Origin: a virus | Lineage: Duplodnaviria > Heunggongvirae > Uroviricota > Caudoviricetes | Length of the DNA stretch: 64,000 nucleotides | Direction: 5' to 3' (one strand) | Virus record (IMG/VR): IMGVR_UViG_3300026549_002476 | In this document: in pieces, positions 1-64,000 of the stretch | How the letters are laid out: each line of letters begins with the position of its first letter | How positions within the stretch are numbered: position 1 is the first letter of the stretch | The notes under the pieces: generated by a model | The model's input: only the letters and a program-made list of their open reading frames with translations | The model's database searches: none | Told to the model about the DNA's origin: nothing | Position numbers and translations under genes: made by a program

Positions 1-1
1 T

Positions 2-37
2 ACTTTTGACATGGAAGATGAAGATGATGCATGGTAA
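2..37 (+). CDS. 3' end of an upstream gene (…TFDMEDEDDAW*), acidic C-terminus; partial
   Basis: Open frame from the window edge to a TAA at 35-37. Followed by the RBS and ATG of the next gene. Confidence 0.3.
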   Translation, partial: TFDMEDEDDAW

Positions 38-64
38 ATAATTTAGATTAAAAGGAGTAAAATT

Positions 65-1096
65 ATGGCAGAAGCAATTGTATCATATCCGGGAGCAAAG
101 TGGAGATTTTATCCACATATGGTTCAGTATTTTCCTGTTGATATGAAAACTTACATAGAACCTTTTCTTGGCGGTGGATCTGTTGCATTATCAATTTCAG
201 ATGATACAAGGTTTGATAAACTTGAGAGAATGATTCTTGGTGACTTATATAGTGAAATGTGGGCATTCTGGACTGGTGTTAAAAACAATCCAAATGATGT
301 TCATAAGATTGCAGTAGATTGGTTTACTAAGAATTGTCCTCATCAGATTGAGTTTAAAGACCAAGGAATTGATGCAGCTGGCGGAAGAGAACTTGAGGAT
401 AACATTTCTAAGATTGATACAGATGAAAAATTATCTGCTGAATATAAGAAGCAAGCTCACTTCAATTTGGAGTTATATCATGTAGTAAAGTCAGAAGCAG
501 AGAAGTTCTGGAAGTGGTGTGAAGATGTTGATTGTACAACACTTAGCATTCCAGAGAGAGCTGCTAGAATGTATCTTGTAAACAAGATGAGTTTTAGTGC
601 CATGGGTGATTCTGGTAGTTTATCAATGGATAGGTTTTGTGCATTTAGACTTGAGAATGCTAATCGTATTGAAGAGACAAGTAAACTTCTTACAAGAGCT
701 GAGATTTACAATGTATCTTTTGAAGATACTATGAAATATGGAAATGATGATCCAGATAATTCATTTATATTTTTGGATCCGCCATATTTTGACCAAGAAA
801 AGAGTGGTCTATATGGAAGAAATGGTAATATGCACCATGGATTTCCACATTTGAAATTTGCTGAATATACGAAGTCAATGAAGTGTAAGTGGTTTGTTAC
901 ATACGATGATTCTGTTGCAGTACGTAAGCTATTTTCTGGTAAAGATGCTTATGGAAAAGAGATACAGTTAATTCCATTTACAATACCTGGCGGTTATACA
1001 ATGGCACAGAAAAATGCTGAAGATGCACTTGCCGGTGAAGAATTGTTTATTATGAATTATAATAATTCAGATAATGAACTTGATTTTGATTTTTAA
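65..1096 (+). CDS. dam: N6-adenine DNA methyltransferase, Dam/D12 class (MethyltransfD12 family), with an internal insertion
   Basis: RBS aaaaggag 8 nt upstream. N-terminal YPGAKWR and EPFLGGGSV (AdoMet-binding F-x-G-x-G) motifs and a C-terminal catalytic DPPY motif (FLDPPYFDQ). At 343 aa it is longer than canonical Dam (about 280 aa), with extra sequence between motif I and DPPY. Confidence 0.85.
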   Translation: MAEAIVSYPGAKWRFYPHMVQYFPVDMKTYIEPFLGGGSVALSISDDTRFDKLERMILGDLYSEMWAFWTGVKNNPNDVHKIAVDWFTKNCPHQIEFKDQGIDAAGGRELEDNISKIDTDEKLSAEYKKQAHFNLELYHVVKSEAEKFWKWCEDVDCTTLSIPERAARMYLVNKMSFSAMGDSGSLSMDRFCAFRLENANRIEETSKLLTRAEIYNVSFEDTMKYGNDDPDNSFIFLDPPYFDQEKSGLYGRNGNMHHGFPHLKFAEYTKSMKCKWFVTYDDSVAVRKLFSGKDAYGKEIQLIPFTIPGGYTMAQKNAEDALAGEELFIMNYNNSDNELDFDF

Positions 1097-1112
1097 ATAT
1101 AATAAAAATTTT

Positions 1113-1150
1113 AAAGAGCCACTTAAATCATTAAGGTGGCTCTTTATTTA
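1113..1150 (+). terminator. rho-independent terminator after dam
   Basis: Inverted repeat agagccac…gtggctct followed by ttattt. Confidence 0.6.
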
Positions 1151-1413
1151 TATTTAGGAAGGCGTAAACAGGAGGGTTTATCTGATAGATACAAAAGGTG
1201 TAATTAAGAAGACCGTAAGATTGTTATTTATAGATATACAGAAGTTATACATAGACATATAGACAAAGAGAATATCAAATTTGTTGCTGATTAAACTTAT
1301 AGATAAAAGTAGAATTAACATATTTTTGTGCCTGTATTTATTATACAAATATAACTTTTAATTTAGTTACCTTTTTAGCTATACAAATAATAGAGTATGC
1401 CTAGGAGTTAAAA

Positions 1414-4400
1414 ATGAAACTGTTTATTGTTGGATACAGAAAAGAAATAAAAGAACATACAGTAATTATAACTAGATTAAGATTCTTAAATCTTGATACT
1501 GGTGAAATTGCTGATGTGCCATATAAAAATGTATATGATACATATAAGGCTGGCAAGAAAATTTTTGTTATAAATGCTAAGCTTAGTAATGAACATCCAA
1601 AGCAGTGTATACTCGAAAGTACATTTGGTAGCATATTTTCTTATCCGAACAACATGGATAATAATACTAATAAGGTAATAATTCTTGGTACCATTAATGA
1701 TAAATTCTTAACATCTGATTTCAATGGTAAACTCAGACTTATTCATCCAAGCAGATTAAGTAATTTTGTGGTTTGTAACAGAAAAGATAATATATCTTTG
1801 GATGACTATCCTACATTACCAAATCTTATTGCACCATTATATCAGAAATGCGAAATATTAAATAAAGAGCCAGTTAGTTTAATGATCAAACTATCAGAAA
1901 TAACTAATGAATATGATAAAAGCTATGGCCCATATGAGGTCAGTACTACTTTAAGAAAAAGCAGCATTTATGGTTGTATTAATGAAGTAGATGTAAGAAT
2001 TACACAAAATGCATTATATGCTGGTGATCCTGAAACAGAGATTGGTGACTTATACATTGATTTTGATTCACTAAAGGACGCATCTTATAGTAAAACATAT
2101 GATATATTAATAGATGGAATAAACTTAAATAATGTTTATATACTTGATAGGTTTAAAGCTGATTTAGCAAGTACTGATTATGTACATTTTTATGTAAAGA
2201 CAACTATAACTAATTGTACTATAAATAATTTTAATTATAAAAACCTTTCATATAAAGTTGACGAAAATAATTATATACTGTCAGAAAAGCACTTTAATAG
2301 AAGGGTGATTTTAAAAAACAGTACAATTAAAAATAAAGCTTTTATATACGGAGCAACAAGAACTTATCTAGTTAATAACTATATTAAAAATCTTGACATG
2401 ACAAGGTTTAGTAATGAGACATTTTCTAATATATTTGGTGTAGAAGCTAAAATAATTACTTACTGTGTGGGTGATGCTGTACAAGAAAATAATTGGAATA
2501 TAACAGCATTGAGCAGGTTTAACATTTGTAATAGTATATGGGTATATAATAAAGATAAGTGTGAACATCCAAACTATTATTTTAACGTAGCTGCTGGAGA
2601 TTTACATATAGATATAATAAATGCACCAAAGAATTCCGGAATTTTACTTGATAATGTCTTTTATAGCGATAATATTACAGAATTTGAACAATATATGTCT
2701 CAAAGTTATGCAAAACATAAGCTTGCTGAACTTCGGCAATATATACAACTAAATTCTAATGATAACTTTGATAAATCAACAGTAACTATAAGAAGTGATA
2801 GTAAGAATTTAAAGCTTAATAATGTCAGTATTGATAAAATTATACCAATAGATTGTAATATAAGATCTATAAATAATTTTCATTGTAATGGTAATGGAAA
2901 TGAATTAAACTTTCCTGGTATAGTAAACCTAACTGGCAAATTAATGATGGATGATTCACAGCATTTTATATTTGACTCATTACGCTGTGGAATGAATATG
3001 CGGCTGATGTTTAATCAGGATCTTAAAAATCCGGTAATTTGGGATATAAATAAAGACTTTAAATTTTCTTCTGAATACTATTATAGTGTAGAAAGAGAAT
3101 TAAAAGCAGCTATTACATCTGGAAAATTAGTGTTGAGGGTTAAATACGGAACATCTGCAATGCAGAGTTTAATGCAGTACGGAATCAAATATGAAATAAT
3201 TGATAAAGAGAATATACCAAGTGATGTTAAGAGCTTGACTTTGAAAGAAGATATGATCGGTAAATCAATATACGAAATACAGTATGAAAAATTCAAGGAC
3301 ATAGCATTTGATCACAAAGCAGATAAGGAATCATTTATTGAATTAAATAATTTACAGACTACTGGAAAGAAACTTGATAAGTTATTCTTTGAAACTTATT
3401 GTTGTAGGCCAAGCGGTGAAGATCATAATCAAAAACTTATTAGCTATGATGATATACAAAGATCATATGGTATAAGACAGTGTGAAGAAAAAATGTCTTA
3501 TCAATTTAAGTATAATTATGACTTAATTAAATACTTTGAATACAATGATAATATTTTGAATCCTAGTATAATGAAAATAATAAGTGAGGATCCAAAATTC
3601 ACTACAAGTTATAAGATAATACCTGACTTTGGTGGAAACAATGCAATATATGAGATAGCAATAAAGAACATAGATTATCCAGGGGTAGATGTTTATTATG
3701 TAGTGTGTCATTCAAATGAAATTTTATACTGTGCATATACTGGATCATACATATTGTTTGCTAATGATGATCAGGATAAAGAGGTTTCCAGTGTCATCCA
3801 TCAATTATATGATTTTTCAAGAGCTGACTTATGTTATTATAAAGTTGCATTATCTAGATCAACTAATCAAATAGATGATGAGACAAATAAGAATCTTGCT
3901 AGAGCTATTGGAAATATAGTTAAGAGCACATCTATGATGGTATCTAATAAAAAATCAAAGTTTATAATAACAGATGGAAGTAAGTATTATTGGTTCAATT
4001 ATAAGGGATATATACCAAGAAGATTCACACAGACTTATTATTCTAGGGGTTTAACAAATCTAGCTGGTGATATTCGTCAAATTTACTCAATAGAAGAATT
4101 GGAAAAGATTGATGATATTCCTGATAAAGTAGATGTATCTACTGATTTTTCAAAATCAGTTCTAAACATTTATATGCACAGTTTGAATGACCATAAAGAG
4201 TTGGAACATCCAAGAGTTTATATGAATGCTCAACATTACATTGAAGCATTTACAGCTCAAGATAAAATGGTATACGAGTTTTATAAACTTGATAAGTCAA
4301 GAGAGTTTATGCATACAATGCCATATGTTGTAGATGACAATAATAAGGTATTTGAGTTTTGTAAGAAATATTGTAATCTTAGATCACTTGAAAAAGACGG

Positions 4401-5337
4401 AGATAAATATATACGAGCTTTTGCAGATTTTCTTAAAATTGGAGCAGCCATTGAGGTATCTGAATATAACTTAAAGAAATATGAGATTTATAATTCTGAT
4501 ATGTCAAGGACTAGTCAAAAATATGGAGATAAACATGTACAAACTCAGAAGTTTGTAAGTAGTAATGGGAATATTACATTGACAGAAGGAATGTTACATG
4601 CTTATGGTAGTGTAGATAGAAAATTTTATAAGTTTGCTAATAAATTTAGTCCAGCAACAATTCATGATTTTGATTATCATATATTAAATATAAATGGTAA
4701 AACAAGATATTTTATAGAACCAGGGTTTACATTTGAACAGTTATTAAATTTAGCTAGTAGAATAAATGAGATTAGCAACATATATCAAGGTTATAAGAGA
4801 CGAGACATAGAAGATTACATAATAACACCATATGGAACTTCTCCAATGACTCTTGAAATTATGAGATCAAATTTTATGTTCTTGAGAAGAAGTTCTTTTG
4901 ATGATGATTCATATGGATATTTTGCTGTACAATGTAAATTAATTATGTCACCATGGACAGGAAGATACTATCTTGCTGTGGATAGATCAAAGGCAAAGAA
5001 TTTCACTGTAGTAGATAAGATATACACTCCCATTGATACAGTTACCTTGAATTGTGATGATATAGTATTAAGATTTATAGACTTTAATACAGCAATTAAT
5101 TTCTTTTATAGACTTAGAACATCATTACAATATTATGATACAAACTCTGCTGGATATGATATAAGAACTCCAGCAGGTAGCTTATTGACAGATGGGTGTA
5201 TTCAGGGATTGGAAAGAGTTCTTGAATATAACATGACAGATAAATTTGAGATTATAAATATGAATAATGGATGTGGTAGTCTTGTTTATCCGTTTATTCC
5301 ATACATGGCAGCTTACAAGGAATATGAAAAAGGTTAA
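1414..5337 (+). CDS. giant hypothetical protein (1307 aa), Asn/Tyr/Ile-rich; no recognisable motif
   Basis: Uninterrupted 3.9-kb ORF with RBS aggag upstream of the ATG. No catalytic motifs recognised by eye. Could be structural or host-interaction. Confidence 0.5.
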   Translation: MKLFIVGYRKEIKEHTVIITRLRFLNLDTGEIADVPYKNVYDTYKAGKKIFVINAKLSNEHPKQCILESTFGSIFSYPNNMDNNTNKVIILGTINDKFLTSDFNGKLRLIHPSRLSNFVVCNRKDNISLDDYPTLPNLIAPLYQKCEILNKEPVSLMIKLSEITNEYDKSYGPYEVSTTLRKSSIYGCINEVDVRITQNALYAGDPETEIGDLYIDFDSLKDASYSKTYDILIDGINLNNVYILDRFKADLASTDYVHFYVKTTITNCTINNFNYKNLSYKVDENNYILSEKHFNRRVILKNSTIKNKAFIYGATRTYLVNNYIKNLDMTRFSNETFSNIFGVEAKIITYCVGDAVQENNWNITALSRFNICNSIWVYNKDKCEHPNYYFNVAAGDLHIDIINAPKNSGILLDNVFYSDNITEFEQYMSQSYAKHKLAELRQYIQLNSNDNFDKSTVTIRSDSKNLKLNNVSIDKIIPIDCNIRSINNFHCNGNGNELNFPGIVNLTGKLMMDDSQHFIFDSLRCGMNMRLMFNQDLKNPVIWDINKDFKFSSEYYYSVERELKAAITSGKLVLRVKYGTSAMQSLMQYGIKYEIIDKENIPSDVKSLTLKEDMIGKSIYEIQYEKFKDIAFDHKADKESFIELNNLQTTGKKLDKLFFETYCCRPSGEDHNQKLISYDDIQRSYGIRQCEEKMSYQFKYNYDLIKYFEYNDNILNPSIMKIISEDPKFTTSYKIIPDFGGNNAIYEIAIKNIDYPGVDVYYVVCHSNEILYCAYTGSYILFANDDQDKEVSSVIHQLYDFSRADLCYYKVALSRSTNQIDDETNKNLARAIGNIVKSTSMMVSNKKSKFIITDGSKYYWFNYKGYIPRRFTQTYYSRGLTNLAGDIRQIYSIEELEKIDDIPDKVDVSTDFSKSVLNIYMHSLNDHKELEHPRVYMNAQHYIEAFTAQDKMVYEFYKLDKSREFMHTMPYVVDDNNKVFEFCKKYCNLRSLEKDGDKYIRAFADFLKIGAAIEVSEYNLKKYEIYNSDMSRTSQKYGDKHVQTQKFVSSNGNITLTEGMLHAYGSVDRKFYKFANKFSPATIHDFDYHILNINGKTRYFIEPGFTFEQLLNLASRINEISNIYQGYKRRDIEDYIITPYGTSPMTLEIMRSNFMFLRRSSFDDDSYGYFAVQCKLIMSPWTGRYYLAVDRSKAKNFTVVDKIYTPIDTVTLNCDDIVLRFIDFNTAINFFYRLRTSLQYYDTNSAGYDIRTPAGSLLTDGCIQGLERVLEYNMTDKFEIINMNNGCGSLVYPFIPYMAAYKEYEKG

Positions 5338-5461
5338 ACTTTAGATATTTTAATAAACACATTTAAAAAGTAGAGGATGCGTAAAAAATAACATAGAATT
5401 AAAGTATATGTAGATTTAATAAATTAAATCTTTTAACACTATAAAAAGGAGATAATAAACT

Positions 5462-6409
5462 ATGAGCATGAGAGCAACTATGATAGTTAGACATGGTAAA
5501 GATGCTAAGTCACCTGCTATGGCATATACCCTCATTAGCAGTAAATATCAGACACAGACATTCAGTGCTGACGACTTAGCTAAGAAGATTGCAAATAAGG
5601 AAATTGAGGTTTCTAACCTTGCAATTGAGAAAGGCAAGATTGTTTCTACTAATGGACAGATGTCTAATTACACATTTATTTTTAATGGCACTGGACAGGT
5701 TGTTGGTAAGGCAACTGGTGTTATTCTTGACAGAGTTGAGAAGAATGATAAACTCATTGGATACACTCTGTTTGATCCTAGTGGAATTTTGAGATCTATT
5801 AGCATTGCAGAAGCAGTTGACCTTTGCAACAAGAGACTAATTGCCAATGGTAAAATTCGTCACACTGATGCTGGTGATATTGTATCTTCAATTAAAGGTG
5901 ATTATCCAATCAGAGAGATCGCTCCTGAGAAAGCTCCAAAGGGTGATGTTACAATGAATGTTCTTTACTTTGGTATGGCTGGAGCAAAGAACCTTTACTT
6001 TGGAGCAATTGTTGACTGCACATCAGCAGAGAGAATGAATGAGCTTATTAGAGTTCTTACTGAGTCTAACAAGAAGGTTATTGAGAGATCTCTTGAAGCT
6101 GCTGATGGCAAGGATGAGTTCAATAGCCGTATTAAAGACTCTTGTAGAATTCAGAGAATCAATGCTAACTCAATTTACGGGGTATTTGAACTTAAGTACT
6201 TTGATAAGATCCGTAAGCTTGACAGTAAGTTTAGCCTTAGGGATAAAACACCTGTATCAAGTGTAAGATACATTGATGATGTTGTTGAAGCACGCGCCAT
6301 GATTGATAAATCTGGCAAGGTTGTTGAAGTTGGCGATTGTGATGATAAGGTAGCTAAGAATAGTCTTAAAGCTTATGTTGGTAAACTTGCAGAGATTCTT
6401 AATCAGTAA
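5462..6409 (+). CDS. hypothetical protein (315 aa) with GC-enriched codon usage suggestive of high expression
   Basis: Strong RBS aaaaggagat. Codon usage is visibly GC-richer than neighbouring genes. Confidence 0.5.
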   Translation: MSMRATMIVRHGKDAKSPAMAYTLISSKYQTQTFSADDLAKKIANKEIEVSNLAIEKGKIVSTNGQMSNYTFIFNGTGQVVGKATGVILDRVEKNDKLIGYTLFDPSGILRSISIAEAVDLCNKRLIANGKIRHTDAGDIVSSIKGDYPIREIAPEKAPKGDVTMNVLYFGMAGAKNLYFGAIVDCTSAERMNELIRVLTESNKKVIERSLEAADGKDEFNSRIKDSCRIQRINANSIYGVFELKYFDKIRKLDSKFSLRDKTPVSSVRYIDDVVEARAMIDKSGKVVEVGDCDDKVAKNSLKAYVGKLAEILNQ

Positions 6410-6429
6410 TGAGAGGAGGGTTAAAAACA

Positions 6430-8163
6430 ATGTGGCTTTTGACACATACAATAATTAATCCTTCAGGAATGTTGATAGGTTTTCAATGTTTAGAGAAAAC
6501 TAAACATGGAGAAAGAATCATAGCAGTTGGTACAAATACCATTGTTAAGAGCGGGTTTAAGAATAGACAGGTTTATGTGGCCAATGGAATGATTCATGAG
6601 AGCAATGGGTTTAGAATCAATTCACTTCCAATGTTGGTAGCATTCAATGGTAAGCTGGTACCAACTAAAAATGGTATAAAGCTTATATCTCGTTATCTTG
6701 ACAAAGATAAAGTTGTTAGATACGGTGTTGAGTTTGAGCATGGATATAAAATGGATCTTGAACTTAAAAACATCCTGGTGTATTCCAAGTGGTTTAGGCC
6801 AATCAACTTTATAGTCAAGTTTACTGCTACTGGTAAGCCTTTCATTGCTGGTAAACCTGGTCAAAAACTTGAAGATCTTCCAACAGTTCAGTTAAGCAAA
6901 GATGATGAAACTAAGAAAGCTGTTGATAAATTAAGTTCAGATAGTGTTAATGATTCAAACAAGGTAAATATTGTAAATAACAATATGGATGTGCTTGATT
7001 TTTACAGTTTGATTCATAGACTTAACGGTTATATAATTTATCTTCCAACTGAAACTTATCAAGCAGTTTCAAAGAACACAAATGATGGTGATTTTAAGGC
7101 TTATCCATATGGTGAGATTGCTCAGAGCTTTTTGCAGTTTAATGCAACTAAATTAAATGTGAATGCTCAGTTTAGAAAAGGTGGAGCAATCTACACTGAT
7201 ATGGGAGGCAAGAGAGTTCCAATTTACACTTATGTAATTAGAACGAAAAGCCTTATACTAGATGGTGAAAACCATGTTAAGAAACTTGGTATCATGGTAT
7301 CTGCTGATAAGGAAGATGAGTTTGTTAACTCCATTGGCAAGGACAGATTAATCAGCAAAGTAACTGATCCAGAAGAGCTTTCAACTTTTAACAGACTTGT
7401 AAATACTGAAAATAATGTTATTTACATTGTTAATATTTCTAAACTTCCTATAATGTCATCAAACAAAATTAGTAAATACGTTCCTAGTATTAATGACATA
7501 GCTGAAATTTCTAAGAATTTCCAGATAGCAAAGCTCAACAAGAAACTTATTGATTATGCACTTAGAGAATTAACTGATACATCAGCATCTGAATTATCAA
7601 CAAATGATGATTACGTTTATCCAACACTTGAAATGATTAATCCTAAGTATTATGATATGTTAGCATCTTTAGGAATTAATATTCATACAGGTGCTTATAC
7701 TCCAGTAAATTCAAGTGAAGAAACAAATCAAAAACCTGCATCGACAACTTCTCAAACAGCTGTCGTTATTGAGTATAACAATAAGAATGTTCCAGATAAT
7801 ACTGCTAAGGTTCTTATGAAAATAGCAACTTCTGGAGCAAGCAATGATAAAGAAAAGCCATTTGTAAGTTTGATTGCAGACACAGCAGAGATAATTAGAA
7901 AATACAAGACAGGTGGTTTAAACGTTAAAGATTATTTTACATGTCTTGATTCAGCCAAAAAGAAGTATTTGAAGCAGGAATCTGAACTAGCAGAAAAGCT
8001 TTGGACTTGTAATGTAGCTTTATATTTACAGGGAACCAAAAAGAAGATATTTGTTAATAATTCTTCTGACTGGGAATTTTCAAAGAATCTTAAGAATGGT
8101 TCTCTTTACATCTGTAAGTCTCATCCAGAACTTCGTATGAAAGTTCAGAATGTTACCGTTTAA
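6430..8163 (+). CDS. hypothetical protein (about 577 aa)
   Basis: Long ORF. RBS gaggagg 10 nt upstream of the ATG at 6430. The alternative ATG at 6409 overlaps the upstream stop. Confidence 0.45.
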   Translation: MWLLTHTIINPSGMLIGFQCLEKTKHGERIIAVGTNTIVKSGFKNRQVYVANGMIHESNGFRINSLPMLVAFNGKLVPTKNGIKLISRYLDKDKVVRYGVEFEHGYKMDLELKNILVYSKWFRPINFIVKFTATGKPFIAGKPGQKLEDLPTVQLSKDDETKKAVDKLSSDSVNDSNKVNIVNNNMDVLDFYSLIHRLNGYIIYLPTETYQAVSKNTNDGDFKAYPYGEIAQSFLQFNATKLNVNAQFRKGGAIYTDMGGKRVPIYTYVIRTKSLILDGENHVKKLGIMVSADKEDEFVNSIGKDRLISKVTDPEELSTFNRLVNTENNVIYIVNISKLPIMSSNKISKYVPSINDIAEISKNFQIAKLNKKLIDYALRELTDTSASELSTNDDYVYPTLEMINPKYYDMLASLGINIHTGAYTPVNSSEETNQKPASTTSQTAVVIEYNNKNVPDNTAKVLMKIATSGASNDKEKPFVSLIADTAEIIRKYKTGGLNVKDYFTCLDSAKKKYLKQESELAEKLWTCNVALYLQGTKKKIFVNNSSDWEFSKNLKNGSLYICKSHPELRMKVQNVTV

Positions 8164-8187
8164 CACATAAACAATTAAAAAATATTT

Positions 8188-8226
8188 AGAGCACTGTGGT
8201 ATGATTGACCATGGTGCTCTTTTTAT
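8188..8226 (+). terminator. rho-independent terminator
   Basis: agagcac…gtgctct inverted repeat followed by ttttatt. Confidence 0.5.
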
Positions 8227-8309
8227 TATATTAGTTGGTTTGGGATTAACATTTATATAAAAAGGGTAGTTATTTTAATTTAGGTTTTGTTTTGATATGG
8301 TGAATTGAT

Positions 8310-9518
8310 ATGATCTATAGATTTGAAGGAATACTTAGTGAAGATGTATATAGTAAATCAGATGTGCTATTTGCCGTTGGGAGAAATAACATATTTAATT
8401 TGATGGCTACTGATACAATTAAAGCTAAGTGTAAGTCTGAAACAGCTATAGACATTAGTTTTGATAGACAGTTATCAGATGATTTTGGATTTGACAGTAA
8501 ATCTGAAGCTGGTTTGAATAGCATAGACTTTGATACTTTTATGGAAACAGTTTATTCACCAAGTATAAATGGTAGGTGGTTTTGTATATCTGATCTTAGT
8601 GCAATGAATAAGAAGCAAAAAGATAAGCTACTTAAGTATATTAAAGATCCATCTGATAATGGTGTGTTATGCATTACAAGTACTGATTGGATGACTTATA
8701 GAGAATGGGAAAACAATAAAATTATTAAAACAAGTAAGAAAGTTAATTTACTTGACTTAAGTTTTCCAACTAGACAGATATTAAAAGATGTAGTAAAGCA
8801 AATGTTTGAAGATAAAAACATTAAGGTCGATAATTCTGGCATAGAAGCGTTTATCAATAGAATGGGAAATAAGTATGACGACTATGATAATGTTTTAAAT
8901 GACATTGCAGATGCATATGATGGCAGTGAACTAGATGCTAAAAGTATGAAAACTTATATGCATGGCATTGAAAATTATAGCCTTGATGATTTTATAATCG
9001 AACTTACTAAGCCATTAAGTAGCTCAAAAACTAATAATAAAAAAGTATTAAGAATCATGATGATGCTTGAAGATGAAATGGGGGCTGCTGATTTAGTTAG
9101 GAAAACTCTTAATAAAGTTGATGAGTGTATAGAATATCGTAAACTTATAAATTCTGGATATATACCTATAGGAATTAGATTCTTCTTTAATGATGTTATA
9201 AATGGACTTCCAGAAAGTATTAGAGATAAATATTCAAAGGTTAAGGAATACACATTTAGAAAGAAAGCACTTTTAGCATCTATGACATCTTTACAAGATT
9301 GGTGGTATATGCATATGATTTTATCAAGTGCTAATAAGAATGTAATGATATCTGAAAAAGAAAAAGATTTATACTGTCAGAAAGCTCTATATCAACTATG
9401 CACTAGAACTGTATTAACAAAGTCAAGATTGAATAACGATATAGGAGTTGAAGATATCATAGAATCTGGTTTGGACAGTTTAGATAAAAAGAAGTATATT
9501 GATAAAAATGATAGTTAA
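8310..9518 (+). CDS. hypothetical protein (402 aa); weak resemblance to clamp-loader delta-like proteins, unverified
   Basis: ORF with a weak RBS. Only a vague pattern similarity, no motif proof. Confidence 0.35.
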   Translation: MIYRFEGILSEDVYSKSDVLFAVGRNNIFNLMATDTIKAKCKSETAIDISFDRQLSDDFGFDSKSEAGLNSIDFDTFMETVYSPSINGRWFCISDLSAMNKKQKDKLLKYIKDPSDNGVLCITSTDWMTYREWENNKIIKTSKKVNLLDLSFPTRQILKDVVKQMFEDKNIKVDNSGIEAFINRMGNKYDDYDNVLNDIADAYDGSELDAKSMKTYMHGIENYSLDDFIIELTKPLSSSKTNNKKVLRIMMMLEDEMGAADLVRKTLNKVDECIEYRKLINSGYIPIGIRFFFNDVINGLPESIRDKYSKVKEYTFRKKALLASMTSLQDWWYMHMILSSANKNVMISEKEKDLYCQKALYQLCTRTVLTKSRLNNDIGVEDIIESGLDSLDKKKYIDKNDS

Positions 9519-9725
9519 ACATAGGGAGTAAACTTTGTATACGTTGAGTTTTTGAAGATAAACCTAGTTGGATAGACATTAAGGAAAAATAGGTATACAG
9601 TAGGGTATTTTACAACTTGTGAACAAAATTGTTATGAGATTTAGTTAATTTATCAAAAATTGAAATTTTGTTAAATGCTGGCACAAAATTGGTATAAACC
9701 ATAAAAATTGGGGTGTTCAGAAATT

Positions 9726-9778
9726 GAAAATTTATTATACAGTAATGAAAAATTTATTATACAGTAATGAAAAATTTG
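9726..9778. repeat. perfect 22-nt tandem direct repeat (tttattatacagtaatgaaaaa x2) inside a repeat-rich intergenic region
   Basis: Read directly in the sequence. Recurring aaaattg and ggtatacaNtaggg motifs lie nearby (9590-9800). Confidence 0.8.
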
Positions 9779-9923
9779 GTATACATTAGGGGATCGACCT
9801 AATTCTAATTTTTGAAGAGATTTTTGTAAGTTTTTGAGGGATGGTATTTTAGATTTTAGGCAGAAAGAGAATTGTAGTTAAATTTTAAATAATATATAAA
9901 ATTAAGACAATTTGGAGGTTAGT

Positions 9924-10706
9924 ATGATTACAACTTTAAGACTTACTGGAACATATGATATTAAGGTTAATTCAAAGTATGAAACATTGATAAATGGGGA
10001 TAAAATTAATATAAATAAAGATGTTGCATTGATGAGGTATTATTTTAGCTCATATGGAACCACTGAACTTAATTATATTAAGAAAATGACTGAAAGATTT
10101 CCTATTCAGGCTCATGTAGCTGAGATTAAGCTTGATGAAAATACAGATGCAACTCTTGCTTGGTTTGATGAAAATCTGAATAATGAAGTAGCAAGGTTTG
10201 TTTATTTTACAATCACAGATCAAGAAATTTCAAACCAAGATATGAACGGGAATATCACATTAAATGATGATACACTTAAAAATTTGAGTGGTATTAGCAG
10301 ACATAATGTAGAGAGATTCGTTATGATTGATAGATCTACTACTCTTGACTTGGCTGTAGCAAATAAGATTTTTAAGCAGTTAGAGAAGAGGTTTAATATC
10401 CCAGTAGACAAGTTTGGTATTTGCAACTCACCATTTTCATTTAGCGAATATGCTTGTATCAGTGCTGTTAAAGCAAGAGAAATTATTGCAAAATACGTTA
10501 AAGATGGAGTTGAAACACCTCGTCCAAGTGCAAATCATCAGGATATGAATTCTTGTGGATGCACCAGGTTTAATTTAGTAAATCATGATACTGAAGCAGC
10601 ACCAGAAACTGAGAAAAAGACACATGAGAAGAAAGCTGAGTCAAACAGTGATAAGACTGCTAAAAAGAAGAGTACTAAGCATTTTGAGCCTTTTAGAATT
10701 ATTTAA
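9924..10706 (+). CDS. hypothetical protein, Lys-rich C-terminal tail
   Basis: RBS ggagg 5 nt upstream of the ATG at 9924. The ORF-track start at 9912 is a TTG. Confidence 0.45.
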   Translation: MITTLRLTGTYDIKVNSKYETLINGDKININKDVALMRYYFSSYGTTELNYIKKMTERFPIQAHVAEIKLDENTDATLAWFDENLNNEVARFVYFTITDQEISNQDMNGNITLNDDTLKNLSGISRHNVERFVMIDRSTTLDLAVANKIFKQLEKRFNIPVDKFGICNSPFSFSEYACISAVKAREIIAKYVKDGVETPRPSANHQDMNSCGCTRFNLVNHDTEAAPETEKKTHEKKAESNSDKTAKKKSTKHFEPFRII

Positions 10707-10771
10707 AAAAATATAAATTCACATATACATTGTGTATAATTAGGTAATAAGCATTGATTTAAATTAGAAAG

Positions 10772-10807
10772 AACTCTGTCCATTGTTTAGTGGACAGAGT
10801 TTATTTT
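10772..10807 (+). terminator. rho-independent terminator
   Basis: aactctgtcca…tggacagagtt 11-bp stem followed by tatttt. Confidence 0.7.
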
Positions 10808-10983
10808 GTGCAAAATTGCTAAATTTATTGCTAGAAATTCTTGCAATTTGTATAGCAAGATTGTGTCCAAAATGTGTAATTTTTTGTTGAAATAGTTGGG
10901 AGTGCGGTGTAAAATAAATTTGTTAGGAAGTTAGTTAAGGTTTCAGTAATTCTGAAACCACATATCAGCTATGGAGGCAGATA

Positions 10984-11706
10984 ATGTTTGGTATAGATGA
11001 TGCTAGAGTGACAGTTAATTCTTCTTTTAATGACTTTGAAGAGAATCATGAAGCTAGTGAGTATTTAGTTAAGAATTATAAATCTTTATTAAGAATCATC
11101 TATAAGAAGGGAATCACTGATAAGGCTTATGACCTGTTGGATGATGTTTATATAAGTCTTAAGCTCAGCGAAGAGAATAATGAAGGTTTTGATGCTGAGA
11201 GATTAAAGAAGGACGGGTCTAATGCTACTGTTGAGAGTTTTGTACAGGGAAGAATTTCTCTGTATTGTAAGAATGTAAAATACAGCAACATGTATGTTGA
11301 AACTTATGCAGGTAAAGATGAAAACATTACTGTTATAGCCGCAACTCCGGAAGAAGGAAATGAGGATAGCGATAGTGGTAACAATACCAACATTCAGTTG
11401 GCTATGAAAAACGCTTCTGTTGTTGATTCTTCTGTTGAAGAGTTCATTACTCTTAATAGTGTAAGAGCACAGATTGATACTTGCATTGATATAGGAAATA
11501 TTCGTGGACTTGATATGTTGAGCTTTTTCAAGAATATTGATAAAATAGCTGAATTGATGACTCACATGAATAAAAAGGACAACATATTTGACAAGCTTAA
11601 AGATGTTATTGCTAATAACAGTGACTTTGAAGCTAGCTTAATGGATGTGATGCAGTTTAGACAGGATCACAAGGATATATTCAATACAATAATAGCTAGT
11701 TACTGA
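10984..11706 (+). CDS. hypothetical protein, paralog of the next gene; possibly a sigma-factor region-2-like regulator
   Basis: RBS ggagg. Shares D-x-x-D-D-[VI]-[YF]-x-x-L…A-T-[VL]-E-S-F-V…N motif order with ORF 11735-12580, vaguely like sigma-70/ECF region 2. Confidence 0.35.
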   Translation: MFGIDDARVTVNSSFNDFEENHEASEYLVKNYKSLLRIIYKKGITDKAYDLLDDVYISLKLSEENNEGFDAERLKKDGSNATVESFVQGRISLYCKNVKYSNMYVETYAGKDENITVIAATPEEGNEDSDSGNNTNIQLAMKNASVVDSSVEEFITLNSVRAQIDTCIDIGNIRGLDMLSFFKNIDKIAELMTHMNKKDNIFDKLKDVIANNSDFEASLMDVMQFRQDHKDIFNTIIASY

Positions 11707-11734
11707 TATAATTCCTGCCGGGAGGGATGTTGTT

Positions 11735-12580
11735 ATGGCTATAATAAATGATGAGATCATAAGTGAAGTTTATGATCAATTCAGAGAGAATAAAGATACA
11801 GAAGAATCAAACCAAATTGACTGGAATAAAGATACAGTTAAATGGGCTTTGGGCAACGAAAATACCTTACAGAAAAAATTAGTTGGACAGCTTAGACAAG
11901 AAGGCAGAATCATTGATATAAGAAATGATTTTGATGATATATTCGATAATTTATTATTGACACTTTCCAAGAAGGATGAGTATGACCCATTTGTAGTGGG
12001 CAAACGAAGCAATAAATCAGCCACCTTGGAAAGTTTTGTTGTAAATACAGCTAAATATGTTGTACTTAACATGGAGAAAGAAAAATATAACAGAAAAGAA
12101 GATTTTTCTCTTAATGAAACTATAGGTGATCCCAATAAAGATGGGGTCAGGAATGAAAGAATAGATTTTGAAATAGATCATAAAACAAGCGATGTTTATG
12201 AAGGAATTATGGATGACTTAGACGCTTGTTGTAATGGAATTACAAGATATTGTAACTGTGGATCTGACATATTTGCTTTATTCTACATTCAACTGCTTTT
12301 GAAAAAACATGAAGTTGATGATCCAAAGCAAAAAATATTTTATGATATTTTGGAGGTTCTTGGCATGTCACAGACATCCATTAAGCAGATGCTTTGTAAT
12401 GGAAATACAGCTAATGAGTCTAAAGAACTTGCAAAGGCAATAACAACAGTGGATCAAGATACAGCATTGAGTGTATTAGCAAAGTATGTTTATGGGGCTA
12501 AGAGCATAGAACATATGGTTAAAGAAATACAGCGCGATCAAGAAATACAGCATGCTCAGATTCAAAAAGTCAATGATTAA
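11735..12580 (+). CDS. hypothetical protein, paralog of the previous gene; possibly sigma-factor-like
   Basis: RBS gggaggg. Shared motifs with ORF 10984-11706. Confidence 0.35.
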   Translation: MAIINDEIISEVYDQFRENKDTEESNQIDWNKDTVKWALGNENTLQKKLVGQLRQEGRIIDIRNDFDDIFDNLLLTLSKKDEYDPFVVGKRSNKSATLESFVVNTAKYVVLNMEKEKYNRKEDFSLNETIGDPNKDGVRNERIDFEIDHKTSDVYEGIMDDLDACCNGITRYCNCGSDIFALFYIQLLLKKHEVDDPKQKIFYDILEVLGMSQTSIKQMLCNGNTANESKELAKAITTVDQDTALSVLAKYVYGAKSIEHMVKEIQRDQEIQHAQIQKVND

Positions 12581-12625
12581 AAAATTAAAGACGAAAGGAA
12601 AATATGAATATAGATAGGACTTTTT

Positions 12626-12658
12626 AAGGTACCCAATAAAATTGGGTACCTTATTTTT
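12626..12658 (+). terminator. rho-independent terminator
   Basis: aaggtacccaat aaaa ttgggtacctt followed by atttttat. Confidence 0.75.
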
Positions 12659-12732
12659 ATGAGTTTATAACAATAAAAAATTTTATTTTAGCTTGTTAGT
12701 AAAAAGGGTGTTTATTTTTATATTTATTTAAG

Positions 12733-13179
12733 ATGTGGGGTGAAACAATGACATATCCTGAAATATATGATAGACTTAATTTTGAGACTTTTGTCTTATT
12801 CTTTTGTAAGCGAAACGGTGATATAAGAGTTATGCTTGCAACAAGAAATAGTGATACATTTGAATTAATTCAGGACAGTAATTCTGGGGATCTTATAATT
12901 AAACTTGAGCAACATGATAGAAGATGCAATATAAACAATGGGAATGTCGCTGTCATTGATCTAGAGATTAAAGATGCCAGAAGTTTCAATATTAACAGGC
13001 TAATACAGTGTTACAGTTATGGTATTGTAAATACCAAAGAGCAACTCGTAGAAGTCATGCATAAATATATGGAGTTAAAATTAAACTATGAAAACTACAT
13101 AAAGAAAATTACAAATGGCACTGAGGTGGATAATGATACGTATAATTCAGCAGCAGCTCAACAGGGACAAGAGAAATAA
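12733..13179 (+). CDS. hypothetical protein (alternative start 12748)
   Basis: ORF. The second in-frame ATG at 12748 has a better-spaced G-rich RBS. Confidence 0.4.
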   Translation: MWGETMTYPEIYDRLNFETFVLFFCKRNGDIRVMLATRNSDTFELIQDSNSGDLIIKLEQHDRRCNINNGNVAVIDLEIKDARSFNINRLIQCYSYGIVNTKEQLVEVMHKYMELKLNYENYIKKITNGTEVDNDTYNSAAAQQGQEK

Positions 13180-13192
13180 AGTTTATGAGAAC

Positions 13193-14035
13193 ATGGGGGC
13201 AATTACATTAAATCTTGATGTTGGGGAAGTGATCAAGGATATAGGATTTTTGGAAAGATATAAGCCCCATGGAAAAGCAGATTTAAAAAATGCAAGCAGA
13301 ATTTTGGATTATCTTGATAAAATTACTGATCTTGTAGACGAAAATTCAAATATAAGCATTACATGGAATAAGAGATACTATAACATTCCAGATAGCAGTC
13401 CAATAAGATTTATTGATGAACCATTATATAAGGTAAATACTTGTAATTATATTATTGTTCCACCAAAGAAACGAATTATAGAACTTGATATGATTGATTT
13501 AGCAGATTTAATGACTGCTGAAATTATGCAGAATGATTTATTTATTAATGATTCTGGAAATAATAATATGCAAGCTGTCAATAAGTATGCTGAAGAATTA
13601 CTGAAAGATTATAGTATCATAGGGGCTGTAGATAGCACTGAATTTTTAAAGAAGATAAGAGATGATAATCCAGAGGGAATTTATCAAATGAGCCGGTGGA
13701 TGAGGTTTAGCAGTTCACCATATTATAGTTATGAGATAGGAAGAAATTCAGTCTTTGGTAAAAGAGTTTTAAACAGCTATTTTTATGACGGAGCAAAGTT
13801 TGACGCTGAATATTATAATGAAGTTGTAGATTACTCATGTAAATATGCTAATTTCATTGTTGCAGATTATGTAATTGAAAACAATAAATTTGCAAAACTT
13901 ATAATGATTGGGCCAACACGTATAACATTTATGGTAGACGATGATAATATGGAATTAATAGATAAGAATGAAGATATTACTGTGAGAGCCTTTGGAAGAA
14001 ACTTTATAGTAAAGCCAAAGATCACGGTGTACTAA
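13193..14035 (+). CDS. hypothetical protein
   Basis: First ATG after the upstream stop at 13179. The ORF-track start at 13115 overlaps the previous gene. Confidence 0.4.
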   Translation: MGAITLNLDVGEVIKDIGFLERYKPHGKADLKNASRILDYLDKITDLVDENSNISITWNKRYYNIPDSSPIRFIDEPLYKVNTCNYIIVPPKKRIIELDMIDLADLMTAEIMQNDLFINDSGNNNMQAVNKYAEELLKDYSIIGAVDSTEFLKKIRDDNPEGIYQMSRWMRFSSSPYYSYEIGRNSVFGKRVLNSYFYDGAKFDAEYYNEVVDYSCKYANFIVADYVIENNKFAKLIMIGPTRITFMVDDDNMELIDKNEDITVRAFGRNFIVKPKITVY

Positions 14036-14046
14036 GGAGGTAAATT

Positions 14047-14649
14047 ATGGGAAAAACCGTATATGAACACTTTTCTTTCAGACGGCCTAAAGGAAAAGAT
14101 TACGGTTACTTTGCTGTTGCATTCTTCTGGGATTATAATGGTAAACCAAAGAACTTGACTGCACAAATGACTAGAAAATTAAAACTTTGGGATAAAGATG
14201 CACAGTTTGTAGCAGCTTGTCAATCTTATGAAAATGCCCTGTATGCCATATATAAATGGCAAGGTATCATGCGAAAGAATGGTATTACAAATGTAATGCT
14301 CGTTACTGATGATAGTGCTCTTGCTGGCTGGATTGAGGATATAAAAAAGAGCAAATTTTATAGGCCATGGATGGAGAAAGCTACAGAGCAATATAGAGTT
14401 GGAGCACCAAGAGAAATCACAATGTCTGTGGGGCTTTGTGAAGTCAGAGATTATGAAAAGGCTTACAAATTTTGTAAGGAAGAATATGTAGTAAATAATA
14501 AAAAAGCAGTTGAAATAGACAAGTCAACTGGCACAAGTGCTCTTGATCTTGGTGCACTTGGAGTTAAGATTAAGACTATCACAGACATTAAAAAAGAATA
14601 TGAGCCTGAAATTTCTGGTATGAAAGAGATAGATAAATTAGACGACTGA
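14047..14649 (+). CDS. hypothetical protein with possible RNase H-like fold
   Basis: Strong RBS aaggaggt. Order of conserved acidic residues (WDYNG … CQSYENALYAI … VTDDSALAGWIED) loosely parallels the RNase HI D-E-D arrangement. Speculative. Confidence 0.3.
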   Translation: MGKTVYEHFSFRRPKGKDYGYFAVAFFWDYNGKPKNLTAQMTRKLKLWDKDAQFVAACQSYENALYAIYKWQGIMRKNGITNVMLVTDDSALAGWIEDIKKSKFYRPWMEKATEQYRVGAPREITMSVGLCEVRDYEKAYKFCKEEYVVNNKKAVEIDKSTGTSALDLGALGVKIKTITDIKKEYEPEISGMKEIDKLDD

Positions 14650-14700
14650 TATAATAGCCGATATATTTATTGAAATAAAAAATAAAATCGGAGGTTTGTC

Positions 14701-15822
14701 ATGGCAAGAGCAGGTGGAGGAAGCCATAGTAGTGGAGGAAGCCATAGTAGTAGCAGCAGTAGTTTCCATAGCAGCAGTAGCGGCGGACACAGCTATAGTT
14801 CTTCCCATGGCGGTGGACATACATTTGGGTCTAGTAGTTATTCAAGTTATCATACTGGAAGAGCTGGAGGAGGATCAAGTTCAAACCATAATTATGGAAC
14901 TGGGTATTCATCTAGGCATGATGGAGACGTCTATGTGCATAATGACTATTATAATTATGGTAGACCAGGATATAGTTATGGTCGGTCTGGAACACCAATT
15001 AATATAATCAGAACAATAATATTTGTCATAGTATTTATAGCTGTACTTATTACAATTTCAAAAGCATTTACAGCATTTAGTAGTGTTCCGAGTTCAACTA
15101 TTGAAAGAACTAAGTTAACTAATGTTCCAGATTATAATTATAATTGCATATTAGATGAACTTGGATATTTTGATGATACACATAAAGCTGCTAAGGGAAT
15201 TAAGAAATTTTATGATGAGACTGGTATACAGCCTTATATATACATCAAAGATTATGATCCATCTCTAACAACAAATGATGAAAAAGAGCAATATGCATTG
15301 AATTTCTATGATGAGAATATAGGAACAGACAATGGATTTTTGTTCATTTATTTTGCAAATGAAGATGAACATGCTGACATAGATGATTCTGATAAATCTA
15401 TTGGATATATGGCATATGCTTGTGGAAATTCTGCTAATACTATACTTGATGATGAAGCTATGAATATCTTCTGGGCATATATAGATAGCTATTGGGTATC
15501 CGATTTATCTATGGAAGACATGATGAATAGGGTTTATACAAACACAGCTGATTCAATAATGACTGTTAATAAAACAAGTGGCCAATTAACAAAAATGTTA
15601 GTTATCGGAATTGTTACAGTTGTTGGACTCATAGTTTTAGCTATTGTAATAAATACAAAGAGAAAGGCCGAAGCAGAGAAAGCTCAACATACTCAAGATA
15701 TATTGAATACACCTTTGAATGGGGTTGATAATTATAGTGGATTTAATCATCCTAATAGAAATGATCCTTTGGAAACTGATAGTTCTAATGGAAACAGCGA
15801 TATAGTGAATAAGTATTTGTAA
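14701..15822 (+). CDS. membrane protein with Gly/Ser/His/Tyr-rich low-complexity N-terminus and two predicted transmembrane helices
   Basis: RBS ggaggt. N-terminal SHSSGGSHSS repeats, then hydrophobic segments IIRTIIFVIVFIAVLITI and MLVIGIVTVVGLIVLAIVI. Confidence 0.5.
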   Translation: MARAGGGSHSSGGSHSSSSSSFHSSSSGGHSYSSSHGGGHTFGSSSYSSYHTGRAGGGSSSNHNYGTGYSSRHDGDVYVHNDYYNYGRPGYSYGRSGTPINIIRTIIFVIVFIAVLITISKAFTAFSSVPSSTIERTKLTNVPDYNYNCILDELGYFDDTHKAAKGIKKFYDETGIQPYIYIKDYDPSLTTNDEKEQYALNFYDENIGTDNGFLFIYFANEDEHADIDDSDKSIGYMAYACGNSANTILDDEAMNIFWAYIDSYWVSDLSMEDMMNRVYTNTADSIMTVNKTSGQLTKMLVIGIVTVVGLIVLAIVINTKRKAEAEKAQHTQDILNTPLNGVDNYSGFNHPNRNDPLETDSSNGNSDIVNKYL

Positions 15823-15832
15823 AGGTTAAGCA

Positions 15833-16993
15833 ATGCTTGTATTAAAAACAATTAACATAGATGGTGATATATTTTATCAGTGTAAGTTAGATAGGGGATT
15901 TGAAATTCATAATGAGTCTGATAATATAAACGTATTTTTTAAAAATAAAGATGATATTGAAAAATTAAGTTATCCCGAGGTAGGCAGCAATGACAAAAGA
16001 AATTATAGTGTTTACTCTGATGATGAAGTAATAAACGAGTATAATATAATAAAAGCAAAATGTAGAATGCTTGGATTAAATTATATTGAACTTGATGATC
16101 ATTGTATAGCTTATGATTGTGGGGATGAAACAAGAATAACAGGCTTGTTAGAGTTAGATAGCCCAAAACTTTATTTTAAGGATGACCAGGATGAGATAGA
16201 ATGGTTCAGAGATAAAAATGTTAAATCCTGTAAATTGAAGATAGTTGAATCTATTGGATTGTTTGAAAACTTTTGGATGCTAAGATTAGCAAATTCTATT
16301 GATTTTTCTAAAGATATAGAGTACAGGCCAAAAAAGTTATACAAAGGATTTTTAAAGTGTAAAGCTTATAAAATAGATTTAACTGGTATAGATATTGAAG
16401 ATTGCTACTCATTAGAGTCTACTTTTGAAGGATGCCGTAATTTAATATGGTTGAACATATCAAATTGGGATACAAGTAATGTAGAGTCAATGAAAAGAAT
16501 GTTTAGCGTGTGCAGGAATATCAAGAGATTAAACTTATTAAATTTTAGCACTCATAAAGTAAAAAAGATTGAAGGCATGTTTGAGTATTGTCAGAAGTTA
16601 ATTGCACTAAATACAAGCAATTTTGATCTGGATAACACAATGTTAAGCAGCATAAGGAAAATGTTTAATTGTTGCACAGAAATTAAAGATATAGAGTTAG
16701 GAGTTGTATCTTTAAATGAAAGTAAATCAGCATTTGGAATTTTCGATGGTACTGAACTTAATACAATCAAATTAAGAATACCAAATAATAATGCATTAGT
16801 TACATTACATAAACTATTAGATCAATATGGTGTTGCTAAAATAACAGCTAAGTTAGATGAAAATGGAAAATTAGTTGTAAGCACAAATGGTAAGCTAATA
16901 CGCATAAGTAATGTTGGTGAACAGTATAAAATAACATTTAGTCATTACAAATTAGATGAAAATGGAAAATTAGAATTGATAAATAATGGATAA
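15833..16993 (+). CDS. BspA-type leucine-rich repeat (LRR_5) protein
   Basis: Repeating segments such as FEGCRNLIWLNISNW / FSVCRNIKRLNLLNF / FEYCQKLIALNTSNF / FNCCTEIKDIEL, typical of BspA-like LRRs. Confidence 0.55.
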   Translation: MLVLKTINIDGDIFYQCKLDRGFEIHNESDNINVFFKNKDDIEKLSYPEVGSNDKRNYSVYSDDEVINEYNIIKAKCRMLGLNYIELDDHCIAYDCGDETRITGLLELDSPKLYFKDDQDEIEWFRDKNVKSCKLKIVESIGLFENFWMLRLANSIDFSKDIEYRPKKLYKGFLKCKAYKIDLTGIDIEDCYSLESTFEGCRNLIWLNISNWDTSNVESMKRMFSVCRNIKRLNLLNFSTHKVKKIEGMFEYCQKLIALNTSNFDLDNTMLSSIRKMFNCCTEIKDIELGVVSLNESKSAFGIFDGTELNTIKLRIPNNNALVTLHKLLDQYGVAKITAKLDENGKLVVSTNGKLIRISNVGEQYKITFSHYKLDENGKLELINNG

Positions 16994-17066
16994 TGTAATT
17001 TAATTTTTAAATTAAATTATCAAATATAGCATAGACATTAAAGAATAAATGGAGGAATAATAAACT

Positions 17067-17744
17067 ATGGCTAATATTCTTAGTAGGTTTGGAAGTATCA
17101 TGAGTGCAAACATTAATGCACTCCTTGATAAGGCAGAGGATCCTGAGAAGATGATTGATCAGAACCTTCGTGAGCTTCGTGAAGACCTTGCTGAAGTTAA
17201 GGAGCAGACAGCCGGTGTTATGGCTGATGAGAAGGCAGCTGCTAGAAAGCTTGAGGAGTGCAAGAAACACATCGCTGACTGTGAAAGAGCTCAGGTAAAT
17301 GCTGTTAAAGCTGGAGATGATGATGGTGCTCGGGCAATTATTTCGGAAAAGCTTCATTATCAGGGAAATCTTCCTTCACTTCAGCAGACTTATGATGTTG
17401 CACATGCTAACTCTGAAAAGATGAAGGCTATGTACAATAAGCTTGTTGGTGATATTAATCAACTTGAGTCTCGTAAGGATGCAATCAAGGGAAAGATTGC
17501 AGTAGCTAAGGCAACTGAGAAGGTCAATAAGATGACTTCCAATGCATCTAAAGCCAATTCTTCTATCGAAGATTTTGATAGGTGGGAAGATAGGGCTAAT
17601 AAGATGCTTGACAAGGCAAATGCTGAGACTGAACTTAACCAGCAGGATATAGCAGCTGAGGATTATGTTACAAAGTACAAGGATAGTACTGACTTTGACG
17701 TAGAAGCAGAACTTGCTAAGACAAAAGCAAGTCTTGGAATGTAA
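17067..17744 (+). CDS. pspA: PspA/IM30 family protein (phage-shock protein A / LiaH-like)
   Basis: Strong RBS atggaggaat. N-terminus MANILSRFGSIMSANINALLDKAEDPEKMIDQNLRELREDL closely matches the PspA N-terminus ([28 protein letters not shown]…), with a coiled-coil remainder. Confidence 0.85.
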   Translation: MANILSRFGSIMSANINALLDKAEDPEKMIDQNLRELREDLAEVKEQTAGVMADEKAAARKLEECKKHIADCERAQVNAVKAGDDDGARAIISEKLHYQGNLPSLQQTYDVAHANSEKMKAMYNKLVGDINQLESRKDAIKGKIAVAKATEKVNKMTSNASKANSSIEDFDRWEDRANKMLDKANAETELNQQDIAAEDYVTKYKDSTDFDVEAELAKTKASLGM

Positions 17745-18218
17745 ACAAAAATTTAAAAACTTAAAAACTTAATAGGAACTAGTTGATGTACGGATGATGC
17801 TTGATAAAATAGGTATCATCCATATGTAACTGTGATGTAACATTAGATTATAGGAGATATAATTTATAGTGTTTAGCCCAAGTATATTTTTAAGTACTTG
17901 GGCTAATTTCATGCAATGACAAATTTAGAATAAAGGTATATTTTTAAGAAAGAATAATATGTTTTGTGTTTGTCAGCAATTTGTATAAAAACTTGAATAT
18001 TATAATAAAATATAAAGTGAAATAAATATATATGCAACTGTTAATTGATTTTTAATTAGCTGTAAACAATTTTAAGTAAACGAATTAGAATTGGAGAATG
18101 AACATGAAAGTCATAATTTTTGAAGTGAATATGCTGGATACCAGTTTTGCATAAAATAGCAGATGAAGATAATTAAAACACTATTAGCATAAATTAAAAT
18201 CATTGTGGAGGTACTTAA

Positions 18219-18647
18219 ATGGAATGGGTATACACAGATGGTGGTAGAAAAGCAGCTGGTTTTAAAGGTGAAGCACGTGATTGTGTTTGTAGAGCAGTTG
18301 CAATTATTACTGGACTTCCATATAAGGAAGTATATAATACAATTAATAAATTAGCAAAAGAAGAAAAATTAAAACCTGGTGAAAGAAAGAGCTCAGCAAG
18401 AACTGGTATTAGTAGAAGTTTAACAAGAACAGTAATGGCTTATTATGGATTTGAATGGGTTCCAGTAATGAAAATAGGAAGCGGTTGTACAATGCATCTA
18501 AGAAGGGAAGAATTACCTAAAGGGAGAATTATAGCAAATTGCTCTGGGCATGTGGTAGCTTGTATAGATGGTGTTGTATATGATACTTTTAATAGTACCA
18601 GAGGTGGAACTAGATGTGTTTATGGGTATTGGTATAAACGGTATTGA
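18219..18647 (+). CDS. hypothetical protein; possible Cys/His peptidase-like
   Basis: RBS gtggaggt. Conserved-looking Cys (ARDCVCRAV), His (CSGHVVAC) and Asp (VYDT) in that order. Speculative. Confidence 0.35.
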   Translation: MEWVYTDGGRKAAGFKGEARDCVCRAVAIITGLPYKEVYNTINKLAKEEKLKPGERKSSARTGISRSLTRTVMAYYGFEWVPVMKIGSGCTMHLRREELPKGRIIANCSGHVVACIDGVVYDTFNSTRGGTRCVYGYWYKRY

Positions 18648-18728
18648 AGATGGATACTGCATCATTGGGATGCAACCACGAGGATGGAATTATATAGGGT
18701 TAGCACAGGCAGAAAGTGAGGATAAGGA

Positions 18729-19184
18729 ATGACGAATGAACAAGCAAAGAAGATGCTCAAAGCAAAGTTGGAGTGCTTAAAGCGTGAAACAAGCGGAACA
18801 GATTTTGATTGCAATAATAGTAATTGTGATGAATGCTCATTATGCTATGAACAGGGCAATATGGGGGAACAGAAAGAAGCACTTGATATGGCAATCAAGG
18901 CATTAGAGCAACAGCCTTGTGGGGATTGTATCAGCAGAGAAACGGCGAGAAGAATAGTGGATAGTGGAAGAACAAGGCAACAAATGATTGACATGATACT
19001 TGCCACTCCACCCGTCATACCACAGCCGAAGATTGGGCGGTGGATATTTGTTGATAAAGCAAAAGAACACGCACATTGTTCTGAATGCGATTATGGAGAT
19101 GTAGATTTATTTAATGGTAGACCACATAATTATTGTCCTAACTGTGGAGCAAAGATGGAAAGTGAGGAAAGGAATGACTCATGA
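18729..19184 (+). CDS. Cys-rich zinc-ribbon protein, C-terminal Y-C-P-N-C-G-A-K-M motif
   Basis: RBS gtgaggataagg. CSEC…YCPNCGAKME tail shared with small proteins at 37.6-41.5 kb. Confidence 0.45.
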   Translation: MTNEQAKKMLKAKLECLKRETSGTDFDCNNSNCDECSLCYEQGNMGEQKEALDMAIKALEQQPCGDCISRETARRIVDSGRTRQQMIDMILATPPVIPQPKIGRWIFVDKAKEHAHCSECDYGDVDLFNGRPHNYCPNCGAKMESEERNDS

Positions 19185-19398
19185 ATTAAAGGTTCTTTCA
19201 GAGTATTATTGGAAAATTCCATGTGAAAAGAAAACTTTTGAATTGCGTAAAGATGATAGAGATTACAAAGTAGGTGACATTCTTGACTTAAAAGAATGGG
19301 ATGGTGAAAAATTTACTGGGCATCATGTACGCCGTGAAATAACCTACATCTTACGAAATTGCAAACAATATGGTATTGAAGATGGATCTAACTGGTAA
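19174..19398 (+). CDS. DUF3850-like (ASCH-related) small protein
   Basis: RBS gaggaaagg upstream of the ATG at 19174. KKTFELRKDDRDYKVGDILDLKEWDG…GHHVRREITYIL resembles the DUF3850 signature. Confidence 0.45.
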   Translation: MTHELKVLSEYYWKIPCEKKTFELRKDDRDYKVGDILDLKEWDGEKFTGHHVRREITYILRNCKQYGIEDGSNW

Positions 19399-20815
19399 AG
19401 AATTTGGGGATTGGAAAGTTTTGCATAAAGCAGAGAAGGATCGATACTGGACTTGTCAGTGTAAATGTGGTACAGTAAAAGACGTATTAGATTACTCTCT
19501 AAAAAGTGGTAAATCAAAATCTTGTGGTCATTGTAATAATCCATATATTCATGCAGGAGATAAGTTTAATCATTGGACAGTTTTAGGCTGGGATAAAGAT
19601 AGAAATACATGGAAATGTCAGTGTGACTGTGGAAATATAGGATATGTTAGTGCAACGTCTTTAGTTAAGGGTTACTCAAAGTCATGTGGCTGCCAGCAAG
19701 GAAAATTAAGGGCAGTAACTATGATAAGTCGTTATGGTGAAACGGCTACTAATAAAGTAAACAGCCAATGTATTCGTGATGGATGGCAAGCTGAAACCAT
19801 GTATGACAAGGATAGACTGAAAGAATTTATAGTTAACCTTGGATATAAACCAACAATTGAAGATTTGGCTAATTTACTTGGAGTTCAGAGAGCAGCAATG
19901 CTGAAAAGAATAAATACACTTGAACTAAGGGATTATATAAACTTTGAGCATGACTATGCCAAATCAAATGGCGAAGATGAACTTTTAGAATATATAAAGA
20001 GCATATGCAATAAAGAGATAAAGACTCATGTAAAAGATGTAATTAAACCATATGAGTTGGACATTTATATGCCAGAATTAAACCTCGCATTTGAGTTTAA
20101 TGGAGATTATTGGCATAGTGAAGTATTCAAAGATAAGAAATATCATCAAAATAAATTTCTCATGTGTACTAAGAAAAACATTCAACTTATACAGATTTTT
20201 GAGAATGAATGGGAGCTTAACAGAGATAAAATTGAAGCTTATATCAAAGATAAAATAAACCCTGAACATGTGTTATATGCTAGGAAATGTAAAGTAAAAT
20301 ACATAGATTCAAAAGATGCTGTAGATTTTGAGAACTTATATCATATAAGCGGCGGAGTAACTGCAGCAATTAATCTTGGAATTTATTATAATGACAAGTT
20401 AATCGGAGTAATGACTTTTAATAAATCAAGGTTTAACAGTAATTATCAGTATGAAATAATAAGAAGCTGTTATAAGGCTGGATATATAGTTGTTGGCGGA
20501 TCAGAAAGAATGATCAAGCAGTTTATAAAAGATTACAAGCCAAGAAGCATAGTAAGCTACTGTGATTTAAGCAAGTTTGTGGGTCTATCTTATTTGCACA
20601 TGGGATTTAAAATGAACCGAGTTACAGAGCCTAATTATGTTTGGATGAATTTAAACAACTCAGACATTAGAAGTAGATACCAGTGCATGAAGCAGAAATT
20701 AATAAAAAATGGTTGGGGTACAGAAGACCAAACTGAAAATGACATTATGCATAATCACGGGTATACAAAGATTTGGGGTTGCGGAAACGCAGAATATGTT
20801 TGGGTGGATGAATAA
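19370..20815 (+). CDS. multi-domain protein: two tandem Cys-rich zinc modules (W-x-C-x-C-x-C-G…S-C-G-[CH]) plus a Vsr/DUF559-like PD-(D/E)xK nuclease-like core and a further C-terminal domain; paralog of the next gene; possible free-standing homing-endonuclease-like element
   Basis: Repeats WTCQCKCGTV…SCGHC and WKCQCDCGNI…SCGC. YELDIYMPELNLAFEFNGDYWHS resembles Vsr/DUF559 cores. Collinear similarity with ORF 20818-22545. Confidence 0.4.
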   Translation: MVLKMDLTGKEFGDWKVLHKAEKDRYWTCQCKCGTVKDVLDYSLKSGKSKSCGHCNNPYIHAGDKFNHWTVLGWDKDRNTWKCQCDCGNIGYVSATSLVKGYSKSCGCQQGKLRAVTMISRYGETATNKVNSQCIRDGWQAETMYDKDRLKEFIVNLGYKPTIEDLANLLGVQRAAMLKRINTLELRDYINFEHDYAKSNGEDELLEYIKSICNKEIKTHVKDVIKPYELDIYMPELNLAFEFNGDYWHSEVFKDKKYHQNKFLMCTKKNIQLIQIFENEWELNRDKIEAYIKDKINPEHVLYARKCKVKYIDSKDAVDFENLYHISGGVTAAINLGIYYNDKLIGVMTFNKSRFNSNYQYEIIRSCYKAGYIVVGGSERMIKQFIKDYKPRSIVSYCDLSKFVGLSYLHMGFKMNRVTEPNYVWMNLNNSDIRSRYQCMKQKLIKNGWGTEDQTENDIMHNHGYTKIWGCGNAEYVWVDE

Positions 20816-20817
20816 GG

Positions 20818-22545
20818 ATGGAAAGTAAAAAGAAAAGATTAACTTCAAAAGACATAATAGGACATAGATTTGGAAGGCTTGTAGCTTTGTCATATGCTGG
20901 AGATGGCAAATATTTGTGCCAGTGTGACTGTGGAAATAAGAAGTTAATTGCCACATATAGCCTTACAAGTGGAGCAACACAATCTTGTGGGTGTTTAAGG
21001 CGTGAAGTAACTAGTAAAACTATGATGAAATATGATTTAACCGGACAGACATTTGGTGAATGGACTGTTATAGCTCATCATGGATCAGGCAGTTTATGGT
21101 TATGTCGATGTAGCTGTGGAAAAGAAAAACTTATAGCTGCAAGCCATTTATTAAGTGGAATTACAAAATCTTGTGGACATAATACAACGGGATTTAAGGA
21201 TTTAACAGGACAAAAATTTGGCAGACTTACAGTAATTAGTTACAATGGGCATAGAAGTTGGCATTGTAAGTGTGATTGCGACAGAGAGACTGATGTAGTA
21301 ACAGATAATTTAATTAATGGTCGAACTACATCTTGTGGGCATCATCTAAAGAACGAAGATCAGTTTATAGATATATCTGGAAGAACGTTTGGATACTTAA
21401 CAGCTATTAAATATGTTGGTGGAAATAAGTGGCTATGCAAATGTATTTGTGGAAATTATACTATTAAAGATTCACAGCATTTAAGAAGATCTGATACTAT
21501 ATCATGTGGGTGTAAAGAACCTAAAAAATGGACTGAGGATGAAATAATAGAAAAAATAAATGAATATATAAAGATAAATGGGGAAAGACCATATAGATAT
21601 GACTTATGTTCTTTGTTGAATCTTTCACATACTTCTGTAGAAAGATGGATACAAAGGTATAATTTGTATGAATATATTGGATCAACTTATAGAAGCAGAT
21701 ATGAAGAAGAAATAAATAAAATGTTTCCAACTAATTTTGTTAATGATAGGCATGAAATACCTGGGTATGAACTAGATCTATATTATCCAGAGCAGAGAGT
21801 AGCAATAGAGTTCAATGGGAATCTATGGCATTCAGACAGATATAAGGATAAAAATTATCATAAGAATAAAGCAATAACTTGTGGAAAAAATAATATAAAG
21901 TTAATAAGTATATTTGAATACGAGTGGGAAGATCCAAACAAAAAATCTAAAATTATTAATCTAATAAAAAGAGAACTTAACATAGATAAACCGAATATTA
22001 TATATGGAAGAAAAACTTATATACATACAATAGATAGTGACACAGCTAAAAATTTTCTTGAATTATATCATATAGATGGCAATGCAACATCTAGTATTCA
22101 AGTAGGGATGTTTTTTGATAATGAACTAATAGGGGTTATTACTCTTGGGAAACCAAGGTTTAATAATAAATATGAGTATGAAATAATAAGATTGTGTTGG
22201 AAAGATAATACAGCAGTTATTGGTGGGACTAACAAATTAATAAGATATGTTATTAAAAAATATAATATAAAATCTTTAATAACATATGCAGATTTATCAA
22301 AGTTTAATGGAATGTCCTATAAAAAGTTTGGGTTTAAAGTAGATGGTATAACTGATCCTAATTACATATGGTGGACATCTAATGGAAATGAAGTATTAAC
22401 AAGATATCAAACTCAAAAACATAAATTAATTCAATTAGGACTTGGTAAAGCAGATGAAACAGAAGAAGAAATCATGACAAAAATGGGATATAATAAAATA
22501 TATGATTGTGGCAATATGAGGTATACATGGATTAGAAATAATTAA
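20818..22545 (+). CDS. paralog of the previous gene with four Cys-rich zinc modules plus the same nuclease-like and C-terminal domains
   Basis: Four repeats of about 48 aa, each with a (D)LTGQ-FG-(R)L-T-V-I…W-x-C-x-C-x-C-G…S-C-G-[CH] pattern. YELDLYYPEQRVAIEFNGNLWHS core. Confidence 0.4.
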   Translation: MESKKKRLTSKDIIGHRFGRLVALSYAGDGKYLCQCDCGNKKLIATYSLTSGATQSCGCLRREVTSKTMMKYDLTGQTFGEWTVIAHHGSGSLWLCRCSCGKEKLIAASHLLSGITKSCGHNTTGFKDLTGQKFGRLTVISYNGHRSWHCKCDCDRETDVVTDNLINGRTTSCGHHLKNEDQFIDISGRTFGYLTAIKYVGGNKWLCKCICGNYTIKDSQHLRRSDTISCGCKEPKKWTEDEIIEKINEYIKINGERPYRYDLCSLLNLSHTSVERWIQRYNLYEYIGSTYRSRYEEEINKMFPTNFVNDRHEIPGYELDLYYPEQRVAIEFNGNLWHSDRYKDKNYHKNKAITCGKNNIKLISIFEYEWEDPNKKSKIINLIKRELNIDKPNIIYGRKTYIHTIDSDTAKNFLELYHIDGNATSSIQVGMFFDNELIGVITLGKPRFNNKYEYEIIRLCWKDNTAVIGGTNKLIRYVIKKYNIKSLITYADLSKFNGMSYKKFGFKVDGITDPNYIWWTSNGNEVLTRYQTQKHKLIQLGLGKADETEEEIMTKMGYNKIYDCGNMRYTWIRNN

Positions 22546-22561
22546 ATTATAGAGGTTGTGT

Positions 22562-25500
22562 ATGTATAGTAAAGGTAAATTTCATTCAAAAGGTAAAGAT
22601 TATGATGCTCTCGTAAATTACACGAAGAGTAGGACAGAAGTCCTGTTAATATCAAAAGGAACTATTGTATCAGCTTACAAAACTGATAAAACTGGGAATT
22701 ACAGCTTTGCAAGTATGGCTGCTCAGGATTTATTTAAGGTGGTATCAAAAGGTCTTGGCTATTGTAACTCTAAGAATGGAACACCTATGCCATTCGTTGG
22801 GTTAGGAGCAGTAACTAGACATGAGTTTAGCAAGATGAAGCTACACTATGATATTACTGAAATTAACCATGAGCTTGTGGAATGTGACATATCAAATAAT
22901 GAGACAGATGACAATGGAAGTTCTAAAATGACTCTTAATTTGTCTCATATTGATAAAGCTATTATTCCAAATAACATTGCATATGTTAAACTTACTGAAG
23001 TAAAAGATGTAAAAACTGTAGAAAATGCTGAAGAAGACCTTGACAATATAGTTACACGAAGTATTGAAGAGATTGCTCTAACTAAGGAAGACGGTGGAGC
23101 ATGGCTTAAGAACAAGAAATACTATATTGTCAATGATGACGCAACAGCTGAGCAGATTTTTGAATACCTTGACAATTATGATGGTGCTATTGCATATGAT
23201 ACAGAGACTACAGGGTTAAAGATTAACTGCTTTGGTAAAGTTGGTTCACATTATGAAAAGGAATTAGCAGAATATAATGCAAGTCACCCTGATGAAAAGA
23301 TTCGTGAGGACCGGCTTGTTGGGATTATTTTCTGTGTTGAACCGAATGTGAGCTATTATTTTCCAGTGTTTAACAGAAAGTTTAAGAATCTATATCAGGA
23401 TTTAAACAGTCCAATCCGTAAGAAAACTGTAGAGATCATTAAAGCAAGATATACAATTGGCGAGTTTAGGGATAGAGATTCTGACATGGCTAATTACATC
23501 AGAAACACCCCAGAGAATGAGTGGAGACTTGATGTAATTCTGATGGAACGTGTCAGAGATATTTTAAGCAAGAAGCATATTGTCACACATGGCGGAATTT
23601 TTGAGTGGCGCGTTGGATGGACTTATGAAATTGATACAAATATCTGCGATGACACGATGATTATTCATCAGTTAATTTATAAGTTTAGAAGTACAACGAG
23701 CAATGCAGGTGAGCCTTCTAACCTGAAGTATCTAGCTAAGCATGATCTTGGTGTTGACCAGTGGGAATTAAAGGATTTCTTCCCGAATTTCAAGGCTGAC
23801 GATACCGGACTTGTTAAAGAGCGTAAAGATGGTAAAGGGCCTAAAAAGGGAAGTAGAATTGATTTCTCATATATGGATTATGCTGGTACACAGATTTATG
23901 CACCAGCTGATGGAGACATGACTCTCGAGTTGTATTTGAAGTACAAGAAAGATATGCTTGAACATTTTAAGGACTTTGAGTATATCTATAATATTGAGAT
24001 TATTGTAACTTGTGCCATGGGTTATGTTGAGTTTTATGGACATAGAATTAATGAGAGTAAGATCAATGGTGCTCGTTTACAGACTGCCGCTGAAATAGTA
24101 GATGTAGAAGAGCAGATTAGACAAGCTATTAATTATGCTAGCCAAGATGAAATAAATGTACATAATCAGTTAAAGACGGCTATGACTGAGGCTGAAAAAG
24201 GCGATGTAAACGATCCAGCTATTTCTGGCAAGCTTGACGGGTTAGCTAAAAAACTTAGAGAAACAATTGATGCAAATACAGATCATGCTTTAAACATCAA
24301 TTCACCTGCACAGGTAGCTGCATTATTCTTTGATGTACTTGGTTATCCCGATCCAGATGGAAAGAGATCAGTGAGCAAGAAGGTTTACAAAGGTCTTGCA
24401 AAGGAAGTTGGGGATGACGGTAAACTGAAGTATCCAATCGCTGGTTTATATCAGAAATACAAGGCTAAGGTAACACTTCAAACAAAATTCTTTGATCAAT
24501 TGCAGTATTTCCAGTATCCAGAGGGGTTGATTTTTTCTGATTTTGGTCAGATCAGTACTGCTACAGGCCGTATGAGTTGCAAACATCCAAATTGCCAGCA
24601 GTACCCTAAAGTTATTACCAAGATCGTTGAGCCAAGACCTGGATACATTATGTTGGATGCTGATTATTCACAGATTGAGTATCGTGTCCTTACAGCATTA
24701 GCTCATAACTCTGGATTAAGAGAACTGTTTAGTAGTCCTGATAGTGATTATCATACACTTATGGCTTCTCTAATGTATGGTGTTCCATATGCAAGCGTGA
24801 CACCACAGATGAGATCATCTGCAAAGAGTTTCAATTTTGGTATACCATATGGCATGGGCTTTAAGTCATTAGCAATATTACTTCATGGAAACGCATCTCC
24901 AGAATCAGTAGATGACGCAAAAGTCAAATATGAAATGTATTTTAAGAACCAGCCAAACACTCGCAAATTCTTTGATAATGTTAAGGAACAAGCTCAGGTG
25001 TATGGATATACTAAAACAGCATTTAATCGTAGGAGATATTATAATTTTACATCAAAAGATGGAACAGTTAATAATGCAAAAAAGGCAGCAGCATTAAGAC
25101 AAGCAGGTAACGCTGTTATTCAAGGATGCCTCAGTGGTGAAACTAGGATACAAACGAAAGAATTAGGTATCATTAAAATTAAGGATGCAGTCAATACACA
25201 TCTACATGTATGGGATGGTAATACCTGGGCAGAAGGAGATGTACTTTATTCAGGAAAGAAACAGAAGTGCATTGTTACATTCAGTAATGGACAAAAGTTC
25301 ATTTGCAGTCCAATTCATAAGTTTCTTGTGAAGAGCCATAAGGGTAATACCAGGTTTGTAGAGTGTAAGGATCTGTTAACCAAAGCAAATTCAAAGAACC
25401 CTCATAGGATTGTGATTAATCCTAAGTATGAGAAGTCTGATTTTGTTTATTCTAGCAATTGGGCTAGAAGATATGATGAAATTAGTAACAATGCTAATAA

Positions 25501-27274
25501 TGCACATTTAGATGATGCAGATAACTCTTTTGATGCAGGAGTTGTACTTGGAAGACTGGCATCAGTTGGTACAATTGGAAAAAGAGAAGAAGGCGCATCT
25601 TACATTTTAAACTCTGTAGCAGAACATGAGAAGAATATAGTTCCTGAATTGAGAAGATGTTTGAGCTTTTACGGAGATGTAAAGGAACATATATTAAATA
25701 GAGAAGGCAAGAATGAGGCTATAGATAGAATGTACATTTATAGCAAGTCTCTTGTTGACGAAGTAAGCGAGCTTGATATTAAGCACCATATTAGCGATTT
25801 AATATTCCAAGACACTGAAATGCTTAGAGGTTTTTTGAGGGGAATATTTGATGGCGATGGCGGAATCATGGGAAAAACGATCACTTTGACTTTTGGTAAG
25901 CAGAGCGATTTTACAGAGTACATGAGAGATATTCAGAAGGCTCTTGCATTTTTTGGTATTAGAAGCAGAATATATGAATTTAAAGACTGCTATCATGTTA
26001 CAATTAAAGAGAATGATAACAATAGATTTTTGGACCTTATTGGATTTATGAATAAAGACAAGCAGGATAAAAGGGATGACATACAGCCAATTAGAGATGA
26101 GCATATTTTTGGAAGAATCCTTATTCCTGAATCCGTAGAGATCACTGACGAATGGATTGACATGTATGATGTGTGTAATACAACTAATGGTTACTATGTA
26201 GCTGACGGAATTGTAACACATAACACAGCTGCTGATATTTTTAAAATCAGCCTTGCTCGTAATTTTACATTTATTAGAAATCATAATCTTTATGGTAAAT
26301 TGTTAATTATAAATCTTATTCATGATGAGCAACTTATGGAAGTAGATGTGCAGCATTTAAATGCTCAGAGGATACTTGCAGAAGTTGGAAGAAACATGCA
26401 GTTCAGCTTGCCAGAGTTTCCACCTTTGTACATTGGTGCAGGTATTGGTAAAGCTTGGGGCACTGCTAAAGGCAAGATGGCAGAGATTCATCCGCTCTTG
26501 CTTGAGCAGTATACTAAAGAAGCTGAGAATATTCCGATTGAGAGAGCTGAAGCAACTTGGAATGATCCTAATAAAGTAATTGAGTACTTTGATGATAGAA
26601 ACTTAGAATTCAGACGTAAGAAAGTAGCTGATTACATTACAGATCCAAGCCATTGGAATCAGCCATTACACCCTGCAATTGGTGGTCTAATCAATCTTCA
26701 GTTTAATTATGGACGTGGTGGTGATGCTAAGGCTTATGTAGATGAAAATGGAAATCATGTGACAGATGCAGAATTTCTTGAAATGAACTTAGCAGACTTC
26801 ATTAAAGAAAATGGATTAAATGTTGATCCACATACATTCTTTGAGGACAAAGATCAAGTTCAGGCTGAAACACAAGATGAAGAAGAAGACAAAGAATACG
26901 ATGACGATGATGATGAAAATCCAGATGACATTGCAACATCAATTAGTGACGACCCAGATAAGGTATTTTCAGTAGTTGATGAATCTGATAAAACATTTGG
27001 ATCCTCTCTTCAAGACATTATATCTGTGTTTGGATGCTGTTTATTGGAAAATCAAAGAGTGTGTGGTATTGATTTAAGAGGTATGAGTAACAAAGGACGT
27101 AATAGCATGATTGATGCTATTTGTGAGTATGTATGTGAACCAACAGATAGTAAGGGATTACAGCTTGTGTTTCTTAAAGACGGAAACATCCTAGATAAAA
27201 CAGGGGTTTATGTTTCTGGAATCAATGGTTCTACAGCTGAAGCTGAATACAAGAAATTTAAAGCTTTACACTAA
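22562..27274 (+). CDS. polA: DNA polymerase I-like family A polymerase (3'-5' exonuclease plus polymerase), intein-containing, with about 300-aa acidic/Cys-containing C-terminal extension
   Basis: RBS agagg plus ATG at 22562. Exo motif IAYDTETTGL. Pol motifs LDADYSQIEYRVLTAL (A), KSFNFGIPYGMG (B), NAVIQG/TAADIFKISLA (Taq NMPVQGTAADLMKLAM), LIHDEQLMEV (C). Confidence 0.9.
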   Translation: MYSKGKFHSKGKDYDALVNYTKSRTEVLLISKGTIVSAYKTDKTGNYSFASMAAQDLFKVVSKGLGYCNSKNGTPMPFVGLGAVTRHEFSKMKLHYDITEINHELVECDISNNETDDNGSSKMTLNLSHIDKAIIPNNIAYVKLTEVKDVKTVENAEEDLDNIVTRSIEEIALTKEDGGAWLKNKKYYIVNDDATAEQIFEYLDNYDGAIAYDTETTGLKINCFGKVGSHYEKELAEYNASHPDEKIREDRLVGIIFCVEPNVSYYFPVFNRKFKNLYQDLNSPIRKKTVEIIKARYTIGEFRDRDSDMANYIRNTPENEWRLDVILMERVRDILSKKHIVTHGGIFEWRVGWTYEIDTNICDDTMIIHQLIYKFRSTTSNAGEPSNLKYLAKHDLGVDQWELKDFFPNFKADDTGLVKERKDGKGPKKGSRIDFSYMDYAGTQIYAPADGDMTLELYLKYKKDMLEHFKDFEYIYNIEIIVTCAMGYVEFYGHRINESKINGARLQTAAEIVDVEEQIRQAINYASQDEINVHNQLKTAMTEAEKGDVNDPAISGKLDGLAKKLRETIDANTDHALNINSPAQVAALFFDVLGYPDPDGKRSVSKKVYKGLAKEVGDDGKLKYPIAGLYQKYKAKVTLQTKFFDQLQYFQYPEGLIFSDFGQISTATGRMSCKHPNCQQYPKVITKIVEPRPGYIMLDADYSQIEYRVLTALAHNSGLRELFSSPDSDYHTLMASLMYGVPYASVTPQMRSSAKSFNFGIPYGMGFKSLAILLHGNASPESVDDAKVKYEMYFKNQPNTRKFFDNVKEQAQVYGYTKTAFNRRRYYNFTSKDGTVNNAKKAAALRQAGNAVIQGCLSGETRIQTKELGIIKIKDAVNTHLHVWDGNTWAEGDVLYSGKKQKCIVTFSNGQKFICSPIHKFLVKSHKGNTRFVECKDLLTKANSKNPHRIVINPKYEKSDFVYSSNWARRYDEISNNANNAHLDDADNSFDAGVVLGRLASVGTIGKREEGASYILNSVAEHEKNIVPELRRCLSFYGDVKEHILNREGKNEAIDRMYIYSKSLVDEVSELDIKHHISDLIFQDTEMLRGFLRGIFDGDGGIMGKTITLTFGKQSDFTEYMRDIQKALAFFGIRSRIYEFKDCYHVTIKENDNNRFLDLIGFMNKDKQDKRDDIQPIRDEHIFGRILIPESVEITDEWIDMYDVCNTTNGYYVADGIVTHNTAADIFKISLARNFTFIRNHNLYGKLLIINLIHDEQLMEVDVQHLNAQRILAEVGRNMQFSLPEFPPLYIGAGIGKAWGTAKGKMAEIHPLLLEQYTKEAENIPIERAEATWNDPNKVIEYFDDRNLEFRRKKVADYITDPSHWNQPLHPAIGGLINLQFNYGRGGDAKAYVDENGNHVTDAEFLEMNLADFIKENGLNVDPHTFFEDKDQVQAETQDEEEDKEYDDDDDENPDDIATSISDDPDKVFSVVDESDKTFGSSLQDIISVFGCCLLENQRVCGIDLRGMSNKGRNSMIDAICEYVCEPTDSKGLQLVFLKDGNILDKTGVYVSGINGSTAEAEYKKFKALH
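25127..26224 (+). mobile_element. intein (366 aa) with LAGLIDADG homing-endonuclease domain, inserted between Q-G and T-A-A-D of the polymerase
   Basis: In frame with polA. Begins CLSGET and ends VTHN followed by Thr. Internal FLRGIFDGDGGI and DAGVVLGRLASVG LAGLIDADG-type blocks. Extein halves re-join into the conserved PolA motif. Confidence 0.8.
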
Positions 27275-27305
27275 GTTGTATTAATAATAAGATAAATAAT
27301 ATAAT

Positions 27306-27364
27306 AGCATTGAAGTATAATAAGTATATTTAAAAATTAATTACTTCAATGCTATTTTTATTTT
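27306..27364 (+). terminator. hairpin/terminator after polA
   Basis: agcattgaagt … acttcaatgct 11-bp stem with a large loop, followed by atttttatttt. Confidence 0.45.
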
Positions 27365-27404
27365 AAGTATTAGAAGTAAAATACACATAATTGGTGATAC
27401 TTAA

Positions 27405-27893
27405 ATGGACAATAATAATACAATTGTAATGCCTGGGCATGATAATACAGGCGCTGATATGTTAAAACAATCTAATGCATTGGCTAGTGATCGTGAAAAG
27501 GTAAAGGATGCAATCTCTGGCAGAGAAGTTGATATTGTAATTATACCTAAGGAAAAAACTATTGATCCAAAGAATTACTTATTATACATAGCTAATTGCA
27601 AACTAAATCCTATACAAACAGGTGTATTAAAAATGTTAACTGTTAAGAATAGTGATATTGACGCAATTAATCAAATTGATGAAGAAGATAGAGTCACAGT
27701 TTACTTGTATAATAAGAATAAAGGTATTTTAAACATTGGAATAGGTAATGATAGACAATTAAGTCGATTGTTACCATTGATTAAAAAATATGATTTTGAT
27801 GATAAAATACATATTTATGTAAATGTTGAAGCAGGTAAGCCATTAAAAGAGCTTAATGAAGTCAATTTCTCTAAATTTAGATTAAGAATTTAG
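27405..27893 (+). CDS. hypothetical protein
   Basis: ORF with a modest RBS. Confidence 0.4.
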   Translation: MDNNNTIVMPGHDNTGADMLKQSNALASDREKVKDAISGREVDIVIIPKEKTIDPKNYLLYIANCKLNPIQTGVLKMLTVKNSDIDAINQIDEEDRVTVYLYNKNKGILNIGIGNDRQLSRLLPLIKKYDFDDKIHIYVNVEAGKPLKELNEVNFSKFRLRI

Positions 27894-27940
27894 CCTAGAT
27901 GTAGTCAAAGTATATTAAAAATTAAAATAGGAGGTTTGCT

Positions 27941-28372
27941 ATGAATGATAACACTAATATTAATAATATAAACTCTGAAAATACTGTGAATACTAAGGCA
28001 AAATCTGATCCAGAAATTGATAATTGTATGAATAATCTTATGAAGATGAAGTTTTCAGAGAAGAGTACAAAGGTAGCTGTTTCTTTTAGAAAAACTTGCT
28101 TTATTAGAGATTACGAAACGGAAGTTGTCGAGGCAGACACAGAAGTTACATTTGATCATGAAATTTCTGGGGCAGAAAGAGAGTTTGTAGCTACTGCACT
28201 TCAGGCTCAAATGGAATACGCAGGATATGCTGGTTTGAGAAGTAAAAAGCTTATTTCTGAAAAGGAGTTTGCAGAGCGCAAGAAGGATTTAGCTACTTCT
28301 GTAGTAAGCTTTGCAAACAAACTGGAACAGATTGAAGGGCCTGGAAGTGTAGCTAAATACTTTAAGGATTAA
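27941..28372 (+). CDS. hypothetical protein
   Basis: Strong RBS aggaggtt. Confidence 0.45.
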   Translation: MNDNTNINNINSENTVNTKAKSDPEIDNCMNNLMKMKFSEKSTKVAVSFRKTCFIRDYETEVVEADTEVTFDHEISGAEREFVATALQAQMEYAGYAGLRSKKLISEKEFAERKKDLATSVVSFANKLEQIEGPGSVAKYFKD

Positions 28373-28376
28373 AGCT

Positions 28377-29060
28377 ATGAGATATAACATTAAATGTGAA
28401 CCATTTCCAATAGTTGTATGCAATTTAAGTGATGGCGAGGAAATTATTACTGAAAGCGGAGTGATGGTTTGGATGTCTCCTAACATGGAGATGCAAACAC
28501 AAGCTGGTGGTATAGGTGGATTCTTTTCAAAAACATTATCTGGTGAACATGGATTTACTAATACTTATGTATCACATGGAAAAGGATTAATTACACTCGG
28601 AAGTCACTTTGCAGGACAAATAGTAGATATTGATATAACACCAGAAAAAGATTTTATACTTCAAAAAGGTGCTTTCTTAGGTATGGAATCTGGGGTCAAC
28701 ATGTCAATATTTTTCAGACCAAACCTTGTGACAGGAAGCTTTGGTGGTGAAGGGTTTATAATGCATAGACTTTCAGGGAACGGAAAAGTTTTTGCAGAAG
28801 TAGATGGGTCTTTGGTTAAATATCAGTTGGAACCAGGACAGCAGATGATAGTTAGCACAGGACATGTTATAGGTATGGATTCAACTGTTATAATGGACAT
28901 TAAAACAGTTGCAGGGTTGAAAAATAAATTGTTTGGCGGATATGGATTTTTCAATACTGTTTTAACTGGGCCAGGAGTTATTTATTTGCAGACAATGCCA
29001 ATTAGTAAGTTAGCAAGATCTATTATTCCATACTTACCAAGAGATGACAGTAAATATTAA
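28377..29060 (+). CDS. AIM24/TIGR00266 (DUF124) family protein
   Basis: Gly-rich repetitive beta pattern (GGIGGFFSK…GEGFIMHRLSGNGKVFAEVDGSLVKYQLEPGQQMIVSTGHVIGMD…GGYGFFNTVLTGPGVIYLQTMP) typical of this family. Confidence 0.6.
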   Translation: MRYNIKCEPFPIVVCNLSDGEEIITESGVMVWMSPNMEMQTQAGGIGGFFSKTLSGEHGFTNTYVSHGKGLITLGSHFAGQIVDIDITPEKDFILQKGAFLGMESGVNMSIFFRPNLVTGSFGGEGFIMHRLSGNGKVFAEVDGSLVKYQLEPGQQMIVSTGHVIGMDSTVIMDIKTVAGLKNKLFGGYGFFNTVLTGPGVIYLQTMPISKLARSIIPYLPRDDSKY

Positions 29061-29088
29061 AGACTAAAAGAATGACAGGTGTATTCTT

Positions 29089-29343
29089 ATGGAAGACAGA
29101 TCGGATAGATATGTAATGCTGGTTAATGACAGATGGCTCTTTGACAGAGAAAAGAACATTTGTTATCAGATTAGTTATAATCAGAATGGAGAGTATAGCA
29201 AGTATAAAGAAGCATTTAACATTACTTTTGATGATAATAACAATATGATTTTCAATAAGAAAATCAGAGTTCCACTTCTTATACTAAAGGAGGCATCGTA
29301 TCAGTCAACAAAACCAAGAAAGTTTGTGGAGGACAATGAGTGA
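29089..29343 (+). CDS. hypothetical small protein
   Basis: ORF with a weak RBS. Confidence 0.3.
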   Translation: MEDRSDRYVMLVNDRWLFDREKNICYQISYNQNGEYSKYKEAFNITFDDNNNMIFNKKIRVPLLILKEASYQSTKPRKFVEDNE

Positions 29344-30115
29344 AAATAGTATAAGAAACATAAAAAAATTGCATAGAAAGCCAAGAAAGAAAAAGGCTAG
29401 CACTAGGCATGATCTATATTATTCCGAAAGATTTCATGGGCATAGACAAAAGAAGAATAAGGAATATATAGATAAAATATTACAATCAAAAACAAGATTA
29501 ATGGTTGACATAACAAATTTTCATTGTACATACTGTGGAAGTGCAATGAAGCAAACTAAGATGATTGAAACTACTACAATTGCAAATAGTGAAGAACAGG
29601 AGAAAAGAGGCACAAAAATCATCGAAATTGAAGAATCAAGGATGCTGATTCTTCCAAAGAATGAGTTTTACATGGTTTGTCCTAAGTGTGGAGCCAGGTG
29701 CAGGGTTAAAAAGACAAATGGAAATAATTATAGAGTTATTTCCACACCAGCAGATGTACTTCTTAGAAAGCGTAGAGCTGAAGCACATTTCTATTTTAAT
29801 AGGCTTGTTAAATATGGAATAATAGACAGTGTGTATGATGCATATAACTGGTTAACTCAAGTTACTGGGATTAACATGTATGGTGTGACTACTCAAAGGC
29901 ACATCGGAGAAATGGGTAAAGCACTCTGTGAAAAAGTAATAACCGAGTCAGTAACTAAGTTATGTGAGAATTGGGATAAATGGCCAAAGTTGTTGCCAGT
30001 TTACAGGTCAAATGATAAAGATACTGGTAAAAATTTAAGTTATGTCAATAGTAATAATGAATTGAAACAAATGATAAGAGAAGCTAATAAGAAGTTTTCG
30101 GAAAGGACATCATAA
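29336..30115 (+). CDS. zinc-ribbon protein (C-x-x-C-G … C-P-K-C-G)
   Basis: RBS gtggagg plus ATG at 29336 (the track start at 29324 is a TTG). FHCTYCGSAMK and YMVCPKCGARCRV motifs. Confidence 0.4.
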   Translation: MSENSIRNIKKLHRKPRKKKASTRHDLYYSERFHGHRQKKNKEYIDKILQSKTRLMVDITNFHCTYCGSAMKQTKMIETTTIANSEEQEKRGTKIIEIEESRMLILPKNEFYMVCPKCGARCRVKKTNGNNYRVISTPADVLLRKRRAEAHFYFNRLVKYGIIDSVYDAYNWLTQVTGINMYGVTTQRHIGEMGKALCEKVITESVTKLCENWDKWPKLLPVYRSNDKDTGKNLSYVNSNNELKQMIREANKKFSERTS

Positions 30116-30121
30116 GTTAAT

Positions 30122-30913
30122 ATGCAAGCAATTGACAGCATGGAGAAATACACTGAAGAGTTTACTTCATATGTAAAAGATATGGAAGAACGTGCTGGTG
30201 ATAATAAGTTACAAGATTTTGCAAACTTAAGAAGATTTCCAATGGACATAATTAAGAAATCAGACATCTTTTATATTGAAGACGCAACTGAGATGCTTGT
30301 GCCTAAATACTTAAGTGAAGTTGATGACTTTGGAGTTATTTCTCCAACAAATAGAAAACCTATATTCCACAATAGATATGTAATTCCGATTAAGGATGTA
30401 AATGGGAATGTGCTAAACTTAGTTGGATACAGTCATGACGCAGATGAAAGATATGTTTATGGGACTGCCAAGTATTATAGACGTCGTGAAACAATGTATG
30501 GGCTTGAAAATTTGGAAATAGCATATGATTTAGGATATGCAATAGTGACTGAAGGTATTACTGATACTATTAGAGTGAGAAGCCTTGGATATCCAAATTG
30601 TTTTGCAATGTGTGGCACTCATAAAAGTGAGTTTATAATGAAACAGCTGAATAGATGCAGATATGGCGTGATTAAAATTCCAGACAGAGATGCACCTGGG
30701 CGTAGAGCATTGAAGGGTTGGGAGTGCAACCGGGGAGTTACATTATTTACATTTGTAACATATAAAGATATAGATGAAATGTGTGCTGATCCTGAACATC
30801 CAGATAATGAAAACATAGTTAAGGAATATATAGATGGATGCATAGAATGGTTAAAAACTCATGAACATAACGGAATCAAGTGTGAAAATGAAGAATTAAC
30901 AATAAACATTTAA
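30122..30913 (+). CDS. Toprim-domain protein, DnaG-type primase-like
   Basis: AIVTEGITDTIRV (Toprim E-G motif) and IKIPDRDAPGRRA (compare DnaG D-G-D-R-A-G-R-x-A). Confidence 0.55.
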   Translation: MQAIDSMEKYTEEFTSYVKDMEERAGDNKLQDFANLRRFPMDIIKKSDIFYIEDATEMLVPKYLSEVDDFGVISPTNRKPIFHNRYVIPIKDVNGNVLNLVGYSHDADERYVYGTAKYYRRRETMYGLENLEIAYDLGYAIVTEGITDTIRVRSLGYPNCFAMCGTHKSEFIMKQLNRCRYGVIKIPDRDAPGRRALKGWECNRGVTLFTFVTYKDIDEMCADPEHPDNENIVKEYIDGCIEWLKTHEHNGIKCENEELTINI

Positions 30914-31094
30914 AATTTAGGGGGTTATTAAAAATGATCTTTAAAGCAGCTATGATAGTAATTAGCAGTTTGCTTGCTTTTATAGCAGATGATGTAATCT
31001 AACATTGAGGTGAAGTATGAACTCACGTAACACTGATGGTTGGCATTGTGCAGATGATTGTGGAACAGATTGCAAAGGAAGAAGAATGTAAACT

Positions 31095-31481
31095 ATGCTG
31101 ACGCTGACAATTAAGAAGAAATGGTTTGACATGATTATGTCTGGAGAGAAAAAGGAAGAGTACCGGGAGATTAAGCCGTACTACGATTCCAGATTCCGAC
31201 ATGTTTGGCAGAGGAGCTTTGTAGGAGGCAAGGCACCACGGAAAATCAGGTTTCGCAACGGCTATTCCGCAGACTCACCGTCATTCATTGCGGCCTGCAC
31301 TTTGGATGTCGGGGAAGGGCAACCGGAATGGGGAGCAGAACCAGGTAAGCAGTATTATCGACTGCATATATTATCTGTAAATAATGAGAAAGATCCAAAA
31401 TGGTTTAAATTAGTCAATGAAAGTATAAATGAATATGAAGAAGTAAATCAAGCTGACATAATAGAAAAGTTTGACTTTTAA
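31095..31481 (+). CDS. ASCH-domain-like protein
   Basis: N-terminus MLTLTIKKKWFDMIMSGEKKEEYREIKPYY resembles the ASCH/PUA-like beta-barrel signature. The 5' two-thirds is conspicuously GC-rich. Confidence 0.45.
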   Translation: MLTLTIKKKWFDMIMSGEKKEEYREIKPYYDSRFRHVWQRSFVGGKAPRKIRFRNGYSADSPSFIAACTLDVGEGQPEWGAEPGKQYYRLHILSVNNEKDPKWFKLVNESINEYEEVNQADIIEKFDF

Positions 31482-31562
31482 TAATATATAAATGGCTTAA
31501 TATGTAAAACAAGGTTGTGGATTAAACATAATAAAATTTTTAATATAACAGAGGATTAAAAA

Positions 31563-32444
31563 ATGACTAAGAATTCTAATATTAAAAGTAAGAGAATTAT
31601 TGTTGTAGCTGTCGTAGTTATTATTGTACTTGCCATTATTAAACAGTCCATAGTGGTAATTCCCACAGGGTATACTGGTGTAAAATCTATTTTTGGGCAG
31701 GTAAGTAAGCAGTCTATGCCTAATGGCATTAATTTTAAAATCCCGTTTGTTGAGAAAGTGACAAAGGTCAATACAAAACAGCAGGATGATTATTTTGAAG
31801 GACAGATTTGGTCAGAGACTTCAGATATGACTGAAATTTACTATGATCAGATTACAGTAACATATCAGATTCTTCCTGACAAGGCTTCATGGATTGTGTC
31901 AAATGTGACGAATTACAGGGATGCTCTTGTGAACGCTACATCTGTGAGTTCTGCTGTAAAGGAAGCATCTCGACAGCTTGATTCTAAAAATGCAACGAAT
32001 CGTGGAAAGATTGAACCTTTAGTTCTGCAGTCTTTACAGGATTCTCTTGATAAGAAATATGGTGATCAGGTGGTAACAATTGATCGTGTTGTAATTGGGG
32101 ATGCTAACTTCGAGGAAAGTTATAACGAAGCTATTGCATCCAGACAGAAAGCCCAGATTGAAGCTGAGCAGCAGGCGATTGAGAACCAGAAAGCGATTGA
32201 CAAGGCGACTGCTGATGCAAAAGTTAAGACAACACAAGCTCAGGCTGATGCAGATGCAGCAGTGATTGAGGCTCAGGGCCAGGCTGATGCAAATAAACTG
32301 TTGAATGATTCAATTACTGATAAAACTTTAAAGCAGCAGTATCTTGATAAGTGGAACGGAGAACTTCCAAAGGTAACTTCTGGTTCTGATGTGATTGTTG
32401 GAATGGATGACCTTGGCAGTTCAGATAGTTCCGGAGCAGACTAA
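31563..32444 (+). CDS. SPFH/band-7 (prohibitin/stomatin/HflKC-like) membrane protein
   Basis: N-terminal TM helix IIVVAVVVIIVLAII, then GYTGVKSIFGQV…FKIPFVEKVTKVNTKQQ… SPFH-like core and an Ala/Gln-rich coiled-coil C-terminus. Confidence 0.65.
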   Translation: MTKNSNIKSKRIIVVAVVVIIVLAIIKQSIVVIPTGYTGVKSIFGQVSKQSMPNGINFKIPFVEKVTKVNTKQQDDYFEGQIWSETSDMTEIYYDQITVTYQILPDKASWIVSNVTNYRDALVNATSVSSAVKEASRQLDSKNATNRGKIEPLVLQSLQDSLDKKYGDQVVTIDRVVIGDANFEESYNEAIASRQKAQIEAEQQAIENQKAIDKATADAKVKTTQAQADADAAVIEAQGQADANKLLNDSITDKTLKQQYLDKWNGELPKVTSGSDVIVGMDDLGSSDSSGAD

Positions 32445-32449
32445 ATACA

Positions 32450-32848
32450 GTGGCATATACTTTTAAGATTGGAGATGTTACAGTGAATAAGAAATATAAA
32501 CTTGAGTATTATGTACTCAACGAAGAGTTTAATACCAATGAGATTGAAGAGTTTAACATCTTTAGAAATGCTGAATTGTATGAAAGTACATGTAATAACT
32601 TGGATGACTATTACAAAAATAAAATAACATTTAAAGAGTTTTGTGAAAAACTTGATAAAGATGTTATGTGGCAGGAATGGTCTAGGGCTGAATATGAAAT
32701 TTATGTATTGAAGCCCAGATATTCTAAGGGTACACCAGTAGAAAAACTGGATTTTGCAAAGATTGACTGCTATGCACAGTTTCATCCAAATTGCGAAATG
32801 GTGGCAAGGAACATTATTGAAATCAATAGGCCAAAGAAAGGAAATTGA
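32450..32848 (+). CDS. hypothetical protein (GTG start)
   Basis: ORF track only. Confidence 0.3.
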   Translation: MAYTFKIGDVTVNKKYKLEYYVLNEEFNTNEIEEFNIFRNAELYESTCNNLDDYYKNKITFKEFCEKLDKDVMWQEWSRAEYEIYVLKPRYSKGTPVEKLDFAKIDCYAQFHPNCEMVARNIIEINRPKKGN

Positions 32849-32854
32849 AATCAA

Positions 32855-33184
32855 ATGGATGTTAAGAATTACTGGAGTGTAAGTAGACAGCCATTTTGGA
32901 AAGCACATTATATGTTCTTAGACATTAGGAATGAGCTATCAACTAATGTATTCAAGAAATATAACTTACATGTTTATACAAGAGAAGAATACATTTCCAA
33001 GGACGGAACGTACAAGTTTATCTTTTGTGATATAGCAAAGAAAGATGTTGAAACATTCGAGAAATGTATGAAAGAACTTAGAAACAAGATGATTATACTT
33101 GAAAAAACAGATTATGATAAAATATGTGAAACAATAAACAATGATGTAAATAATAGACGTATCAATAATTTAAATAACAACTAA
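32855..33184 (+). CDS. hypothetical protein
   Basis: ORF with a weak RBS aagga. Confidence 0.35.
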   Translation: MDVKNYWSVSRQPFWKAHYMFLDIRNELSTNVFKKYNLHVYTREEYISKDGTYKFIFCDIAKKDVETFEKCMKELRNKMIILEKTDYDKICETINNDVNNRRINNLNNN

Positions 33185-33326
33185 AAATGATAGAGCTAGT
33201 TTGGATAATAGATATAAAACAAATATTAAATATGGGTTTAGTTTGAAAAATGATAGCATAACTTTTAGAAAATAGATCTAACTATGTAACCTATAAAATG
33301 ACTTTATTTTCATAAGTGGTGTAATT

Positions 33327-33361
33327 AAAAATCACAATTCTTGGCATGGATTGTGATTTTT
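33327..33361 (+). terminator. rho-independent terminator
   Basis: aaaatcacaat…attgtgatttt followed by taac. Confidence 0.55.
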
Positions 33362-33434
33362 AACATATAAGCCCGATGGTGGTGAATCTAGGGTGATCCT
33401 TAAATTATTTATATACTTAGGAGGAAATTTTATT

Positions 33435-35945
33435 ATGCCACAGGTAGTAAAAAGAGACAATCGAGTAGTTCAATTTGATGCGTCTAAAATTGAAAATGCA
33501 GTTTTGAAAGCATTCATTGACGTAGACAAGGAGGTGACGCCATTTGCAAGAGATAAGGCCCACAATATTGCAGTATATATTGAGGGTCAGGCTCAAGACA
33601 AAACACTGACAATTGAACAGATTCAGGATTACGTAGAGAATGGTTTAATGGCTACTAAGAGAAAAGATGTAGCCAGAGCTTACATGAGTTACCGAATGAA
33701 TAGAACGATAGCTCGTGAAAGAAAATCTTCTTTACACAAAGCCATTGAAGAGAAAATCTTGGCCAGTGATGTTAAGAATCAGAACGCCAATGTTGATGAA
33801 CACAGTTTTGGTGGTCGTAAAGGAGAAGCAGATAGTGTTTATATGAAGCAGTATGCTTTAAACTATCTTATCTCTGATAAGGCAAGATTCAATCATGAGA
33901 ATAACAGAATTTACATTCATGATCTTGATAGCTACGCAGTTGGTTCTCACAATTGCCTTACAGTACCATTTGATCACCTTCTGTCACATGGGTTCACAAC
34001 TCGCCAGACTGACGTTAGACCAGCAAGAAGTATCAGTACAGCAATGCAGTTGGTAGCAGTTATTTTCCAGCTACAGTCACTTGACCAGTTCGGTGGTGTA
34101 AGTGCAAGTCATATTGACACTTCGATGGTGCCATATGTAAGAATGAGCTTTAAGAAGCATTACATTACTTCTTATGTACTTGACTCAGATGATTTTGATA
34201 AGCTCAATGTTGATACAATGACTGAAGAAGAGCTTGATGACTTCATTGATGAGCGTAAAGATGAGTACATGAAGAAGTTAAACCTTACTGATTCAGATTT
34301 TACATTTGACAGTACAAAACTTGATGAACATCTCAAGAAGAAGGCAATACTTCTCACACGCAGGGAAGTTTATCAGGCAGTCGAAGCAACATTCCATAAC
34401 CTAAATACCTTGCAGAGCAGAAGTGGCAACCAGCTCCCCTTTACAAGCATTAATTTTGGATTGGATACTTCCCAAGAGGGTCGTTTAGTAACTCGTGCAC
34501 TTCTTGAGAAATCTATTGAGGGCGTTGGAAGTGTTCATAGAACATCAGTATTTCCTTGTTCCATTTTTCAAGTTAAGTCTGGCATTAACAAGTATCCGGA
34601 TGATCCGAACTACGACTTGTTTATGCTAGCTTTAAAGAGTACATCATTACGACTTTACCCAAATTATGCAAATGCAAATGTTAAGATGCAGCAGAATTGG
34701 GTTAAGATGGACAGGGAAGTTAAGCACAGAGTGATTAATGAGATGTCCGATGAAGATAAAAAGACATTAGCAATTAGATTAAAAGAGAATCCGAGTTTAC
34801 AGGAATCACTTCTTCTCGACTTACATGATGATGGTACATTCACAGTTCATGAAGAAGAAGTACCTATTGAAGTGTTCTCAACCATGGGATGCAGGACTCA
34901 GAACGGCTTTGATTGTTGGGCTGAACATTCATTTAGAGAGAATGTGGCTCATGTAATTAAAGACGGAACATTGTATGATAATTATGTATCTGGAGCACAG
35001 AAAGATGGACGTGGAAACATTTGTCCAGCTACAATAATTCTTCCTACACTTGCTATGGAGGCAAGAGAGAAGGCAGGAGATGGAGCAACTGAAGATGAAC
35101 TTGTAGAAACTTTTATGAATATACTTTCAGTTGCACTTGATGACACTAGGGATGAATTGATGGAGCGTTTCGAGCATATTTGTTCACAGTCAGCTAAGTC
35201 AGCTCCGTTTATGTATCCTAATAACACAATGTATGGATATGTACCTGCTGAAGGAATTCGTTCAGCATTACGCCATGGGACATTAGCCGTAGGTCAGTTG
35301 GGTATAGCAGAAACACTTCAGCTTCTGATTGGTTGTGATCAGACTAATCCAAAGGGTTTGGCATTAGCTGAAAGAATTGAACAGCTTTATGAAAAGAAAT
35401 GTAACGAGTTTAAAAAGAAGTATCATTTGAATTTTGGAGTATACTTCACCCCAGCAGAGAACCTGTGTTATACTGCAATGCTTAAGTTCCAGAGTAAGTA
35501 TGGCAAGATTAAGGGTGTATCAGACAAGGATTTCTTCACAAACAGCATGCATGTGCCAGTTTGGGATAAGATTGATCCATTTAAGAAAATTGACATTGAA
35601 TCTAAATTAACTAAGTATAGTACAGCTGGATGCATTACTTACATTGAACTTGACAATAATTGTCGTAACAACTTAAAAGTGTTGGAGCAGATGGTAGTTT
35701 ATGCCATGGATCATGATGTTCCATACTTTGCAATTAATGTGCCGAATGACACATGTTTGGATTGCGGTTATACTGGTGAGTTTAATGATCATTGTCCAGT
35801 GTGTGGAAGTAAACATATTCAACAGTTACGACGTGTAACTGGCTATCTTACTGGCAATTACACAACAGCATTTAATAAAGGTAAGCAAGAAGAAGTTAGG
35901 ATGCGCTATAAGCATTCAAATAGCTTAAGTAACTGGAATAAATAA
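33435..35945 (+). CDS. nrdD: anaerobic ribonucleoside-triphosphate reductase (class III RNR)
   Basis: RBS ggagga plus ATG at 33435. N-terminal ATP-cone (VVKRDNRVVQFDASKIENAV). C-terminal Zn ribbon CLDCGYTGEF…CPVCGS and glycine-radical motif RRVTGYL. Confidence 0.85.
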   Translation: MPQVVKRDNRVVQFDASKIENAVLKAFIDVDKEVTPFARDKAHNIAVYIEGQAQDKTLTIEQIQDYVENGLMATKRKDVARAYMSYRMNRTIARERKSSLHKAIEEKILASDVKNQNANVDEHSFGGRKGEADSVYMKQYALNYLISDKARFNHENNRIYIHDLDSYAVGSHNCLTVPFDHLLSHGFTTRQTDVRPARSISTAMQLVAVIFQLQSLDQFGGVSASHIDTSMVPYVRMSFKKHYITSYVLDSDDFDKLNVDTMTEEELDDFIDERKDEYMKKLNLTDSDFTFDSTKLDEHLKKKAILLTRREVYQAVEATFHNLNTLQSRSGNQLPFTSINFGLDTSQEGRLVTRALLEKSIEGVGSVHRTSVFPCSIFQVKSGINKYPDDPNYDLFMLALKSTSLRLYPNYANANVKMQQNWVKMDREVKHRVINEMSDEDKKTLAIRLKENPSLQESLLLDLHDDGTFTVHEEEVPIEVFSTMGCRTQNGFDCWAEHSFRENVAHVIKDGTLYDNYVSGAQKDGRGNICPATIILPTLAMEAREKAGDGATEDELVETFMNILSVALDDTRDELMERFEHICSQSAKSAPFMYPNNTMYGYVPAEGIRSALRHGTLAVGQLGIAETLQLLIGCDQTNPKGLALAERIEQLYEKKCNEFKKKYHLNFGVYFTPAENLCYTAMLKFQSKYGKIKGVSDKDFFTNSMHVPVWDKIDPFKKIDIESKLTKYSTAGCITYIELDNNCRNNLKVLEQMVVYAMDHDVPYFAINVPNDTCLDCGYTGEFNDHCPVCGSKHIQQLRRVTGYLTGNYTTAFNKGKQEEVRMRYKHSNSLSNWNK

Positions 35946-35967
35946 CGAATTGTAAGAAGTGATAGTG

Positions 35968-36006
35968 ATACCTACTGCCATCTATTATAGGCAGTAGGTA
36001 TTTTTA
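35968..36006 (+). terminator. rho-independent terminator after nrdD
   Basis: atacctactgcc…ggcagtaggtat 12-bp stem plus ttttt. Confidence 0.75.
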
Positions 36007-36063
36007 TGATTTGACTTATATGTAATGGGGATGTATTTTTAATTAGATTTTGGAGATTTTATT

Positions 36064-36618
36064 ATGAATATTCATTACGCTGGCCTTATGTACAATGATG
36101 TATTAGATTCAGTTGAAGGAATAGCAGTATCATTTTGGACTCAAGGCTGTCCATATCATTGTGAGGGATGTCATAATCCACAGACATGGGATCCAAATGG
36201 GGGCTTACAGATAGATCTTGAATTACTTAAACAAGGGATTTTGCAGGGTTTGATAGCTGATGGGGTTGAAAGAAACTTTTCAATTCTTGGTGGTGAACCA
36301 TTGTATGATGGAAATATTCAGATTACAGAAAGTTTACTCACATCAGTAAAACTAGTTTATCCATGGGTTAAAACTACAGTTTGGACAGGAAATACCTATG
36401 AAAAAATAGTGACTGATAAAAGATTTGAAAAGGTACTTAATAACTTAGATTATATGATAGATGGGCCTTTTATTCTAAGCAAGAGAGATATTACATTACC
36501 ATTAAGGGGTTCAAGTAATCAGAGAATAATAGATGTTAAGCAGTCATTAAAAGATGGGGAAGTTAAAGAAATTGATATAGAAAGTATGAAAGATCCACAG
36601 ATGAGGTATAAAGCATGA
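36064..36618 (+). CDS. nrdG: anaerobic RNR activating protein (radical-SAM)
   Basis: N-terminus YAGLMYNDVLDSVEGIAVSFWTQGCPYHCEGCHN, the typical NrdG start with its Cys cluster. Immediately downstream of nrdD. Confidence 0.8.
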   Translation: MNIHYAGLMYNDVLDSVEGIAVSFWTQGCPYHCEGCHNPQTWDPNGGLQIDLELLKQGILQGLIADGVERNFSILGGEPLYDGNIQITESLLTSVKLVYPWVKTTVWTGNTYEKIVTDKRFEKVLNNLDYMIDGPFILSKRDITLPLRGSSNQRIIDVKQSLKDGEVKEIDIESMKDPQMRYKA

Positions 36619-37004
36619 AGATTATAGATTTTAAGAAAAAGGGAAACGTAGTTAGGTTTTATCTTGGCAATGATAATTTAAAAGACTGGTATGGTGACGA
36701 TTGGAATGACGTCTCATATGAGCACAATGCCGGAGATGTTTATAGCGAGTTTATCAAAGGAACTAAGGACATAGTATTTCCGTTTGATGATCTCGTATTA
36801 GAGCCAAGTGACACTTATGAGGCTGAGAGCGGATACTGTAAGAACGATATGGTTGACAGAAGAATTCCATGTATTATTGTAGTGCCTGGTAAATTAGCTA
36901 CAAATTCATATCATGAAGACTTTGGATATTGGGTTGGATCTGATAAGATTAAGAAGTTTTACTTTGGTGATAAAATGGAACCAGATGAAAATTATAACAA
37001 ATAG
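36615..37004 (+). CDS. hypothetical protein
   Basis: ORF overlapping the nrdG stop (ATGA). Confidence 0.4.
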   Translation: MKIIDFKKKGNVVRFYLGNDNLKDWYGDDWNDVSYEHNAGDVYSEFIKGTKDIVFPFDDLVLEPSDTYEAESGYCKNDMVDRRIPCIIVVPGKLATNSYHEDFGYWVGSDKIKKFYFGDKMEPDENYNK

Positions 37005-37129
37005 TGATGGGAACTCGATCAGCTGGATAGGGCAGAGGAAGACAGCGGAGAACCCGAGTGGGACGTTAGATCACACAAGCCGATGATGTGCGGCAGAGAG
37101 CCAGTCCCGAATATTGAGAGGGTGGACGG

Positions 37130-37285
37130 ATGAAAGAGACAACGCTTTATGTTTGCGAAATCTGCGGCACAAGGTACACCAGCATAACAGAAGCACCTTC
37201 AGAACCTACGGCGGACATGGGCGAAGGTTTTATGCGCATTCCAGACGGGGTAGACGATGAAGGACTCCCATTCAATTGTGGTTAA
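37130..37285 (+). CDS. small zinc-ribbon protein (51 aa, CEICGTRY…)
   Basis: RBS gagagggtggacgg plus ATG at 37130. Below the ORF-track size cutoff. Overlaps the annotated start of the next ORF. Confidence 0.3.
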   Translation: MKETTLYVCEICGTRYTSITEAPSEPTADMGEGFMRIPDGVDDEGLPFNCG

Positions 37286-37682
37286 TGAGGTAACGGAATG
37301 GAGCAAGCAAATGAACATTGAAAATATAGCAATCAAAGATATAAAACTATATGAGCGGAATGCGAAGAAATATGATGAGCGACAAATAAAAAATGTAATG
37401 CAATCAATTAAAAATTATCGCATAGTTCAGCCATTGGTTGTTGATAAAGATAATGTTCTAATAATTGGACATTGTAGACTTATTGCATGTAAACGTTTAG
37501 GCATAACCGAAGTGCATGTTGTGAGAAAAGACGATTTGACACAAGAGGATGTGGACAAATTACGGCTTTTAGACAACAAGTTAAACGAAAGCGAATGGGA
37601 TTTTGATTTACTTTGCGAAGCAGAACAGTGGAAAAGGAAGATCAAAAATGAACACGGAAACGTTAGTAAATCAGATATTTGA
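37257..37682 (+). CDS. ParB-like nuclease domain (ParBc) protein; likely true start 37311
   Basis: IAIKDIKLYERNAKKYDERQIKNVMQSIKNYRIVQPLVVDKDNVLIIGHCRLIACKRLGITEV matches the ParB N-terminal/ParBc core. Confidence 0.5.
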   Translation: MKDSHSIVVNEVTEWSKQMNIENIAIKDIKLYERNAKKYDERQIKNVMQSIKNYRIVQPLVVDKDNVLIIGHCRLIACKRLGITEVHVVRKDDLTQEDVDKLRLLDNKLNESEWDFDLLCEAEQWKRKIKNEHGNVSKSDI

Positions 37683-37905
37683 AAAAGAGCCGAATGCCGT
37701 TACACCGAATGATATTATGCGGTTTCCTTCCGCACAGCCAGAACGTCAGAAGGGTGAGTGGATAGAAATACCCTCAATAAGTCACACTTATAAATGCTCA
37801 GAGTGTGGAAGGCTTCTTGTCAATATCACGGATGGTAAAAACAATGTTGCAAGGAATTATCCGTATTGTCACTGTGGAGCAGATATGAGAGGTGAACAGG
37901 AATGA
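37648..37905 (+). CDS. small zinc-ribbon protein (CSECG…YCHCGADM)
   Basis: RBS ggaaaaggaag plus ATG at 37648. CxxC…CxC, tail similar to other Zn-ribbon proteins in the window. Confidence 0.4.
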   Translation: MNTETLVNQIFEKEPNAVTPNDIMRFPSAQPERQKGEWIEIPSISHTYKCSECGRLLVNITDGKNNVARNYPYCHCGADMRGEQE

Positions 37906-38150
37906 TTGATGCAGGTACGATCTTGGAAGTTACAAGAAATCTGATAGGTGCAACCGAGCCATACGGCGATTCTGCCATTGACAGAGAGCGTACGCAGAAT
38001 CTTGACAAGCTGATTTACATCGTTGATGAATTGCTATATGACGTTGAGAAGGTGGCGGTTAATAAAGCATTGGAAGCAATAGAGGCGTTGCCATCCGCAC
38101 AGCAGTGGATACCGTGCAGTGAAGTGACCGGAGAAAGGAAAGAAGAATGA
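37902..38150 (+). CDS. hypothetical small protein
   Basis: ATGA overlap with the upstream stop. Confidence 0.35.
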   Translation: MIDAGTILEVTRNLIGATEPYGDSAIDRERTQNLDKLIYIVDELLYDVEKVAVNKALEAIEALPSAQQWIPCSEVTGERKEE

Positions 38151-38302
38151 ACATCAGAGCATGCAAGGGATGTATTTATTTCACAAAATATTACGGAAAC
38201 AAGAACAAGAAGGGCGAACAAACCGTAAGCAACTATTGGTGCGTAGCAAAGCAAACAATGCTTAAGAGGTTTCCAAAAGAATGCGAAAGGAAAGAAGAAT
38301 GA
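38147..38302 (+). CDS. small Cys-containing protein (51 aa)
   Basis: ATGA overlap with the upstream stop (translational coupling). CKGC…C…C residues. Confidence 0.25.
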   Translation: MNIRACKGCIYFTKYYGNKNKKGEQTVSNYWCVAKQTMLKRFPKECERKEE

Positions 38303-38332
38303 CAAAACGTTTCAAAAGATGTCTGGTGGCAG

Positions 38333-38530
38333 ATGATTCAGCTTCTTCCAGAATCTTATAATCAGCGAAGAACTATCACGATGAACTACGAGAATGTCTT
38401 TACGATCATTAAGCAGAGAAGTGGACACAAGTTGGATGAGTGGGTTGAGTTCATTAAAATTCTTAAAACACTGCTGTATGTAATGGAGATTGGAGGTATG
38501 AATGACAAAGGAGGAAATGGCAATGAGTGA
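38333..38530 (+). CDS. hypothetical small protein
   Basis: ORF track only. Confidence 0.25.
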   Translation: MIQLLPESYNQRRTITMNYENVFTIIKQRSGHKLDEWVEFIKILKTLLYVMEIGGMNDKGGNGNE

Positions 38531-38843
38531 GTATAAGTTAATTGCTGAAGAGGGATATAATGATGGATATTACTGGGATCAGAGGTACTGCTTTGAACTA
38601 GATGGTAAGCGATACATTTTGGTAGATGTTGGAAGCTTGTCTGGATATATCTCAAACCATGGAGAAATCATGGAAGTGGAAAACGATGAAAGTCTAGATA
38701 TTTTGCTTAAAGATTGGGATATTGATAAAATGGATAAACCACATGATCTTGCTGAGGAAGACGCAATTCAATATGTAAAGCAATTAAAGGAGTCGGGGAT
38801 ACAGGCAGGTGAATCGTTTGAACTGTGGAGCTATGATTGGTAA
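38502..38843 (+). CDS. hypothetical protein
   Basis: ORF with RBS-like ggagg upstream. Confidence 0.35.
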   Translation: MTKEEMAMSEYKLIAEEGYNDGYYWDQRYCFELDGKRYILVDVGSLSGYISNHGEIMEVENDESLDILLKDWDIDKMDKPHDLAEEDAIQYVKQLKESGIQAGESFELWSYDW

Positions 38844-38988
38844 GTTGAGCAGTTTCGACCAAAATAAGATAGATGCTTTTTACAAGGGTTCAGTACCTAT
38901 TGCCTGGATGCCATTACCAAAGTCATACAATGCAGAAACGAGGTAGAGAAGAAATTCATTATACTAAGCAATTATAGGAGAAATAACT

Positions 38989-39495
38989 ATGAAGACATTC
39001 ACTGAGGCTGAAAAAACTATTGCCAGAAATATTGATTGGGAGTATAAATGGATGGCTAGAGACTGGGATGGAAATTTGTGTATTTATGAAGAAAAGCCTA
39101 AGAAAAGAAATGACAGATGGATCTCTGATGATTATGATTACATTTTCTATTTCAACTATTTGTTTTCAGCTATCAAATGGGAGGACGATGAGCCTACTTT
39201 AATTCGTGATATCTACAATCCGCCGGTTCTTAACGACGCGGAGCGGGAATATCTCAAAACGGTTCTGAAACCATTTCATGAGAATGTGGCTTATGTTGAA
39301 AAAGTACATTATTATCCTATAAACGGAGATACTTCTTCTAGTCTGGCATTCTTATTCATAAAACTTCATGACGGAAAGCTAGAATTTCCTAATTTTGATT
39401 TGAGAAAAATGTACTTGGGAATGGAGTTAAACAAAAAGTATAAGATGGGCGAACTTGGAATTACATACGAGGAGGATAATCATGACGATCAATGA
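38989..39495 (+). CDS. hypothetical protein
   Basis: RBS aggag plus ATG. Confidence 0.4.
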   Translation: MKTFTEAEKTIARNIDWEYKWMARDWDGNLCIYEEKPKKRNDRWISDDYDYIFYFNYLFSAIKWEDDEPTLIRDIYNPPVLNDAEREYLKTVLKPFHENVAYVEKVHYYPINGDTSSSLAFLFIKLHDGKLEFPNFDLRKMYLGMELNKKYKMGELGITYEEDNHDDQ

Positions 39496-39737
39496 AAAGC
39501 AGGAACTTGTAAAGCCAGTAGTACACGCGCTGGGTGCCATGTGAAGACGAATACGAAGATGAATATAAATGTTCTGTATGCGGCGGAACCCATTTTTCGC
39601 TATGACACCGCAAGATGAAGGATGGGAATATTGCCCACATTGCGGCGCAAAGATGGACGAGAAGACGGACGATTAAACTAACGAGCTTGTAAGTCAAAAA
39701 AATCCACGATTATTGAACTAAGAGAGGAGCGAGAAAA

Positions 39738-40319
39738 ATGAAAATCGAGAGAATGACAGAAATTGAGACATCCGTTATCGAAGTTGGCGACCGGATCCAC
39801 GTCGATCACTACACGGCGACATGTCAGGAACTCACGCCGAAGGGCGCGCTATTCTTCCTCGATCAGTACCTCGACAAGGCATATCCGATGAATCTGAATA
39901 ACACCAACAAGGGCGGCTACCCGGAGAGCGATCTGCGGAAAGCTCTGCAAAGCGACGAGGTGCTTAATATCTTTGCGGACATCCGCGACTACATGGTTCC
40001 GTTCGATAACGGCGATCTGCTCCGGATCCCGTTCGCCGGAGAGATGTTCGGCGACGAGGTGCCGCAATGGATCGAGTCTGACAGCAATGAACAGTGGCCG
40101 CTCATGAAAGACGCGCACAACCGCATAGCGTCAAGGTGCGGAGATCCCGAATGGGGATGGCTCGCGAACACATCCCGCGATACCTCGCCGGCTTTCTGCT
40201 CTGTCACCGCCTACGGCGCTGCGAACGGCTGGCTCGCCTCGTACGTCTTCGGGGTCCGGCCGGTTTTCCTGATCGCGCGCGAGACTATAGCAGATGAGGG
40301 AAAAGATGAGACTGGTTGA
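39738..40319 (+). CDS. DUF6273-like domain protein encoded in a GC-rich segment well above the surrounding AT-rich DNA
   Basis: Strong RBS gagaggag. WGWLANTSRD…GWLASYVFGVRPVF resembles the W-L-R-S…G-V-R-P-A signature of DUF6273. Confidence 0.4.
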   Translation: MKIERMTEIETSVIEVGDRIHVDHYTATCQELTPKGALFFLDQYLDKAYPMNLNNTNKGGYPESDLRKALQSDEVLNIFADIRDYMVPFDNGDLLRIPFAGEMFGDEVPQWIESDSNEQWPLMKDAHNRIASRCGDPEWGWLANTSRDTSPAFCSVTAYGAANGWLASYVFGVRPVFLIARETIADEGKDETG

Positions 40320-40358
40320 TGCAGATGCGTTAGCGGTGAGGGAAATGCGGAGTTTAGG

Positions 40359-40649
40359 ATGATGTTACATAAGTGGAATTATAAAACCAATGAGTATGAT
40401 CCCTACGAAGTCCCGGACGGCTGGGATGTATCGACTTTCGAGACTGATATGGGATCTATAGTCAACTGTGCGGAATGTGGGAAATCAATCACGTTCGGGC
40501 AAGGATACACCAGCAGGAAGATCCACACGCTTTTCGGCATGGGATATGTCGTTTGCAAAGACTGTTACGACAAAGAAATATTAAGGTGTTTTGCACTATC
40601 GCGGCAGCAACATTTATCACGATTATCGCGAGTAGGATTGCGCTCATAA
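40359..40649 (+). CDS. small zinc-ribbon protein (CAECG…CKDC)
   Basis: ORF with two CxxC pairs. Confidence 0.35.
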   Translation: MMLHKWNYKTNEYDPYEVPDGWDVSTFETDMGSIVNCAECGKSITFGQGYTSRKIHTLFGMGYVVCKDCYDKEILRCFALSRQQHLSRLSRVGLRS

Positions 40650-40699
40650 CAGCGCTTCTGAAAGTGAGAAAATTTCAGGAGGAAAGCAGGGAGTAAGTA

Positions 40700-41077
40700 A
40701 TGAAAGTGCATGAATTAGCATCACAGCTTAGCGAGTATATTGAGTCTAGACACGCAGAGGATACTGTTGTAATCGCTCTGCAGGAAAGAAGCTTCGGCCC
40801 GGAAGCGGCAGAAGAGGTGAAATATTGCTGTGCGGGATTTGATTGGGACAATGGAAGGATCTTCCTTGTTCCGAAAGAACCTCTTGTGCATTACAGAAAC
40901 GAAAGGGACAAAGCACAGTCCGCAATCCGGATAAGTTACAAAAATAACTATGGCGGAAAGATCAGACCAACACTTCATTGTCCGCGATGCGAAGCAAAGC
41001 TGAGCAAGGAAATGAGATATTGCCCTAAATGTGGGCAGCGCGTTGACACAGAAAATGTACGTGACGTCATGATTTAA
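40700..41077 (+). CDS. zinc-ribbon protein with C-terminal CPRC…YCPKCGQRV tail
   Basis: Strong RBS caggaggaaagcaggg. The C-terminal 22 codons are duplicated at 41432-41497. Confidence 0.45.
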   Translation: MKVHELASQLSEYIESRHAEDTVVIALQERSFGPEAAEEVKYCCAGFDWDNGRIFLVPKEPLVHYRNERDKAQSAIRISYKNNYGGKIRPTLHCPRCEAKLSKEMRYCPKCGQRVDTENVRDVMI

Positions 41078-41097
41078 AAGGAGAAAAAGGAGAAAAA

Positions 41098-41466
41098 ATG
41101 AGTAAAGAAATGTTGGTAACGGTTAATGGTGGCCGGTTATATTTCAAGGTGAATGCAAAAACGGCAAGTGCCGGGTTTGACCATCTTATGGAGGCGCTCA
41201 ATGACGCCGGCATTGACGTGTCGAACGTTGAGTTTGGAAGCTGCGAGCTTCGAGATGAGAACGGAGGCACAATAGATGAATTTCAGATCAATCCGGCACG
41301 CAATCGCCATTATGACTGTAATCATGATTGTGATGCAGTCTATCAGGCTTATCAGAAAGGTAAGCACGACGAGCGCAATCGCATCCTGAAAGCAATTTTA
41401 TGCTCGAAAAACGGGCAGAGAGGGAATAAAAATGAGGTATTGCCCGAAATGTGGGGAGAGCGTTGA
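41098..41466 (+). CDS. hypothetical protein; its 3' end runs out of frame into a duplicated zinc-ribbon tail (possible frameshifted gene)
   Basis: RBS aaaggagaaaaaggag. Ends NEVLPEMWGER* while the +1 frame reads MRYCPKCGESVDTENVHDVLI. Confidence 0.35.
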   Translation: MSKEMLVTVNGGRLYFKVNAKTASAGFDHLMEALNDAGIDVSNVEFGSCELRDENGGTIDEFQINPARNRHYDCNHDCDAVYQAYQKGKHDERNRILKAILCSKNGQRGNKNEVLPEMWGER

Positions 41467-41584
41467 CACAGAAAATGTACATGATGTCTTGATTTAAGAG
41501 CACTTTTTCTAGAAAGGAAAAATATTATGAGATGTATGACTGTGATGTTTACTTATATGCATTAGCAAATATGTATTGATAGCC

Positions 41585-41846
41585 TATAAATAATAGGGGT
41601 ATGATTTTTAATTAAGAATTTAAAAAGTTGTTATTTATAAGGTCAACATTAATTAAAAACAAACTTATAAAAAATTGAAGAATGACTTATAAATAATAAG
41701 GGTATGATTTTTAATTAAGAATTTGAAAAATTGTTATTTTATAAGACCGACATCAATTAAAAATAAACTTATAAAAAATTGAAGAATGACTTATAAATAA
41801 TAAAGGTATGATTTTTAATTAAGAATTTGAAAAATTGTTATTTTGG
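41585..41846. repeat. tandem direct repeat, about 2.5 copies of a 103-104-bp AT-rich unit
   Basis: Units begin tataaataatagggg… at 41585, 41688 and 41792. Near-identical copies. Confidence 0.85.
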
Positions 41847-41911
41847 TTAAAACATTCCGGCCGGATGTTTAACAATATAAATGTGTTAAACCTACTAAGA
41901 TTAGAAACGTA

Positions 41912-42059
41912 GAGAATAAAGGATTAAAGGATTAAAAGGTTAAAAGGATTAAAAGGTAAAAGGATCATTTATTTTCAAAGGTTTAAAGCATTTAAAGGTA
42001 AAAGAAACTAAAGGTAAAAAGGTAAAAAAGGTTAAAAGCATTTTGGAGGTTTAAGAATT
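41912..42059 (+). promoter_or_regulatory. A/G-rich microrepeat leader (AAAGGWTWAA-like elements) ending in the RBS ggaggt of the gp32-like gene; candidate unstructured translational operator or UP-like element
   Basis: taaaggattaaaggattaaaaggttaaaaggattaaaaggtaaaagg … aaaggtaaaaaggtaaaaaaggttaaaag. Purine-only, low-structure sequence. Confidence 0.4.
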
Positions 42060-43247
42060 ATGGCACTTAAGAGTTTTATCTCTACGGCTAAGCGTGTAAC
42101 TGATGTGAGGACTTTCCTCAAGGATTCTGCTAAGGGAAACAGTATCAAGTATACTTCTGAGCAGAACAAGAGAGATGTTCTGTATGTACCCATGATCAAG
42201 CAGCAGGTTACCGATGAGAATGGAAATACTGTTGAGGTCAATTCCATTATTTCTATTGAAGCTGACATTCATGAGTGGCGTGACAGTAGCAACAATTCTT
42301 TCCATGGTTGTGTCTGTATGAAGAATGTTGTACGCACTGATGATGATGGAAATACCATCAATGACGGTACTTGCCCGTTCTGTGACAGAGTTAATGATAG
42401 CTGGGCTATCTACAACTACAGAAAGAACATTGAGGAAGCTAACTGCAAGCTGACTGGTGATGATCGTGACAAGTTCCTCAAGGAGAAGGGATCATCATTC
42501 CGTGACGAGATGAAGATTAAGGCAGCAAAGCCTTACATGTATATCCTCGTTGCAAAGTTTAGAACTGAGGGGAATCAGTTTGTACTTGATGATTCTGGTA
42601 TGCCTGAATATGATCTCAAGGTTTGGAAGGTTTCTGCAAGCCGTGCACAGGCTCTGTATGATATTCCTCACAATACTGGCCTTGAACTTCCGGGATGTAC
42701 TCTTGTTATCAAGTATCCGGATGAAGCAAACGTAATGCAGAGAGCTGGTCATGCAACAATTACTGCTACTAACCAGCCGACTATTGCTCCGACTGCTAAG
42801 TATCCGGCACTTGCTGATAAGATCAATGCAGAAGCAGCAAAGTTCGATTGGGAAGGCATTTCTAAGGCATTCCCTGAGTTTGAAGGTATGTCTACTGCAC
42901 AGGCTAAGAAGATTATGGATAACAGCTTTGAGCAGTGGGATTCTTACCAGAAGGAACTTGAGGTTAACAAGGATGCTAAGTACCTTGAGTATGTAGTTGA
43001 GCCTGTTAAGACTGCTCCGTCAACTGTTACTCCTGCTCTTGGAGCTGTTCCTGTTCCTAACATTCCGAATGTTGGTCAGGCAGCTAATGTTCAGATGCCA
43101 GGTCAGGGCGTCCAGCCGACAGTACAGCAGGCAGTACCTCAGCAGGCAGCACCTCAGCAGGCAGCACCTCAGCAGGCAGCACCTCAGCAGGCAGCACCTC
43201 AGCAGAGCAATCCGTTTGCAAATATGGCACCAACTCTTAATCTGTAA
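42060..43247 (+). CDS. putative T4 gp32-like ssDNA-binding protein with C-terminal (P-Q-Q-A-A)n repeats
   Basis: Strong RBS ggaggtttaag. Zn-site-like H…C-x-C…C-P-F-C as in gp32 (His64/Cys77/Cys87/Cys90). YMYILVAKF… and LKVWKVSASRAQALYD resemble the gp32 core (YWANILVVKDP, VFKYRFGKKIWDKI). GC-rich codon usage and a strong terminator suggest high expression. Confidence 0.45.
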   Translation: MALKSFISTAKRVTDVRTFLKDSAKGNSIKYTSEQNKRDVLYVPMIKQQVTDENGNTVEVNSIISIEADIHEWRDSSNNSFHGCVCMKNVVRTDDDGNTINDGTCPFCDRVNDSWAIYNYRKNIEEANCKLTGDDRDKFLKEKGSSFRDEMKIKAAKPYMYILVAKFRTEGNQFVLDDSGMPEYDLKVWKVSASRAQALYDIPHNTGLELPGCTLVIKYPDEANVMQRAGHATITATNQPTIAPTAKYPALADKINAEAAKFDWEGISKAFPEFEGMSTAQAKKIMDNSFEQWDSYQKELEVNKDAKYLEYVVEPVKTAPSTVTPALGAVPVPNIPNVGQAANVQMPGQGVQPTVQQAVPQQAAPQQAAPQQAAPQQAAPQQSNPFANMAPTLNL

Positions 43248-43280
43248 TAGATAAGAGTTGGCCCGTAGCCTTAGGGCATT

Positions 43281-43318
43281 GGGCACGGCATTGAATATAA
43301 ATGTCGTGCCCTTTTTTT
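43281..43318 (+). terminator. strong rho-independent terminator
   Basis: gggcacg…cgtgccc stem followed by ttttttt. Confidence 0.8.
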
Positions 43319-43344
43319 ATTACTAATTGACATTAGGACAAAAG

Positions 43345-44220
43345 ATGGCACATAAATATTATGCAGTAGTAAGAGGAAACTTCACTGGAATTTTTAATGG
43401 ACTAGATGAGTTCAATAAGGCTACTAAAGGTTCTAAGCGTACAATAGCTAAAGGATTTGATAACTTAAGTTCAGCATCTGATTACATGATAAAAAATGGT
43501 GTTAAATCCAGTAAGGTTAAGAAATACTGTAAGAAACTAAATGCAAACAATAAAGAAGAGAATCAGAGTTTAGCAGATAAGATTAAAGACCTTGAGATTG
43601 AAAGTAACAATTATGAAGGCAGTATAACAATTAGTTCTACTGATGATACATCTGTTAATAATGAAGAAACGAGCTATCAGCAAGAAGATATAAGTGACAT
43701 TGATACTTCTCATGGAAGTGTAGCTGATATAAAGAGTTGTATAGAATCTCTTGATAGAAATTCTATCATAGCTATAGTAGATGGCAGCTGCGATGCAGGG
43801 TATTCTGGAAATATAGCTAGCGCTTGTATAATTTATGAGAAAACTAATGGAATTATAAAAAAGAACATTATCTGGAAAGCTAACAATGTTTCAGTATCTG
43901 ATGGAAAAATAACAAGCCAGTTTGTTGAAGTTGAAGCCATAATGTTAGCTTTGCAATATGCCAAGTATCATAAGAAAAAGAAAGTAGTAGTTTACAATGA
44001 TTGTTTACCGGCTTTATATTTATTGAATAACAATAAAGGGAATGATGAGAAAACAGTCATTTACAGTTGGAAATACCAGAGATACTTAAATGATCTAGAT
44101 ATAACATTGAGATACATACCTGGGCATTCTGGTAATTTTTATCAAGATGAAGTTGATAAATTAGCAGTTGCAGTTAGATCCAATACAGATCTATGGGGAA
44201 TAAAATTCTTGGAGGTTTAA
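43345..44220 (+). CDS. rnhA: ribonuclease H with N-terminal Cauli_VI / RNase H1 N-terminal domain
   Basis: N-terminus MAHKYYAVVRGNFTGIFNGLDEFNKATKGSKRTIAKGFDNLSSASDYM is the Cauli_VI signature. C-terminal IVDGSCDAGYSG…VEVEAIMLALQYA…VYNDCLPALYLL…GHSGNFYQDEVDKLA matches the RNase H D-E-D-(H)-D motifs. ATG at 43345 (the track start at 43327 is a TTG). Confidence 0.8.
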   Translation: MAHKYYAVVRGNFTGIFNGLDEFNKATKGSKRTIAKGFDNLSSASDYMIKNGVKSSKVKKYCKKLNANNKEENQSLADKIKDLEIESNNYEGSITISSTDDTSVNNEETSYQQEDISDIDTSHGSVADIKSCIESLDRNSIIAIVDGSCDAGYSGNIASACIIYEKTNGIIKKNIIWKANNVSVSDGKITSQFVEVEAIMLALQYAKYHKKKKVVVYNDCLPALYLLNNNKGNDEKTVIYSWKYQRYLNDLDITLRYIPGHSGNFYQDEVDKLAVAVRSNTDLWGIKFLEV

Positions 44221-44221
44221 T

Positions 44222-45652
44222 ATGAAGTACAGTCCAATATCAAAAATTTACATCCAAGATTTTAGAAATCTTGGTAATGTAGCAATTGACTGGACAAAAT
44301 CACCTATAGTAGTGTTGACTGGTGAAAATGAAGCTGGTAAGACTTCAGTTATTAAAGCCTTTACAGTATTAGCTCTTCATGCAACACCAAATGCACAGAG
44401 TGGTTATATCAGAGATGGACAGAAGCAGTTTGGAGTTGCTTGTGACTTAGCTGATGGAACAAGAATTATAAGAGTTAAGCAGAGACCTGGTGGATTTGGT
44501 ACAGTAAACAATTATAGCATAACTTATCCAGATGGTAAAAAGTGGGCAATTAATAAACTTAGTGATGGACTTCCAAAGCCAGTATCTGATCTAATGGGAA
44601 TGATTGTTGAGCCAGATACAGGCGAGTATTTACAGGTTAGAACATACGAAGATAAGTTATTATTTGCTGTAACCCCGTTTAGTACTAACTATAAAGTTAT
44701 GTACAATGCTTTAAAAGTTGAGCAGTTGACAAAGGCTATTAAACTTGGAAGCGATGAAGTTAATAGATTGAAGAGAGAGATTGAATCAACTGAAACAAGT
44801 ATTTTGACTCTTAGAGATCAGGCTAGAGAAATTAAGGTTCTTGATACTGAAACTCTTGTAAACATCAAAGATAGGCTTAAGGATGAATTAAATACTCTTG
44901 ATAAAATTGAAAAGCTTAAGTCATTGATTGATAATGTAGATAGGGCTGAAGATCAACTTGGAGCATTGGCGTTGATTGATAAGTTTGGACTTAGAAGCAT
45001 TGATGAGATTCATTGTTTAAGAGTATTAAACATTGCTAAAGCTTTAGATAATATTAAGAAAGCTGAAGATCAACTTGGAAGTTTAAAATTAATCACAGAT
45101 AATAACTTGCATGGCATAGATGAAATGCTAGCATCTAATTTGAAAAATGCTAGCCGATTGATAGAAAACTCAACTAAACTGAAGAATAAGTTATCAAAGG
45201 TTAGTGAGGTAAGTACTATTCATGAAATTGATCTGAGCCAGTTAAATCAGATAGAAAAAGTGATTAATAAAAAGGCTTACATTGAGAGAAAATTAAGTGA
45301 CTCTCACGGGCTGACATTGGTTAATGATTTGCAGGAAATTTCTGGTACTGATATGGTACGTTTAGATAAGCTATCAAATCTTTATCAGTTGATAAACGAT
45401 GTAAAGCAAAAAGAAAGCAAGTTAAAGATTATTGATACCTCTGAGTATAAAGAAATAAGCATAGATTATCTTGAGAAGTTTGATAAAATTAGAAATTATC
45501 TTGCTGATTCTAATGAGAAGCAGCAGACTGTAAATAAGGTCAAAGATTTTCTGGAACAGGCTAATAACTGGCTTAAGCAACAGGGTATTGCAGTTGAAAC
45601 TTGTCCAAATTGTGGTGAAACAGTAATTTTTGATCTTGATAAACTGAGGTGA
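44222..45652 (+). CDS. SbcC/Rad50-like ATPase, N-terminal half (Walker A plus long coiled coil ending in a CPNC zinc hook)
   Basis: RBS ggaggtt. YIQDFRNLGNVAIDWTKSPIVVLTGENEAGKTSV (AAA_23-like P-loop). Coiled coil with an internal 39-aa tandem repeat. Ends …CPNCGETVIFDLDKLR. Confidence 0.5.
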   Translation: MKYSPISKIYIQDFRNLGNVAIDWTKSPIVVLTGENEAGKTSVIKAFTVLALHATPNAQSGYIRDGQKQFGVACDLADGTRIIRVKQRPGGFGTVNNYSITYPDGKKWAINKLSDGLPKPVSDLMGMIVEPDTGEYLQVRTYEDKLLFAVTPFSTNYKVMYNALKVEQLTKAIKLGSDEVNRLKREIESTETSILTLRDQAREIKVLDTETLVNIKDRLKDELNTLDKIEKLKSLIDNVDRAEDQLGALALIDKFGLRSIDEIHCLRVLNIAKALDNIKKAEDQLGSLKLITDNNLHGIDEMLASNLKNASRLIENSTKLKNKLSKVSEVSTIHEIDLSQLNQIEKVINKKAYIERKLSDSHGLTLVNDLQEISGTDMVRLDKLSNLYQLINDVKQKESKLKIIDTSEYKEISIDYLEKFDKIRNYLADSNEKQQTVNKVKDFLEQANNWLKQQGIAVETCPNCGETVIFDLDKLR

Positions 45653-45657
45653 TTCTA

Positions 45658-46635
45658 ATGGCTAATTTAATTGCAAGAATAGGTATTTATGGGGACATTC
45701 ATTTGAGTAGCAAGAACTATGGAGCACATAGAGATTATCCTAATGAAAGTCTCAATTACTTTAGAAACATTACAAAGATAGCCGAAGAAGGAAGGTTTAC
45801 ACATCTTATTGGTTGTGGTGACTTTTCCTTCGGCAGATTTGGTACTCTTGAATATAGATTGGCAGTTGAGGAAGAACTCCAGAAGCAGTGTAATCTTACA
45901 AAAGGCAATAGATATGAATTGAAAGGCAATCATGATATTGCTGGATACGGTATGACAGAAAGAGATTACTATATTAAGAAGGGATTGATCAAAGACTCAA
46001 CTAATTTTAGCATTGGGAATCTTAACATATCAATGGTAGATTATGGATGTGCTAATACAGCTAATATGAACATCAAGTTAGATTCTGGAATGGTCAATTT
46101 AGCTATAGCTCATGACTTTTATAGATTCAGCAATACTAATACACCACAGTTCGGGCAGGCCATAATTCTTGACAATATGAAGAATTGGTTTGGACTTGAC
46201 TATTTGATTTGTGGTCATGTACATAAGCAGATGACATTTGAAGGTGAAATTGAAAATGCAGATAAAACAGCAAAACATAAGCTGATTGTTGATTATCCAG
46301 GTTCACCTTCTAGACCATCATATAGAGAAGGATACATGGATGAAAATGGTCAAGTGCCAATAATAGATGTTTATGATGATGGAAAGATTGATTTTAACAT
46401 TGCCGAGTTTGATTTGTTGCCATTGAGTGAATCCTTTAATCTCGAAGAAAAGGCTGAAGAAGCTAAGCAAAAAGAAGAGAAAGAAAAGAAAGTTGATATT
46501 TCTGACATAGTGCAGGAATTGGATGCTCATGATAGAAATGTTGGAAACCCAGAAGATATTATAAGATCTATGGAAAATATTGATCAACGATATAAAGATA
46601 AGGCTATTGATTTACTTGAAAGGGCTTTAGCTTAA
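45658..46635 (+). CDS. sbcD: SbcD/Mre11-like calcineurin-type phosphoesterase (nuclease)
   Basis: RBS gaggtg plus ATG at 45658. Phosphoesterase motifs GIYGDIHLS, GCGDFSFG and GNHD. Confidence 0.7.
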   Translation: MANLIARIGIYGDIHLSSKNYGAHRDYPNESLNYFRNITKIAEEGRFTHLIGCGDFSFGRFGTLEYRLAVEEELQKQCNLTKGNRYELKGNHDIAGYGMTERDYYIKKGLIKDSTNFSIGNLNISMVDYGCANTANMNIKLDSGMVNLAIAHDFYRFSNTNTPQFGQAIILDNMKNWFGLDYLICGHVHKQMTFEGEIENADKTAKHKLIVDYPGSPSRPSYREGYMDENGQVPIIDVYDDGKIDFNIAEFDLLPLSESFNLEEKAEEAKQKEEKEKKVDISDIVQELDAHDRNVGNPEDIIRSMENIDQRYKDKAIDLLERALA

Positions 46636-46721
46636 TAAATTTGATAAGATGACATAATTCTAATAAAGGTGTTTTTAAAATTTAATTTATTAGATTTAAA
46701 ATTTTTGGAGGATCTAAACAA

Positions 46722-47255
46722 ATGATGCCGGTTAACATTGAAGAAATTAAAAAGTATAACCAGTCTTTGAAGCAGTACAAGGATAAGGCAGCCAGTTTAA
46801 CTGCTGAAATTGAGTACAACAATAGGGAAATTGACAACCTTTGTAAAGAGCTTTCAGCTGAGTTAGGAGTTGAGGTAACTAGGGATAACATTGAAGAAAT
46901 CTATAATGACCAGGTTAATAAGATTAATTCAATGTTACAGACTGGAACCACAGTACTTCAGAAGATTGCAAACGAAGAGAGTAAGGCAGAAGTACAGGCA
47001 CCTGTTGAGGAAACACCTGTAGATACAACAGCTTCAGCAAATCCTGTAACACCAACAAATCCAGTTAATCAGATGCCACAGTTTAGTTTTGGTAATGAGC
47101 CAGAAAGAGAATCTCATATAAATGTAGATGTTGAGAAGACACCTGAGGGTACCTCAACAACATTTGAACTTCCTGACGATGACGATGAAGATGAAGAGTC
47201 ATCAAATTTTGGTAGTTTTGATCCTAATAAGATCCCACCATTGTTTAATAACTAA
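46722..47255 (+). CDS. hypothetical coiled-coil protein with acidic C-terminal tail (…DDDDEDEESSNFGSFDPNKIPPLFNN)
   Basis: Strong RBS ggaggatct. The tail resembles SSB-type acidic C-terminal tips. Confidence 0.4.
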   Translation: MMPVNIEEIKKYNQSLKQYKDKAASLTAEIEYNNREIDNLCKELSAELGVEVTRDNIEEIYNDQVNKINSMLQTGTTVLQKIANEESKAEVQAPVEETPVDTTASANPVTPTNPVNQMPQFSFGNEPERESHINVDVEKTPEGTSTTFELPDDDDEDEESSNFGSFDPNKIPPLFNN

Positions 47256-47288
47256 TAAATAGATTTGTAATTGGAGGACTTTAATAGT

Positions 47289-48665
47289 ATGATTATTGAT
47301 ATTAATGTTATTAATTCAGCACTTGATAAGATTTCAGATTTAACTTCTGGTGACAAGTCAATGCCCGGACTTCTTCTTGATATTCATGATGAGGACATGG
47401 ATGTTTGTTACTCCGACGGACGCAAGTCTATCATTGATACTATTCCTATCAAAACTGAAGATGGGGATGTCAAGGAGAGAATTGCAGTTACTTATGAGTT
47501 ATTCAAGAATGCAATCAATAACTGTAAGCCAAGCGGAGATATTATTGTAGATAACATCAAGTTTGTGTTTCATACTGATAATTCTACTTTTGATATCATC
47601 AGTGATAATAAGTGTAAAATTGGTGATGGAGATGATGCACAGTATAAGAAGATTTCTACAAAGCAGTTTCTTATTAAGTACACTAATCCTGAAGCTGATA
47701 ACAGAATGAAAGTTCTTTTGAGAGCGAAATACTCAGAAATGTTTAATCCAGAAGCAAATCCTGATACACTTTCAAAGGATGAGCTTACAAATGCTCTTAG
47801 CAAGACAGCTACTGAAAAGGGTAAGCAGGTTTACATTTCAAAAGGTAAGCAGACAGTATTTGTTGTAAACCAGAATTTTGTAACTTGTGTACCGATTGCA
47901 CCTAATGAAGACGGAAGCAATAAGTTGAATTACTCCATGGTAATTCCACAGAACATTGCAAAGTCTATTGTAAACATTGCAAATAGAGTTGCATCTGATG
48001 CTTGGTCATTGTATAATAAGGATCAGAACATCTGTGTTATGTTTACAGAAACAGAGAATGAAAGAGTTGGCATTAGTTTCCAGATGCCAAGTGCTCAGAA
48101 GACTATTGTAGCAGCTCTTCAGAGATATGAGAGTCTTAATTATGATTCTTATAGAATGATGTTTATGAGAGCATTCTTTGTAGATGCTGTTAAGACAGCT
48201 AAGGCTTCTGTAGAGAATCCTAATGTAGAAATTGACTTTGAGAACACCGATGAAGGCATGAAGATGGTCATCAATGGTGGAAATGCAAATGCTTCTACTA
48301 AGAATAAGTATGAAATTACTTGTGAAGATGTACTTGATAATGTTGGTGATCTAGATGGAAAGAAGTATACAATGTCAATTAACAATTTGAGTGATGTTCT
48401 TAATCAGTTTGATGCTGGAGACATTGTATTTGATATTACAGACGATCCAGATGCAAAGATGGTTTATGTAAGGGTAGCTGATGTTGATCGTGATAAACTT
48501 GTTGAAGATTTTGGTAAGATGAGAGAAGAGATGCAGCAGCGTTGCGTTGATAGGGGAGAGACTTTTGATCCTGCTGTTACTCCTACTGATAAGGATCTTA
48601 AAACTAAGTGGCTTAGAAACTGTATGACAACAAAAGAATACTTTATTGTTAATAACAAAGCTTAA
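47289..48665 (+). CDS. hypothetical protein (possibly a replisome accessory protein; unverified)
   Basis: RBS ggagg plus ATG at 47289. Location within the recombination/replication cluster. Confidence 0.35.
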   Translation: MIIDINVINSALDKISDLTSGDKSMPGLLLDIHDEDMDVCYSDGRKSIIDTIPIKTEDGDVKERIAVTYELFKNAINNCKPSGDIIVDNIKFVFHTDNSTFDIISDNKCKIGDGDDAQYKKISTKQFLIKYTNPEADNRMKVLLRAKYSEMFNPEANPDTLSKDELTNALSKTATEKGKQVYISKGKQTVFVVNQNFVTCVPIAPNEDGSNKLNYSMVIPQNIAKSIVNIANRVASDAWSLYNKDQNICVMFTETENERVGISFQMPSAQKTIVAALQRYESLNYDSYRMMFMRAFFVDAVKTAKASVENPNVEIDFENTDEGMKMVINGGNANASTKNKYEITCEDVLDNVGDLDGKKYTMSINNLSDVLNQFDAGDIVFDITDDPDAKMVYVRVADVDRDKLVEDFGKMREEMQQRCVDRGETFDPAVTPTDKDLKTKWLRNCMTTKEYFIVNNKA

Positions 48666-48672
48666 ATTGATT

Positions 48673-49176
48673 ATGAAAAGAGTCTATTTTGATCAAGATG
48701 GTGTCTTAGCTGAATATAAAGTTGAATCAACGGATGTAGATTATGCCCGTGAAGGATACTATTCAGAATTAAAACCAACTAAAGTAGTTGAATATGTTAA
48801 TTCATTGATTAAAGCAAACATAGCTGAAGTATATGTAATAACAATATATTATAAAAAGCCTGCATTTAAAGAAAAAGACGAATGGATGAGCAGATACTTA
48901 CCAAGCTTGGATTCAAAACATAGAATAATTCTTCCTTGGGGAAGCAGTAAGCCATTAGAAGTCGAAAAGATAACAGGTTGTAGGCTAAGCAGTAATGATA
49001 TATTGGTAGATGATCATACTCCAAACTGTTTAGATTGGCAAAGTTTTGGTGGTATGGCAATCAAATGGATTAATGGTATAAACGGAAATCGAAATAGGTT
49101 TAATGGATTACGTATTGACAATTTAAATGAATTAGATAGCATTATTACTGGAGGCAAATTACTGTGGAAAACGTAA
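48673..49176 (+). CDS. NT5C-family 5'(3')-deoxyribonucleotidase (HAD superfamily)
   Basis: N-terminus KRVYFDQDGVLAEY carries the D-x-D-G-V-L motif of NT5C/HAD phosphatases. Confidence 0.55.
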   Translation: MKRVYFDQDGVLAEYKVESTDVDYAREGYYSELKPTKVVEYVNSLIKANIAEVYVITIYYKKPAFKEKDEWMSRYLPSLDSKHRIILPWGSSKPLEVEKITGCRLSSNDILVDDHTPNCLDWQSFGGMAIKWINGINGNRNRFNGLRIDNLNELDSIITGGKLLWKT

Positions 49177-49760
49177 AATTTAGAGTAACAAAGAATAATA
49201 GTGATAGTTTTGGAAAGTATCTTTCTTATCTGCTTAGACATCATCCTGATAAGATTAATCTTTGGGTTGATCTTGATGGCGGTTGGACTAACACAGATGA
49301 TCTTATTGAGAAGATCAATGCATCTGATACAAATCCATTTACAATTACTAAGCCTGTACTTATTGATATTGTAGAAGCTGATGAAAAGAAGAGATTCTCT
49401 TTTAGAGATGATTATAGATACATTAGAGCAAACAGCGGTCATTCTATTCCGGTTCAGCTGAAGTTTGATGAAGTTACACCTGAGAATGATTTGTTCCACG
49501 GGACAGCTCCTCGTACTGCTAAGAGTATTCAGCAGAGTAAGTACATTATTCCAATGAACAGAATGTATGTGCATCTTTCAGATAATGTTGAAACTGCTAA
49601 AAAGGTTGGCGCTAGACATTGTAAGGACGGAGAAACTCCTGTTGTATTTCGTATTGATGTAAAGAAATGTCTTGAACTTGGTGTGAAATTCTATAAGTCA
49701 GAGAATGGAATTTATATGGCAACTAGAATTCCAACTGAAGCAATCAAGGTTGAAGAGTAA
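49164..49760 (+). CDS. kptA: RNA 2'-phosphotransferase Tpt1/KptA
   Basis: GTG start with RBS ggagg. FGKYLSYLLRHHPDKINLWVDLDGGWTNTDDLI, KRFSF, GHS, LFHGTAPRTAKSI, YVHLSDNVETAKKVGARH align well with E. coli KptA (SKFLSFVLRHKPE…, LYHGTASRF…, YVHLSADEATARKVGARH). Confidence 0.85.
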   Translation: MENVKFRVTKNNSDSFGKYLSYLLRHHPDKINLWVDLDGGWTNTDDLIEKINASDTNPFTITKPVLIDIVEADEKKRFSFRDDYRYIRANSGHSIPVQLKFDEVTPENDLFHGTAPRTAKSIQQSKYIIPMNRMYVHLSDNVETAKKVGARHCKDGETPVVFRIDVKKCLELGVKFYKSENGIYMATRIPTEAIKVEE

Positions 49761-49787
49761 TAATTATCTAGGAGATAGATAAATATA

Positions 49788-50549
49788 ATGAATACAGATG
49801 AACTTAGAAAGCAGGCCAATGACTTTATTACAGCTGTTGAGCAGATAGATATTGAAAATAGGGCTGCCATCAGAAGTAAGGAAGCCTTGATGAAGTCAAT
49901 CAATGAACTTGATAAAAAGTGTAAAGATAACAGAGAAGCTCATGAAATAGCTCAAAATGCTATTACAATACTTAGACAGGTATCTGATGAAGCAGTCGGA
50001 AAAGCCTATAAATTCCTTGAGCAGAGTTTAAATGCAGCTTTAGCAAGAATGTTCGTTAGTTCAACTCGTAAGATTGAACTTAAGGAACATACACTTAGAA
50101 ATCAGTATCCACAGCTTGAGATTATTCTCCATGTAGGTGGTGGTAAAACAAGATCATTGAAAACTGATAGTGGTCACGGAATTGCTCAGATTGTATCATT
50201 GTTGAGTGTATTGAGTTTGATAGTTATTTCTGGTTGTAGACGTATCCTTGTTATGGATGAAATCCTTAGTGGTATTTCAGCTAGAAATAGAAAAATTGTA
50301 TCTGACATTCTGTGGTCATTTACAACAATAGGGTTCCAGTTCATGATAGTTGAGCGAGGTTTCATTCCAGAAGGTGCTCAGGTATACAATCTTAAAATGG
50401 AGGGTGACGTTAGCCATGTAGTTGATTCCTATATAGAAACTGATGGAGTATACTTAATGGCTGATGAATCCGCTCAGTTTAAGAATGACAGTGGGATAGA
50501 TGTTAAGGCTTCTAAAACATCTGCTGATAATGAAGTTGTTAGTATTTAA
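49788..50549 (+). CDS. SbcC/Rad50-like ATPase, C-terminal half (short coiled coil, signature-like motif, Walker B)
   Basis: RBS aggagat. …KTDSGHGIAQIVSLLSVL… then RRILVMDEILSGIS (Walker B/D-loop) and MIVERG. Confidence 0.45.
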   Translation: MNTDELRKQANDFITAVEQIDIENRAAIRSKEALMKSINELDKKCKDNREAHEIAQNAITILRQVSDEAVGKAYKFLEQSLNAALARMFVSSTRKIELKEHTLRNQYPQLEIILHVGGGKTRSLKTDSGHGIAQIVSLLSVLSLIVISGCRRILVMDEILSGISARNRKIVSDILWSFTTIGFQFMIVERGFIPEGAQVYNLKMEGDVSHVVDSYIETDGVYLMADESAQFKNDSGIDVKASKTSADNEVVSI

Positions 50550-50572
50550 ATACTTAGATTATAGTGTAGCGT

Positions 50573-50616
50573 TAAGACTCCTAGTAAGCATTATTTACTA
50601 GGAGTCTTAATTTTTT
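50573..50616 (+). terminator. rho-independent terminator
   Basis: taagactcctagtaa…ttactaggagtctta followed by atttttt. Confidence 0.75.
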
Positions 50617-50761
50617 ACCGAAGTGATTATTATTTTTATAGACTTAATTATAACTAGTTGTTATTGTTGATTAGCATACAAAATTTAACCTTAAAAGGAT
50701 CATAGAAATTATATAAAAAATGAAATTTATTTTTAAAACTAAAAATTAGAGGGAATTAACC

Positions 50762-52276
50762 ATGAATCAACAACAAGCTTATTGCATAATAATAGTCAGC
50801 ATTAAGAAAAATTATGTGACTGGTAAAATAATTTCTTACGATATTATAACAAATAGAGGGGAAGTGCTGTTTGACCTTAGAGAAGAAGAATTACTTGTAA
50901 AAGTATGGTCTCTTAGGGGAAGTAATGTTGTAACAGTCAATTTTGAAGTAAATAAAAATAAAATTGTTATGTTAAACATGCTTCCTGGTAAGAAAGCTAG
51001 GTATTATGCTAAAAAGACAGTATCAAAATCTGAAAGAAGATATTTTTACATTGTTGTAACTGGATATGACATGAATAATGGAACTTTTGACTATGTTGCA
51101 GAAAAGCCAGATAGAAAGGTTATTCGTGGAAACAGTGCAATTATAGAAGAACTTGTTGGATTGCCAATAAGCAGCAATGATGATTCTGCTGACTTGAGAT
51201 TTTATAATGCATATATAGATAACACAATAAGTAGTAGAAAAACAATGTTTAGACTTGTAGTATATAATAAAAATACTGATGGATATACAGTTCTTCCAGT
51301 TGCTAGAATAAGCAAAAAAGATTTTAACTTAAAGATTAATAGTGATTTTTCAGCACATGGGTTTAAACAAGAAAATGCTGGAATAACTATTAGAAAGATA
51401 ACTCAAGATATAGTAAGAAGAGATAGTACACTCGAAATTCCAGATGGTGTAACTCAATTAGGTAGACTTGAATCATATGGGCCTGTTATAGTATCTTGTC
51501 CAGACTCATTAGTTAACCTTGGAAATGGTTGTTTTGCTAAATATGTAAATCATAGGAACGGTGAATCTTTTAATAAAGCAAATATACTAAATGAGCAAGA
51601 CTATACAGAGTGCCAGTTATCAGAGATATACTTAGGTTCTGGCATTCGAATTATTCCAAAAGATTGTTTTGCATATTCACCAGTTAAGTTTGTGCAGTTA
51701 TCCGGTAGGGAAGTATATATAGCAAATGGGGCTTTTAAATACACAGAGAATCTTAGCGGAACAGTAAGTACAACTGCTAGAAAAATAGGAGTATCTGCTT
51801 TTGAAGGTTCTGGAATAAATACGTTTACTGGGGATAAGCTAGAGTACATTGGTATGAAAGCCTTTAGTAAATGTCCAAACTTATACAGAGTAAAGATCAA
51901 AGGCGAGTTACTGATTATTGGAATGAATATCTTTGATGGAGATGCTAACCTAAGATATGTGTCATTACCAGATAGTGTTGAAGAAATAGGGGCTGAAGCA
52001 TTTCGTGGTTGTAAGCAATTAACAATGATGTTCATGCCAAGAAACATTAGGAAGGTTGGAATAAATGCTTTTAAAGGTTCTGGATTAGCTCAAGCTATAT
52101 TTGGAAATAGCCTTGAAAAAATAGATGAATCAGCATTTGATGATTGTAAGGAAATTCAAAGAATTGAAATACCAAGCACTGCTAAAATAATTCATCGAAT
52201 GAATGATAAAAAGGAACATTTATTAACATCAGAGAAACTCCAGAAAAGATATAATGTTAGAGTATATAAAGTTTAA
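50762..52276 (+). CDS. protein with C-terminal BspA-type leucine-rich repeats
   Basis: Repeats …GNGCFAKY / IPKDCFAYSPV / IANGAFKYTENL / IGVSAFEGSGI / IGMKAFSKCPNL / IGMNIFDGDANL / IGAEAFRGCKQL / VGINAFKGSGL / IDESAFDDCKEI. Confidence 0.55.
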   Translation: MNQQQAYCIIIVSIKKNYVTGKIISYDIITNRGEVLFDLREEELLVKVWSLRGSNVVTVNFEVNKNKIVMLNMLPGKKARYYAKKTVSKSERRYFYIVVTGYDMNNGTFDYVAEKPDRKVIRGNSAIIEELVGLPISSNDDSADLRFYNAYIDNTISSRKTMFRLVVYNKNTDGYTVLPVARISKKDFNLKINSDFSAHGFKQENAGITIRKITQDIVRRDSTLEIPDGVTQLGRLESYGPVIVSCPDSLVNLGNGCFAKYVNHRNGESFNKANILNEQDYTECQLSEIYLGSGIRIIPKDCFAYSPVKFVQLSGREVYIANGAFKYTENLSGTVSTTARKIGVSAFEGSGINTFTGDKLEYIGMKAFSKCPNLYRVKIKGELLIIGMNIFDGDANLRYVSLPDSVEEIGAEAFRGCKQLTMMFMPRNIRKVGINAFKGSGLAQAIFGNSLEKIDESAFDDCKEIQRIEIPSTAKIIHRMNDKKEHLLTSEKLQKRYNVRVYKV

Positions 52277-52287
52277 CGGAGATAAAA

Positions 52288-53538
52288 ATGTCTAAGATAA
52301 GTTATGATCTAACAAGTTTATATAGGCAAGCTGTTCATTTTCCAAGAGTATCAAAAGATACTGGTGGATCATTGCCATTGTATCCTAGAGTACCTAATAG
52401 TCAAAGTGATGATTCATATAGCTCTGACTACTATAAAGAGATAGAAAAGAATGCTATGTATATGAAAGCAGCTCAGAGTAGCTATAATTCTCCTACTAAT
52501 ATTCGTAGACTTCTTATAACTGGTACTCAAGTAGTAGTAAATTTTTATGCAGCACCAATGTTAAAGGGAAAACGGGCAGAGGCAACATTTACTAGAAAAT
52601 TAAAGGATAGAAATAATAATGAGATAAATATAAAAGAAGTGATCAAAGATAAACTCTTGTATAATGTCAATTACAACAGATATTTACAGGAGAAGACATT
52701 TAATGGCAATGCTGTTGAGCCACAAAAGATAGAGATAAAAGGTAGTGCTATAGGTATACTTGCAAGTCCATGGGTATTATCAAATATTGAAGAGATATAC
52801 TTTGATTGGACTGTATTAGCTTCTGAAGATGTAGCAGCATTGTTTAGGAATTACAGCGGAGATGCTCAATTACAACAGTTCTATATGAACAGGATACCTC
52901 CAAAAATTGATACTAGCCAAAACAGTGTGATACTGGAGTGGTTTATTAGAAATGCATCTGGAAATGTAAAAGATATAACAAAAAGATTTCCAAGGTTAAA
53001 GTATATTGGAATTATATCAAACCTTGATGATGTTATAGAGAAAATAAATAGTCAAGGTCATGTATTTGCAGATCTTAAAAATCCTAGCTATGATAGTGAG
53101 AATAAATCTAGAGATACTTGGTTAATTAGCAATGCTGACATACTAAAAAATAGTTACATAATGCTTGGAACTATAAGTAATAAAAATACATTATTGGACT
53201 CAAACTTTATATCAAAGGAATACATTTACAAATTTGATAGTGAAATCTTAGCGGGTTATTTTGCAAGCTTAAGGACTAAGATAGAGGCTGCTAGACTCAA
53301 ATCTTCTGTTTCAAGAGAAGAAGCTATGGAATCTACAGAAGACATGGGTGAGCTAGAGAAAGAACTTGTTGAAATTAGAGATAAATATGGGGATGCTGCC
53401 ATAAAGCAGATAAAATTTGTGTTTAGAAACTCACATGATGTACAGACAGCAACTGATACACTTAAGTACATTTACAGTGGATTTACATACAATAATAAAA
53501 AGATATTTAAGCCTTTATTCTTTGAAAGTGATAAGTAA
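52288..53538 (+). CDS. hypothetical protein
   Basis: RBS acggagat. Confidence 0.4.
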   Translation: MSKISYDLTSLYRQAVHFPRVSKDTGGSLPLYPRVPNSQSDDSYSSDYYKEIEKNAMYMKAAQSSYNSPTNIRRLLITGTQVVVNFYAAPMLKGKRAEATFTRKLKDRNNNEINIKEVIKDKLLYNVNYNRYLQEKTFNGNAVEPQKIEIKGSAIGILASPWVLSNIEEIYFDWTVLASEDVAALFRNYSGDAQLQQFYMNRIPPKIDTSQNSVILEWFIRNASGNVKDITKRFPRLKYIGIISNLDDVIEKINSQGHVFADLKNPSYDSENKSRDTWLISNADILKNSYIMLGTISNKNTLLDSNFISKEYIYKFDSEILAGYFASLRTKIEAARLKSSVSREEAMESTEDMGELEKELVEIRDKYGDAAIKQIKFVFRNSHDVQTATDTLKYIYSGFTYNNKKIFKPLFFESDK

Positions 53539-53553
53539 TTTTGGGAGAATAAT

Positions 53554-56500
53554 ATGAACAAGTACGAAAAGCTTTTGCAATCAACAATAGATAATTGGAA
53601 ATATGTCCAGGGTTTATCTGATGCAGACATTAAAGATATTATGGCTAAATATGATATTCTTGCATCTGCTTTGCTCCCTACATCATCATCTACTTACTCA
53701 CAGGATGTTGCTCAAGACATTATAACAAAGAATAAGAAAACTTTTAGAACTTTGTTAAATAAAGAATATTATTATTCAATAATGCTTACTGCTCGTAGTA
53801 AGAGTGAAATACTTAGTAATGATGCCCTTAATACTGTATATACAAGGGTTGGTGGTACTTCTAAGAAGTTGTATGTACAGCTGTTAAATTCTTATACTAA
53901 GTTAAATAATGGAGTAAACGATGTATACAGTGACATAACCCCTGATAAATTTAAAGAATCATTAGCATTGTTTGGTTTAAAGAGAGTAGACAATTCTGAT
54001 GATTTAGATGATCAGCTTAATGCTGCTGAAATATCTAAAGAAGACCTTGAAGCATTTGGTGTGTTTGCAGATCAAGATGAAATTAGTAAAAAACTTGATG
54101 AAACACAGCAGGCATTGGATGCTGATGATGACGACGATGGTGATGGTGAAACAGCCGAAGATTTTAATAAGCCATTTAGTCTAGATGATTTTGATAATTT
54201 AGAAACAGAAGAAAACTCAGGTGAAACAAAAGAGTTTGAGGAAAATACTAGTGCTGATGATGATGAAAACTTTGGTAATCTAGAAGACGAAAAAGATGCT
54301 GCAGCACATGTTGAAGAAGATACTACAGCACATATTGAAGAATACATTGGTAAAGATGCTGATGATGAAATAGACATTAGTGAAGATGATTATAGTAAAA
54401 CAGCTGAAACAAATGCCAGTAATGAAGATGAAATAAGAAAGCGTGTAGAAGAAGCAGAAAGAGCTAAAGAAGAGCTCAAAAAAATTGAAGAAAAACAAAG
54501 AGAAAATGGAGAGTATACTGGTGGTATAAATGAAGATGATATTGTAAGAAATAAGATAAAAAATTCAGATATATATAAAGCAGGATTTTTATATGATGAT
54601 AGTGCAATAATAAATTCTGTGAATAATATAATTGACAGATTGAGAGATATGTATGCTAATTTGTACACTGATTTACCATTTGGTGTACTCGGACCATATG
54701 GTGATGACGGAAATCCAAAAGCAATATACATACAATTGAATTCTAAAGAAAAAATAGCTGGTCAAAATACTGTTGAGACTGATGTTCGAAGAACAATGAA
54801 TATTCAGTGTAATAAGATATATAGAATAATAAAAGATCTTGATAATACTTTAAAGCCAGTGCCATATAAATATACAGATAAGGCTAAAGATTTACAAGTA
54901 AATGAAGAGTGGATGAGGCCAGATGGAACAATGATTTATAATTATTGGCCTGTTATGCAAGCTAGAATAGCTTTTGGTGTGTATAAAGTAGAGGAGGGCA
55001 AGGGAATTTCGCCAGAACTAGTAGGAAAGTTTGTAAGAGCAAATTCATGGACTGAATACGTGCAATATTTTAGAAACAAAATAACTATAGCAATTAAAAT
55101 GTTTTTAACAAGATTGAAGGCAAATTCAGAAGATGAATGGGCAGATCTTATTGATATTGCTCTTGGTAGCATAGAGGCTTTTTATACTAATTCAATTCTA
55201 ATAAATAAAATTGATACAGAGGCATTTAGATATGCTGTATGTTTAAGTGGATTCAACAATCCAAAAAGTCTTAAATCATATAGATCAATATCTGAAGCAA
55301 TAAAAAATTCAGATCTATTTCATATAGGAAGTCCATCAAAATATTTAATAGCAGGAGACAAAGAAAAAGATGGTGCTTATAGTGGACTTATAGTGCTTAA
55401 TAAAGAAAGATTTATAGGTTCGGTGGGATTTGCATATAAAACAGTTGGTAAGGCTGTAATGCACGGAGCTAAAATCAGTCTTGATAATGCAATAATTGGA
55501 CAAACTTTCAGCGGCGAAACTAGAGGTATTTCATTAAATGATAATTCATGTACAGTACTTGGAATCATTGCAGCATCTAGATCTGGCAAGGGTGTATTAA
55601 CATTATCATTGTTAGCCCAGATGCTTGCTTGTGGGGCTCCAGTATGCTATATAGATTTTAAACCAGATATGGCTAAACTATTTTGGGATTTGTCAAATAA
55701 ATATAATGTTCCTGTATATGCAATTGATGCTAGTACAAATATGCCGGGTGTCGATAAAAAGACCAAACAGCCAAAGAAAAGACCTTATCCATATACTTTT
55801 GGAAATTCACATAACAATAAATTACTTAATGATATGGCTGCTTATACAAAAGTGTCCAGTATGAATGCTTCTAATCTTAGAAAAGCATTTCAGTTTATAC
55901 CATATGTTAAATCTATATATTTAATGAAGGCTATAGCAACAGCTAGAATGGGAAACAGAGGGGAAGAATTAAAAACAGGAAGTAATAAAATATATTTTGT
56001 ATTTGATGAATTACAATCTTTGAGTGCTGAAATAGCAAGTGTAATTGATGGACTTTGCAGTGTATCTAAGGATAAGACAGCAGGAAAACCCATATTTAAT
56101 GGAACTAAAAATAATCCATCATTACTTCCAGATTCATTAGTACCAGGATTAGCAGATAGTATATATACATACTTTAGAGATGCTCCCAATGCTCTAGAAA
56201 CATTTAGAAATCAGGCTTCAGGGAGTGGTAAAGTAACAGCTATAGTTTTTGCTCAGAATGCAATGGCTACAGAAATAAAGGGGCCATTTGCAAAAACAAT
56301 GCTGAATAGAGCATGTGCTTTGCTTGGTAAAGGAACCGTAAAAGATAGCAGTTATGGAATTAGGCCAAATATTGATCTTGAAAACAAAGAGTTGCTGAAT
56401 AACCGAGGTGTATTTGCTTATTGTACAGCTCCAACGGTAACTGGTAATAGTGATACAACAGTCATAAAAACATCAATGGTGCTTAATGATGCAGATTGGG

Positions 56501-57207
56501 ATCCAGATCCTAATAAAGTAGGCGAATATACTGATGGGCTATTGCATGGTATGAAAAACAAGGATGATCCTGGTTTGAGTAAGCAACTTCAAGATTACAC
56601 TATTAATCATGATTTTATAGTAAGTGAAGATAATGAAGTAGCTCTTGATTATGGATGTAAAGTTGGCGATATTAATCCACTTATAGGGTTTCCAGGATAC
56701 CTAGACTATTTAATGAAACATACAAGTGAATCCACAGATTTTGAGGGTAATCCATTAACTATACAAACTGCATTGTCATCTGGACACCGTATATGTACAA
56801 AGTTCTTAAAGGCTATAGGAATTATCAGTACTGGGCATTATGCATCTCTGGAAGATTGGTTGTTTAGCATAGATCCTGATTCTTTGGTTAATGCAGATAT
56901 AATGGCAAATACATTCAATGACCATAAGTCAGTGTATGATAATATGACTAGCAGAACATCAGATAGTAATATAGATTCTGATAAGATGATAGAGCTTAAA
57001 GGATCTGCTAATGCATATGCAGGATCTAATGATACTGAACAAGATGGTACTGAACAAGATGATAGAATGTCAGATGCAGAGATTTATGAAGTTGCAGAAA
57101 ATTTCATGTTACAGGTAGAACAAAGTATAAATCAGACTGCTAGAGAACCATTGAGAACTAACCTAATAAAAATAATAGTAGAAACATTTAGAGATTGGGG
57201 GATGTAA
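53554..57207 (+). CDS. large protein (1217 aa) with acidic low-complexity region and a central P-loop NTPase (FtsK/HerA/VirB4-like) domain
   Basis: Walker A GIIAASRSGKGVLTL and Walker B-like IYFVFDELQSL. Acidic D/E-rich segment about residues 180-280. Confidence 0.45.
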   Translation: MNKYEKLLQSTIDNWKYVQGLSDADIKDIMAKYDILASALLPTSSSTYSQDVAQDIITKNKKTFRTLLNKEYYYSIMLTARSKSEILSNDALNTVYTRVGGTSKKLYVQLLNSYTKLNNGVNDVYSDITPDKFKESLALFGLKRVDNSDDLDDQLNAAEISKEDLEAFGVFADQDEISKKLDETQQALDADDDDDGDGETAEDFNKPFSLDDFDNLETEENSGETKEFEENTSADDDENFGNLEDEKDAAAHVEEDTTAHIEEYIGKDADDEIDISEDDYSKTAETNASNEDEIRKRVEEAERAKEELKKIEEKQRENGEYTGGINEDDIVRNKIKNSDIYKAGFLYDDSAIINSVNNIIDRLRDMYANLYTDLPFGVLGPYGDDGNPKAIYIQLNSKEKIAGQNTVETDVRRTMNIQCNKIYRIIKDLDNTLKPVPYKYTDKAKDLQVNEEWMRPDGTMIYNYWPVMQARIAFGVYKVEEGKGISPELVGKFVRANSWTEYVQYFRNKITIAIKMFLTRLKANSEDEWADLIDIALGSIEAFYTNSILINKIDTEAFRYAVCLSGFNNPKSLKSYRSISEAIKNSDLFHIGSPSKYLIAGDKEKDGAYSGLIVLNKERFIGSVGFAYKTVGKAVMHGAKISLDNAIIGQTFSGETRGISLNDNSCTVLGIIAASRSGKGVLTLSLLAQMLACGAPVCYIDFKPDMAKLFWDLSNKYNVPVYAIDASTNMPGVDKKTKQPKKRPYPYTFGNSHNNKLLNDMAAYTKVSSMNASNLRKAFQFIPYVKSIYLMKAIATARMGNRGEELKTGSNKIYFVFDELQSLSAEIASVIDGLCSVSKDKTAGKPIFNGTKNNPSLLPDSLVPGLADSIYTYFRDAPNALETFRNQASGSGKVTAIVFAQNAMATEIKGPFAKTMLNRACALLGKGTVKDSSYGIRPNIDLENKELLNNRGVFAYCTAPTVTGNSDTTVIKTSMVLNDADWDPDPNKVGEYTDGLLHGMKNKDDPGLSKQLQDYTINHDFIVSEDNEVALDYGCKVGDINPLIGFPGYLDYLMKHTSESTDFEGNPLTIQTALSSGHRICTKFLKAIGIISTGHYASLEDWLFSIDPDSLVNADIMANTFNDHKSVYDNMTSRTSDSNIDSDKMIELKGSANAYAGSNDTEQDGTEQDDRMSDAEIYEVAENFMLQVEQSINQTAREPLRTNLIKIIVETFRDWGM

Positions 57208-57212
57208 TAATT

Positions 57213-57350
57213 ATGAAACCTGATGATAAAGAAGAATTAATGGAAAGTTTAAAAGCTACTATTATTGCGATGATAAAAGCAGATCAAGCAGCTAGTCAAA
57301 CAGTCAACCAAACAACTGGCAGTAATAAAGAAAATAATAATCAGAGGTAA
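57213..57350 (+). CDS. small protein (45 aa)
   Basis: RBS gggggatg region plus ATG at 57213, between two large genes. Below the ORF-track cutoff. Confidence 0.25.
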   Translation: MKPDDKEELMESLKATIIAMIKADQAASQTVNQTTGSNKENNNQR

Positions 57351-57354
57351 AGTT

Positions 57355-59235
57355 ATGAAACCTACTGAAGAACAATTAAATGTATTAGCAGTTAAATTGG
57401 CACAAGCAATACAACAGGATAATGCTTCTAGAAACAGTGGTCAGTTTGAGTCAGTAGATAAACAGACTGAAAGAGAATCAAAGGTATCACAGGAAAGTTT
57501 AGACCAATTATCTAAAGCTGTAGCAGATAGTATCAAAGCTTCTCAGCCATCACAATCACAACAGACTTATACTAGTAATTCATCCTCTGAAAAGTACTTT
57601 GATAACATTAAAGGTCAAGAGTCAGCTAGGATAGAAAAATTTATGCCAGTGTCTCAGCTGAAGAAGATACCATATACATCTGAGAGTTTAAATGAATACT
57701 ATAAGCAGTTCATTTATAAGTTTGTATGTAATGTTAACAATCTTCATGTATTCTATAAAGATGGAAAGTGTGATAGTAACACTGTAAGGACTGTTGAATA
57801 CCTAAGTAATTTTCATTATATAGCTATTCAAGGACAAACAGATGGTTTGGATGTAGTAAACTATATTAATACTTTAAGTAGAGAATTTACTAGAAGAGCA
57901 CAAATAGATAGACATAGTAAAAGTTTGCCAGCTTTGGCTTTTGCAATTAAGCTTTTACAGGCATATGATGCAAATAATTTTCCTTATGATAAAGTGCCAT
58001 CAGTAAACATGTGCAAAACCTGGATGGATCAGTGTAACTCTGAATTAATTCCAAAACCAGGTGAGAAAGCTTCTCGTGAACAGGTTTATGAGAGTTCAAC
58101 TTATATGAATTCAAATCAACAAGTTAAGACTGAACCTGACACTACATCAACTAGTGATGGTGATAAGCCATTAAATGATAATGATGGATCAATGGGTGAT
58201 TGGAGTACTGATAATAGTTCCAGTAATGCCAATGATGATCCAGAAGGGTTTGAATCATATAATGATAAGGATTCTTATTCATCTAGTTATGATGCATACG
58301 AACCATCTGTTCAACAATTTGGTGAGCCATGTTTCACAATTGATAATTCTGGAAACATAAAAGTAACTAGCACTAGACCGAATCAGCATGTGATAGCTTT
58401 TTCACCTGAGCAGATTGACAAAGTAAATAGAAGAAGCGTTAGTAGGGTTGAGAGATTTAAGAAGATGTTTAGAAACTCTAGAGGTACAACATGGCAGTGC
58501 CAAAAGAGATGGGAACTCATCCTTGATGTCATACATGGAAGATTTATAGATAATAATGAAGTTACAAGAATAGGCATTTATAATAACTGTATATATGCTA
58601 AAAATACAAGAGTTAATGTTGAACAACTTCTAGATAATGAATATGATCTTGATTTGTATGAAATCATTGATTATAGAGAGTTGTTTAAAAAGTTTAAGAA
58701 TATACAGTTGTTATTGTTGGATTATCCAGCTCTTGAAAAAGTAGATCAGCAGTTTGGAACAGATGCAGATGGCATTTGGGCTTTATTCCAAGCTGAAAAG
58801 TCATTACAAAAAGTATCTATTATACAGCAGGGTGGGGATAAAACTAAAGATTATACCAGAAAAGATTTTAACAGTCAGGCAGATGATGCTGACAAAACAA
58901 TGAAAGGTATACATTTCGATAGAGCATTTGAAAGTATGTGTGCTCGTAAGAATCCAAACCTTGAAGAAAAAGGTCCTGGTTATTTACTTGATAATATAGG
59001 ATCAGGCAGTGCTAAAAAGACTAGAGAACAAAAGAAGCTTGAAAGAAAAAATAGAAGACCTATTGGAAGCAAATTAGCTGGCAATGCAACTGGAATTAAG
59101 AAAGCAGCTACATTCTTTGGGGCTGGTCTGGCTGGTAGTTTATTTGGGCCAGCTGGAATACTTATTGCAGGTTCCATTTGGTTGGCCTCTAGTGCATATA
59201 ATCGTAGACATGCCTATGATCGTAATGCAGGATGA
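57355..59235 (+). CDS. hypothetical protein with C-terminal Gly/Ala-rich hydrophobic segment
   Basis: RBS cagaggtaaag. C-terminus AATFFGAGLAGSLFGPAGILIAGSIWLASSAY is TM/amphipathic-like. Confidence 0.4.
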   Translation: MKPTEEQLNVLAVKLAQAIQQDNASRNSGQFESVDKQTERESKVSQESLDQLSKAVADSIKASQPSQSQQTYTSNSSSEKYFDNIKGQESARIEKFMPVSQLKKIPYTSESLNEYYKQFIYKFVCNVNNLHVFYKDGKCDSNTVRTVEYLSNFHYIAIQGQTDGLDVVNYINTLSREFTRRAQIDRHSKSLPALAFAIKLLQAYDANNFPYDKVPSVNMCKTWMDQCNSELIPKPGEKASREQVYESSTYMNSNQQVKTEPDTTSTSDGDKPLNDNDGSMGDWSTDNSSSNANDDPEGFESYNDKDSYSSSYDAYEPSVQQFGEPCFTIDNSGNIKVTSTRPNQHVIAFSPEQIDKVNRRSVSRVERFKKMFRNSRGTTWQCQKRWELILDVIHGRFIDNNEVTRIGIYNNCIYAKNTRVNVEQLLDNEYDLDLYEIIDYRELFKKFKNIQLLLLDYPALEKVDQQFGTDADGIWALFQAEKSLQKVSIIQQGGDKTKDYTRKDFNSQADDADKTMKGIHFDRAFESMCARKNPNLEEKGPGYLLDNIGSGSAKKTREQKKLERKNRRPIGSKLAGNATGIKKAATFFGAGLAGSLFGPAGILIAGSIWLASSAYNRRHAYDRNAG

Positions 59236-59246
59236 GGTTAAACAGT

Positions 59247-60035
59247 ATGAAAAATAAGATTATAATTTTAAGTTTAATTTTAACAATGCCAATTAGTTTA
59301 TGTGCTTGTGGAAATAAAAAAGAAGATGCCAAAGTAACAAGTGTAGTAGAGTCAACAGAAGCAAGTACTGAGTCATCTTCTGAAAGTAGTACTGAAACTG
59401 AAATAGATGAAAGTGATGTATCAACTACATATACTGAAGAAGAAAAACAGATATATGAAGATGCTGAACAAGCTGCTGAAGCTGCTCCATATTATGACAT
59501 ATCAACTATCTTAAATGATACTGATTTACAGAGTAGCTTGAATAATAAAGCAGTTGTAGTTGGGGGCATTGCTATTGATATAACAGATAAAGGCTTCACA
59601 CTTGTTGATTCTGCTGATGATACTTCTGGGATTGATGTTGAAATATATGATGAATACAGTGAAGAGCCAGCAGATCTGAGTTTATCAGAGAGGATAGATA
59701 ATAATACAGAGTTAATAGTATCTGGTGTTTTATCAATAGATAAAGATAAACTTGAATTAGATGGAACTGACTATTTTGATATTATTCCATTTTATAAAGA
59801 AACTTGGGGTAGCATTACATATTGTGGAGATGACACTAAATCTGCTGAGTACTTCAATAAAGATGATTTTGATAGCAGAGGATATTGGAAGAATTTTGAG
59901 GGAAATAATTTGAGTAACCTGTTTAATGCAATAGATACAGATATGAATCCTGATGAAACTTCTAATCCAATTTGGATTAAATATTATAATAACCAAGATA
60001 AATTAAATGATGTAAAAGATGCCTTAGCTAATTGA
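59247..60035 (+). CDS. acidic lipoprotein
   Basis: MKNKIIILSLILTMPISLCACGN signal peptide with a lipobox L-C-A-C. RBS gaggt upstream of the ATG at 59247. Confidence 0.55.
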   Translation: MKNKIIILSLILTMPISLCACGNKKEDAKVTSVVESTEASTESSSESSTETEIDESDVSTTYTEEEKQIYEDAEQAAEAAPYYDISTILNDTDLQSSLNNKAVVVGGIAIDITDKGFTLVDSADDTSGIDVEIYDEYSEEPADLSLSERIDNNTELIVSGVLSIDKDKLELDGTDYFDIIPFYKETWGSITYCGDDTKSAEYFNKDDFDSRGYWKNFEGNNLSNLFNAIDTDMNPDETSNPIWIKYYNNQDKLNDVKDALAN

Positions 60036-60174
60036 ATTAAACAGTAAATAGATGATAGAATAAAGGTAGGAATGTGATTTTTAGCATTTCTGCCTTTTAT
60101 TTTGTTAATAAACATTTTTATAAAAGAGGTGTTTAATTTTATTTTAGTTTTAATTGATTTATTAGGAGTTGAAT

Positions 60175-63100
60175 ATGCTTGATACTAGTTCGATTAACAT
60201 TTATAATTTAGGTGAAGATGCTTGTAAGTTAATCATTAAGACACTAAAGCTTGATATGTCTGTTGAAGATATTTTTAATCAGATAACAAGCACTATTGAT
60301 TCTATGACAATATGGTTCATAATCATAGGTGTTATAACTTGCATACTTGCTTGGACTGGCAGTAGATTTATACAGGCAGCACAAGGGTTTGTTTGTGGTG
60401 CATTTATAGCCAATCTTGGAGGAATTGTATTATCTTGGTTTGATCCTACAGTAACCACAGAATTTATACATGAATTTTCAATGTTTGCAGGGTTACTCGG
60501 AGCGATTATTGGAATCACATTAAACCAGTTAAGTATACTATTAAATTGTTCAATAACAGGAATAATGGCTGGGATACTCATTTTTAATGGAAAGTTCGAT
60601 ATAATAATGAGTATGTTACTTGGTCTTGTTCTTGGAATCATTATTTCAGTTATCATGGTAGCTGTTAAATCTGTTTCAGCTCCGATTGAATATGCAGTAT
60701 CTGGTGCAATTGATTTTGGTATTGCAGTAACATTCAGGACTGGAAATAAAACACTTGGAATATGGATGTTTATTTTATTTGCAGTTGGTTCAATCAGTGT
60801 TTATTATTTATATTATAATAAATTGTATAAAAGAACTCCTGAGGAAAAGAGAAAAGACCTTGTGAAACTTAAGCTTTCAAATATGTTTGAGATTGAAGAT
60901 GAAAAGTATTACAGACATAAGAGATTAGTAAAGAGCAAAAAGATTTCCATTACAGTACTTGTTGTATCTGCTGTTATTCTTCTTATGATGGTTCTACTAC
61001 CAAAGAGCAAAACTTATATGTACCATTATTACATGATAAGAGCTTCATATGCAAGAACAAACAATGAGAAAGAGAGTTTGTATGACATAGCTAAGTCTTA
61101 TAGAAGTGACAAGTTTAATGTTTATAAGAGATTGGCTGAGTTATACAGCCAGGATGGTAGTACAAGTAACGTAAATAATGAAATTGAAGAAGCAACTAAT
61201 ATATTTGGAGCAGATGATAAGAGAGTAAATGATTTAATTAATGAGTTAACAGTTTCAGTTCCAGTATTCAGTGTAAATTCTGGTGATTATACAGAGTCAC
61301 AAGTAGTTAGACTTACAGCTTCTGAGAATAATAAAATAGTTTATTCTATTAAATCTACTGGATCTGTTGTTTCTGAATCAGATAACAAAGATTATATAAG
61401 TCCAATAAATCTTGATTCTGATGGTACTTATAAGATTTCAGCTAGAACAGTAACACCTGAAGGATACACTAGTGAATTAGTTACAAATACTTATACATTG
61501 GATTTGAACTTTCCAGGTCAGGTTAAAGCAGATATAGAGTCTGGAGATTACGAGGAACCAATAAAGGTTAAGCTTAGTTCTGATGAAGGTTACATTCTAT
61601 ATACAACAGATGGAACAATTCCGAATAATACATCTAAACTTTATAACGGAGCATTGAATGTAGGACTTGGTGTCACAACTATTAATTCTGTAACAGTAAA
61701 TGCTAAAGGAAAGATGAGTAAGGTTTCTAGTGATACATACAGAATTAGCTATTATGATCCAGCCTCAACAACAAAATATTCCAGTGGGTTTAGTGGTTAT
61801 TTTTATGATTACATTTGTAACAATGGAGTGATTAGTGTAAGAAGTAAAACATCAAATAAAGAAGTTGACTCACTTAGTGGTCAGTATCCAAACGAGTATA
61901 ATGATTTAATGTACTATAAAGATAAAGATGGAATAATAGAAGTTTATGATCCATCAACAAATGTTAGCAAGGTGGTTGATACAAATATTGGAAGCATTGG
62001 AATGATGGTAGTTGAACATAATGGAATCTATTATACACCAACTGATAACAAAGGAATGAAATTTTACAGCTTTGACAGTAATAAATCAGTCAAGGTATTA
62101 AATGAAGATGAAACAGTTGTAATGATGATGAGATGCCAAGGGATGTTGTATTTTGTAAGCAACAGCAGACTTGCAAGAATTGAGAAACCTAATGATGTTC
62201 CAGTTGAGCTTGTAAAGTGTGGAAGTAAAGCCAAAGAAGAAAATGAAAAGCTCAAAAAACTCGAGATTGGTTTAAATAATACAGAGACAGATAACAGTGA
62301 TGAACTTGAAGTTAAAAAGACAAATAATTCAGATGACTTATATGGGCTAAAGAGTCTTATTACAGAGAAAGATAAGCAATATGTAATAACCGATGTTTAC
62401 ACTAAAGATAATAAAAACATCTATTATATTGAAGATGGTGCCTTGTATTATTTGGATTACAAGAATAATAAAACTGAAACACTTATTGATACGAAAACAT
62501 CATTTGATGAGAAGTTACCAAGTGGTTGGAAGATCAATGATGATGGTACAGTAACGATTATTAATGAAGATGGAACATATGGAATTTGGAGGAATAATAA
62601 TTCTATTACTTATCCAGTAGTTAAAGCAGATACAACTGATAATAGTGATGAAGCAGATGTAGATGATGTGAATGAAAGAGTCGTTTATCCTGATTACACA
62701 AGTCTTCCATGGGTAAACAAATCAAATGCTGATTCAATTATTAAGAGATATACAGATTTAAGAAGTTTAGCCAATGATGCAGTTGAAAAAAGAACCCCAC
62801 ATATACATGATTTAAATGGGGCAATTCAAAATGAAGATGGTACTTTTACATTAACTGATGGTTCTATTTTATATACTGATGGAACGATTGTAGAAACTGA
62901 TGGAACGATTGTATCACCTACTGGTTCAATAGCTTATGCAGATGGAACAATGGTTTATGAAGATGGCACTGTTAAATATACTGATGGAACTACAGTAGCA
63001 GCTGATGGAACTTCTACATTTACAAATGGAACAGTAGTTGATTCTGATAAGAATATTCATTATAGTGATGGTTCTGTTATAGGTATTGATAATCTTAGAG

Positions 63101-63471
63101 AGTTTACTGATGGGCATAAGGAAGATGCCTACGGAAACATTTATAATGAGGATGGAACTATTACTTATAAGGGGCCTACAAGTTCAAATATTCAGAATTA
63201 TAGTCTGAATGAAATAAACCTTGAGTGTATAGGTTTACAGGGTAGTCATAATACTTTGATTGTAAGAGTTAAGGATACTGAGACAGCTATGACAGTTGAT
63301 TACTTTACTAATAAAATTAGTAATCCCGAAACAAGTTCAAGTGAATATTGGGATTTGGTATCATTAACAGATAACAAGACAAGCAAGTTTGATAGTCCGT
63401 CAGAGTATATATTCTTTGTAGACAATGGTTATTATAGTAATAACAATGTATTTAATAATTATAGTCATTGA
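60175..63471 (+). CDS. large multi-pass membrane protein with extracellular Ig/Fn3-like segments and C-terminal tandem D-G-T repeats
   Basis: RBS aggag plus ATG at 60175. At least six hydrophobic helices in the first 230 aa. Repeated …YTDGTIVETDGTIVSPTGSIAYADGTMVYEDGTVKYTDGTTVAADGT…. Confidence 0.45.
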   Translation: MLDTSSINIYNLGEDACKLIIKTLKLDMSVEDIFNQITSTIDSMTIWFIIIGVITCILAWTGSRFIQAAQGFVCGAFIANLGGIVLSWFDPTVTTEFIHEFSMFAGLLGAIIGITLNQLSILLNCSITGIMAGILIFNGKFDIIMSMLLGLVLGIIISVIMVAVKSVSAPIEYAVSGAIDFGIAVTFRTGNKTLGIWMFILFAVGSISVYYLYYNKLYKRTPEEKRKDLVKLKLSNMFEIEDEKYYRHKRLVKSKKISITVLVVSAVILLMMVLLPKSKTYMYHYYMIRASYARTNNEKESLYDIAKSYRSDKFNVYKRLAELYSQDGSTSNVNNEIEEATNIFGADDKRVNDLINELTVSVPVFSVNSGDYTESQVVRLTASENNKIVYSIKSTGSVVSESDNKDYISPINLDSDGTYKISARTVTPEGYTSELVTNTYTLDLNFPGQVKADIESGDYEEPIKVKLSSDEGYILYTTDGTIPNNTSKLYNGALNVGLGVTTINSVTVNAKGKMSKVSSDTYRISYYDPASTTKYSSGFSGYFYDYICNNGVISVRSKTSNKEVDSLSGQYPNEYNDLMYYKDKDGIIEVYDPSTNVSKVVDTNIGSIGMMVVEHNGIYYTPTDNKGMKFYSFDSNKSVKVLNEDETVVMMMRCQGMLYFVSNSRLARIEKPNDVPVELVKCGSKAKEENEKLKKLEIGLNNTETDNSDELEVKKTNNSDDLYGLKSLITEKDKQYVITDVYTKDNKNIYYIEDGALYYLDYKNNKTETLIDTKTSFDEKLPSGWKINDDGTVTIINEDGTYGIWRNNNSITYPVVKADTTDNSDEADVDDVNERVVYPDYTSLPWVNKSNADSIIKRYTDLRSLANDAVEKRTPHIHDLNGAIQNEDGTFTLTDGSILYTDGTIVETDGTIVSPTGSIAYADGTMVYEDGTVKYTDGTTVAADGTSTFTNGTVVDSDKNIHYSDGSVIGIDNLREFTDGHKEDAYGNIYNEDGTITYKGPTSSNIQNYSLNEINLECIGLQGSHNTLIVRVKDTETAMTVDYFTNKISNPETSSSEYWDLVSLTDNKTSKFDSPSEYIFFVDNGYYSNNNVFNNYSH
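62875..62916 (+). repeat. 21-nt tandem repeat (actgatggaacgattgta-NNN x2) encoding the TDGTIV repeats
   Basis: Read directly in the sequence. Degenerate gatgg(a/t)ac copies continue to about 63080. Confidence 0.7.
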
Positions 63472-63481
63472 TAGGTGATGG

Positions 63482-63601
63482 ATGATGAAAAATAAAAAGA
63501 CAAATAAAAAGAAACAAATAAAAACTAGAATACTTGCCGCAATCTTAATTGCAGCAATGCTAATTTCAATTATCATTCCAGTGGTTGAGCAAGTAGGATA
63601 A
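63482..63601 (+). CDS. small Lys-rich/hydrophobic membrane peptide (39 aa)
   Basis: MMKNKKTNKKKQIKTRILAAILIAAMLISIIIPVVEQVG. Below the ORF-track cutoff. Confidence 0.25.
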   Translation: MMKNKKTNKKKQIKTRILAAILIAAMLISIIIPVVEQVG

Positions 63602-63624
63602 AATGAAACAGGAGAAATGATAAT

Positions 63625-64000
63625 ATGACTTTCACAATGATGTGTGGTTTGCCTGGTTCTGGAAAAAGTACTTACGCAAAAGAATTAGAAGATACTAATA
63701 CAGTTTTATTATCATCAGATAGAATTAGAGGAGAAATCTTTGGTGATGAAACTGATCAATGTCATAATAAAGAGATCTTTGAAGAAATGTTCAATAGAAC
63801 TATAAACAATCTCAATGCTGGCAAGAATGTTGTTTATGATGCTACCAATATTGATAGAATGAACAGAATGAATACTTTGAATAACATTAAGTATTCTCTT
63901 AGGGATGCAGGAAGTGTTGAGTTTAAAATCATTGTAGTCGTAAGAGCATTTGATGATTGTGTTGTAGCTGATGCTGAAAGAGAAAGAACAGTTGGTGAAA
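63625..64000 (+). CDS. P-loop kinase, polynucleotide kinase (T4 Pnk kinase-domain)-like; truncated by the window end
   Basis: RBS caggagaaatg plus ATG. MMCGLPGSGKSTYAKE (compare T4 Pnk IGCPGSGKSTWARE), downstream Asp residues. Confidence 0.5.
   Translation, partial: MTFTMMCGLPGSGKSTYAKELEDTNTVLLSSDRIRGEIFGDETDQCHNKEIFEEMFNRTINNLNAGKNVVYDATNIDRMNRMNTLNNIKYSLRDAGSVEFKIIVVVRAFDDCVVADAERERTVGE

Follow-up and report, generated by a model that had tools for sequence, protein, structure and literature searches.

Several phage enzymes described previously share domains with the proteins analyzed here. In phage U5, hef takes the place of mobE, and its product is reported to be a site-specific homing endonuclease that cuts near nrdB, close to its own locus (PMC2988022). 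Enzymes of the 'Hef type' were placed in the EDxHD family by Taylor et al. in 2011 (PMC3239194). I-Bth0305I, the EDxHD prototype, is an intron-encoded protein of 266 aa, in which N-terminal DNA-binding repeats (NUMOD) and an HTH precede the nuclease, and its double-strand cleavage requires dimerization (PMC3239194). Hef and Hef-like proteins, including U5 Hef, Hef85 and its 10-11 paralogs in Campylobacter phage NCTC12673, the products of the F-Lim genes of LIMEstone and gp181 of the T4-like phage vB_EcoM_G8, have a core of HTH, Vsr-like nuclease and GNAT, and their genes are free-standing, adjoin conserved genes and are often present in several copies per genome. Mom of phage Mu (PDB 8bv8) is a GNAT that moves glycine from Gly-tRNA onto N6 of adenine in double-stranded DNA. 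It is an obligate dimer (PMC13219725) with the active-site residues H58, R111, D149 and Y159 (PMC13219725, PMC7261163), of which R111 is Mom-specific among GNATs (PMC7261163). The S124A mutant of Mom is catalytically dead, and an HTH-like insertion (residues about 175-209) is needed for activity. Fusions of Mom with nucleases have already been described (PMC3239194, PMC7824862). Iyer, Anantharaman, Krishnan, Burroughs and Aravind (2021) interpreted the fusions of Mom with an REase-fold endoDNase in jumbo phages, five copies of which exist in PA5oct, as restriction-modification-like, with no mention of Hef or homing (PMC7824862).

In the window (the whole 64-kb stretch of DNA that was analyzed), two adjacent genes, ORF A (481 aa; 19370..20815) and ORF B (575 aa; 20818..22545), both on the plus strand as are all the features below, probably represent two free-standing Hef-family homing endonuclease genes inserted in an intergenic hot spot upstream of polA. 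On an identical contig, the gene callers place the start of ORF A 4 codons further in, giving 477 aa. The two products are 36% identical over 518 columns (BLASTP, E 3e-105) and collinear, with a common order of Cys modules, HTH, nuclease block and C-terminal domain, in agreement with the earlier note, in which they were described as adjacent collinear paralogs with two and four modules. The sequence motifs quoted there were all found, including YELDIYMPE...AFEFNGDYWHS in A and YELDLYYPE...AIEFNGNLWHS in B, followed in the next domain by LYHISGG (A) or LYHIDGN (B), ...RF and YEIIR. A and B are old paralogs and not the product of a recent tandem duplication; no other copy was detected in the 64-kb window by tblastn with A and B.

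By profile search, both ORF A (E 7e-92, residues 17-479) and ORF B (E 1.7e-81) match phrog_3339 'homing endonuclease', and at least 4720 homologs were found for ORF B. The nuclease and C-terminal core is 41% identical over 281 aa to Hef85 of NCTC12673, for which the database entry gives a resemblance to U5 Hef ABI48935. With gp181 of vB_EcoM_G8, encoded between nrdA and nrdB and thus in the position of hef in U5, 30% of the residues are shared over 338 aa (E 5e-33). The combined nuclease and GNAT core recurs in 416 phage records, most of which carry (Hef-like) homing endonuclease as annotation. Judging from sequence, A and B are additional members of the already named Hef (EDxHD) family. The earlier note had overlooked this family name; its homing-endonuclease-like reading gains support from a core about 40% identical to phage 'Hef-like homing endonucleases' and from the 0-3 copies found at the locus among relatives. 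Naming these two genes, 'hypothetical' until now, as Hef-type homing endonucleases of an uncultured phage is an annotation that is routine though instructive. The carrier of A and B differs from the known Hef hosts in being of gut type, unclassified and for the most part novel.

The spacing is tight, with a gap of 2 nt between A and B and of 10 nt between the ORF B stop and the start of polA (22556..27274), which encodes a family A DNA polymerase of 1572 aa with a LAGLIDADG intein; the intein-bearing polA proposed earlier as the neighbor was verified by the Pfam matches DNA_pol_A and LAGLIDADG_3 on the identical contig. Based on tblastn synteny and gene tables, ORF A and ORF B lie together with six other accessory ORFs in a variable island of 7.9 kb (14650..22555), between a conserved gene of about 200 aa (14047-14649) and polA; in relative L009 the equivalent is an intergenic spacer of 175 bp. 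The genes are inserted inside the intergenic spacer, and a conserved polA-proximal element follows downstream of the insertion. The number of copies upstream of polA is zero in L009 and L010, one in L006 and L011, two in the window and three in L005, while L005 and L010 carry additional copies downstream of polA; the flanking synteny is conserved in all. The check on relatives suggested in the earlier note was thus positive, and the presence or absence of the genes at the polA-upstream intergenic site is a homing-type distribution. PolA identities in the comparison with these relatives are only 55-76%, and for this reason no recent event of gain or loss and no co-conversion tract was captured. 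The polA region, with inteins and free-standing LAGLIDADG genes, is a hot spot for mobile elements, and polA is the conserved neighbor and probably the target region of the endonucleases. Since the 7.9-kb island holds other cargo, the site upstream of polA may be generally plastic and not specifically targeted.

The close packing of the genes before polA could also fit domesticated or decaying remnants, that is, former homing endonucleases that no longer cut and now bind DNA site-specifically as regulators of the polA operon or are nearing loss. Many free-standing endonuclease genes of T4-like phages are not known to have cleavage activity (PMC2988022), which would fit such remnants. We consider this extremely improbable, because both ORFs are full length with all conserved catalytic residues of both domains intact, the identical A+B gene pair was found in independent samples, and the zero-copy relatives retain an intact polA locus, for which reason no essential regulatory role is apparent.

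The N-terminal part of each protein is an array of Cys modules. ORF A contains two, module 1 (residues 9-54; 19394..19531) and module 2 (residues 63-108; 19556..19693), both identified by motif scan and AF2. In the AF2 model of A 1-235, module 1 (pLDDT about 95) forms three strands and a short helix, predicted to be a zinc-binding, DNA-reading unit. ORF B contains four by motif scan, module 1 (residues 15-59; 20860..20994), module 2 (residues 76-121; 21043..21180), module 3 (residues 131-175; 21208..21342) and module 4 (residues 188-232; 21379..21513). The last module of each array is of the terminal type with an SCGC end. The module cores of A and B measure 45-46 aa and recur with a period of 54-61 aa. 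When all six frames of the 64-kb window were scanned, the CxCxC...[ST]CG[CH] core was detected in A and B only. No DNA-level tandem repeat was found beneath the arrays, indicating that the module repeats are old, diverged and visible at the protein level only. Among 536 modules in 122 proteins the scaffold is invariant and the variable positions sit between the Cys clusters. The number of modules varies from 2 to 10 per protein while a constant 252-263 aa separates the nuclease motif from the C-terminus, a pattern of fixed core and variable reader. This reader differs from those of known Hef proteins, because Hef85 carries four CxxC...CxxC zinc-ribbon units and G8 gp181 carries one Cys cluster and 'KYG'-type helical repeats.

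The modules are followed by a helical linker with an HTH. In ORF A (residues about 109-203; 19694..19978), AF2 places helices at 110-122, 138-145, 147-156, 163-170 and 174-183, and a weak Pfam match to MarR covers 162-195. In ORF B (residues about 240-290; 21535..21687), weak Pfam matches to HTH_28/HTH_23 cover 254-282. The family profile shows weak matches to sigma-70 region 4 and SarA HTH proteins in the linker.

The earlier proposal that the YELD...EFNG..WH block is a Vsr/PD-(D/E)xK-like nuclease is supported by profile match and conserved catalytic residues. The domain covers residues about 204-296 of ORF A (19979..20257; motif at residue 229) and residues about 291-386 of ORF B (21688..21975). 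The family profile of 47 members matched 3r3p_A (I-Bth0305I) with E 1.7e-6, profile positions 330-423 being aligned with chain residues 7-97. A and B share with I-Bth0305I the nuclease core and the order of N-terminal DNA-binding repeats, HTH and nuclease. The nuclease residues of ORF B are E296, D320, E331, N333, H338, H348 and K351, with 95-100% conservation among 120 homologs, and those of ORF A, identical in the alignment to B and the family consensus, are E229, D231, E242, N244, H249, H259 and K262. Four of those in B, E296, D320, N333 and H338, align with E170, D196, N208 and H213 of I-Bth0305I; their conservation among 120 homologs is 95, 99, 98 and 100%, respectively, and they are present in both A and B. 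The final Asp of EDxHD (D222 of I-Bth0305I, D97 of Vsr) is missing, and the aligned His348 is invariant in 120 of 120 sequences, by which the family is an E-D-N-H-H variant. The same 'YH' occupies this position in the T4-like Hef-slot protein.

The AF2 model of the ORF B nuclease (pLDDT above 95) has the order alpha-beta-beta-beta-alpha-beta-alpha, and the elements of the two-domain model (H10-18, E23-26, E35-39, E44-49, H63-73, E77-82) fit in order the restriction-endonuclease-like core. In both fold searches with the two-domain model, the top 50 structures listed were GNAT-fold structures only, with no nuclease structure among them. The HNH label carried by phrog_559 and phrog_374 was rejected for A and B, since neither has an HNH Pfam match at E <= 1. 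The label of phrog_559 is probably wrong, because phrog_559 matches the Vsr-like and GNAT core.

The C-terminal region, left as a further conserved domain in the earlier note, has a Mom-like GNAT acyltransferase fold, which had been overlooked. In ORF A (residues about 300-481; 20267..20812) it was recognized by Pfam Mom (E 1e-3), phrog_1384 'Mom-like' (E 5.6e-6) and homology to the modeled B domain; every conserved residue of nuclease and GNAT is kept in A. In ORF B it covers residues about 393-575 (21994..22542), with H418, E455, R458, G469-G470, D492, K495 and Y501. The scores of B (24.1 bits) and A (19.3 bits) are both below the gathering cut-off of PF25680 (27.1 bits), and some homologs have a precomputed PF25680 match. 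In the AF2 model of the two-domain nuclease-GNAT core (pLDDT 95.2, pTM 0.90), the solved structure closest to the C-terminal domain is Mom (8bv8), the best PDB match in the fold searches, and profile-profile comparison with Mom gave E 1.8e-6. The profile alignment ends at Mom residue 177, while Foldseek covers 205 Mom columns, and the model places helices of B at about 534-539 and 549-555 inserted among the C-terminal strands.

With moderate confidence in the alignment, the equivalents of Mom H58, R111, D149 and Y159 are H418 (100%), R458 (99%), D492 (87%; N 11%) and Y501 (100%); the equivalent of E108 is also conserved, and H418, E455, R458, K495 and Y501 are each conserved at 99-100%. A and B thus resemble Mom in fold and in these residues, the Mom-specific Arg included. 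Unlike in Mom, the essential residues Ser124 (E 68%, Q 12%, N 6%, S 4%) and Y59 are not conserved, Y59 aligning with L/I and R151 with S/A beside the invariant K495, the GNAT is fused to a nuclease and DNA-reading modules, and no com-type regulator is present. Because the essential Ser124 of Mom is absent, the domain is not simply Mom; because it forms a rigid unit with the nuclease and is equally strongly conserved, it should contribute something essential. Its function is a clear and testable question, since Mom-like active-site residues are kept while the catalytic Ser is missing.

A conserved and apparently functional GNAT has no place in the classical homing model and counts against the homing reading. 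The two-domain core was also found in jumbo phages, including RaK2, Lak phages and Deifobo (PA5oct-like), the last with matches at five places, so that the Mom-REase fusions of jumbo phages very probably belong to the same family and differ from A and B in interpretation alone. One protein core thus appears in two literatures, as a Hef/EDxHD homing endonuclease and as a Mom-REase 'momylation-restriction' fusion; among the publications compared no citation was found either way. A and B might accordingly be single-chain weapons resembling restriction-modification, in which the GNAT 'momylates' adenines in the DNA of the phage itself, the REase fold attacks unmodified DNA of the host or of competitor phages, the modules set the shared specificity, and homing is secondary or absent. 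Iyer et al. propose exactly this for the jumbo-phage fusions (PMC7824862). Such a system would agree with a GNAT as conserved as the nuclease, with the retained Mom residues, with the single rigid unit in the model and with several divergent copies per genome, which would suit several specificities. We regard it as unlikely, because the Ser124 position is occupied by E/Q/N and the Pfam Mom score is under threshold, 2-10 modules plus HTH imply long and rare sites that are homing-like rather than restriction-like, the presence or absence concerns one intergenic site beside a conserved essential gene, the founding member U5 Hef is reported to be a site-specific homing endonuclease that cuts near its own gene (PMC2988022), and no PADLOC defence model matched.

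The loss of the S124 and Y59 equivalents could instead indicate a pseudo-enzyme, an exapted fold without transferase chemistry, serving plain homing endonucleases as a platform for structure, dimerization or DNA clamping. The dimerization known for both I-Bth0305I and Mom would fit such a platform, as would the rigid packing of GNAT against nuclease and the activity of I-Bth0305I without a GNAT. This reading is quite unlikely, in that the near-invariance of five polar GNAT residues clustered, with D492 at 87%, at the equivalents of the Mom active site exceeds the usual needs of a scaffold and the Mom-specific Arg is retained.

For A and B as Hef-family homing endonucleases, we start from the observed architecture, domain family membership, residue conservation and presence/absence polymorphism at the locus, and infer module-DNA binding, cutting, homing and whatever chemistry the GNAT may perform, as follows. 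The Cys/His (zinc-type) array, with two modules in A and four in B, would read a long DNA site together with the HTH, a target that probably lies within polA or beside it in related phages without the gene. The Vsr-like EDxHD nuclease, with its catalytic residues intact, would cut using Mg2+, probably as a dimer like I-Bth0305I. In mixed infection, the break would be repaired from the gene-bearing genome, and the endonuclease gene would be copied into the recipient with flanking polA markers. Our best guess for the GNAT domain is that it engages, and possibly acylates, the target base, and may thereby aid recognition or protect the carrier genome. As a tentative and rather improbable extension, an active GNAT would mark a base within the recognition site of its own endonuclease with a bulky acyl or aminoacyl group, making a self-contained 'poison plus antidote' homing element, in which the 2-10 modules provide a possibly decodable recognition shared by cutting and marking. 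If so, each Hef-type gene would cut naive genomes and chemically immunize its carrier.

The modules extend beyond this family, being present in 109 phage records. The CxCxC...CG[HC] module has no Pfam match, no NCBIfam entry and no solved structural neighbor in PDB. Being abundant, uncatalogued, combinatorial and associated with at least two nuclease types, it is a candidate modular DNA-recognition unit that merits structural study; both its zinc binding and its DNA binding are predictions from sequence. The modules are portable. The match of phrog_374 concerns the shared Cys modules only, and its HNH-type proteins (gp117 of Enterococcus phage Porthos, gp006 of Rhizobium phage RHph_I1_23) carry the same N-terminal GxxFGxLTV...WxCxCxCG...SCG[CH] modules as A and B but differ in having an HNH-annotated domain (phrog_3377, E 8e-62) and no Vsr-like and GNAT core. 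In phiCDHM11 gp28, the same N-terminal modules are followed by an AP2 domain.

Two adjacent genes on the + strand, ORF A (481 aa, 19370..20815) and ORF B (575 aa, 20818..22545), are separated from each other by 2 nt, and ORF B by 10 nt from the polymerase gene polA (1572 aa, 22556..27274), likewise on the + strand. Based on the homology of their products and on the presence or absence of related genes upstream of polA, ORF A and ORF B are probably two free-standing homing endonucleases of the phage Hef family, in agreement with the homing-endonuclease-like interpretation of an earlier note on this DNA. The two products align collinearly (36% identity, E 3e-105). A motif scan located two Cys modules, units of the type CxCxC...CG[HC], in ORF A (residues 9-54 and 63-108) and four in ORF B (residues 15-59, 76-121, 131-175 and 188-232), confirming the two-versus-four layout that the note had described for a pair of neighboring collinear paralogs at 19370-22545. 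Scanned in six frames, the whole window has the CxCxC...[ST]CG[CH] core nowhere outside ORF A and ORF B, and no third copy of these genes was detected in it by tblastn. Tandem Repeats Finder gave no module-length DNA repeat, indicating that the module arrays are old and ruling out a recent array expansion. A recent tandem duplication was also ruled out as the origin of the pair, because the cores, consisting of nuclease and GNAT domains, are 47% identical between ORF A and ORF B but 50-57% identical to proteins of other genomes. By these identities, neither gene is the closest relative of the other; the two are old paralogs or separate arrivals. ORF A as annotated starts (19370) inside the 3' end of a DUF3850 gene (19114-19398), with an overlap of 29 nt; on an identical contig the gene callers choose an ATG four codons downstream, giving a 477-aa product. 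The start codon of polA is TTG.

The YELD...EFNG..WH block was not directly recognized by Pfam, and a PDB search with a single sequence returned noise only. A profile of 47 family members matched the catalytic domain of I-Bth0305I (PDB 3r3p) at E 1.7e-6 with the catalytic residues aligned, bearing out the Vsr/PD-(D/E)xK-like nuclease that had been suspected by eye. The Vsr-like 'EDxHD' homing endonucleases, of which I-Bth0305I is the prototype, were already extended by Taylor et al. (PMC3239194) to include 'bacteriophage Hef type homing endonucleases'. In the profile alignment, E296, D320, N333 and H338 of ORF B correspond to E170, D196, N208 and H213 of I-Bth0305I, respectively; their equivalents are 95-100% conserved in 120 homologs and are present in both ORF A and ORF B. 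In contrast, the motif's final Asp (D222 in I-Bth0305I) is replaced in the ORF A/B family by an invariant His (H348 in ORF B), indicating that this clade is an E-D-N-H-H variant. The 'HNH endonuclease' labels of PHROG for ORF A and ORF B were rejected. The label of phrog_559, which matches the Vsr-like nuclease and GNAT core (profile 306-602 of 607), looks wrong and will spread into phage annotations, while phrog_374 matches these proteins via common Cys modules only.

The nuclease and GNAT core was detected by tblastn in 416 phage records, 405 of which cover at least 80% of the core, with annotations that read '(putative) Hef-like homing endonuclease', 'Hef58', 'Hef85' or 'homing endonuclease'; several Acinetobacter phages have the label 'putative nuclease/acetyltransferase protein'. 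The core is present 10-12 times in each of the Campylobacter Fletchervirus phages, and the GenBank record of Campylobacter phage NCTC12673 ties Hef85 to Hef of phage U5. A homolog (30% identity, 338 aa, E 5e-33), the match spanning HTH, nuclease and GNAT, lies between nrdA and nrdB of vB_EcoM_G8, a T4-like phage. This is the slot in which, as reviewed in PMC2988022, U5 hef stands in place of mobE, and U5 Hef cleaves nrdB. Five places in a PA5oct-like phage match the core, so the Mom-REase fusions of Iyer et al. (PMC7824862) are very probably Hef-type proteins, the same as those of the ORF A/B core family. The core architecture was thus already known under two names, and ORF A and ORF B add to a known, widely annotated kind, the Hef/EDxHD proteins or Mom-REase fusions. 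Iyer et al. gave these fusions a restriction-modification-like reading, which would extend to ORF A and ORF B through the common core; PADLOC defence models gave 0 matches, and we consider this reading unlikely.

The C-terminal domain was correctly seen as conserved in the earlier note, which left its family unplaced; we place it as a Mom-related GNAT. Weak matches led to Mom: ORF B scored 24.1 bits with Pfam PF25680 (Mom), below the cut-off of 27.1, and phrog_1384 'Mom-like' matched at E 2.9e-12; the sole NCBIfam match, XF1762_fam on ORF B, was sub-threshold (E 1.4e-7). Only 24-50 residues of ORF A/B proteins aligned with the single sequence of Mu Mom, and global hhalign against Mom gave a poor alignment (8.6% probability). 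A local alignment of the family profile to one of 111 true Mom sequences reached 89.7% probability (E 1.8e-6, 130 columns). Functional residues of Mom (PMC13219725, PMC7261163) were mapped onto 120 homologs: H58, R111, D149 and Y159 correspond to H418, R458, D492 and Y501 of ORF B, conserved in 100%, 99%, 87% (N in 11%) and 100%, respectively. The essential S124 corresponds to position 472 of ORF B, which is E/Q/N in 87% and Ser in 4% of the homologs, and Y59 to position 419, which is L/I. Since R111 is reported to be conserved among Mom homologs and not across GNATs (PMC7261163), the retention of R458 indicates a specific link to Mom. As a Mom-related GNAT, the domain retains most features of the active site on the base-facing side and misses one catalytic residue; we do not class it as a Mom orthologue. 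It is too conserved to be idle. A homing endonuclease that also marks its own site chemically, gaining self-immunity, is conceivable but doubtful; the sub-variant of the homing model in which the GNAT is a pseudo-enzyme scaffold or dimeriser is quite improbable. The unexplained Mom-like domain in a homing endonuclease family remains of interest. One protein, P0013 (953 aa), consists of two Hef-like units fused head-to-tail; its first unit keeps modules, HTH and nuclease and has lost most of the GNAT, and may be a natural experiment on nuclease function without GNAT.

Among 50,697 phage records, megablast found none matching the 10.5-kb region, and PolA scans of IMG/VR, with a single sequence and then with an alignment, gave no relatives. 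PolA relatives came from the protein database; their contigs were inspected, the flanking genes were syntenic, and gene counts were verified by tblastn. Hef-like genes immediately upstream of polA number 0 in contigs L009 and L010, 1 in L006 and L011, 2 in the window and 3 in L005; downstream of polA, L010 and L005 have 1 each and the others 0. The homing signature suggested by the earlier note, relatives free of these genes at the same locus, is thus observed, with 0-3 upstream copies and synteny kept, among genomes so diverged (PolA 55-76% identical) that a recent gain or loss event is not captured. In L009, 175 bp separate the conserved upstream gene from polA, and in L006 the endonuclease gene lies within this spacer, 5' of a conserved polA-proximal element. 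The sporadic distribution next to a conserved gene is that expected of free-standing homing endonuclease genes. As such, ORF A and ORF B would use their Cys modules and HTH to recognize a long site close to polA in naive genomes; cutting there would fall to the EDxHD domain, and recombinational repair would copy the endonuclease gene into the cut genome. That the two are instead domesticated regulators is highly improbable.

For the Cys modules, alignment of 536 units extracted from 122 family proteins gave the consensus DL.G..FG.W.V..Y.G...W.C.CSCG....V....L..G...SCGH, in which CxCxC and C-G-[HC] are invariant and variability is highest between the two Cys clusters. The number of modules per protein is 2 to 10, while the nuclease motif always lies 252-263 aa from the C-terminus: the catalytic core is fixed and the reader in front is variable. 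In an AF2 model of ORF A residues 1-235 (pLDDT 89.3), each module forms three short strands and a helix, followed by a helical HTH-containing linker. Foldseek found no PDB neighbor of this model at E <= 0.001; tandem-Tudor and LytTR look-alikes were weak and not significant (best E 0.27). Pfam and NCBIfam hold no model for the module, which occurs in 109 phage records. The module is portable between protein contexts: in gp117 of Enterococcus phage Porthos and in a protein from a Rhizobium phage it precedes a nuclease annotated as HNH (phrog_3377, E 8e-62), and in phiCDHM11 gp28 an AP2 domain, matched weakly and below the Pfam threshold. In contrast, Hef85 (L001, 871-2325) has the same nuclease and GNAT core behind an array of four CxxC...CxxC zinc-ribbon units, indicating more than one recruitment, by Hef-family enzymes, of small zinc modules that differ in type. 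Zinc and DNA binding by the Cys modules are predicted from the module pattern. An abundant, putatively zinc-type DNA-reading module, structurally uncharacterised and absent from domain catalogues, remains of interest.

In this phage lineage, the polA gene is a hot spot for mobile elements. A LAGLIDADG domain was found in polA on an identical metagenomic contig, agreeing with the intein-containing polA that the earlier note placed beside the two genes. The window polA (22556-27274) has one LAGLIDADG intein; that of L005 (13753-20089) has two intein-like insertions and a free-standing LAGLIDADG gene; that of L009 (8001-13217) is in two ORFs with a free-standing LAGLIDADG gene between. The L010 polA region spans 8001-14134. 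L011 polA (8001-11909) is split into 672 and 490 aa by a gap of about 400 bp, with no called gene inside, which could be an intron, and L006 polA is uninterrupted (1354 aa). Repeated motifs containing GAGAGAC lie just 5' of polA in L009 (~7930-7990), L006 (~11710-11760) and L011 (~7880-7990, a reiterated ~19-bp unit, GAGAGACAATAAGTTAAAT). They are kept whether or not a genome has the endonuclease gene, and may serve to regulate the polA operon; none was seen in the 10-nt ORF B-polA junction of the window.

The window interval upstream of polA that corresponds to the spacer of L009 is a 7.9-kb island, which also holds PspA, DUF285, DUF3850 and other ORFs; this qualifies the homing signature. 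The PspA/IM30 family protein (17067-17744, Pfam E 1.7e-34), upstream of the endonuclease genes, is a membrane-stress or remodelling protein and unusual phage cargo; the DUF285 ORF (15833-16993, E 2.9e-16) is of the Mycoplasma-type repeat. Downstream of polA are an AIM24 family protein (28377-29060, Pfam E 1.5e-61) and a Band_7/SPFH protein (31563-32444). All sizeable window ORFs (at least 50) are on the + strand, with strongly positive GC skew and ~32% GC. Eight of the ten largest window proteins scanned had no PHROG match at E <= 1e-8, the only recognized name among the ten being NrdD anaerobic ribonucleotide reductase (33393-35945). The phage belongs to a poorly charted lineage of about 116 kb, and its habitat is probably the anaerobic gut. 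Some of the homologs come from bins classed as Lachnospiraceae MAGs.

Follow-up and report, generated by a model that had tools for sequence, protein, structure and literature searches.

The family A DNA polymerase gene in the window (the whole 64,000-nucleotide stretch of DNA analyzed here, from an uncultivated huge phage) is interrupted at positions 25127 to 26224 by an insert that we read, with a probability of about 0.93, as a class 1 LAGLIDADG intein of the anatomy described below, with a decaying endonuclease. An intein at this location, splitting the QG/TAAD motif of the polymerase (the slash marks the insertion point here and below), had been proposed in the initial annotation, and both its coordinates and its content proved exact. 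An intein in a polymerase is a well-known kind of selfish element, and current understanding is not overturned; what is new is the replacement of the first catalytic aspartate by valine (D147V), a series of alleles running from D/D through V/D to V/N at the two catalytic positions, and a derived 5-nt patch in the closest empty alleles. The parts of the gene are listed below, with L001 denoting a relative with 98-99% identical DNA.

22562..27274, + strand: family A DNA polymerase gene, precursor of 1570 aa, intein included
22562..25126, + strand: N-extein, 855 aa, terminus ...NAVIQG, 98.8% nucleotide identity with L001 up to the junction
23198-23218, + strand: exo motif DTETTGL (3'-5' exonuclease), located in the polymerase ORF
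24575..24595, + strand: second intein hotspot, empty in the window, with sites S674/C675 and N679/C680 in ATGRMSCKHPNCQQYP
24662-24685, + strand: polymerase motif A, DYSQIEYR, located in the polymerase ORF
24812-24853, + strand: polymerase motif B, RSSAKSFNFGIPYG, located in the polymerase ORF
25127..26224, + strand: intein, 366 aa (CLSGET...GIVTHN), class 1, with embedded LAGLIDADG endonuclease domain, a clean 1098-nt indel relative to L001
25106..26227, + strand: junction flanks, the presumed homing-site halves, GGT AAC GCT GTT ATT CAA GGA / ACA in the window
26225..27274, + strand: C-extein, 349 aa plus stop, TAADIF... with motif C, 97.7% identity with L001
26315-26332, + strand: polymerase motif C, LIHDEQ, located in the polymerase ORF

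A single open reading frame (22556-27274) spans the whole insert. Its mechanical start in the ORF list is TTG at 22556; ATG at 22562 is the likely start of the polymerase, with GAGG upstream and a length that agrees with that of a 1570-aa database protein (P0001). The precursor gene matches Pfam DNA_pol_A (E = 4e-61) and the NCBIfam Pol I models, and the host enzyme was assigned to family A from the 231-bit PF00476 match of the spliced extein and the presence of motifs A, B, and C and the exo motif. Comparisons of the spliced extein with the Taq, Klenow, and Bst polymerases gave E values between 1e-41 and 1e-30, and motif C is followed by a C-terminal extension of approximately 270 aa bearing an acidic tract. 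No match to the polymerase gene was returned by megablast against deposited phage genomes, and the PolA proteins of deposited phages share at most 36% identity with it (tblastn).

Translation of the insert gives 366 aa with no stops, in frame with both flanks, which read ...NAVIQG before it and TAADIFKISLA after it. The insertion point corresponds to Taq G755/T756 in the polymerase palm, between motifs B and C and approximately 30 residues ahead of the catalytic Asp of motif C. Excision had been expected to re-create NAVIQG-TAADIFKISLA as in Taq, and the KlenTaq alignment indeed runs over the junction free of gaps (E = 3e-41; 'agnaviqgtaadifkisla' versus 'afnmpvqgtaadlmklam'). Against Pfam, the spliced protein aligns with DNA_pol_A in a single stretch (profile positions 10-380 of 381; 231 bits), whereas in the unspliced ORF the match is split into two stretches at 207 bits. 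An intein-less relative was also found: the 1098 nt of the insert, no more and no less, are absent from L001, and its natural 1204-aa intein-free protein (P0002), from DNA 98-99% identical to the window, corresponds to the window polymerase after excision.

The elements of the intein itself are as follows.

25127..25426, + strand: N-terminal Hint subdomain; C1, S61, and H64 invariant; kept in all mini-intein variants
25127-25144, + strand: block A, C1-L-S-G-E-T; Cys1 codon TGC at 25127-25129
25289-25324, + strand: block B, G55...S61-P-I-H64; S61 and H64 invariant in 67 full-length relatives
25427..26116, + strand: LAGLIDADG homing-endonuclease domain, approximately residues 101-330; part deleted in mini-intein relatives
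25544..25570, + strand: LAGLIDADG motif 1, V140-L-G-R-L-A-S-V147-G148; codon 25565-25567 is GTT (Val), the catalytic Asp in the family
25835..25861, + strand: LAGLIDADG motif 2, L237-R-G-I-F-D-G-D244-G245; Asp244 (GAT, 25856-25858) intact
26117..26224, + strand: C-terminal Hint subdomain; D348, H365, and N366 invariant; kept in all mini-inteins
26156-26182, + strand: block F, I-D-M-Y-D348-V-C-N-T; D348 invariant
26195-26224, + strand: block G, Y-V-A-D-G-I-V-T-H365-N366; H365 and N366 invariant
26225..26227, + strand: Thr (ACA), the +1 nucleophile of the extein; shared by all 116 occupied alleles listed

The residues expected of a splicing domain are all in place. The N-terminal Cys and the C-terminal His-Asn followed by Thr, noted as intein hallmarks at the outset, were found to be fixed: C1, S61, H64, D348, H365, and N366 are invariant in 67/67 full-length relatives, Cys1 also in all 116 occupied alleles, and the +1 Thr in 116/116. 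In the T-x-x-H motif of block B, Thr is commoner than Ser, and S61 is here taken to be a conservative variant. Protein-level conservation is highest at the intein termini, over approximately 100 N-terminal and 36 C-terminal residues, and in the AF2 model (pLDDT 93.7, pTM 0.93) these two segments together make up the Hint fold. The best Foldseek matches are whole inteins, the top 10 all bearing endonucleases (7qsu, 7qss, 1dq3, 7qst, 1vde, and 2cw7; E from 3e-16 to 1e-8, TMq 0.52-0.65). Matches of the intein to the splicing-domain profiles had significant E values but fell below the curated cutoffs, at 24.4 bits against 35.8 for PF14890 (Intein_splicing; E = 2.9e-5) and, over residues 1-68, at 22.2 bits against 24.5 for TIGR01445 (intein_Nterm; E = 2e-4). 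Precomputed PF14890 matches are present in many homologs, and tblastn of the intein matched Hint regions of phage RNR inteins.

Class 3 inteins have no requirement for a nucleophile at position 1 and branch at a block F Cys (F:4) that belongs to a Trp-Cys-Thr triad. This class was rejected for the window intein, which has the invariant Cys1 and, at position 4 of block F (in Y-D-V, by what we take to be the usual intein motif numbering), Asp348 instead of Cys.

LAGLIDADG blocks had been proposed with a check against Pfam LAGLIDADG_3, which the intein matches at 36.9 bits over a cutoff of 22.5. The only significant PDB sequence match is to PI-PfuI, over intein residues 231-356 (E = 1.4e-4), and behind the inteins in the Foldseek ranking come the endonucleases I-DmoI, I-SceI, and I-Tsp061I. 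By profile, motifs, and fold matches, the domain thus has the two LAGLIDADG helices of a pseudodimeric alpha/beta fold. An acidic metal-binding residue ends only the second of its motifs, Asp244 in motif 2 against Val147 in motif 1. Position 147 is Asp in 64/67 full-length relatives, and Val occurs among these 67 only in the window allele; in principle, the enzyme might tolerate this valine or compensate for it. The claim of an intein with a homing endonuclease therefore stands for the domain, while the first catalytic Asp is gone and double-strand cleavage has probably been lost.

Alleles more than 99% identical to that of the window differ at the catalytic pair 147/244, which is D/D in P0123, V/D in P0001, P0121, P0122, and the window, and V/N in P0124. 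Eight of the 13 recent amino acid polymorphisms fall within intein residues 118-263 (binomial P = 0.0035), and recent substitutions avoid the Hint parts. In LAGLIDADG enzymes, a single catalytic residue comes from each helix, and a single strand is cut by each domain (PMC3017599). Given D147V and the series of sister alleles, the nuclease has most probably lost its activity or retains at best that of a nickase; it is decaying, whereas selection still maintains the splicing domain. The window copy, a LAGLIDADG family member by descent and fold, is thus predicted to be inactive as a double-strand nuclease and, judged from these residues, is probably no longer an active homing enzyme.

It was considered whether the intein is instead fully mobile today, its endonuclease active despite Val147 and the window allele a recent homing product. 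Asp244 is intact, the D147 allele still circulates, LAGLIDADG enzymes mutated at a single site can act as recombinogenic nickases (PMC3017599), and the nearest polymerase alleles (98-99% identical) are without the intein, which makes its gain or loss recent. However, Val is unable to ligate the catalytic metal at a position where nearly all relatives have Asp, a sister allele has lost Asp244 too, the recent changes are enriched in the endonuclease domain, and the closest empty alleles carry the derived 5-nt patch, +1 codon included, at the presumed recognition site. Current full mobility is therefore judged unlikely.

The patch was defined by comparing the junction flanks of the window with those of the near-identical empty alleles L001 and L002, which read GGC AAC GCT GTG ATC CAG GGA / TCA. 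The window differs from both at all five positions concerned (25108, 25117, 25120, 25123, and 26225), and the +1 codon encodes Ser (TCA/TCG) in L001 and L002. When polarized with outgroups L004 to L007, the empty-allele states (GGC, GTG, ATC, and TCA) are derived, all AT to GC. Co-conversion of the flanks into the window together with the intein was dropped as an explanation, because the four outgroups place the derived states in the empty alleles. Two further substitution clusters occur elsewhere in the polymerase gene, which shows that the junction is not the only place with recombination patches. Candidate cleavage targets are those of L001/L002 (GTG ATC CAG GGA / TCA GCT) and of L006/L007.

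Among the 120 closest polymerases, 116 are occupied at the same site, by inteins ranging from 366 aa down to mini-inteins of approximately 140 aa. Sixty of the inteins at the identical site are of 366-367 aa, and approximately 40 are mini-inteins of 139-190 aa, whose deletions are heterogeneous but confined to residues ~69-334, with both Hint ends kept. QG/TAAD is empty in P0002, P0003, P0081, P0101, and L007, while more distant PolA lineages are occupied there too, with T, S, or C at +1. Intein and extein identities correlate poorly (r = 0.28): the inteins most similar to that of the window (74-76%) reside in polymerases only 61-63% identical, whereas the closest polymerases lack the intein. 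However, dN is 0.18-0.20 for the intein and 0.25-0.27 for the polymerase core, and with the intein only slightly less diverged, these sequence comparisons are suggestive of horizontal transfer rather than strong evidence for it.

The extein differs from that of L001 by 79 nucleotides and only 21 amino acids. Against L004 and L005, dN is 0.25-0.38 and dS is saturated, so that only dN comparisons are usable; substitution patterns point clearly to purifying selection on the polymerase. This bears on whether the insert, although derived from an intein, no longer splices and is a permanently retained domain or the mark of a nonfunctional polymerase copy. The subthreshold splicing-domain profiles and the visibly decaying endonuclease part would fit such a reading, but the splicing residues are invariant in the 116 occupied alleles and in distant lineages, and recent substitutions spare Hint. 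Moreover, the insert breaks the palm between motifs B and C, within a motif that Taq has uninterrupted, so the unspliced polymerase should be inactive. A nonsplicing insert is accordingly very improbable, and from the conserved residues and the fold we infer that the window intein splices.

A self-splicing RNA intron with a LAGLIDADG ORF, removed from the mRNA and belonging to group I (named beforehand as an alternative that would overturn an intein) or group II, was looked for and effectively refuted. Group I introns often carry LAGLIDADG ORFs, and huge gut and crAss-like phages are described as rich in such introns in replication genes (PMC12880540, PMC7886860). Nevertheless, the insert continues the frame without a stop, and both its boundaries fall precisely on codon borders, with Cys1 at one end and His-Asn/Thr at the other, and its conserved ends form a Hint fold and are exactly what the mini variants keep. 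No intron family in Rfam 15 matched at E ≤ 1 over positions 22000-28000, where only two chance snoRNA-like matches were obtained, leaving an RNA intron with almost no likelihood. An assembly artefact, in which a chimeric contig placed a foreign intein in the polymerase gene, is imaginable for metagenomic data in which mixed strains with and without the intein exist, but its likelihood is negligible, given that near-identical intein-bearing proteins with identical junctions were assembled independently at least five times (JGI, ENA, and Logan data) and that 116 more distant homologs share these junctions.

For the class 1 intein, splicing is presumed to follow standard intein chemistry. The 1570-aa precursor would be translated whole, after which Cys1 would undergo an N-S acyl shift helped by the block B Ser-x-x-His, and Thr+1 would attack the thioester to give a branched intermediate. 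Cyclization of Asn366, helped by His365 and the block F Asp348, would release the 366-aa intein, and an O-N shift would yield the 1204-aa polymerase with its QGTAAD motif intact. At the DNA level, the element may originally have spread by homing, the endonuclease cutting the intein-free QG/TAAD-coding site during coinfection and repair of the cut allele copying the intein in. The window allele would then represent a late stage of the homing cycle, in which the site is held in relatives by full inteins, held by ~140-aa mini-inteins, or empty. It is also conceivable, if rather improbable, that the Hint part has been co-opted as a posttranslational gate on the replicative polymerase, for example, if splicing in an anaerobic gut host responded to redox state or other conditions. 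Such a gate would account for the retention of an intact splicing core at this one site in nearly all lineages (116/120), often as a mini-intein, long after endonuclease decay. The same persistence is explained by a simple inability to delete the intein precisely.

The structurally closest inteins, TliVMA/PhoVMA (7qsu, 7qss, and 7qst), PI-PfuI (1dq3), PI-SceI (1vde), and PI-TkoII (2cw7), share with the window intein the Hint domain with an inserted two-motif LAGLIDADG domain, Cys1, and the terminal His-Asn (Foldseek probability 1.0). Identity to these archaeal and yeast inteins is only 10-17%, and the window intein is more compact (366 aa versus 430-540 aa), has Thr at +1, and carries Val for the first catalytic Asp. 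Their hosts are V-ATPase, RNR, and PolB, compared with a family A polymerase here. Intein surveys list bacterial DNA polymerase I (PolA), which belongs to the enzyme family of the window host, among intein-bearing proteins (Novikova et al. 2016, PMC4760082; review PMC5874633); the sections of these surveys consulted make general statements and give no PolA insertion points. The window intein, as is usual for inteins, interrupts a catalytic motif of a replication enzyme. In contrast to the bacterial PolA of the surveys, its host is a huge-phage polymerase at most 36% identical to deposited phage PolA. The inteins that Thermococcales and haloarchaea carry in family B polymerases (PolB sites a-d; PMC4760082) are likewise LAGLIDADG elements in catalytic motifs, with several sites per gene, but they lie in an unrelated polymerase fold family (B, not A), at nonhomologous sites and in archaeal hosts.

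Repeated invasion of DNA polymerase, nrdD, and terL by inteins, introns, and homing-endonuclease genes is described for huge gut phages of the Jug clade (PMC12880540) and for crAss-like phages of the zeta and delta groups (PMC7886860), and LAGLIDADG domains 'inside other genes' are mentioned for such gut phages. As in those large gut-type phages, the identical polymerase is encoded on a 400-kb contig. However, the GC content of the window is 33.6%, compared with the 27-30% reported for Jug phages (PMC12880540), which does not support membership of the Jug clade, and nrdD is intact in the window. The two reports treat interruptions in bulk and describe neither the window site nor the series of alleles and range of mini-inteins found there. 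A second intein in nrdD (33393-35945), suspected from a Pfam match in two stretches, was looked for, and none is present.

The appropriate annotation of the gene is a 1204-aa polymerase plus a 366-aa intein and not a 1570-aa polymerase with an odd insertion. With alleles that have no intein, a LAGLIDADG intein, an HNH intein, stepwise Asp loss, or an empty site with the derived patch, a single huge-phage population (~96-99% identical DNA) captures the stages of the homing cycle in nature with unusual completeness and makes the dynamics of intein gain, loss, and decay testable in public gut metagenomes. The compact conserved Hint core, the natural ~140-aa mini-inteins, and the Thr+1 junction may be of interest to protein engineers.

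Directly upstream of the polymerase lie two related genes.

19370..20815, + strand: upstream gene 1, 481 aa, with Zn-ribbon repeats, HTH, a Vsr/REase-like motif, and a Mom-like GNAT domain
20818..22545, + strand: upstream gene 2, 575 aa, paralogous to gene 1 (36% identity, tblastn)

Both match phrog_3339, named 'homing endonuclease' in PHROG (E = 7e-92 for gene 1 and 2e-81 for gene 2), and gene 2 also matches the Mom-like phrog_1384 (E = 3e-12). The Pfam Mom match of gene 1 is weak, and PDB sequence searches and NCBIfam were uninformative for the two genes; the Mom-like domain emerged from structure prediction (gene 1 AF2 pLDDT 87; best Foldseek match Mu Mom 8bv8, E = 7.5e-7). The presence of these genes and their position beside the polymerase vary among relatives. 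Their description in the initial annotation as two free-standing endonuclease-like genes (19370-22545) is thus only partly borne out: the PHROG homing/HNH names and the variable position agree with it, but no HNH domain was detected in either, and structurally both proteins consist of several domains, with Mom of phage Mu (GNAT fold) as the nearest match to the C-terminal one.

At the second hotspot within the polymerase, the S/C site is occupied in 20/120 homologs by an intein of the form Cys1...VHN/Cys, the full-size ones with HNH_3. A homologous 415-aa intein lies at N/C in P0003, whose polymerase is 98% identical to that of the window. In this HNH-intein allele, the insertion is 89 codons upstream of the LAGLIDADG-intein site.

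The insert at window positions 25127 to 26224 lies within one long ORF and translates without stops into 366 residues (CLSGET...GIVTHN), preceded by ...NAVIQG and followed by TAADIFKISLA, exactly where the initial annotation had placed a LAGLIDADG intein in the family A DNA polymerase (PolA). The probable polymerase start is the ATG at 22562, which has GAGG just upstream and fits the database protein P0001 (1570 aa, 100% identity to the window's polymerase, on a 400,213-bp contig).

Features of the polymerase region (window positions)
18729-19184: small Zn-ribbon-like ORF, inside a 716-nt segment upstream of the endonuclease-like genes
19114-19398: small ORF with a DUF3850 match (E = 9e-21), in the 716-nt segment
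19370-20815: upstream gene 1, paralog of gene 2 (36% identity)
20818-22545: upstream gene 2, paralog of gene 1
22556-27274, + strand: polymerase ORF, a single long ORF enclosing the insert
24575-24595: second intein hotspot, empty in the window (ATGRMS674^C675-KHPN679^C680-QQYP; ^, insertion point)

The Pfam DNA_pol_A model matched the whole ORF in two stretches (207 bits) and the ORF minus the 366 codons in one, spanning profile positions 10 to 380 of 381 (231 bits). The spliced sequence aligned with KlenTaq (4bwj; E = 3e-41) without gaps over the junction ('agnaviqgtaadifkisla' against 'afnmpvqgtaadlmklam'), placing the insertion point between Taq G755 and T756, as counted from the Taq C terminus in this alignment, with the motif C residue Asp785 29 residues downstream. 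Relative to the motifs found (exonuclease, DTETTGL; polymerase A, DYSQIEYR; B, RSSAKSFNFGIPYG; C, LIHDEQ), the insert thus interrupts the palm, falling after motif B and before motif C.

Within the insert, Pfam LAGLIDADG_3 scored 36.9 bits (cut-off, 22.5), but Intein_splicing (24.4 bits, E = 2.9e-5; cut-off, 35.8) and TIGR01445 intein_Nterm (22.2 bits; cut-off, 24.5) fell below their thresholds. The endonuclease part was matched by NCBIfam models of intein-containing RFC, RNR, and RNA polymerase subunits, the sole significant PDB sequence match was PI-PfuI (1dq3, E = 1.4e-4), and tblastn against phage genomes returned the Hint regions of phage ribonucleotide-reductase inteins. Invariant across 67 aligned full-length relatives were Cys1, S61-P-x-H64 (block B), D348 (block F), and H365-N366 (block G). 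An AlphaFold2 model built from a 27-sequence alignment (pLDDT 93.7, pTM 0.93) had endonuclease-bearing inteins as all of its top ten Foldseek PDB matches (E from 3e-16 to 1e-8), including TliVMA, PhoVMA, PI-PfuI, PI-SceI, and PI-TkoII, followed by monomeric LAGLIDADG enzymes such as I-DmoI. A group I intron, the alternative that the initial annotation had named, was rejected on these residues, profiles, and fold and because an Rfam scan of 22000 to 28000 found no intron. The two splicing-domain profiles with their below-threshold scores aside, the insert agrees with a class 1 intein in every sequence and structure feature that could be tested; we put the probability of an intein at roughly 0.93 and infer that it would be removed by protein splicing.

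Among the best 120 polymerase homologs, an insert occupies precisely this site in 116, in each case as QG^C...HN^T. Sixty of these inserts are 366 to 367 aa and approximately 40 are 139 to 190 aa, with a few in between. Deletions in the mini-inteins are heterogeneous and limited to residues ~69 to 334, the endonuclease domain, indicating several independent conversions. Empty alleles comprise P0002, P0003, P0081, and P0101 in this set, as well as L007, a 203-kb IMG/VR viral contig. P0002 shares 99% identity with the window's extein, and its contig, L001, aligns to 19372-25127 (98.8%) and 26226-31379 (97.7%) with a clean 1098-nt indel at the intein. With the intein alone as the query, the informative matches, which included contigs labelled Acidobacteriota, were all PolA fragments with the junction (I/V)QG^C...HN^(T/S/C)AAD; this family of PolA inteins is thus widespread and site-specific ('allelic'). 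In a distant PolA lineage (P0127 to P0138, contigs to 207 kb), 468-aa ORFs beginning 'MV[IV]C-SGLSG...' start three codons ahead of the intein-like Cys and contain only intein and C-extein, while sisters of 597 to 609 aa do include the N-extein junction QG^C. The polymerase gene of this lineage may be fragmented at the intein N-junction by another mobile element, a frameshift, or a true gene split.

The junction reads GGT AAC GCT GTT ATT CAA GGA^ACA in the window and GGC AAC GCT GTG ATC CAG GGA^TCA in the near-identical empty L001; L002, a P0003 locus, has TCG, and the +1 residue is therefore Ser in both. The window differs from L001 and L002 at all five junction positions. Four outgroup loci (L004 to L007), both occupied and empty, all have Thr+1 and mostly the window's third-position states, so the derived patch belongs to the empty alleles; the GGC, GTG, ATC, and TCA states are exclusive to L001 and L002, and every one is an AT-to-GC change in a 33% GC genome. 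Either escape of the target site from recognition or exact removal of the intein through conversion by an empty donor that was not sampled would fit this patch. Two further dense clusters of substitutions set the window apart from L001 and L002 alike, 6 in 19 nt at 24643-24661 and 10 in 28 nt at 26525-26552 (the latter altering several amino acids: E958I, P961S, A965T, and A967T). They resemble short tracts of gene conversion from a diverged polymerase allele and show patchy recombination to be general in this gene.

In LAGLIDADG motif 1 (family LGRLAS-D-G), the window encodes Val147 (GTT, 25565-25567), where 64 of 67 relatives have Asp. Across five alleles that were assembled independently and share more than 99% identity, the nuclease catalytic residues form a three-step decay series: D147/D244 in P0123, V147/D244 in P0001 (the window's allele), P0121, and P0122, and V147/N244 in P0124. 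Such repetition shows that Val147 is no sequencing error. Of the 13 amino-acid positions at which these alleles vary, eight lie within intein residues 118 to 263 (binomial P = 0.0035), and none affects a splicing residue. Every LAGLIDADG helix supplies a single catalytic residue, and the two strands are cut one per domain (PMC3017599). Judged from its residues, the window's endonuclease would therefore most likely have no activity or act as no more than a nickase; double-strand cleavage has probably been lost.

Intein identity correlates poorly with extein identity to the window (r = 0.28): the closest inteins (74 to 76%) are housed in polymerases of just 61 to 63% identity, and the closest polymerases lack the intein. 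Against L004 and L005, for which dS is saturated, dN was 0.18 to 0.20 for the intein, 0.25 to 0.27 for the polymerase core, and 0.32 to 0.38 for the whole extein. These sequence comparisons point to, without proving, horizontal movement together with long-term purifying selection; the intein would have homed in the past.

The second hotspot is occupied between S674 and C675 in 20 of the best 120 homologs by a Cys1...VHN^Cys intein, with an HNH domain in full-size copies, the remainder being minis. P0003 (L002 and L003), ~98% identical to the window's polymerase and without the QG^TAAD intein, has an HNH-type intein of 415 aa at KHPN^C (N679^C680), 89 codons upstream of that site. It is homologous over its full length (~50% identity) to the S674^C675 inteins, five residues upstream; Cys680 is restricted to the P0003/window lineage and a few others. 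That homologous inteins occupy two points separated by 15 nt suggests slippage of the site or ectopic homing.

PolA is already named as an intein host in PMC4760082 and PMC5874633, and intein-rich huge and crAss-like phages are known; no description of the QG^TAAD insertion point was found in the running text of the literature covered. What is added concerns a single population of near-identical phages, in which one gene occurs in three allelic states and its intein nuclease shows the catalytic decay series. Identical or related polymerases occur on 200- to 600-kb contigs, one an IMG/VR viral contig, which fits an uncultivated huge phage. The 64-kb window (33.6% GC) has all 29 of its ORFs of ≥250 aa on the + strand and contains no tRNA genes and no hallmark structural gene; most large proteins (e.g., 1414-5337, 53554-57207, and 57355-59235) had no Pfam or PHROG match. 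In the gut Jug phages (360 to 402 kb), polymerase genes are reported to be broken by endonucleases and inteins and nrdD to be fragmented in most genomes (PMC12880540). The window's nrdD (anaerobic ribonucleotide reductase, 33393-35945), in contrast, is intact, with ATP-cone, NRDD, and glycine-radical domains and neither intein nor intron, its two-stretch Pfam match reflecting a short nonconserved linker (residues ~432 to 493). Jug-phage GC is 27 to 30%, and given this mismatch membership is not claimed.

The initial annotation had also seen two putative free-standing endonuclease-like genes at 19370-22545 and a selfish-element hotspot. Over their full length, both genes match PHROG families that bear the names 'homing endonuclease' and 'HNH endonuclease' (E = 7e-92 and 2e-81); Pfam found no HNH domain in either, just a weak Mom match. 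The AlphaFold2 model of gene 1 (pLDDT 87) had as its best PDB match the GNAT-type DNA-modification enzyme Mom of phage Mu (8bv8, E = 7.5e-7), then GNAT acetyltransferases. This Mom-like domain is C-terminal in the tandem paralogs, following N-terminal repeated Cys-rich Zn-ribbon-like modules and an invariant central D-Y-P...E-x-N-G-x2-W-H motif, interpreted as putatively Vsr/REase-like from the motif itself and PF18741 in three homologs. More than 845 homologs occur on huge-phage-sized contigs. In the window, L001, and L002 the polymerase is preceded by both genes; in L005 it has one on either side, only a Zn-ribbon fragment is present in L004, and L006 and L007 have no counterpart. This variability is compatible with a mobile gene. 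'Free-standing endonuclease' is nonetheless an annotation-level label for what would be nuclease-plus-Mom-like fusions, and the hotspot is better backed by the polymerase gene itself, whose family has three or more points of intein insertion. Immediately upstream of the two endonuclease-like genes, the 716-nt segment at 18656-19371 is an indel polymorphism, being missing from the otherwise 97 to 99% identical L001 and L002.

Follow-up and report, generated by a model that had tools for sequence, protein, structure and literature searches.

Introduction

Two crystal structures, both from structural genomics, are available for the AIM24/TIGR00266 family. Bacterial AIM24 proteins are uncharacterised (PMC6393860, PMC5822837, PMC10203443), and AIM24 is also counted among the widespread uncharacterised genes of archaea (PMC6393860). 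Eukaryotic members act with membrane complexes (PMC3975624, PMC6677890, PMC10203443), yeast Aim24 as a stabiliser of MICOS and respiratory supercomplexes and plant PAWH1/2 in the Hrd1 ERAD complex; both are reported to have the same predicted fold as the family (PMC10203443, PMC3975624, PMC6677890). Membrane location has been demonstrated for these eukaryotic homologues only (PMC3975624, PMC6677890). Among viruses, TetV-2 carries an AIM24 gene, TetV2_00382 (bioRxiv 10.1101/2025.10.09.676808). Huge phages of the gut (Jug phages) reportedly encode terD and pspA-like genes and express them, and their host-derived genes include those for TerD, a PspA-like protein and a Ca-ATPase (PMC12880540).

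Here we describe an AIM24 gene in a 64,000-nucleotide stretch of phage DNA, referred to as the window. Its product has the same family and fold as the bacterial TIGR00266 proteins PA3696 (PDB 1yox), SpyM3_0169 (PDB 1pg6) and their homologues in gut Clostridia. The bacterial genes, however, are stand-alone chromosomal genes, whereas the phage copy lies in a replication operon, sits on a long branch and has changed at 18 of 114 near-invariant sites. The Pfam domain is common to the phage protein, yeast Aim24 and plant PAWH1/2, but the eukaryotic proteins bear targeting or membrane-anchor extensions and act in organelle membranes, and the phage protein consists of the domain alone.

The phage AIM24 protein

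The initial annotation of this DNA, made from the sequence alone, proposed an AIM24-family protein, and profile searches agree. PF01987 matched at 208.1 bits (cut-off 25.7; E=1.5e-61) over positions 1-205 of 205, and TIGR00266, an NCBIfam hypothetical equivalog, matched at 111.1 bits (cut-off 96.6) over positions 1-219 of 222. The predicted fold agrees with the solved family members 1yox and 1pg6, and the structure model is confident in the beta core. All three GG-x-GF loop motifs are present, and 96 of the 114 sites (84%) that are near-invariant (at least 95%) in the closest bacterial clade are kept. The 18 altered sites, which include M23I, G43A, F74L, P79A, Q130H, E189Y and W203Y, comprise seven that are 100% conserved in the bacterial relatives. 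No transmembrane segment was predicted in the 227-aa protein and no hydrophobic segment is visible in its sequence; the label 'membrane-associated' for AIM24 proteins of the bacterial type would be an extrapolation from the yeast and plant homologues.

Gene order and transcription signals

The initial annotation also placed five closely packed ORFs at 27405-30115, including an 84-aa and a zinc-ribbon protein. Both the coordinates and the families were borne out, and the locus reads as follows.

27303-27356, + strand: terminator-like hairpin after PolA, with a 15-bp stem and a 24-nt loop
27405-27893, + strand: ORF1, 162 aa, core gene conserved in the PolA-primase module
27941-28372, + strand: ORF2, 143 aa, core gene conserved in the PolA-primase module
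28377-29060, + strand: AIM24/TIGR00266 protein, 227 aa, lineage-specific insertion of cellular origin
29089-29343, + strand: ORF4, 84 aa, conserved core gene whose homologue in relatives overlaps the primase start
29336 (ATG; a TTG lies at 29324) to 30115, + strand: ORF5, 259 aa, zinc-ribbon protein, lineage-specific insertion
30122-30913, + strand: DnaG-type primase catalytic core, 263 aa, closing the tight run

The tight run continues past 30115 and comprises six genes, the primase (30122-30913) included. Intergenic distances from ORF1 to the primase are, in order, 47, 4, 28, -8 and 6 nt, the first four of which separate the five annotated genes, and the run is flanked by gaps of 130 nt upstream and 181 nt downstream. 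Although these five gaps form the window's longest run of gaps of at most 50 nt, tight packing is unexceptional here because gaps across the window have a median of 48.5 nt and 52% of them do not exceed 50 nt.

An inverted-repeat scan found the hairpin at 27303-27356, whose stem is perfect over its 15 bp and which is followed by a U-rich tract; its RNA fold has an energy of -19.1 kcal/mol (z = -4.5 against shuffles). We infer that it is a terminator, and it delimits the ORF1-to-primase run on the upstream side. No plus-strand terminator was found anywhere from ORF1 through the primase, and the likely transcription unit, as read from these signals, covers all six genes including the primase. 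Because the Shine-Dalgarno motif of AIM24 (AAGGA, 8 nt upstream) overlaps the end of ORF2 and no promoter or terminator belonging to AIM24 alone was detectable, AIM24 would most likely ride along with the replication operon, its transcription and translation falling in the early to middle phase of infection.

The primase was recognised by Toprim_2 (22.9 against a cut-off of 22.1) and by PHROG DNA primase families; DNAG_N scored below threshold and TIGR01391 matched at positions 122-380 only. The 263-aa protein has the catalytic core without the N-terminal zinc-binding domain.

The locus in related phages

To compare gene order beyond the species, we used 20-kb stretches around the primase from five more distant relatives, which represent separate lineages and have primases 64-75% identical to that of the window. 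All five have the order PolA, ORF1, ORF2, ORF4, primase, with three small genes of about 156, 128 and 83 aa, and within these stretches neither an AIM24 gene nor a zinc-ribbon (DUF3268) gene was present. Searches with tblastn and alignments identified ORF1, ORF2 and ORF4 as homologues of the three genes between PolA and the primase. ORF1 homologues directly follow PolA in 5/5 relatives (28-34% identity); against Pfam the sole match of ORF1 was weak and sub-threshold (DUF7583), and PHROGs, PDB and phage records returned nothing. The ORF2 family comprises 118 clusters. ORF4 and the third small gene share 26-41% identity in 5/5 relatives, and the 3' end of ORF4, GTGGAGGACAATGAGT, matches the ORF4/primase overlap of one of them (L020) exactly. 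Translational coupling of ORF4 to the primase is seen in all the relatives, which makes an accessory subunit of the primase the foremost candidate role. Because the five relatives keep this trio without AIM24 or the zinc-ribbon gene, ORF1, ORF2 and ORF4 are core genes of the replication module.

The ORF2-ORF4 spacer measures 4-12 nt in the relatives, and AIM24 occupies that site in the window. All five genes occur together in same-species contigs only. These results run against the earlier proposal of a five-gene unit around AIM24, given that 5/5 relatives keep ORF1, ORF2 and ORF4 with neither AIM24 nor ORF5 beside them. Judged by gene order, AIM24 is a single captured gene within a DNA-replication operon and not the hub of a five-gene cluster, and the tight packing is inherited from the PolA-to-primase operon.

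ORF5 is, on the same comparison, a second lineage-specific insertion that was independent of AIM24 and took over the ancestral primase start. It combines a basic N-terminal part with a CxxC...CxxC zinc ribbon (CTYC and CPKC) and a C-terminal DUF3268-like domain, the last matched by PF11672 (8.9e-12; 45.9 bits, cut-off 28.4; positions 26-118 of 121); it also matched phrog_1934 (6e-11). Its start and first two codons (ATG AGT) are the ancestral primase start that overlaps ORF4, reused. Since the conserved ORF4 lies between them, AIM24 and ORF5 entered at two separate sites. No homologue of ORF5 other than itself was found among 5.8 billion proteins; an identical ORF5 is present on a 400,213-bp contig.

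Origin and strain variation of AIM24

The closest homologues of the phage AIM24 are bacterial, stand-alone genes of gut Clostridia and Coriobacteriia with 57-65% identity. In a neighbour-joining tree, built without support values and therefore only approximate as to the donor clade, the phage protein is sister to an Oscillospiraceae/Collinsella group, suggesting a donor near gut Oscillospiraceae, Acutalibacteraceae, Agathobaculum and Collinsella. The phage copy has a terminal branch of 0.27, compared with a median of 0.10. The bacterial genes are solitary with variable neighbours: across 83 bacterial loci none of the neighbours at the phage locus adjoins AIM24 and no neighbour recurs. Those of gut Clostridia lie in housekeeping contexts, outside defence islands. 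The GC3 of the phage gene (0.237) is like that of the adjacent phage genes; this fully ameliorated composition points to long retention in the phage.

In every same-species contig that spans the region, the six-gene order is constant at 97-100% identity despite nearby intein/ASCH polymorphism, and the AIM24 junctions recur in ten or more contigs that different studies assembled independently. Every strain contig seen, from many samples, has an intact, full-length AIM24 reading frame. Within the operon AIM24 has the highest strain-level dN/dS (0.54-0.72; 3 synonymous and 6-8 non-synonymous differences), a value that rests on about ten substitutions and could equally mean relaxed constraint; it compares with 0.04-0.18 for ORF2 and 0 for ORF5 (0 non-synonymous and 5-7 synonymous differences). 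The AIM24 changes are concentrated in the second Gly-rich loop, at residues 118-121. With its frame intact and 84% of the near-invariant sites kept, phage AIM24 nevertheless evolves faster than its bacterial relatives, a combination that we read as the mark of a retained auxiliary gene with altered constraints.

AIM24 in other viruses

AIM24 had been described as rare in phages, and it proved rarer than claimed: we found no other convincing phage case. The other 'phage' AIM24 matches in databases, where examinable, were bacterial DNA or had bacterial-type flanks, which calls for care when auxiliary genes are counted automatically. A structure search of BFVD returned a sole viral match, A0A076FMM9 of Aureococcus anophagefferens virus (AaV; E=8e-13, TM 0.81), which is 21% identical to the phage protein and presumably of eukaryotic or organellar origin. 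Like the giant algal viruses AaV and TetV-2, the phage is a very large dsDNA virus that captured AIM24 independently, but those are eukaryotic viruses in which the gene context has nothing in common with the phage locus.

The window phage resembles the Jug phages of the gut in its very large size (400-kb contig), its split PolA/NrdD genes (intein or endonuclease), its stress-type host genes, a pspA-like one among them, and its wide occurrence across samples. At least 60 samples carry the phage, and relatives lie on contigs of 427-720 kb. It differs in GC content (33.6% in the window; 27-30% reported for Jug phages, PMC12880540) and in probable host. Shine-Dalgarno motifs precede 89% of genes in the window, a usage that suits a Bacillota-type host and not Bacteroides and argues for a different kind of host from the Bacteroides/Phocaeicola of Jug phages. 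The likeness is circumstantial. AIM24 is not mentioned in the Jug phage paper (PMC12880540) or in two supplement files of its preprint, and a low-sensitivity tblastn search detected no TerD in the window.

PspA and SPFH genes

Two further genes of the window encode proteins of membrane-linked families.

17067-17744, + strand: PspA/IM30 protein (PF04012), in an island at about 14.7-19.3 kb
31563-32444, + strand: SPFH/Band 7 protein (PF01145), in a block at about 30.9-42.0 kb

The PspA protein matched PF04012 at 119.8 bits (1.7e-34; cut-off 33.9; positions 1-216 of 220) and scored below the PspA and LiaH equivalog cut-offs. Searches of phage records gave two unverified fragment matches only, PHROG gave none, and in the relatives the syntenic position lacks the PspA island. 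The SPFH protein matched PF01145 at 71.7 bits (1.1e-19; cut-off 23.6) and phrog_200 (6.7e-40), has an N-terminal hydrophobic stretch, IIVVAVVVIIVLAII, at residues 12-26, and has relatives in 178 phage records. Its block, which also carries ASCH and NrdD/NrdG genes, is missing in the relatives between the primase and the 395-aa/AAA_23 genes. The initial annotation was right that PspA and SPFH genes accompany AIM24 in this segment, but their grouping did not hold, as the three occupy separate lineage-specific insertion points. Because they lie in separate islands, 10 kb (PspA-AIM24) and 2.5 kb (AIM24-SPFH) apart, a functional link among the three is so far a thematic coincidence.

Alternative explanations

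We consider it very improbable that the five genes are a co-evolved module in which the small and zinc-ribbon proteins are partners of AIM24. Their common strand, their tight packing with stops and starts overlapping or nearly so, and an arrangement identical across all same-species contigs would fit such a module, but five of five relatives hold ORF1, ORF2 and ORF4 between PolA and the primase without AIM24 or ORF5, and the primase itself belongs to the tight run. Moreover, ORF5 lacks homologues among the 5.8 billion proteins, the 83 bacterial AIM24 loci show neither a recurrent neighbour nor any of the proposed partners, and the position of the conserved ORF4 between AIM24 and ORF5 implies two insertion sites. 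The chance that AIM24 is an artefact, bacterial DNA mis-joined to phage sequence, is negligible: other 'phage' AIM24 matches did prove to be bacterial DNA, but here at least ten contigs, assembled independently in separate studies, show identical junctions, the GC3 fits the phage, and conserved phage genes flank AIM24 at 4 and 28 nt.

Two further explanations concern why the gene is kept, and we regard both as improbable. AIM24 could be a counter-defence or host-takeover decoy, or a dominant-negative subunit, that poisons or titrates the host AIM24 oligomer or a partner, on the assumption that host AIM24 takes part in a stress or abortive-infection-type response, the family being linked to TerD stress operons. 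The long terminal branch with its 18 changed near-invariant sites, the operon's highest dN/dS with changes clustered at residues 118-121, the occurrence of AIM24 genes within ter clusters (according to a passage of PMC5822837 citing Anantharaman et al. 2012) and the reported presence and expression of terD and pspA-like genes in gut huge phages (PMC12880540) are all consistent with a decoy. Against it, AIM24 matched none of the PADLOC models, AIM24 of gut Clostridia stands alone in housekeeping contexts and not in defence islands, the low-sensitivity tblastn detected no TerD in the window, and the substitution counts are small. We rate slightly lower still the idea of a neutral passenger, captured by chance in a cargo-tolerant genome of about 400 kb and decaying under relaxed constraint. 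A dN/dS of 0.54-0.72 beside at most 0.18 for the conserved neighbours ORF2 and ORF5, the many altered conserved sites, the one-off occurrence among phages and the wealth of other lineage-specific cargo nearby would suit a passenger of this kind. Decay is nevertheless hard to reconcile with a reading frame intact and full length in every contig from many samples, with retention of 84% of conserved sites and all three GG-x-GF loops, with a model that is confident in the beta core, with a fully ameliorated composition that suggests long retention, and with a dN/dS below 1.

Discussion

The explanation we favour, and consider probable, is that a cellular AIM24 gene was captured into the replication operon of a huge phage, is expressed with the replication genes and is retained as an auxiliary gene. 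The backbone of the locus is a replication operon, composed of PolA, ORF1, ORF2, ORF4 and the DnaG-type primase core, that belongs to a huge gut phage, and two foreign genes entered it in the lineage of the window. The cellular AIM24 gene landed in the ORF2-ORF4 spacer of a few nucleotides, and the orphan DUF3268-type zinc-ribbon gene ORF5 inserted just past the primase start codon, taking over the ORF4-coupled start. The stay of AIM24 in the phage has lasted long enough for it to adopt the phage's codon composition. The data show this anatomy and evolutionary history; we infer the timing of AIM24 expression and its biochemical role.

As to function, we suggest with low confidence that AIM24 provides an all-beta scaffold in the infected cell and may stabilise membrane-associated protein assemblies over a long infection cycle. 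Because bacterial AIM24 is uncharacterised, this scaffold role draws on distant, membrane-anchored eukaryotic homologues, and a membrane-stabilising role modelled on yeast Aim24 and plant PAWH1/2 is only a guess. The PspA and SPFH gains appear independent of AIM24 and fit the same membrane theme. It is unlikely, although conceivable, that this sole convincing phage AIM24 is under selection and forms with PspA and SPFH a viral kit for membrane maintenance or remodelling during long infection. If that were true, the phage would offer the first experimental handle on the function of prokaryotic AIM24/TIGR00266.

A large clade of gut huge phages conserves the uncharacterised ORF1/ORF2/ORF4 trio in its PolA-primase module, and for phage replication this trio is likely to be of wider interest than the reading of the locus as an AIM24 cluster. 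Among uncharacterised families of bacteria and archaea, AIM24/TIGR00266 itself ranks with the most widespread. A member that has been captured, kept and is diversifying in a phage points to a role during infection and may serve as a compact test system for the family.

Gene organization around AIM24

All genes of the window, whose content is mainly replication and nucleotide-metabolism genes along with many ORFans, lie on the + strand at a GC content of ~0.34. Five consecutive genes are located between those encoding a DNA polymerase and a primase:

22556-27274, +, family-A DNA polymerase (PolA) with intein, directly 5' of the five genes
27303-27356, +, terminator-like hairpin after PolA, in a 130-nt gap (perfect 15-bp stem, then U-tract; z = -4.5)
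27405-27893, +, ORF1, 162 aa
27941-28372, +, ORF2, 143 aa
28377-29060, +, AIM24 ORF, 227 aa
29089-29343, +, ORF4, 84 aa
29336 (ATG)-30115, +, ORF5, 259 aa
30122-30913, +, DnaG-type primase core, 263 aa, starting 6 nt past the ORF5 stop

ASCH, SPFH, NrdD and NrdG genes follow 3' of the primase. The short-gap run that contains ORF1 reaches through to the primase, bounded by the 130-nt gap upstream and a 181-nt gap downstream, and is the longest in the window, yet statistically unremarkable. No + strand terminator was found within this run, and the AIM24 Shine-Dalgarno site overlaps the end of ORF2.

The hairpin loop contains the motif AAGTATATTTAAAA, a second copy of which lies upstream of ORF2 (27908-27921). 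A 23-nt inverted repeat (91% complementary) pairs the 3' end of AIM24 (29019-29041) with the middle of ORF5 (29804-29826); by a rough estimate, ~0.01 such pairs are expected by chance in a 4.4-kb stretch. The gap between primase and ASCH harbours two very small ORFs (30935-31003 and 31018-31092), both with a strong Shine-Dalgarno motif, one encoding a 22-aa hydrophobic peptide (MIFKAAMIVISSLLAFIADDVI) and the other a 24-aa Cys-rich peptide.

AIM24 is a genuine but exceptional phage gene

The AIM24/TIGR00266 assignment made in the initial annotation was confirmed by profile searches: the Pfam AIM24 profile was covered entirely (E = 1.5e-61), TIGR00266 scored 111 bits (cut-off 96.6), and phmmer retrieved both solved members of the family, 1yox (1.9e-29) and 1pg6 (8e-20). 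In the structural model, the low-confidence parts were three Gly-rich loops (GGIGGFF, GSFGGEGF and FGGYGFF), one in each internal repeat.

In every independently assembled contig of the same species that was long enough, drawn from several studies, AIM24 was identical or 97-98% identical and stood in the same six-gene order. Its GC3 (0.237) is like that of its phage neighbours, and at least 61 data blocks contain the exact ORF5 protein, the contigs reaching 400,213 bp. AIM24 really is part of this phage. Strains do vary at other genes of the region: among the window and three same-species contigs (L009, L010 and L011), PolA has an HNH intein (1619 aa), a LAGLIDADG intein (1570 aa) or none (1204 aa), some strains carry ASCH and others lack it, and NrdD, intact in the window, is interrupted by an inserted gene in L009.

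AIM24 had been described as rare in phages, and its rarity proved greater than claimed. No PHROG family matched, and tblastn against 50,697 phage records gave three matches, one of them a 66-residue end fragment. The record 'UNVERIFIED Pseudomonas phage Y1' (OQ572403.1) is P. aeruginosa chromosome, carrying prfB, lysS and PA3696 itself, and MT836723.1 is a bacterial fragment with FeoB, glycosidase and sigma factor genes alongside. A motif scan built on an AIM24 alignment returned two loci from 2.9 million IMG/VR contigs, one surrounded by bacterial housekeeping genes and the other lying ~5 kb outside the lysin/integrase end of a prophage, with ClpX beyond. Since two of the three tblastn matches were bacterial and both IMG/VR loci were bacterial or beyond the prophage, we found no other convincing phage-borne AIM24 in these collections. 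Of the four loci inspected, AIM24 sits in a bacterial-type flank at L111, compared with bacterial chromosome at L104, L105 and L112. The sole match in a BFVD structural search was an AIM24 protein of Aureococcus anophagefferens virus, and another has been reported in the algal giant virus TetV-2 (preprint, bioRxiv 10.1101/2025.10.09.676808).

Two insertions into a conserved replication operon

To place the locus in evolutionary context, we compared it with five more distant phage lineages (primase identity 64-75%, contigs of 17 kb-720 kb), drawn from several hundred primase relatives. In all five, PolA is followed by three small genes (~156, ~128 and ~83 aa) and then the primase, with neither an AIM24 nor a DUF3268 gene in between. 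By tblastn and alignment, the three are homologues of ORF1 (28-34% identity), ORF2 (39-46%) and ORF4 (26-41%). The spacer between ORF2 and ORF4, 4-12 nt in the relatives, is occupied by AIM24 in the window. ORF4 of the relatives overlaps the primase start, and the junction in one of them, L020, is GTGGAGGACAATGAGT (...VEDNE* / MS...). The identical sequence joins ORF4 to ORF5 in the window, indicating that ORF5 was inserted just past the ancestral primase ATG-AGT and took its coupled start. Judged by this gene order, AIM24 and ORF5 thus evidently entered a conserved replication operon by separate insertions.

The proposed five-gene cluster is therefore a composite rather than a conserved unit, as homologues of ORF1, ORF2 and ORF4 occur without AIM24 or the DUF3268 gene in five relatives. 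The short gaps taken as signs of a compact, translationally tight unit are real, but the run includes the primase, and the tightness is that of the PolA-primase operon. The initial observation holds up, and its interpretation does so in part.

The zinc-ribbon protein expected in the cluster is ORF5, which is DUF3268-type. Among 5.8 billion proteins we found no homologue other than ORF5 itself; a distant DUF3268 gene adjoins a replication initiation gene in Vibrio phage VvAW1. Strain comparisons (0 non-synonymous versus 5-7 synonymous differences) place ORF5 under apparently strong purifying selection. The ORF2 family comprises 118 clusters in a library of 1.84 billion proteins, with no match in Pfam or PHROG, and its high-confidence model (pLDDT 91.6; a helix, a long beta-hairpin and two long helices) matched nothing specific. 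Searches with ORF1 and ORF4 gave no informative matches. Throughout this huge-phage clade (L014-L022), the trio ORF1, ORF2 and ORF4 is found between PolA and primase, its third gene translationally coupled to a primase without a zinc-binding domain. These proteins may be replisome accessory factors.

PspA and SPFH lie in separate lineage-specific blocks

PspA and SPFH had been grouped with AIM24 as membrane-associated families. Both assignments are correct, but when gene order is compared with that of the five relatives, each gene falls in its own lineage-specific block. The full-length PspA/IM30 gene (17067-17744) lies in a block at ~14.7-19.3 kb, bordered by a conserved 200-aa gene on one side and Mom-like genes on the other; the SPFH block, at ~30.9-42.0 kb, is flanked by the primase and by conserved 395-aa and AAA_23 genes. 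In phage collections PspA is almost as scarce as AIM24 (two unverified fragments, no PHROG), whereas SPFH proteins are common (178 matching records). Three host-type genes of similar theme thus accumulated at three sites in one lineage, which is suggestive but falls short of evidence for joint function.

Companions of PspA include a 373-aa Gly/Ser-rich membrane protein and a DUF285/PARCEL-repeat protein. The 11-kb SPFH block, absent at that position in the relatives, has a higher GC content (0.38-0.42) and contains ASCH, SPFH, NrdD, NrdG, a ParB_N protein and many small ORFs. Two tandem paralogues (19370-20815 and 20818-22545), with homologues in the relatives, combine repeated Cys-rich N-terminal modules with a weak Mom-like C-terminal domain (Pfam PF25680, below threshold) and could be DNA-modification enzymes.

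Phage type and host

Three relatives (L015, L016 and L018) lie on contigs of 427, 720 and 526 kb, and the ORF5-bearing contig is 400 kb (0.4-0.7 Mb). The window contains no tRNA genes. A Shine-Dalgarno-like motif precedes 89% of its genes, compared with a 20% background. As Bacteroidota make low use of such motifs, this suggests a Bacillota-type host, which would agree with the affinities of AIM24. The phage resembles the Jug gut phages (PMC12880540) in contig size (here 400 kb), in its intein- and endonuclease-split PolA and NrdD, in carrying a pspA-like gene and in its wide spread across samples.

Origin and possible role of phage AIM24

The closest proteins to phage AIM24 are bacterial (57-65% identity), from gut Oscillospiraceae, Acutalibacteraceae, Agathobaculum, Clostridiaceae, Lachnospiraceae and Collinsella. 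In those genomes AIM24 stands alone among variable neighbours: no neighbour family recurred in more than 6 of 83 loci, and the phage neighbours were never adjacent. In a neighbour-joining tree, phage AIM24 is sister to an Oscillospiraceae/Collinsella group on a long terminal branch (0.27; median 0.10, 95th percentile 0.18). Of 114 positions conserved at 95% or more in its 119 closest bacterial relatives, it retains 96, and 7 of the 18 changed positions are invariant in those relatives. A cellular AIM24 gene has been inserted into, and maintained in, the PolA-primase operon.

Its product would be expressed together with the replication genes and may act on host physiology. The likeliest role, itself doubtful, would be scaffold-type stabilization of membrane-associated assemblies, based on yeast and plant homologues (PMC3975624, PMC6677890 and PMC10203443) and on PspA and SPFH having been acquired in parallel. 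The main rivals are that phage AIM24 is a decoy against an AIM24-linked host stress response, or a neutral passenger. Strains differ in AIM24 by 3 synonymous and 6-8 non-synonymous changes (dN/dS 0.54-0.72, compared with 0.04-0.18 for ORF2), with a cluster of changes at residues 118-121, the second Gly-rich loop; these small counts would fit either relaxed or diversifying selection, in a gene that is intact everywhere.

Capture of a single host gene is to be expected in a 400-kb phage; what is striking is how rare AIM24 is in phages. With phage AIM24, a known family gains a member in a genomic host, a phage, that is without precedent for it.
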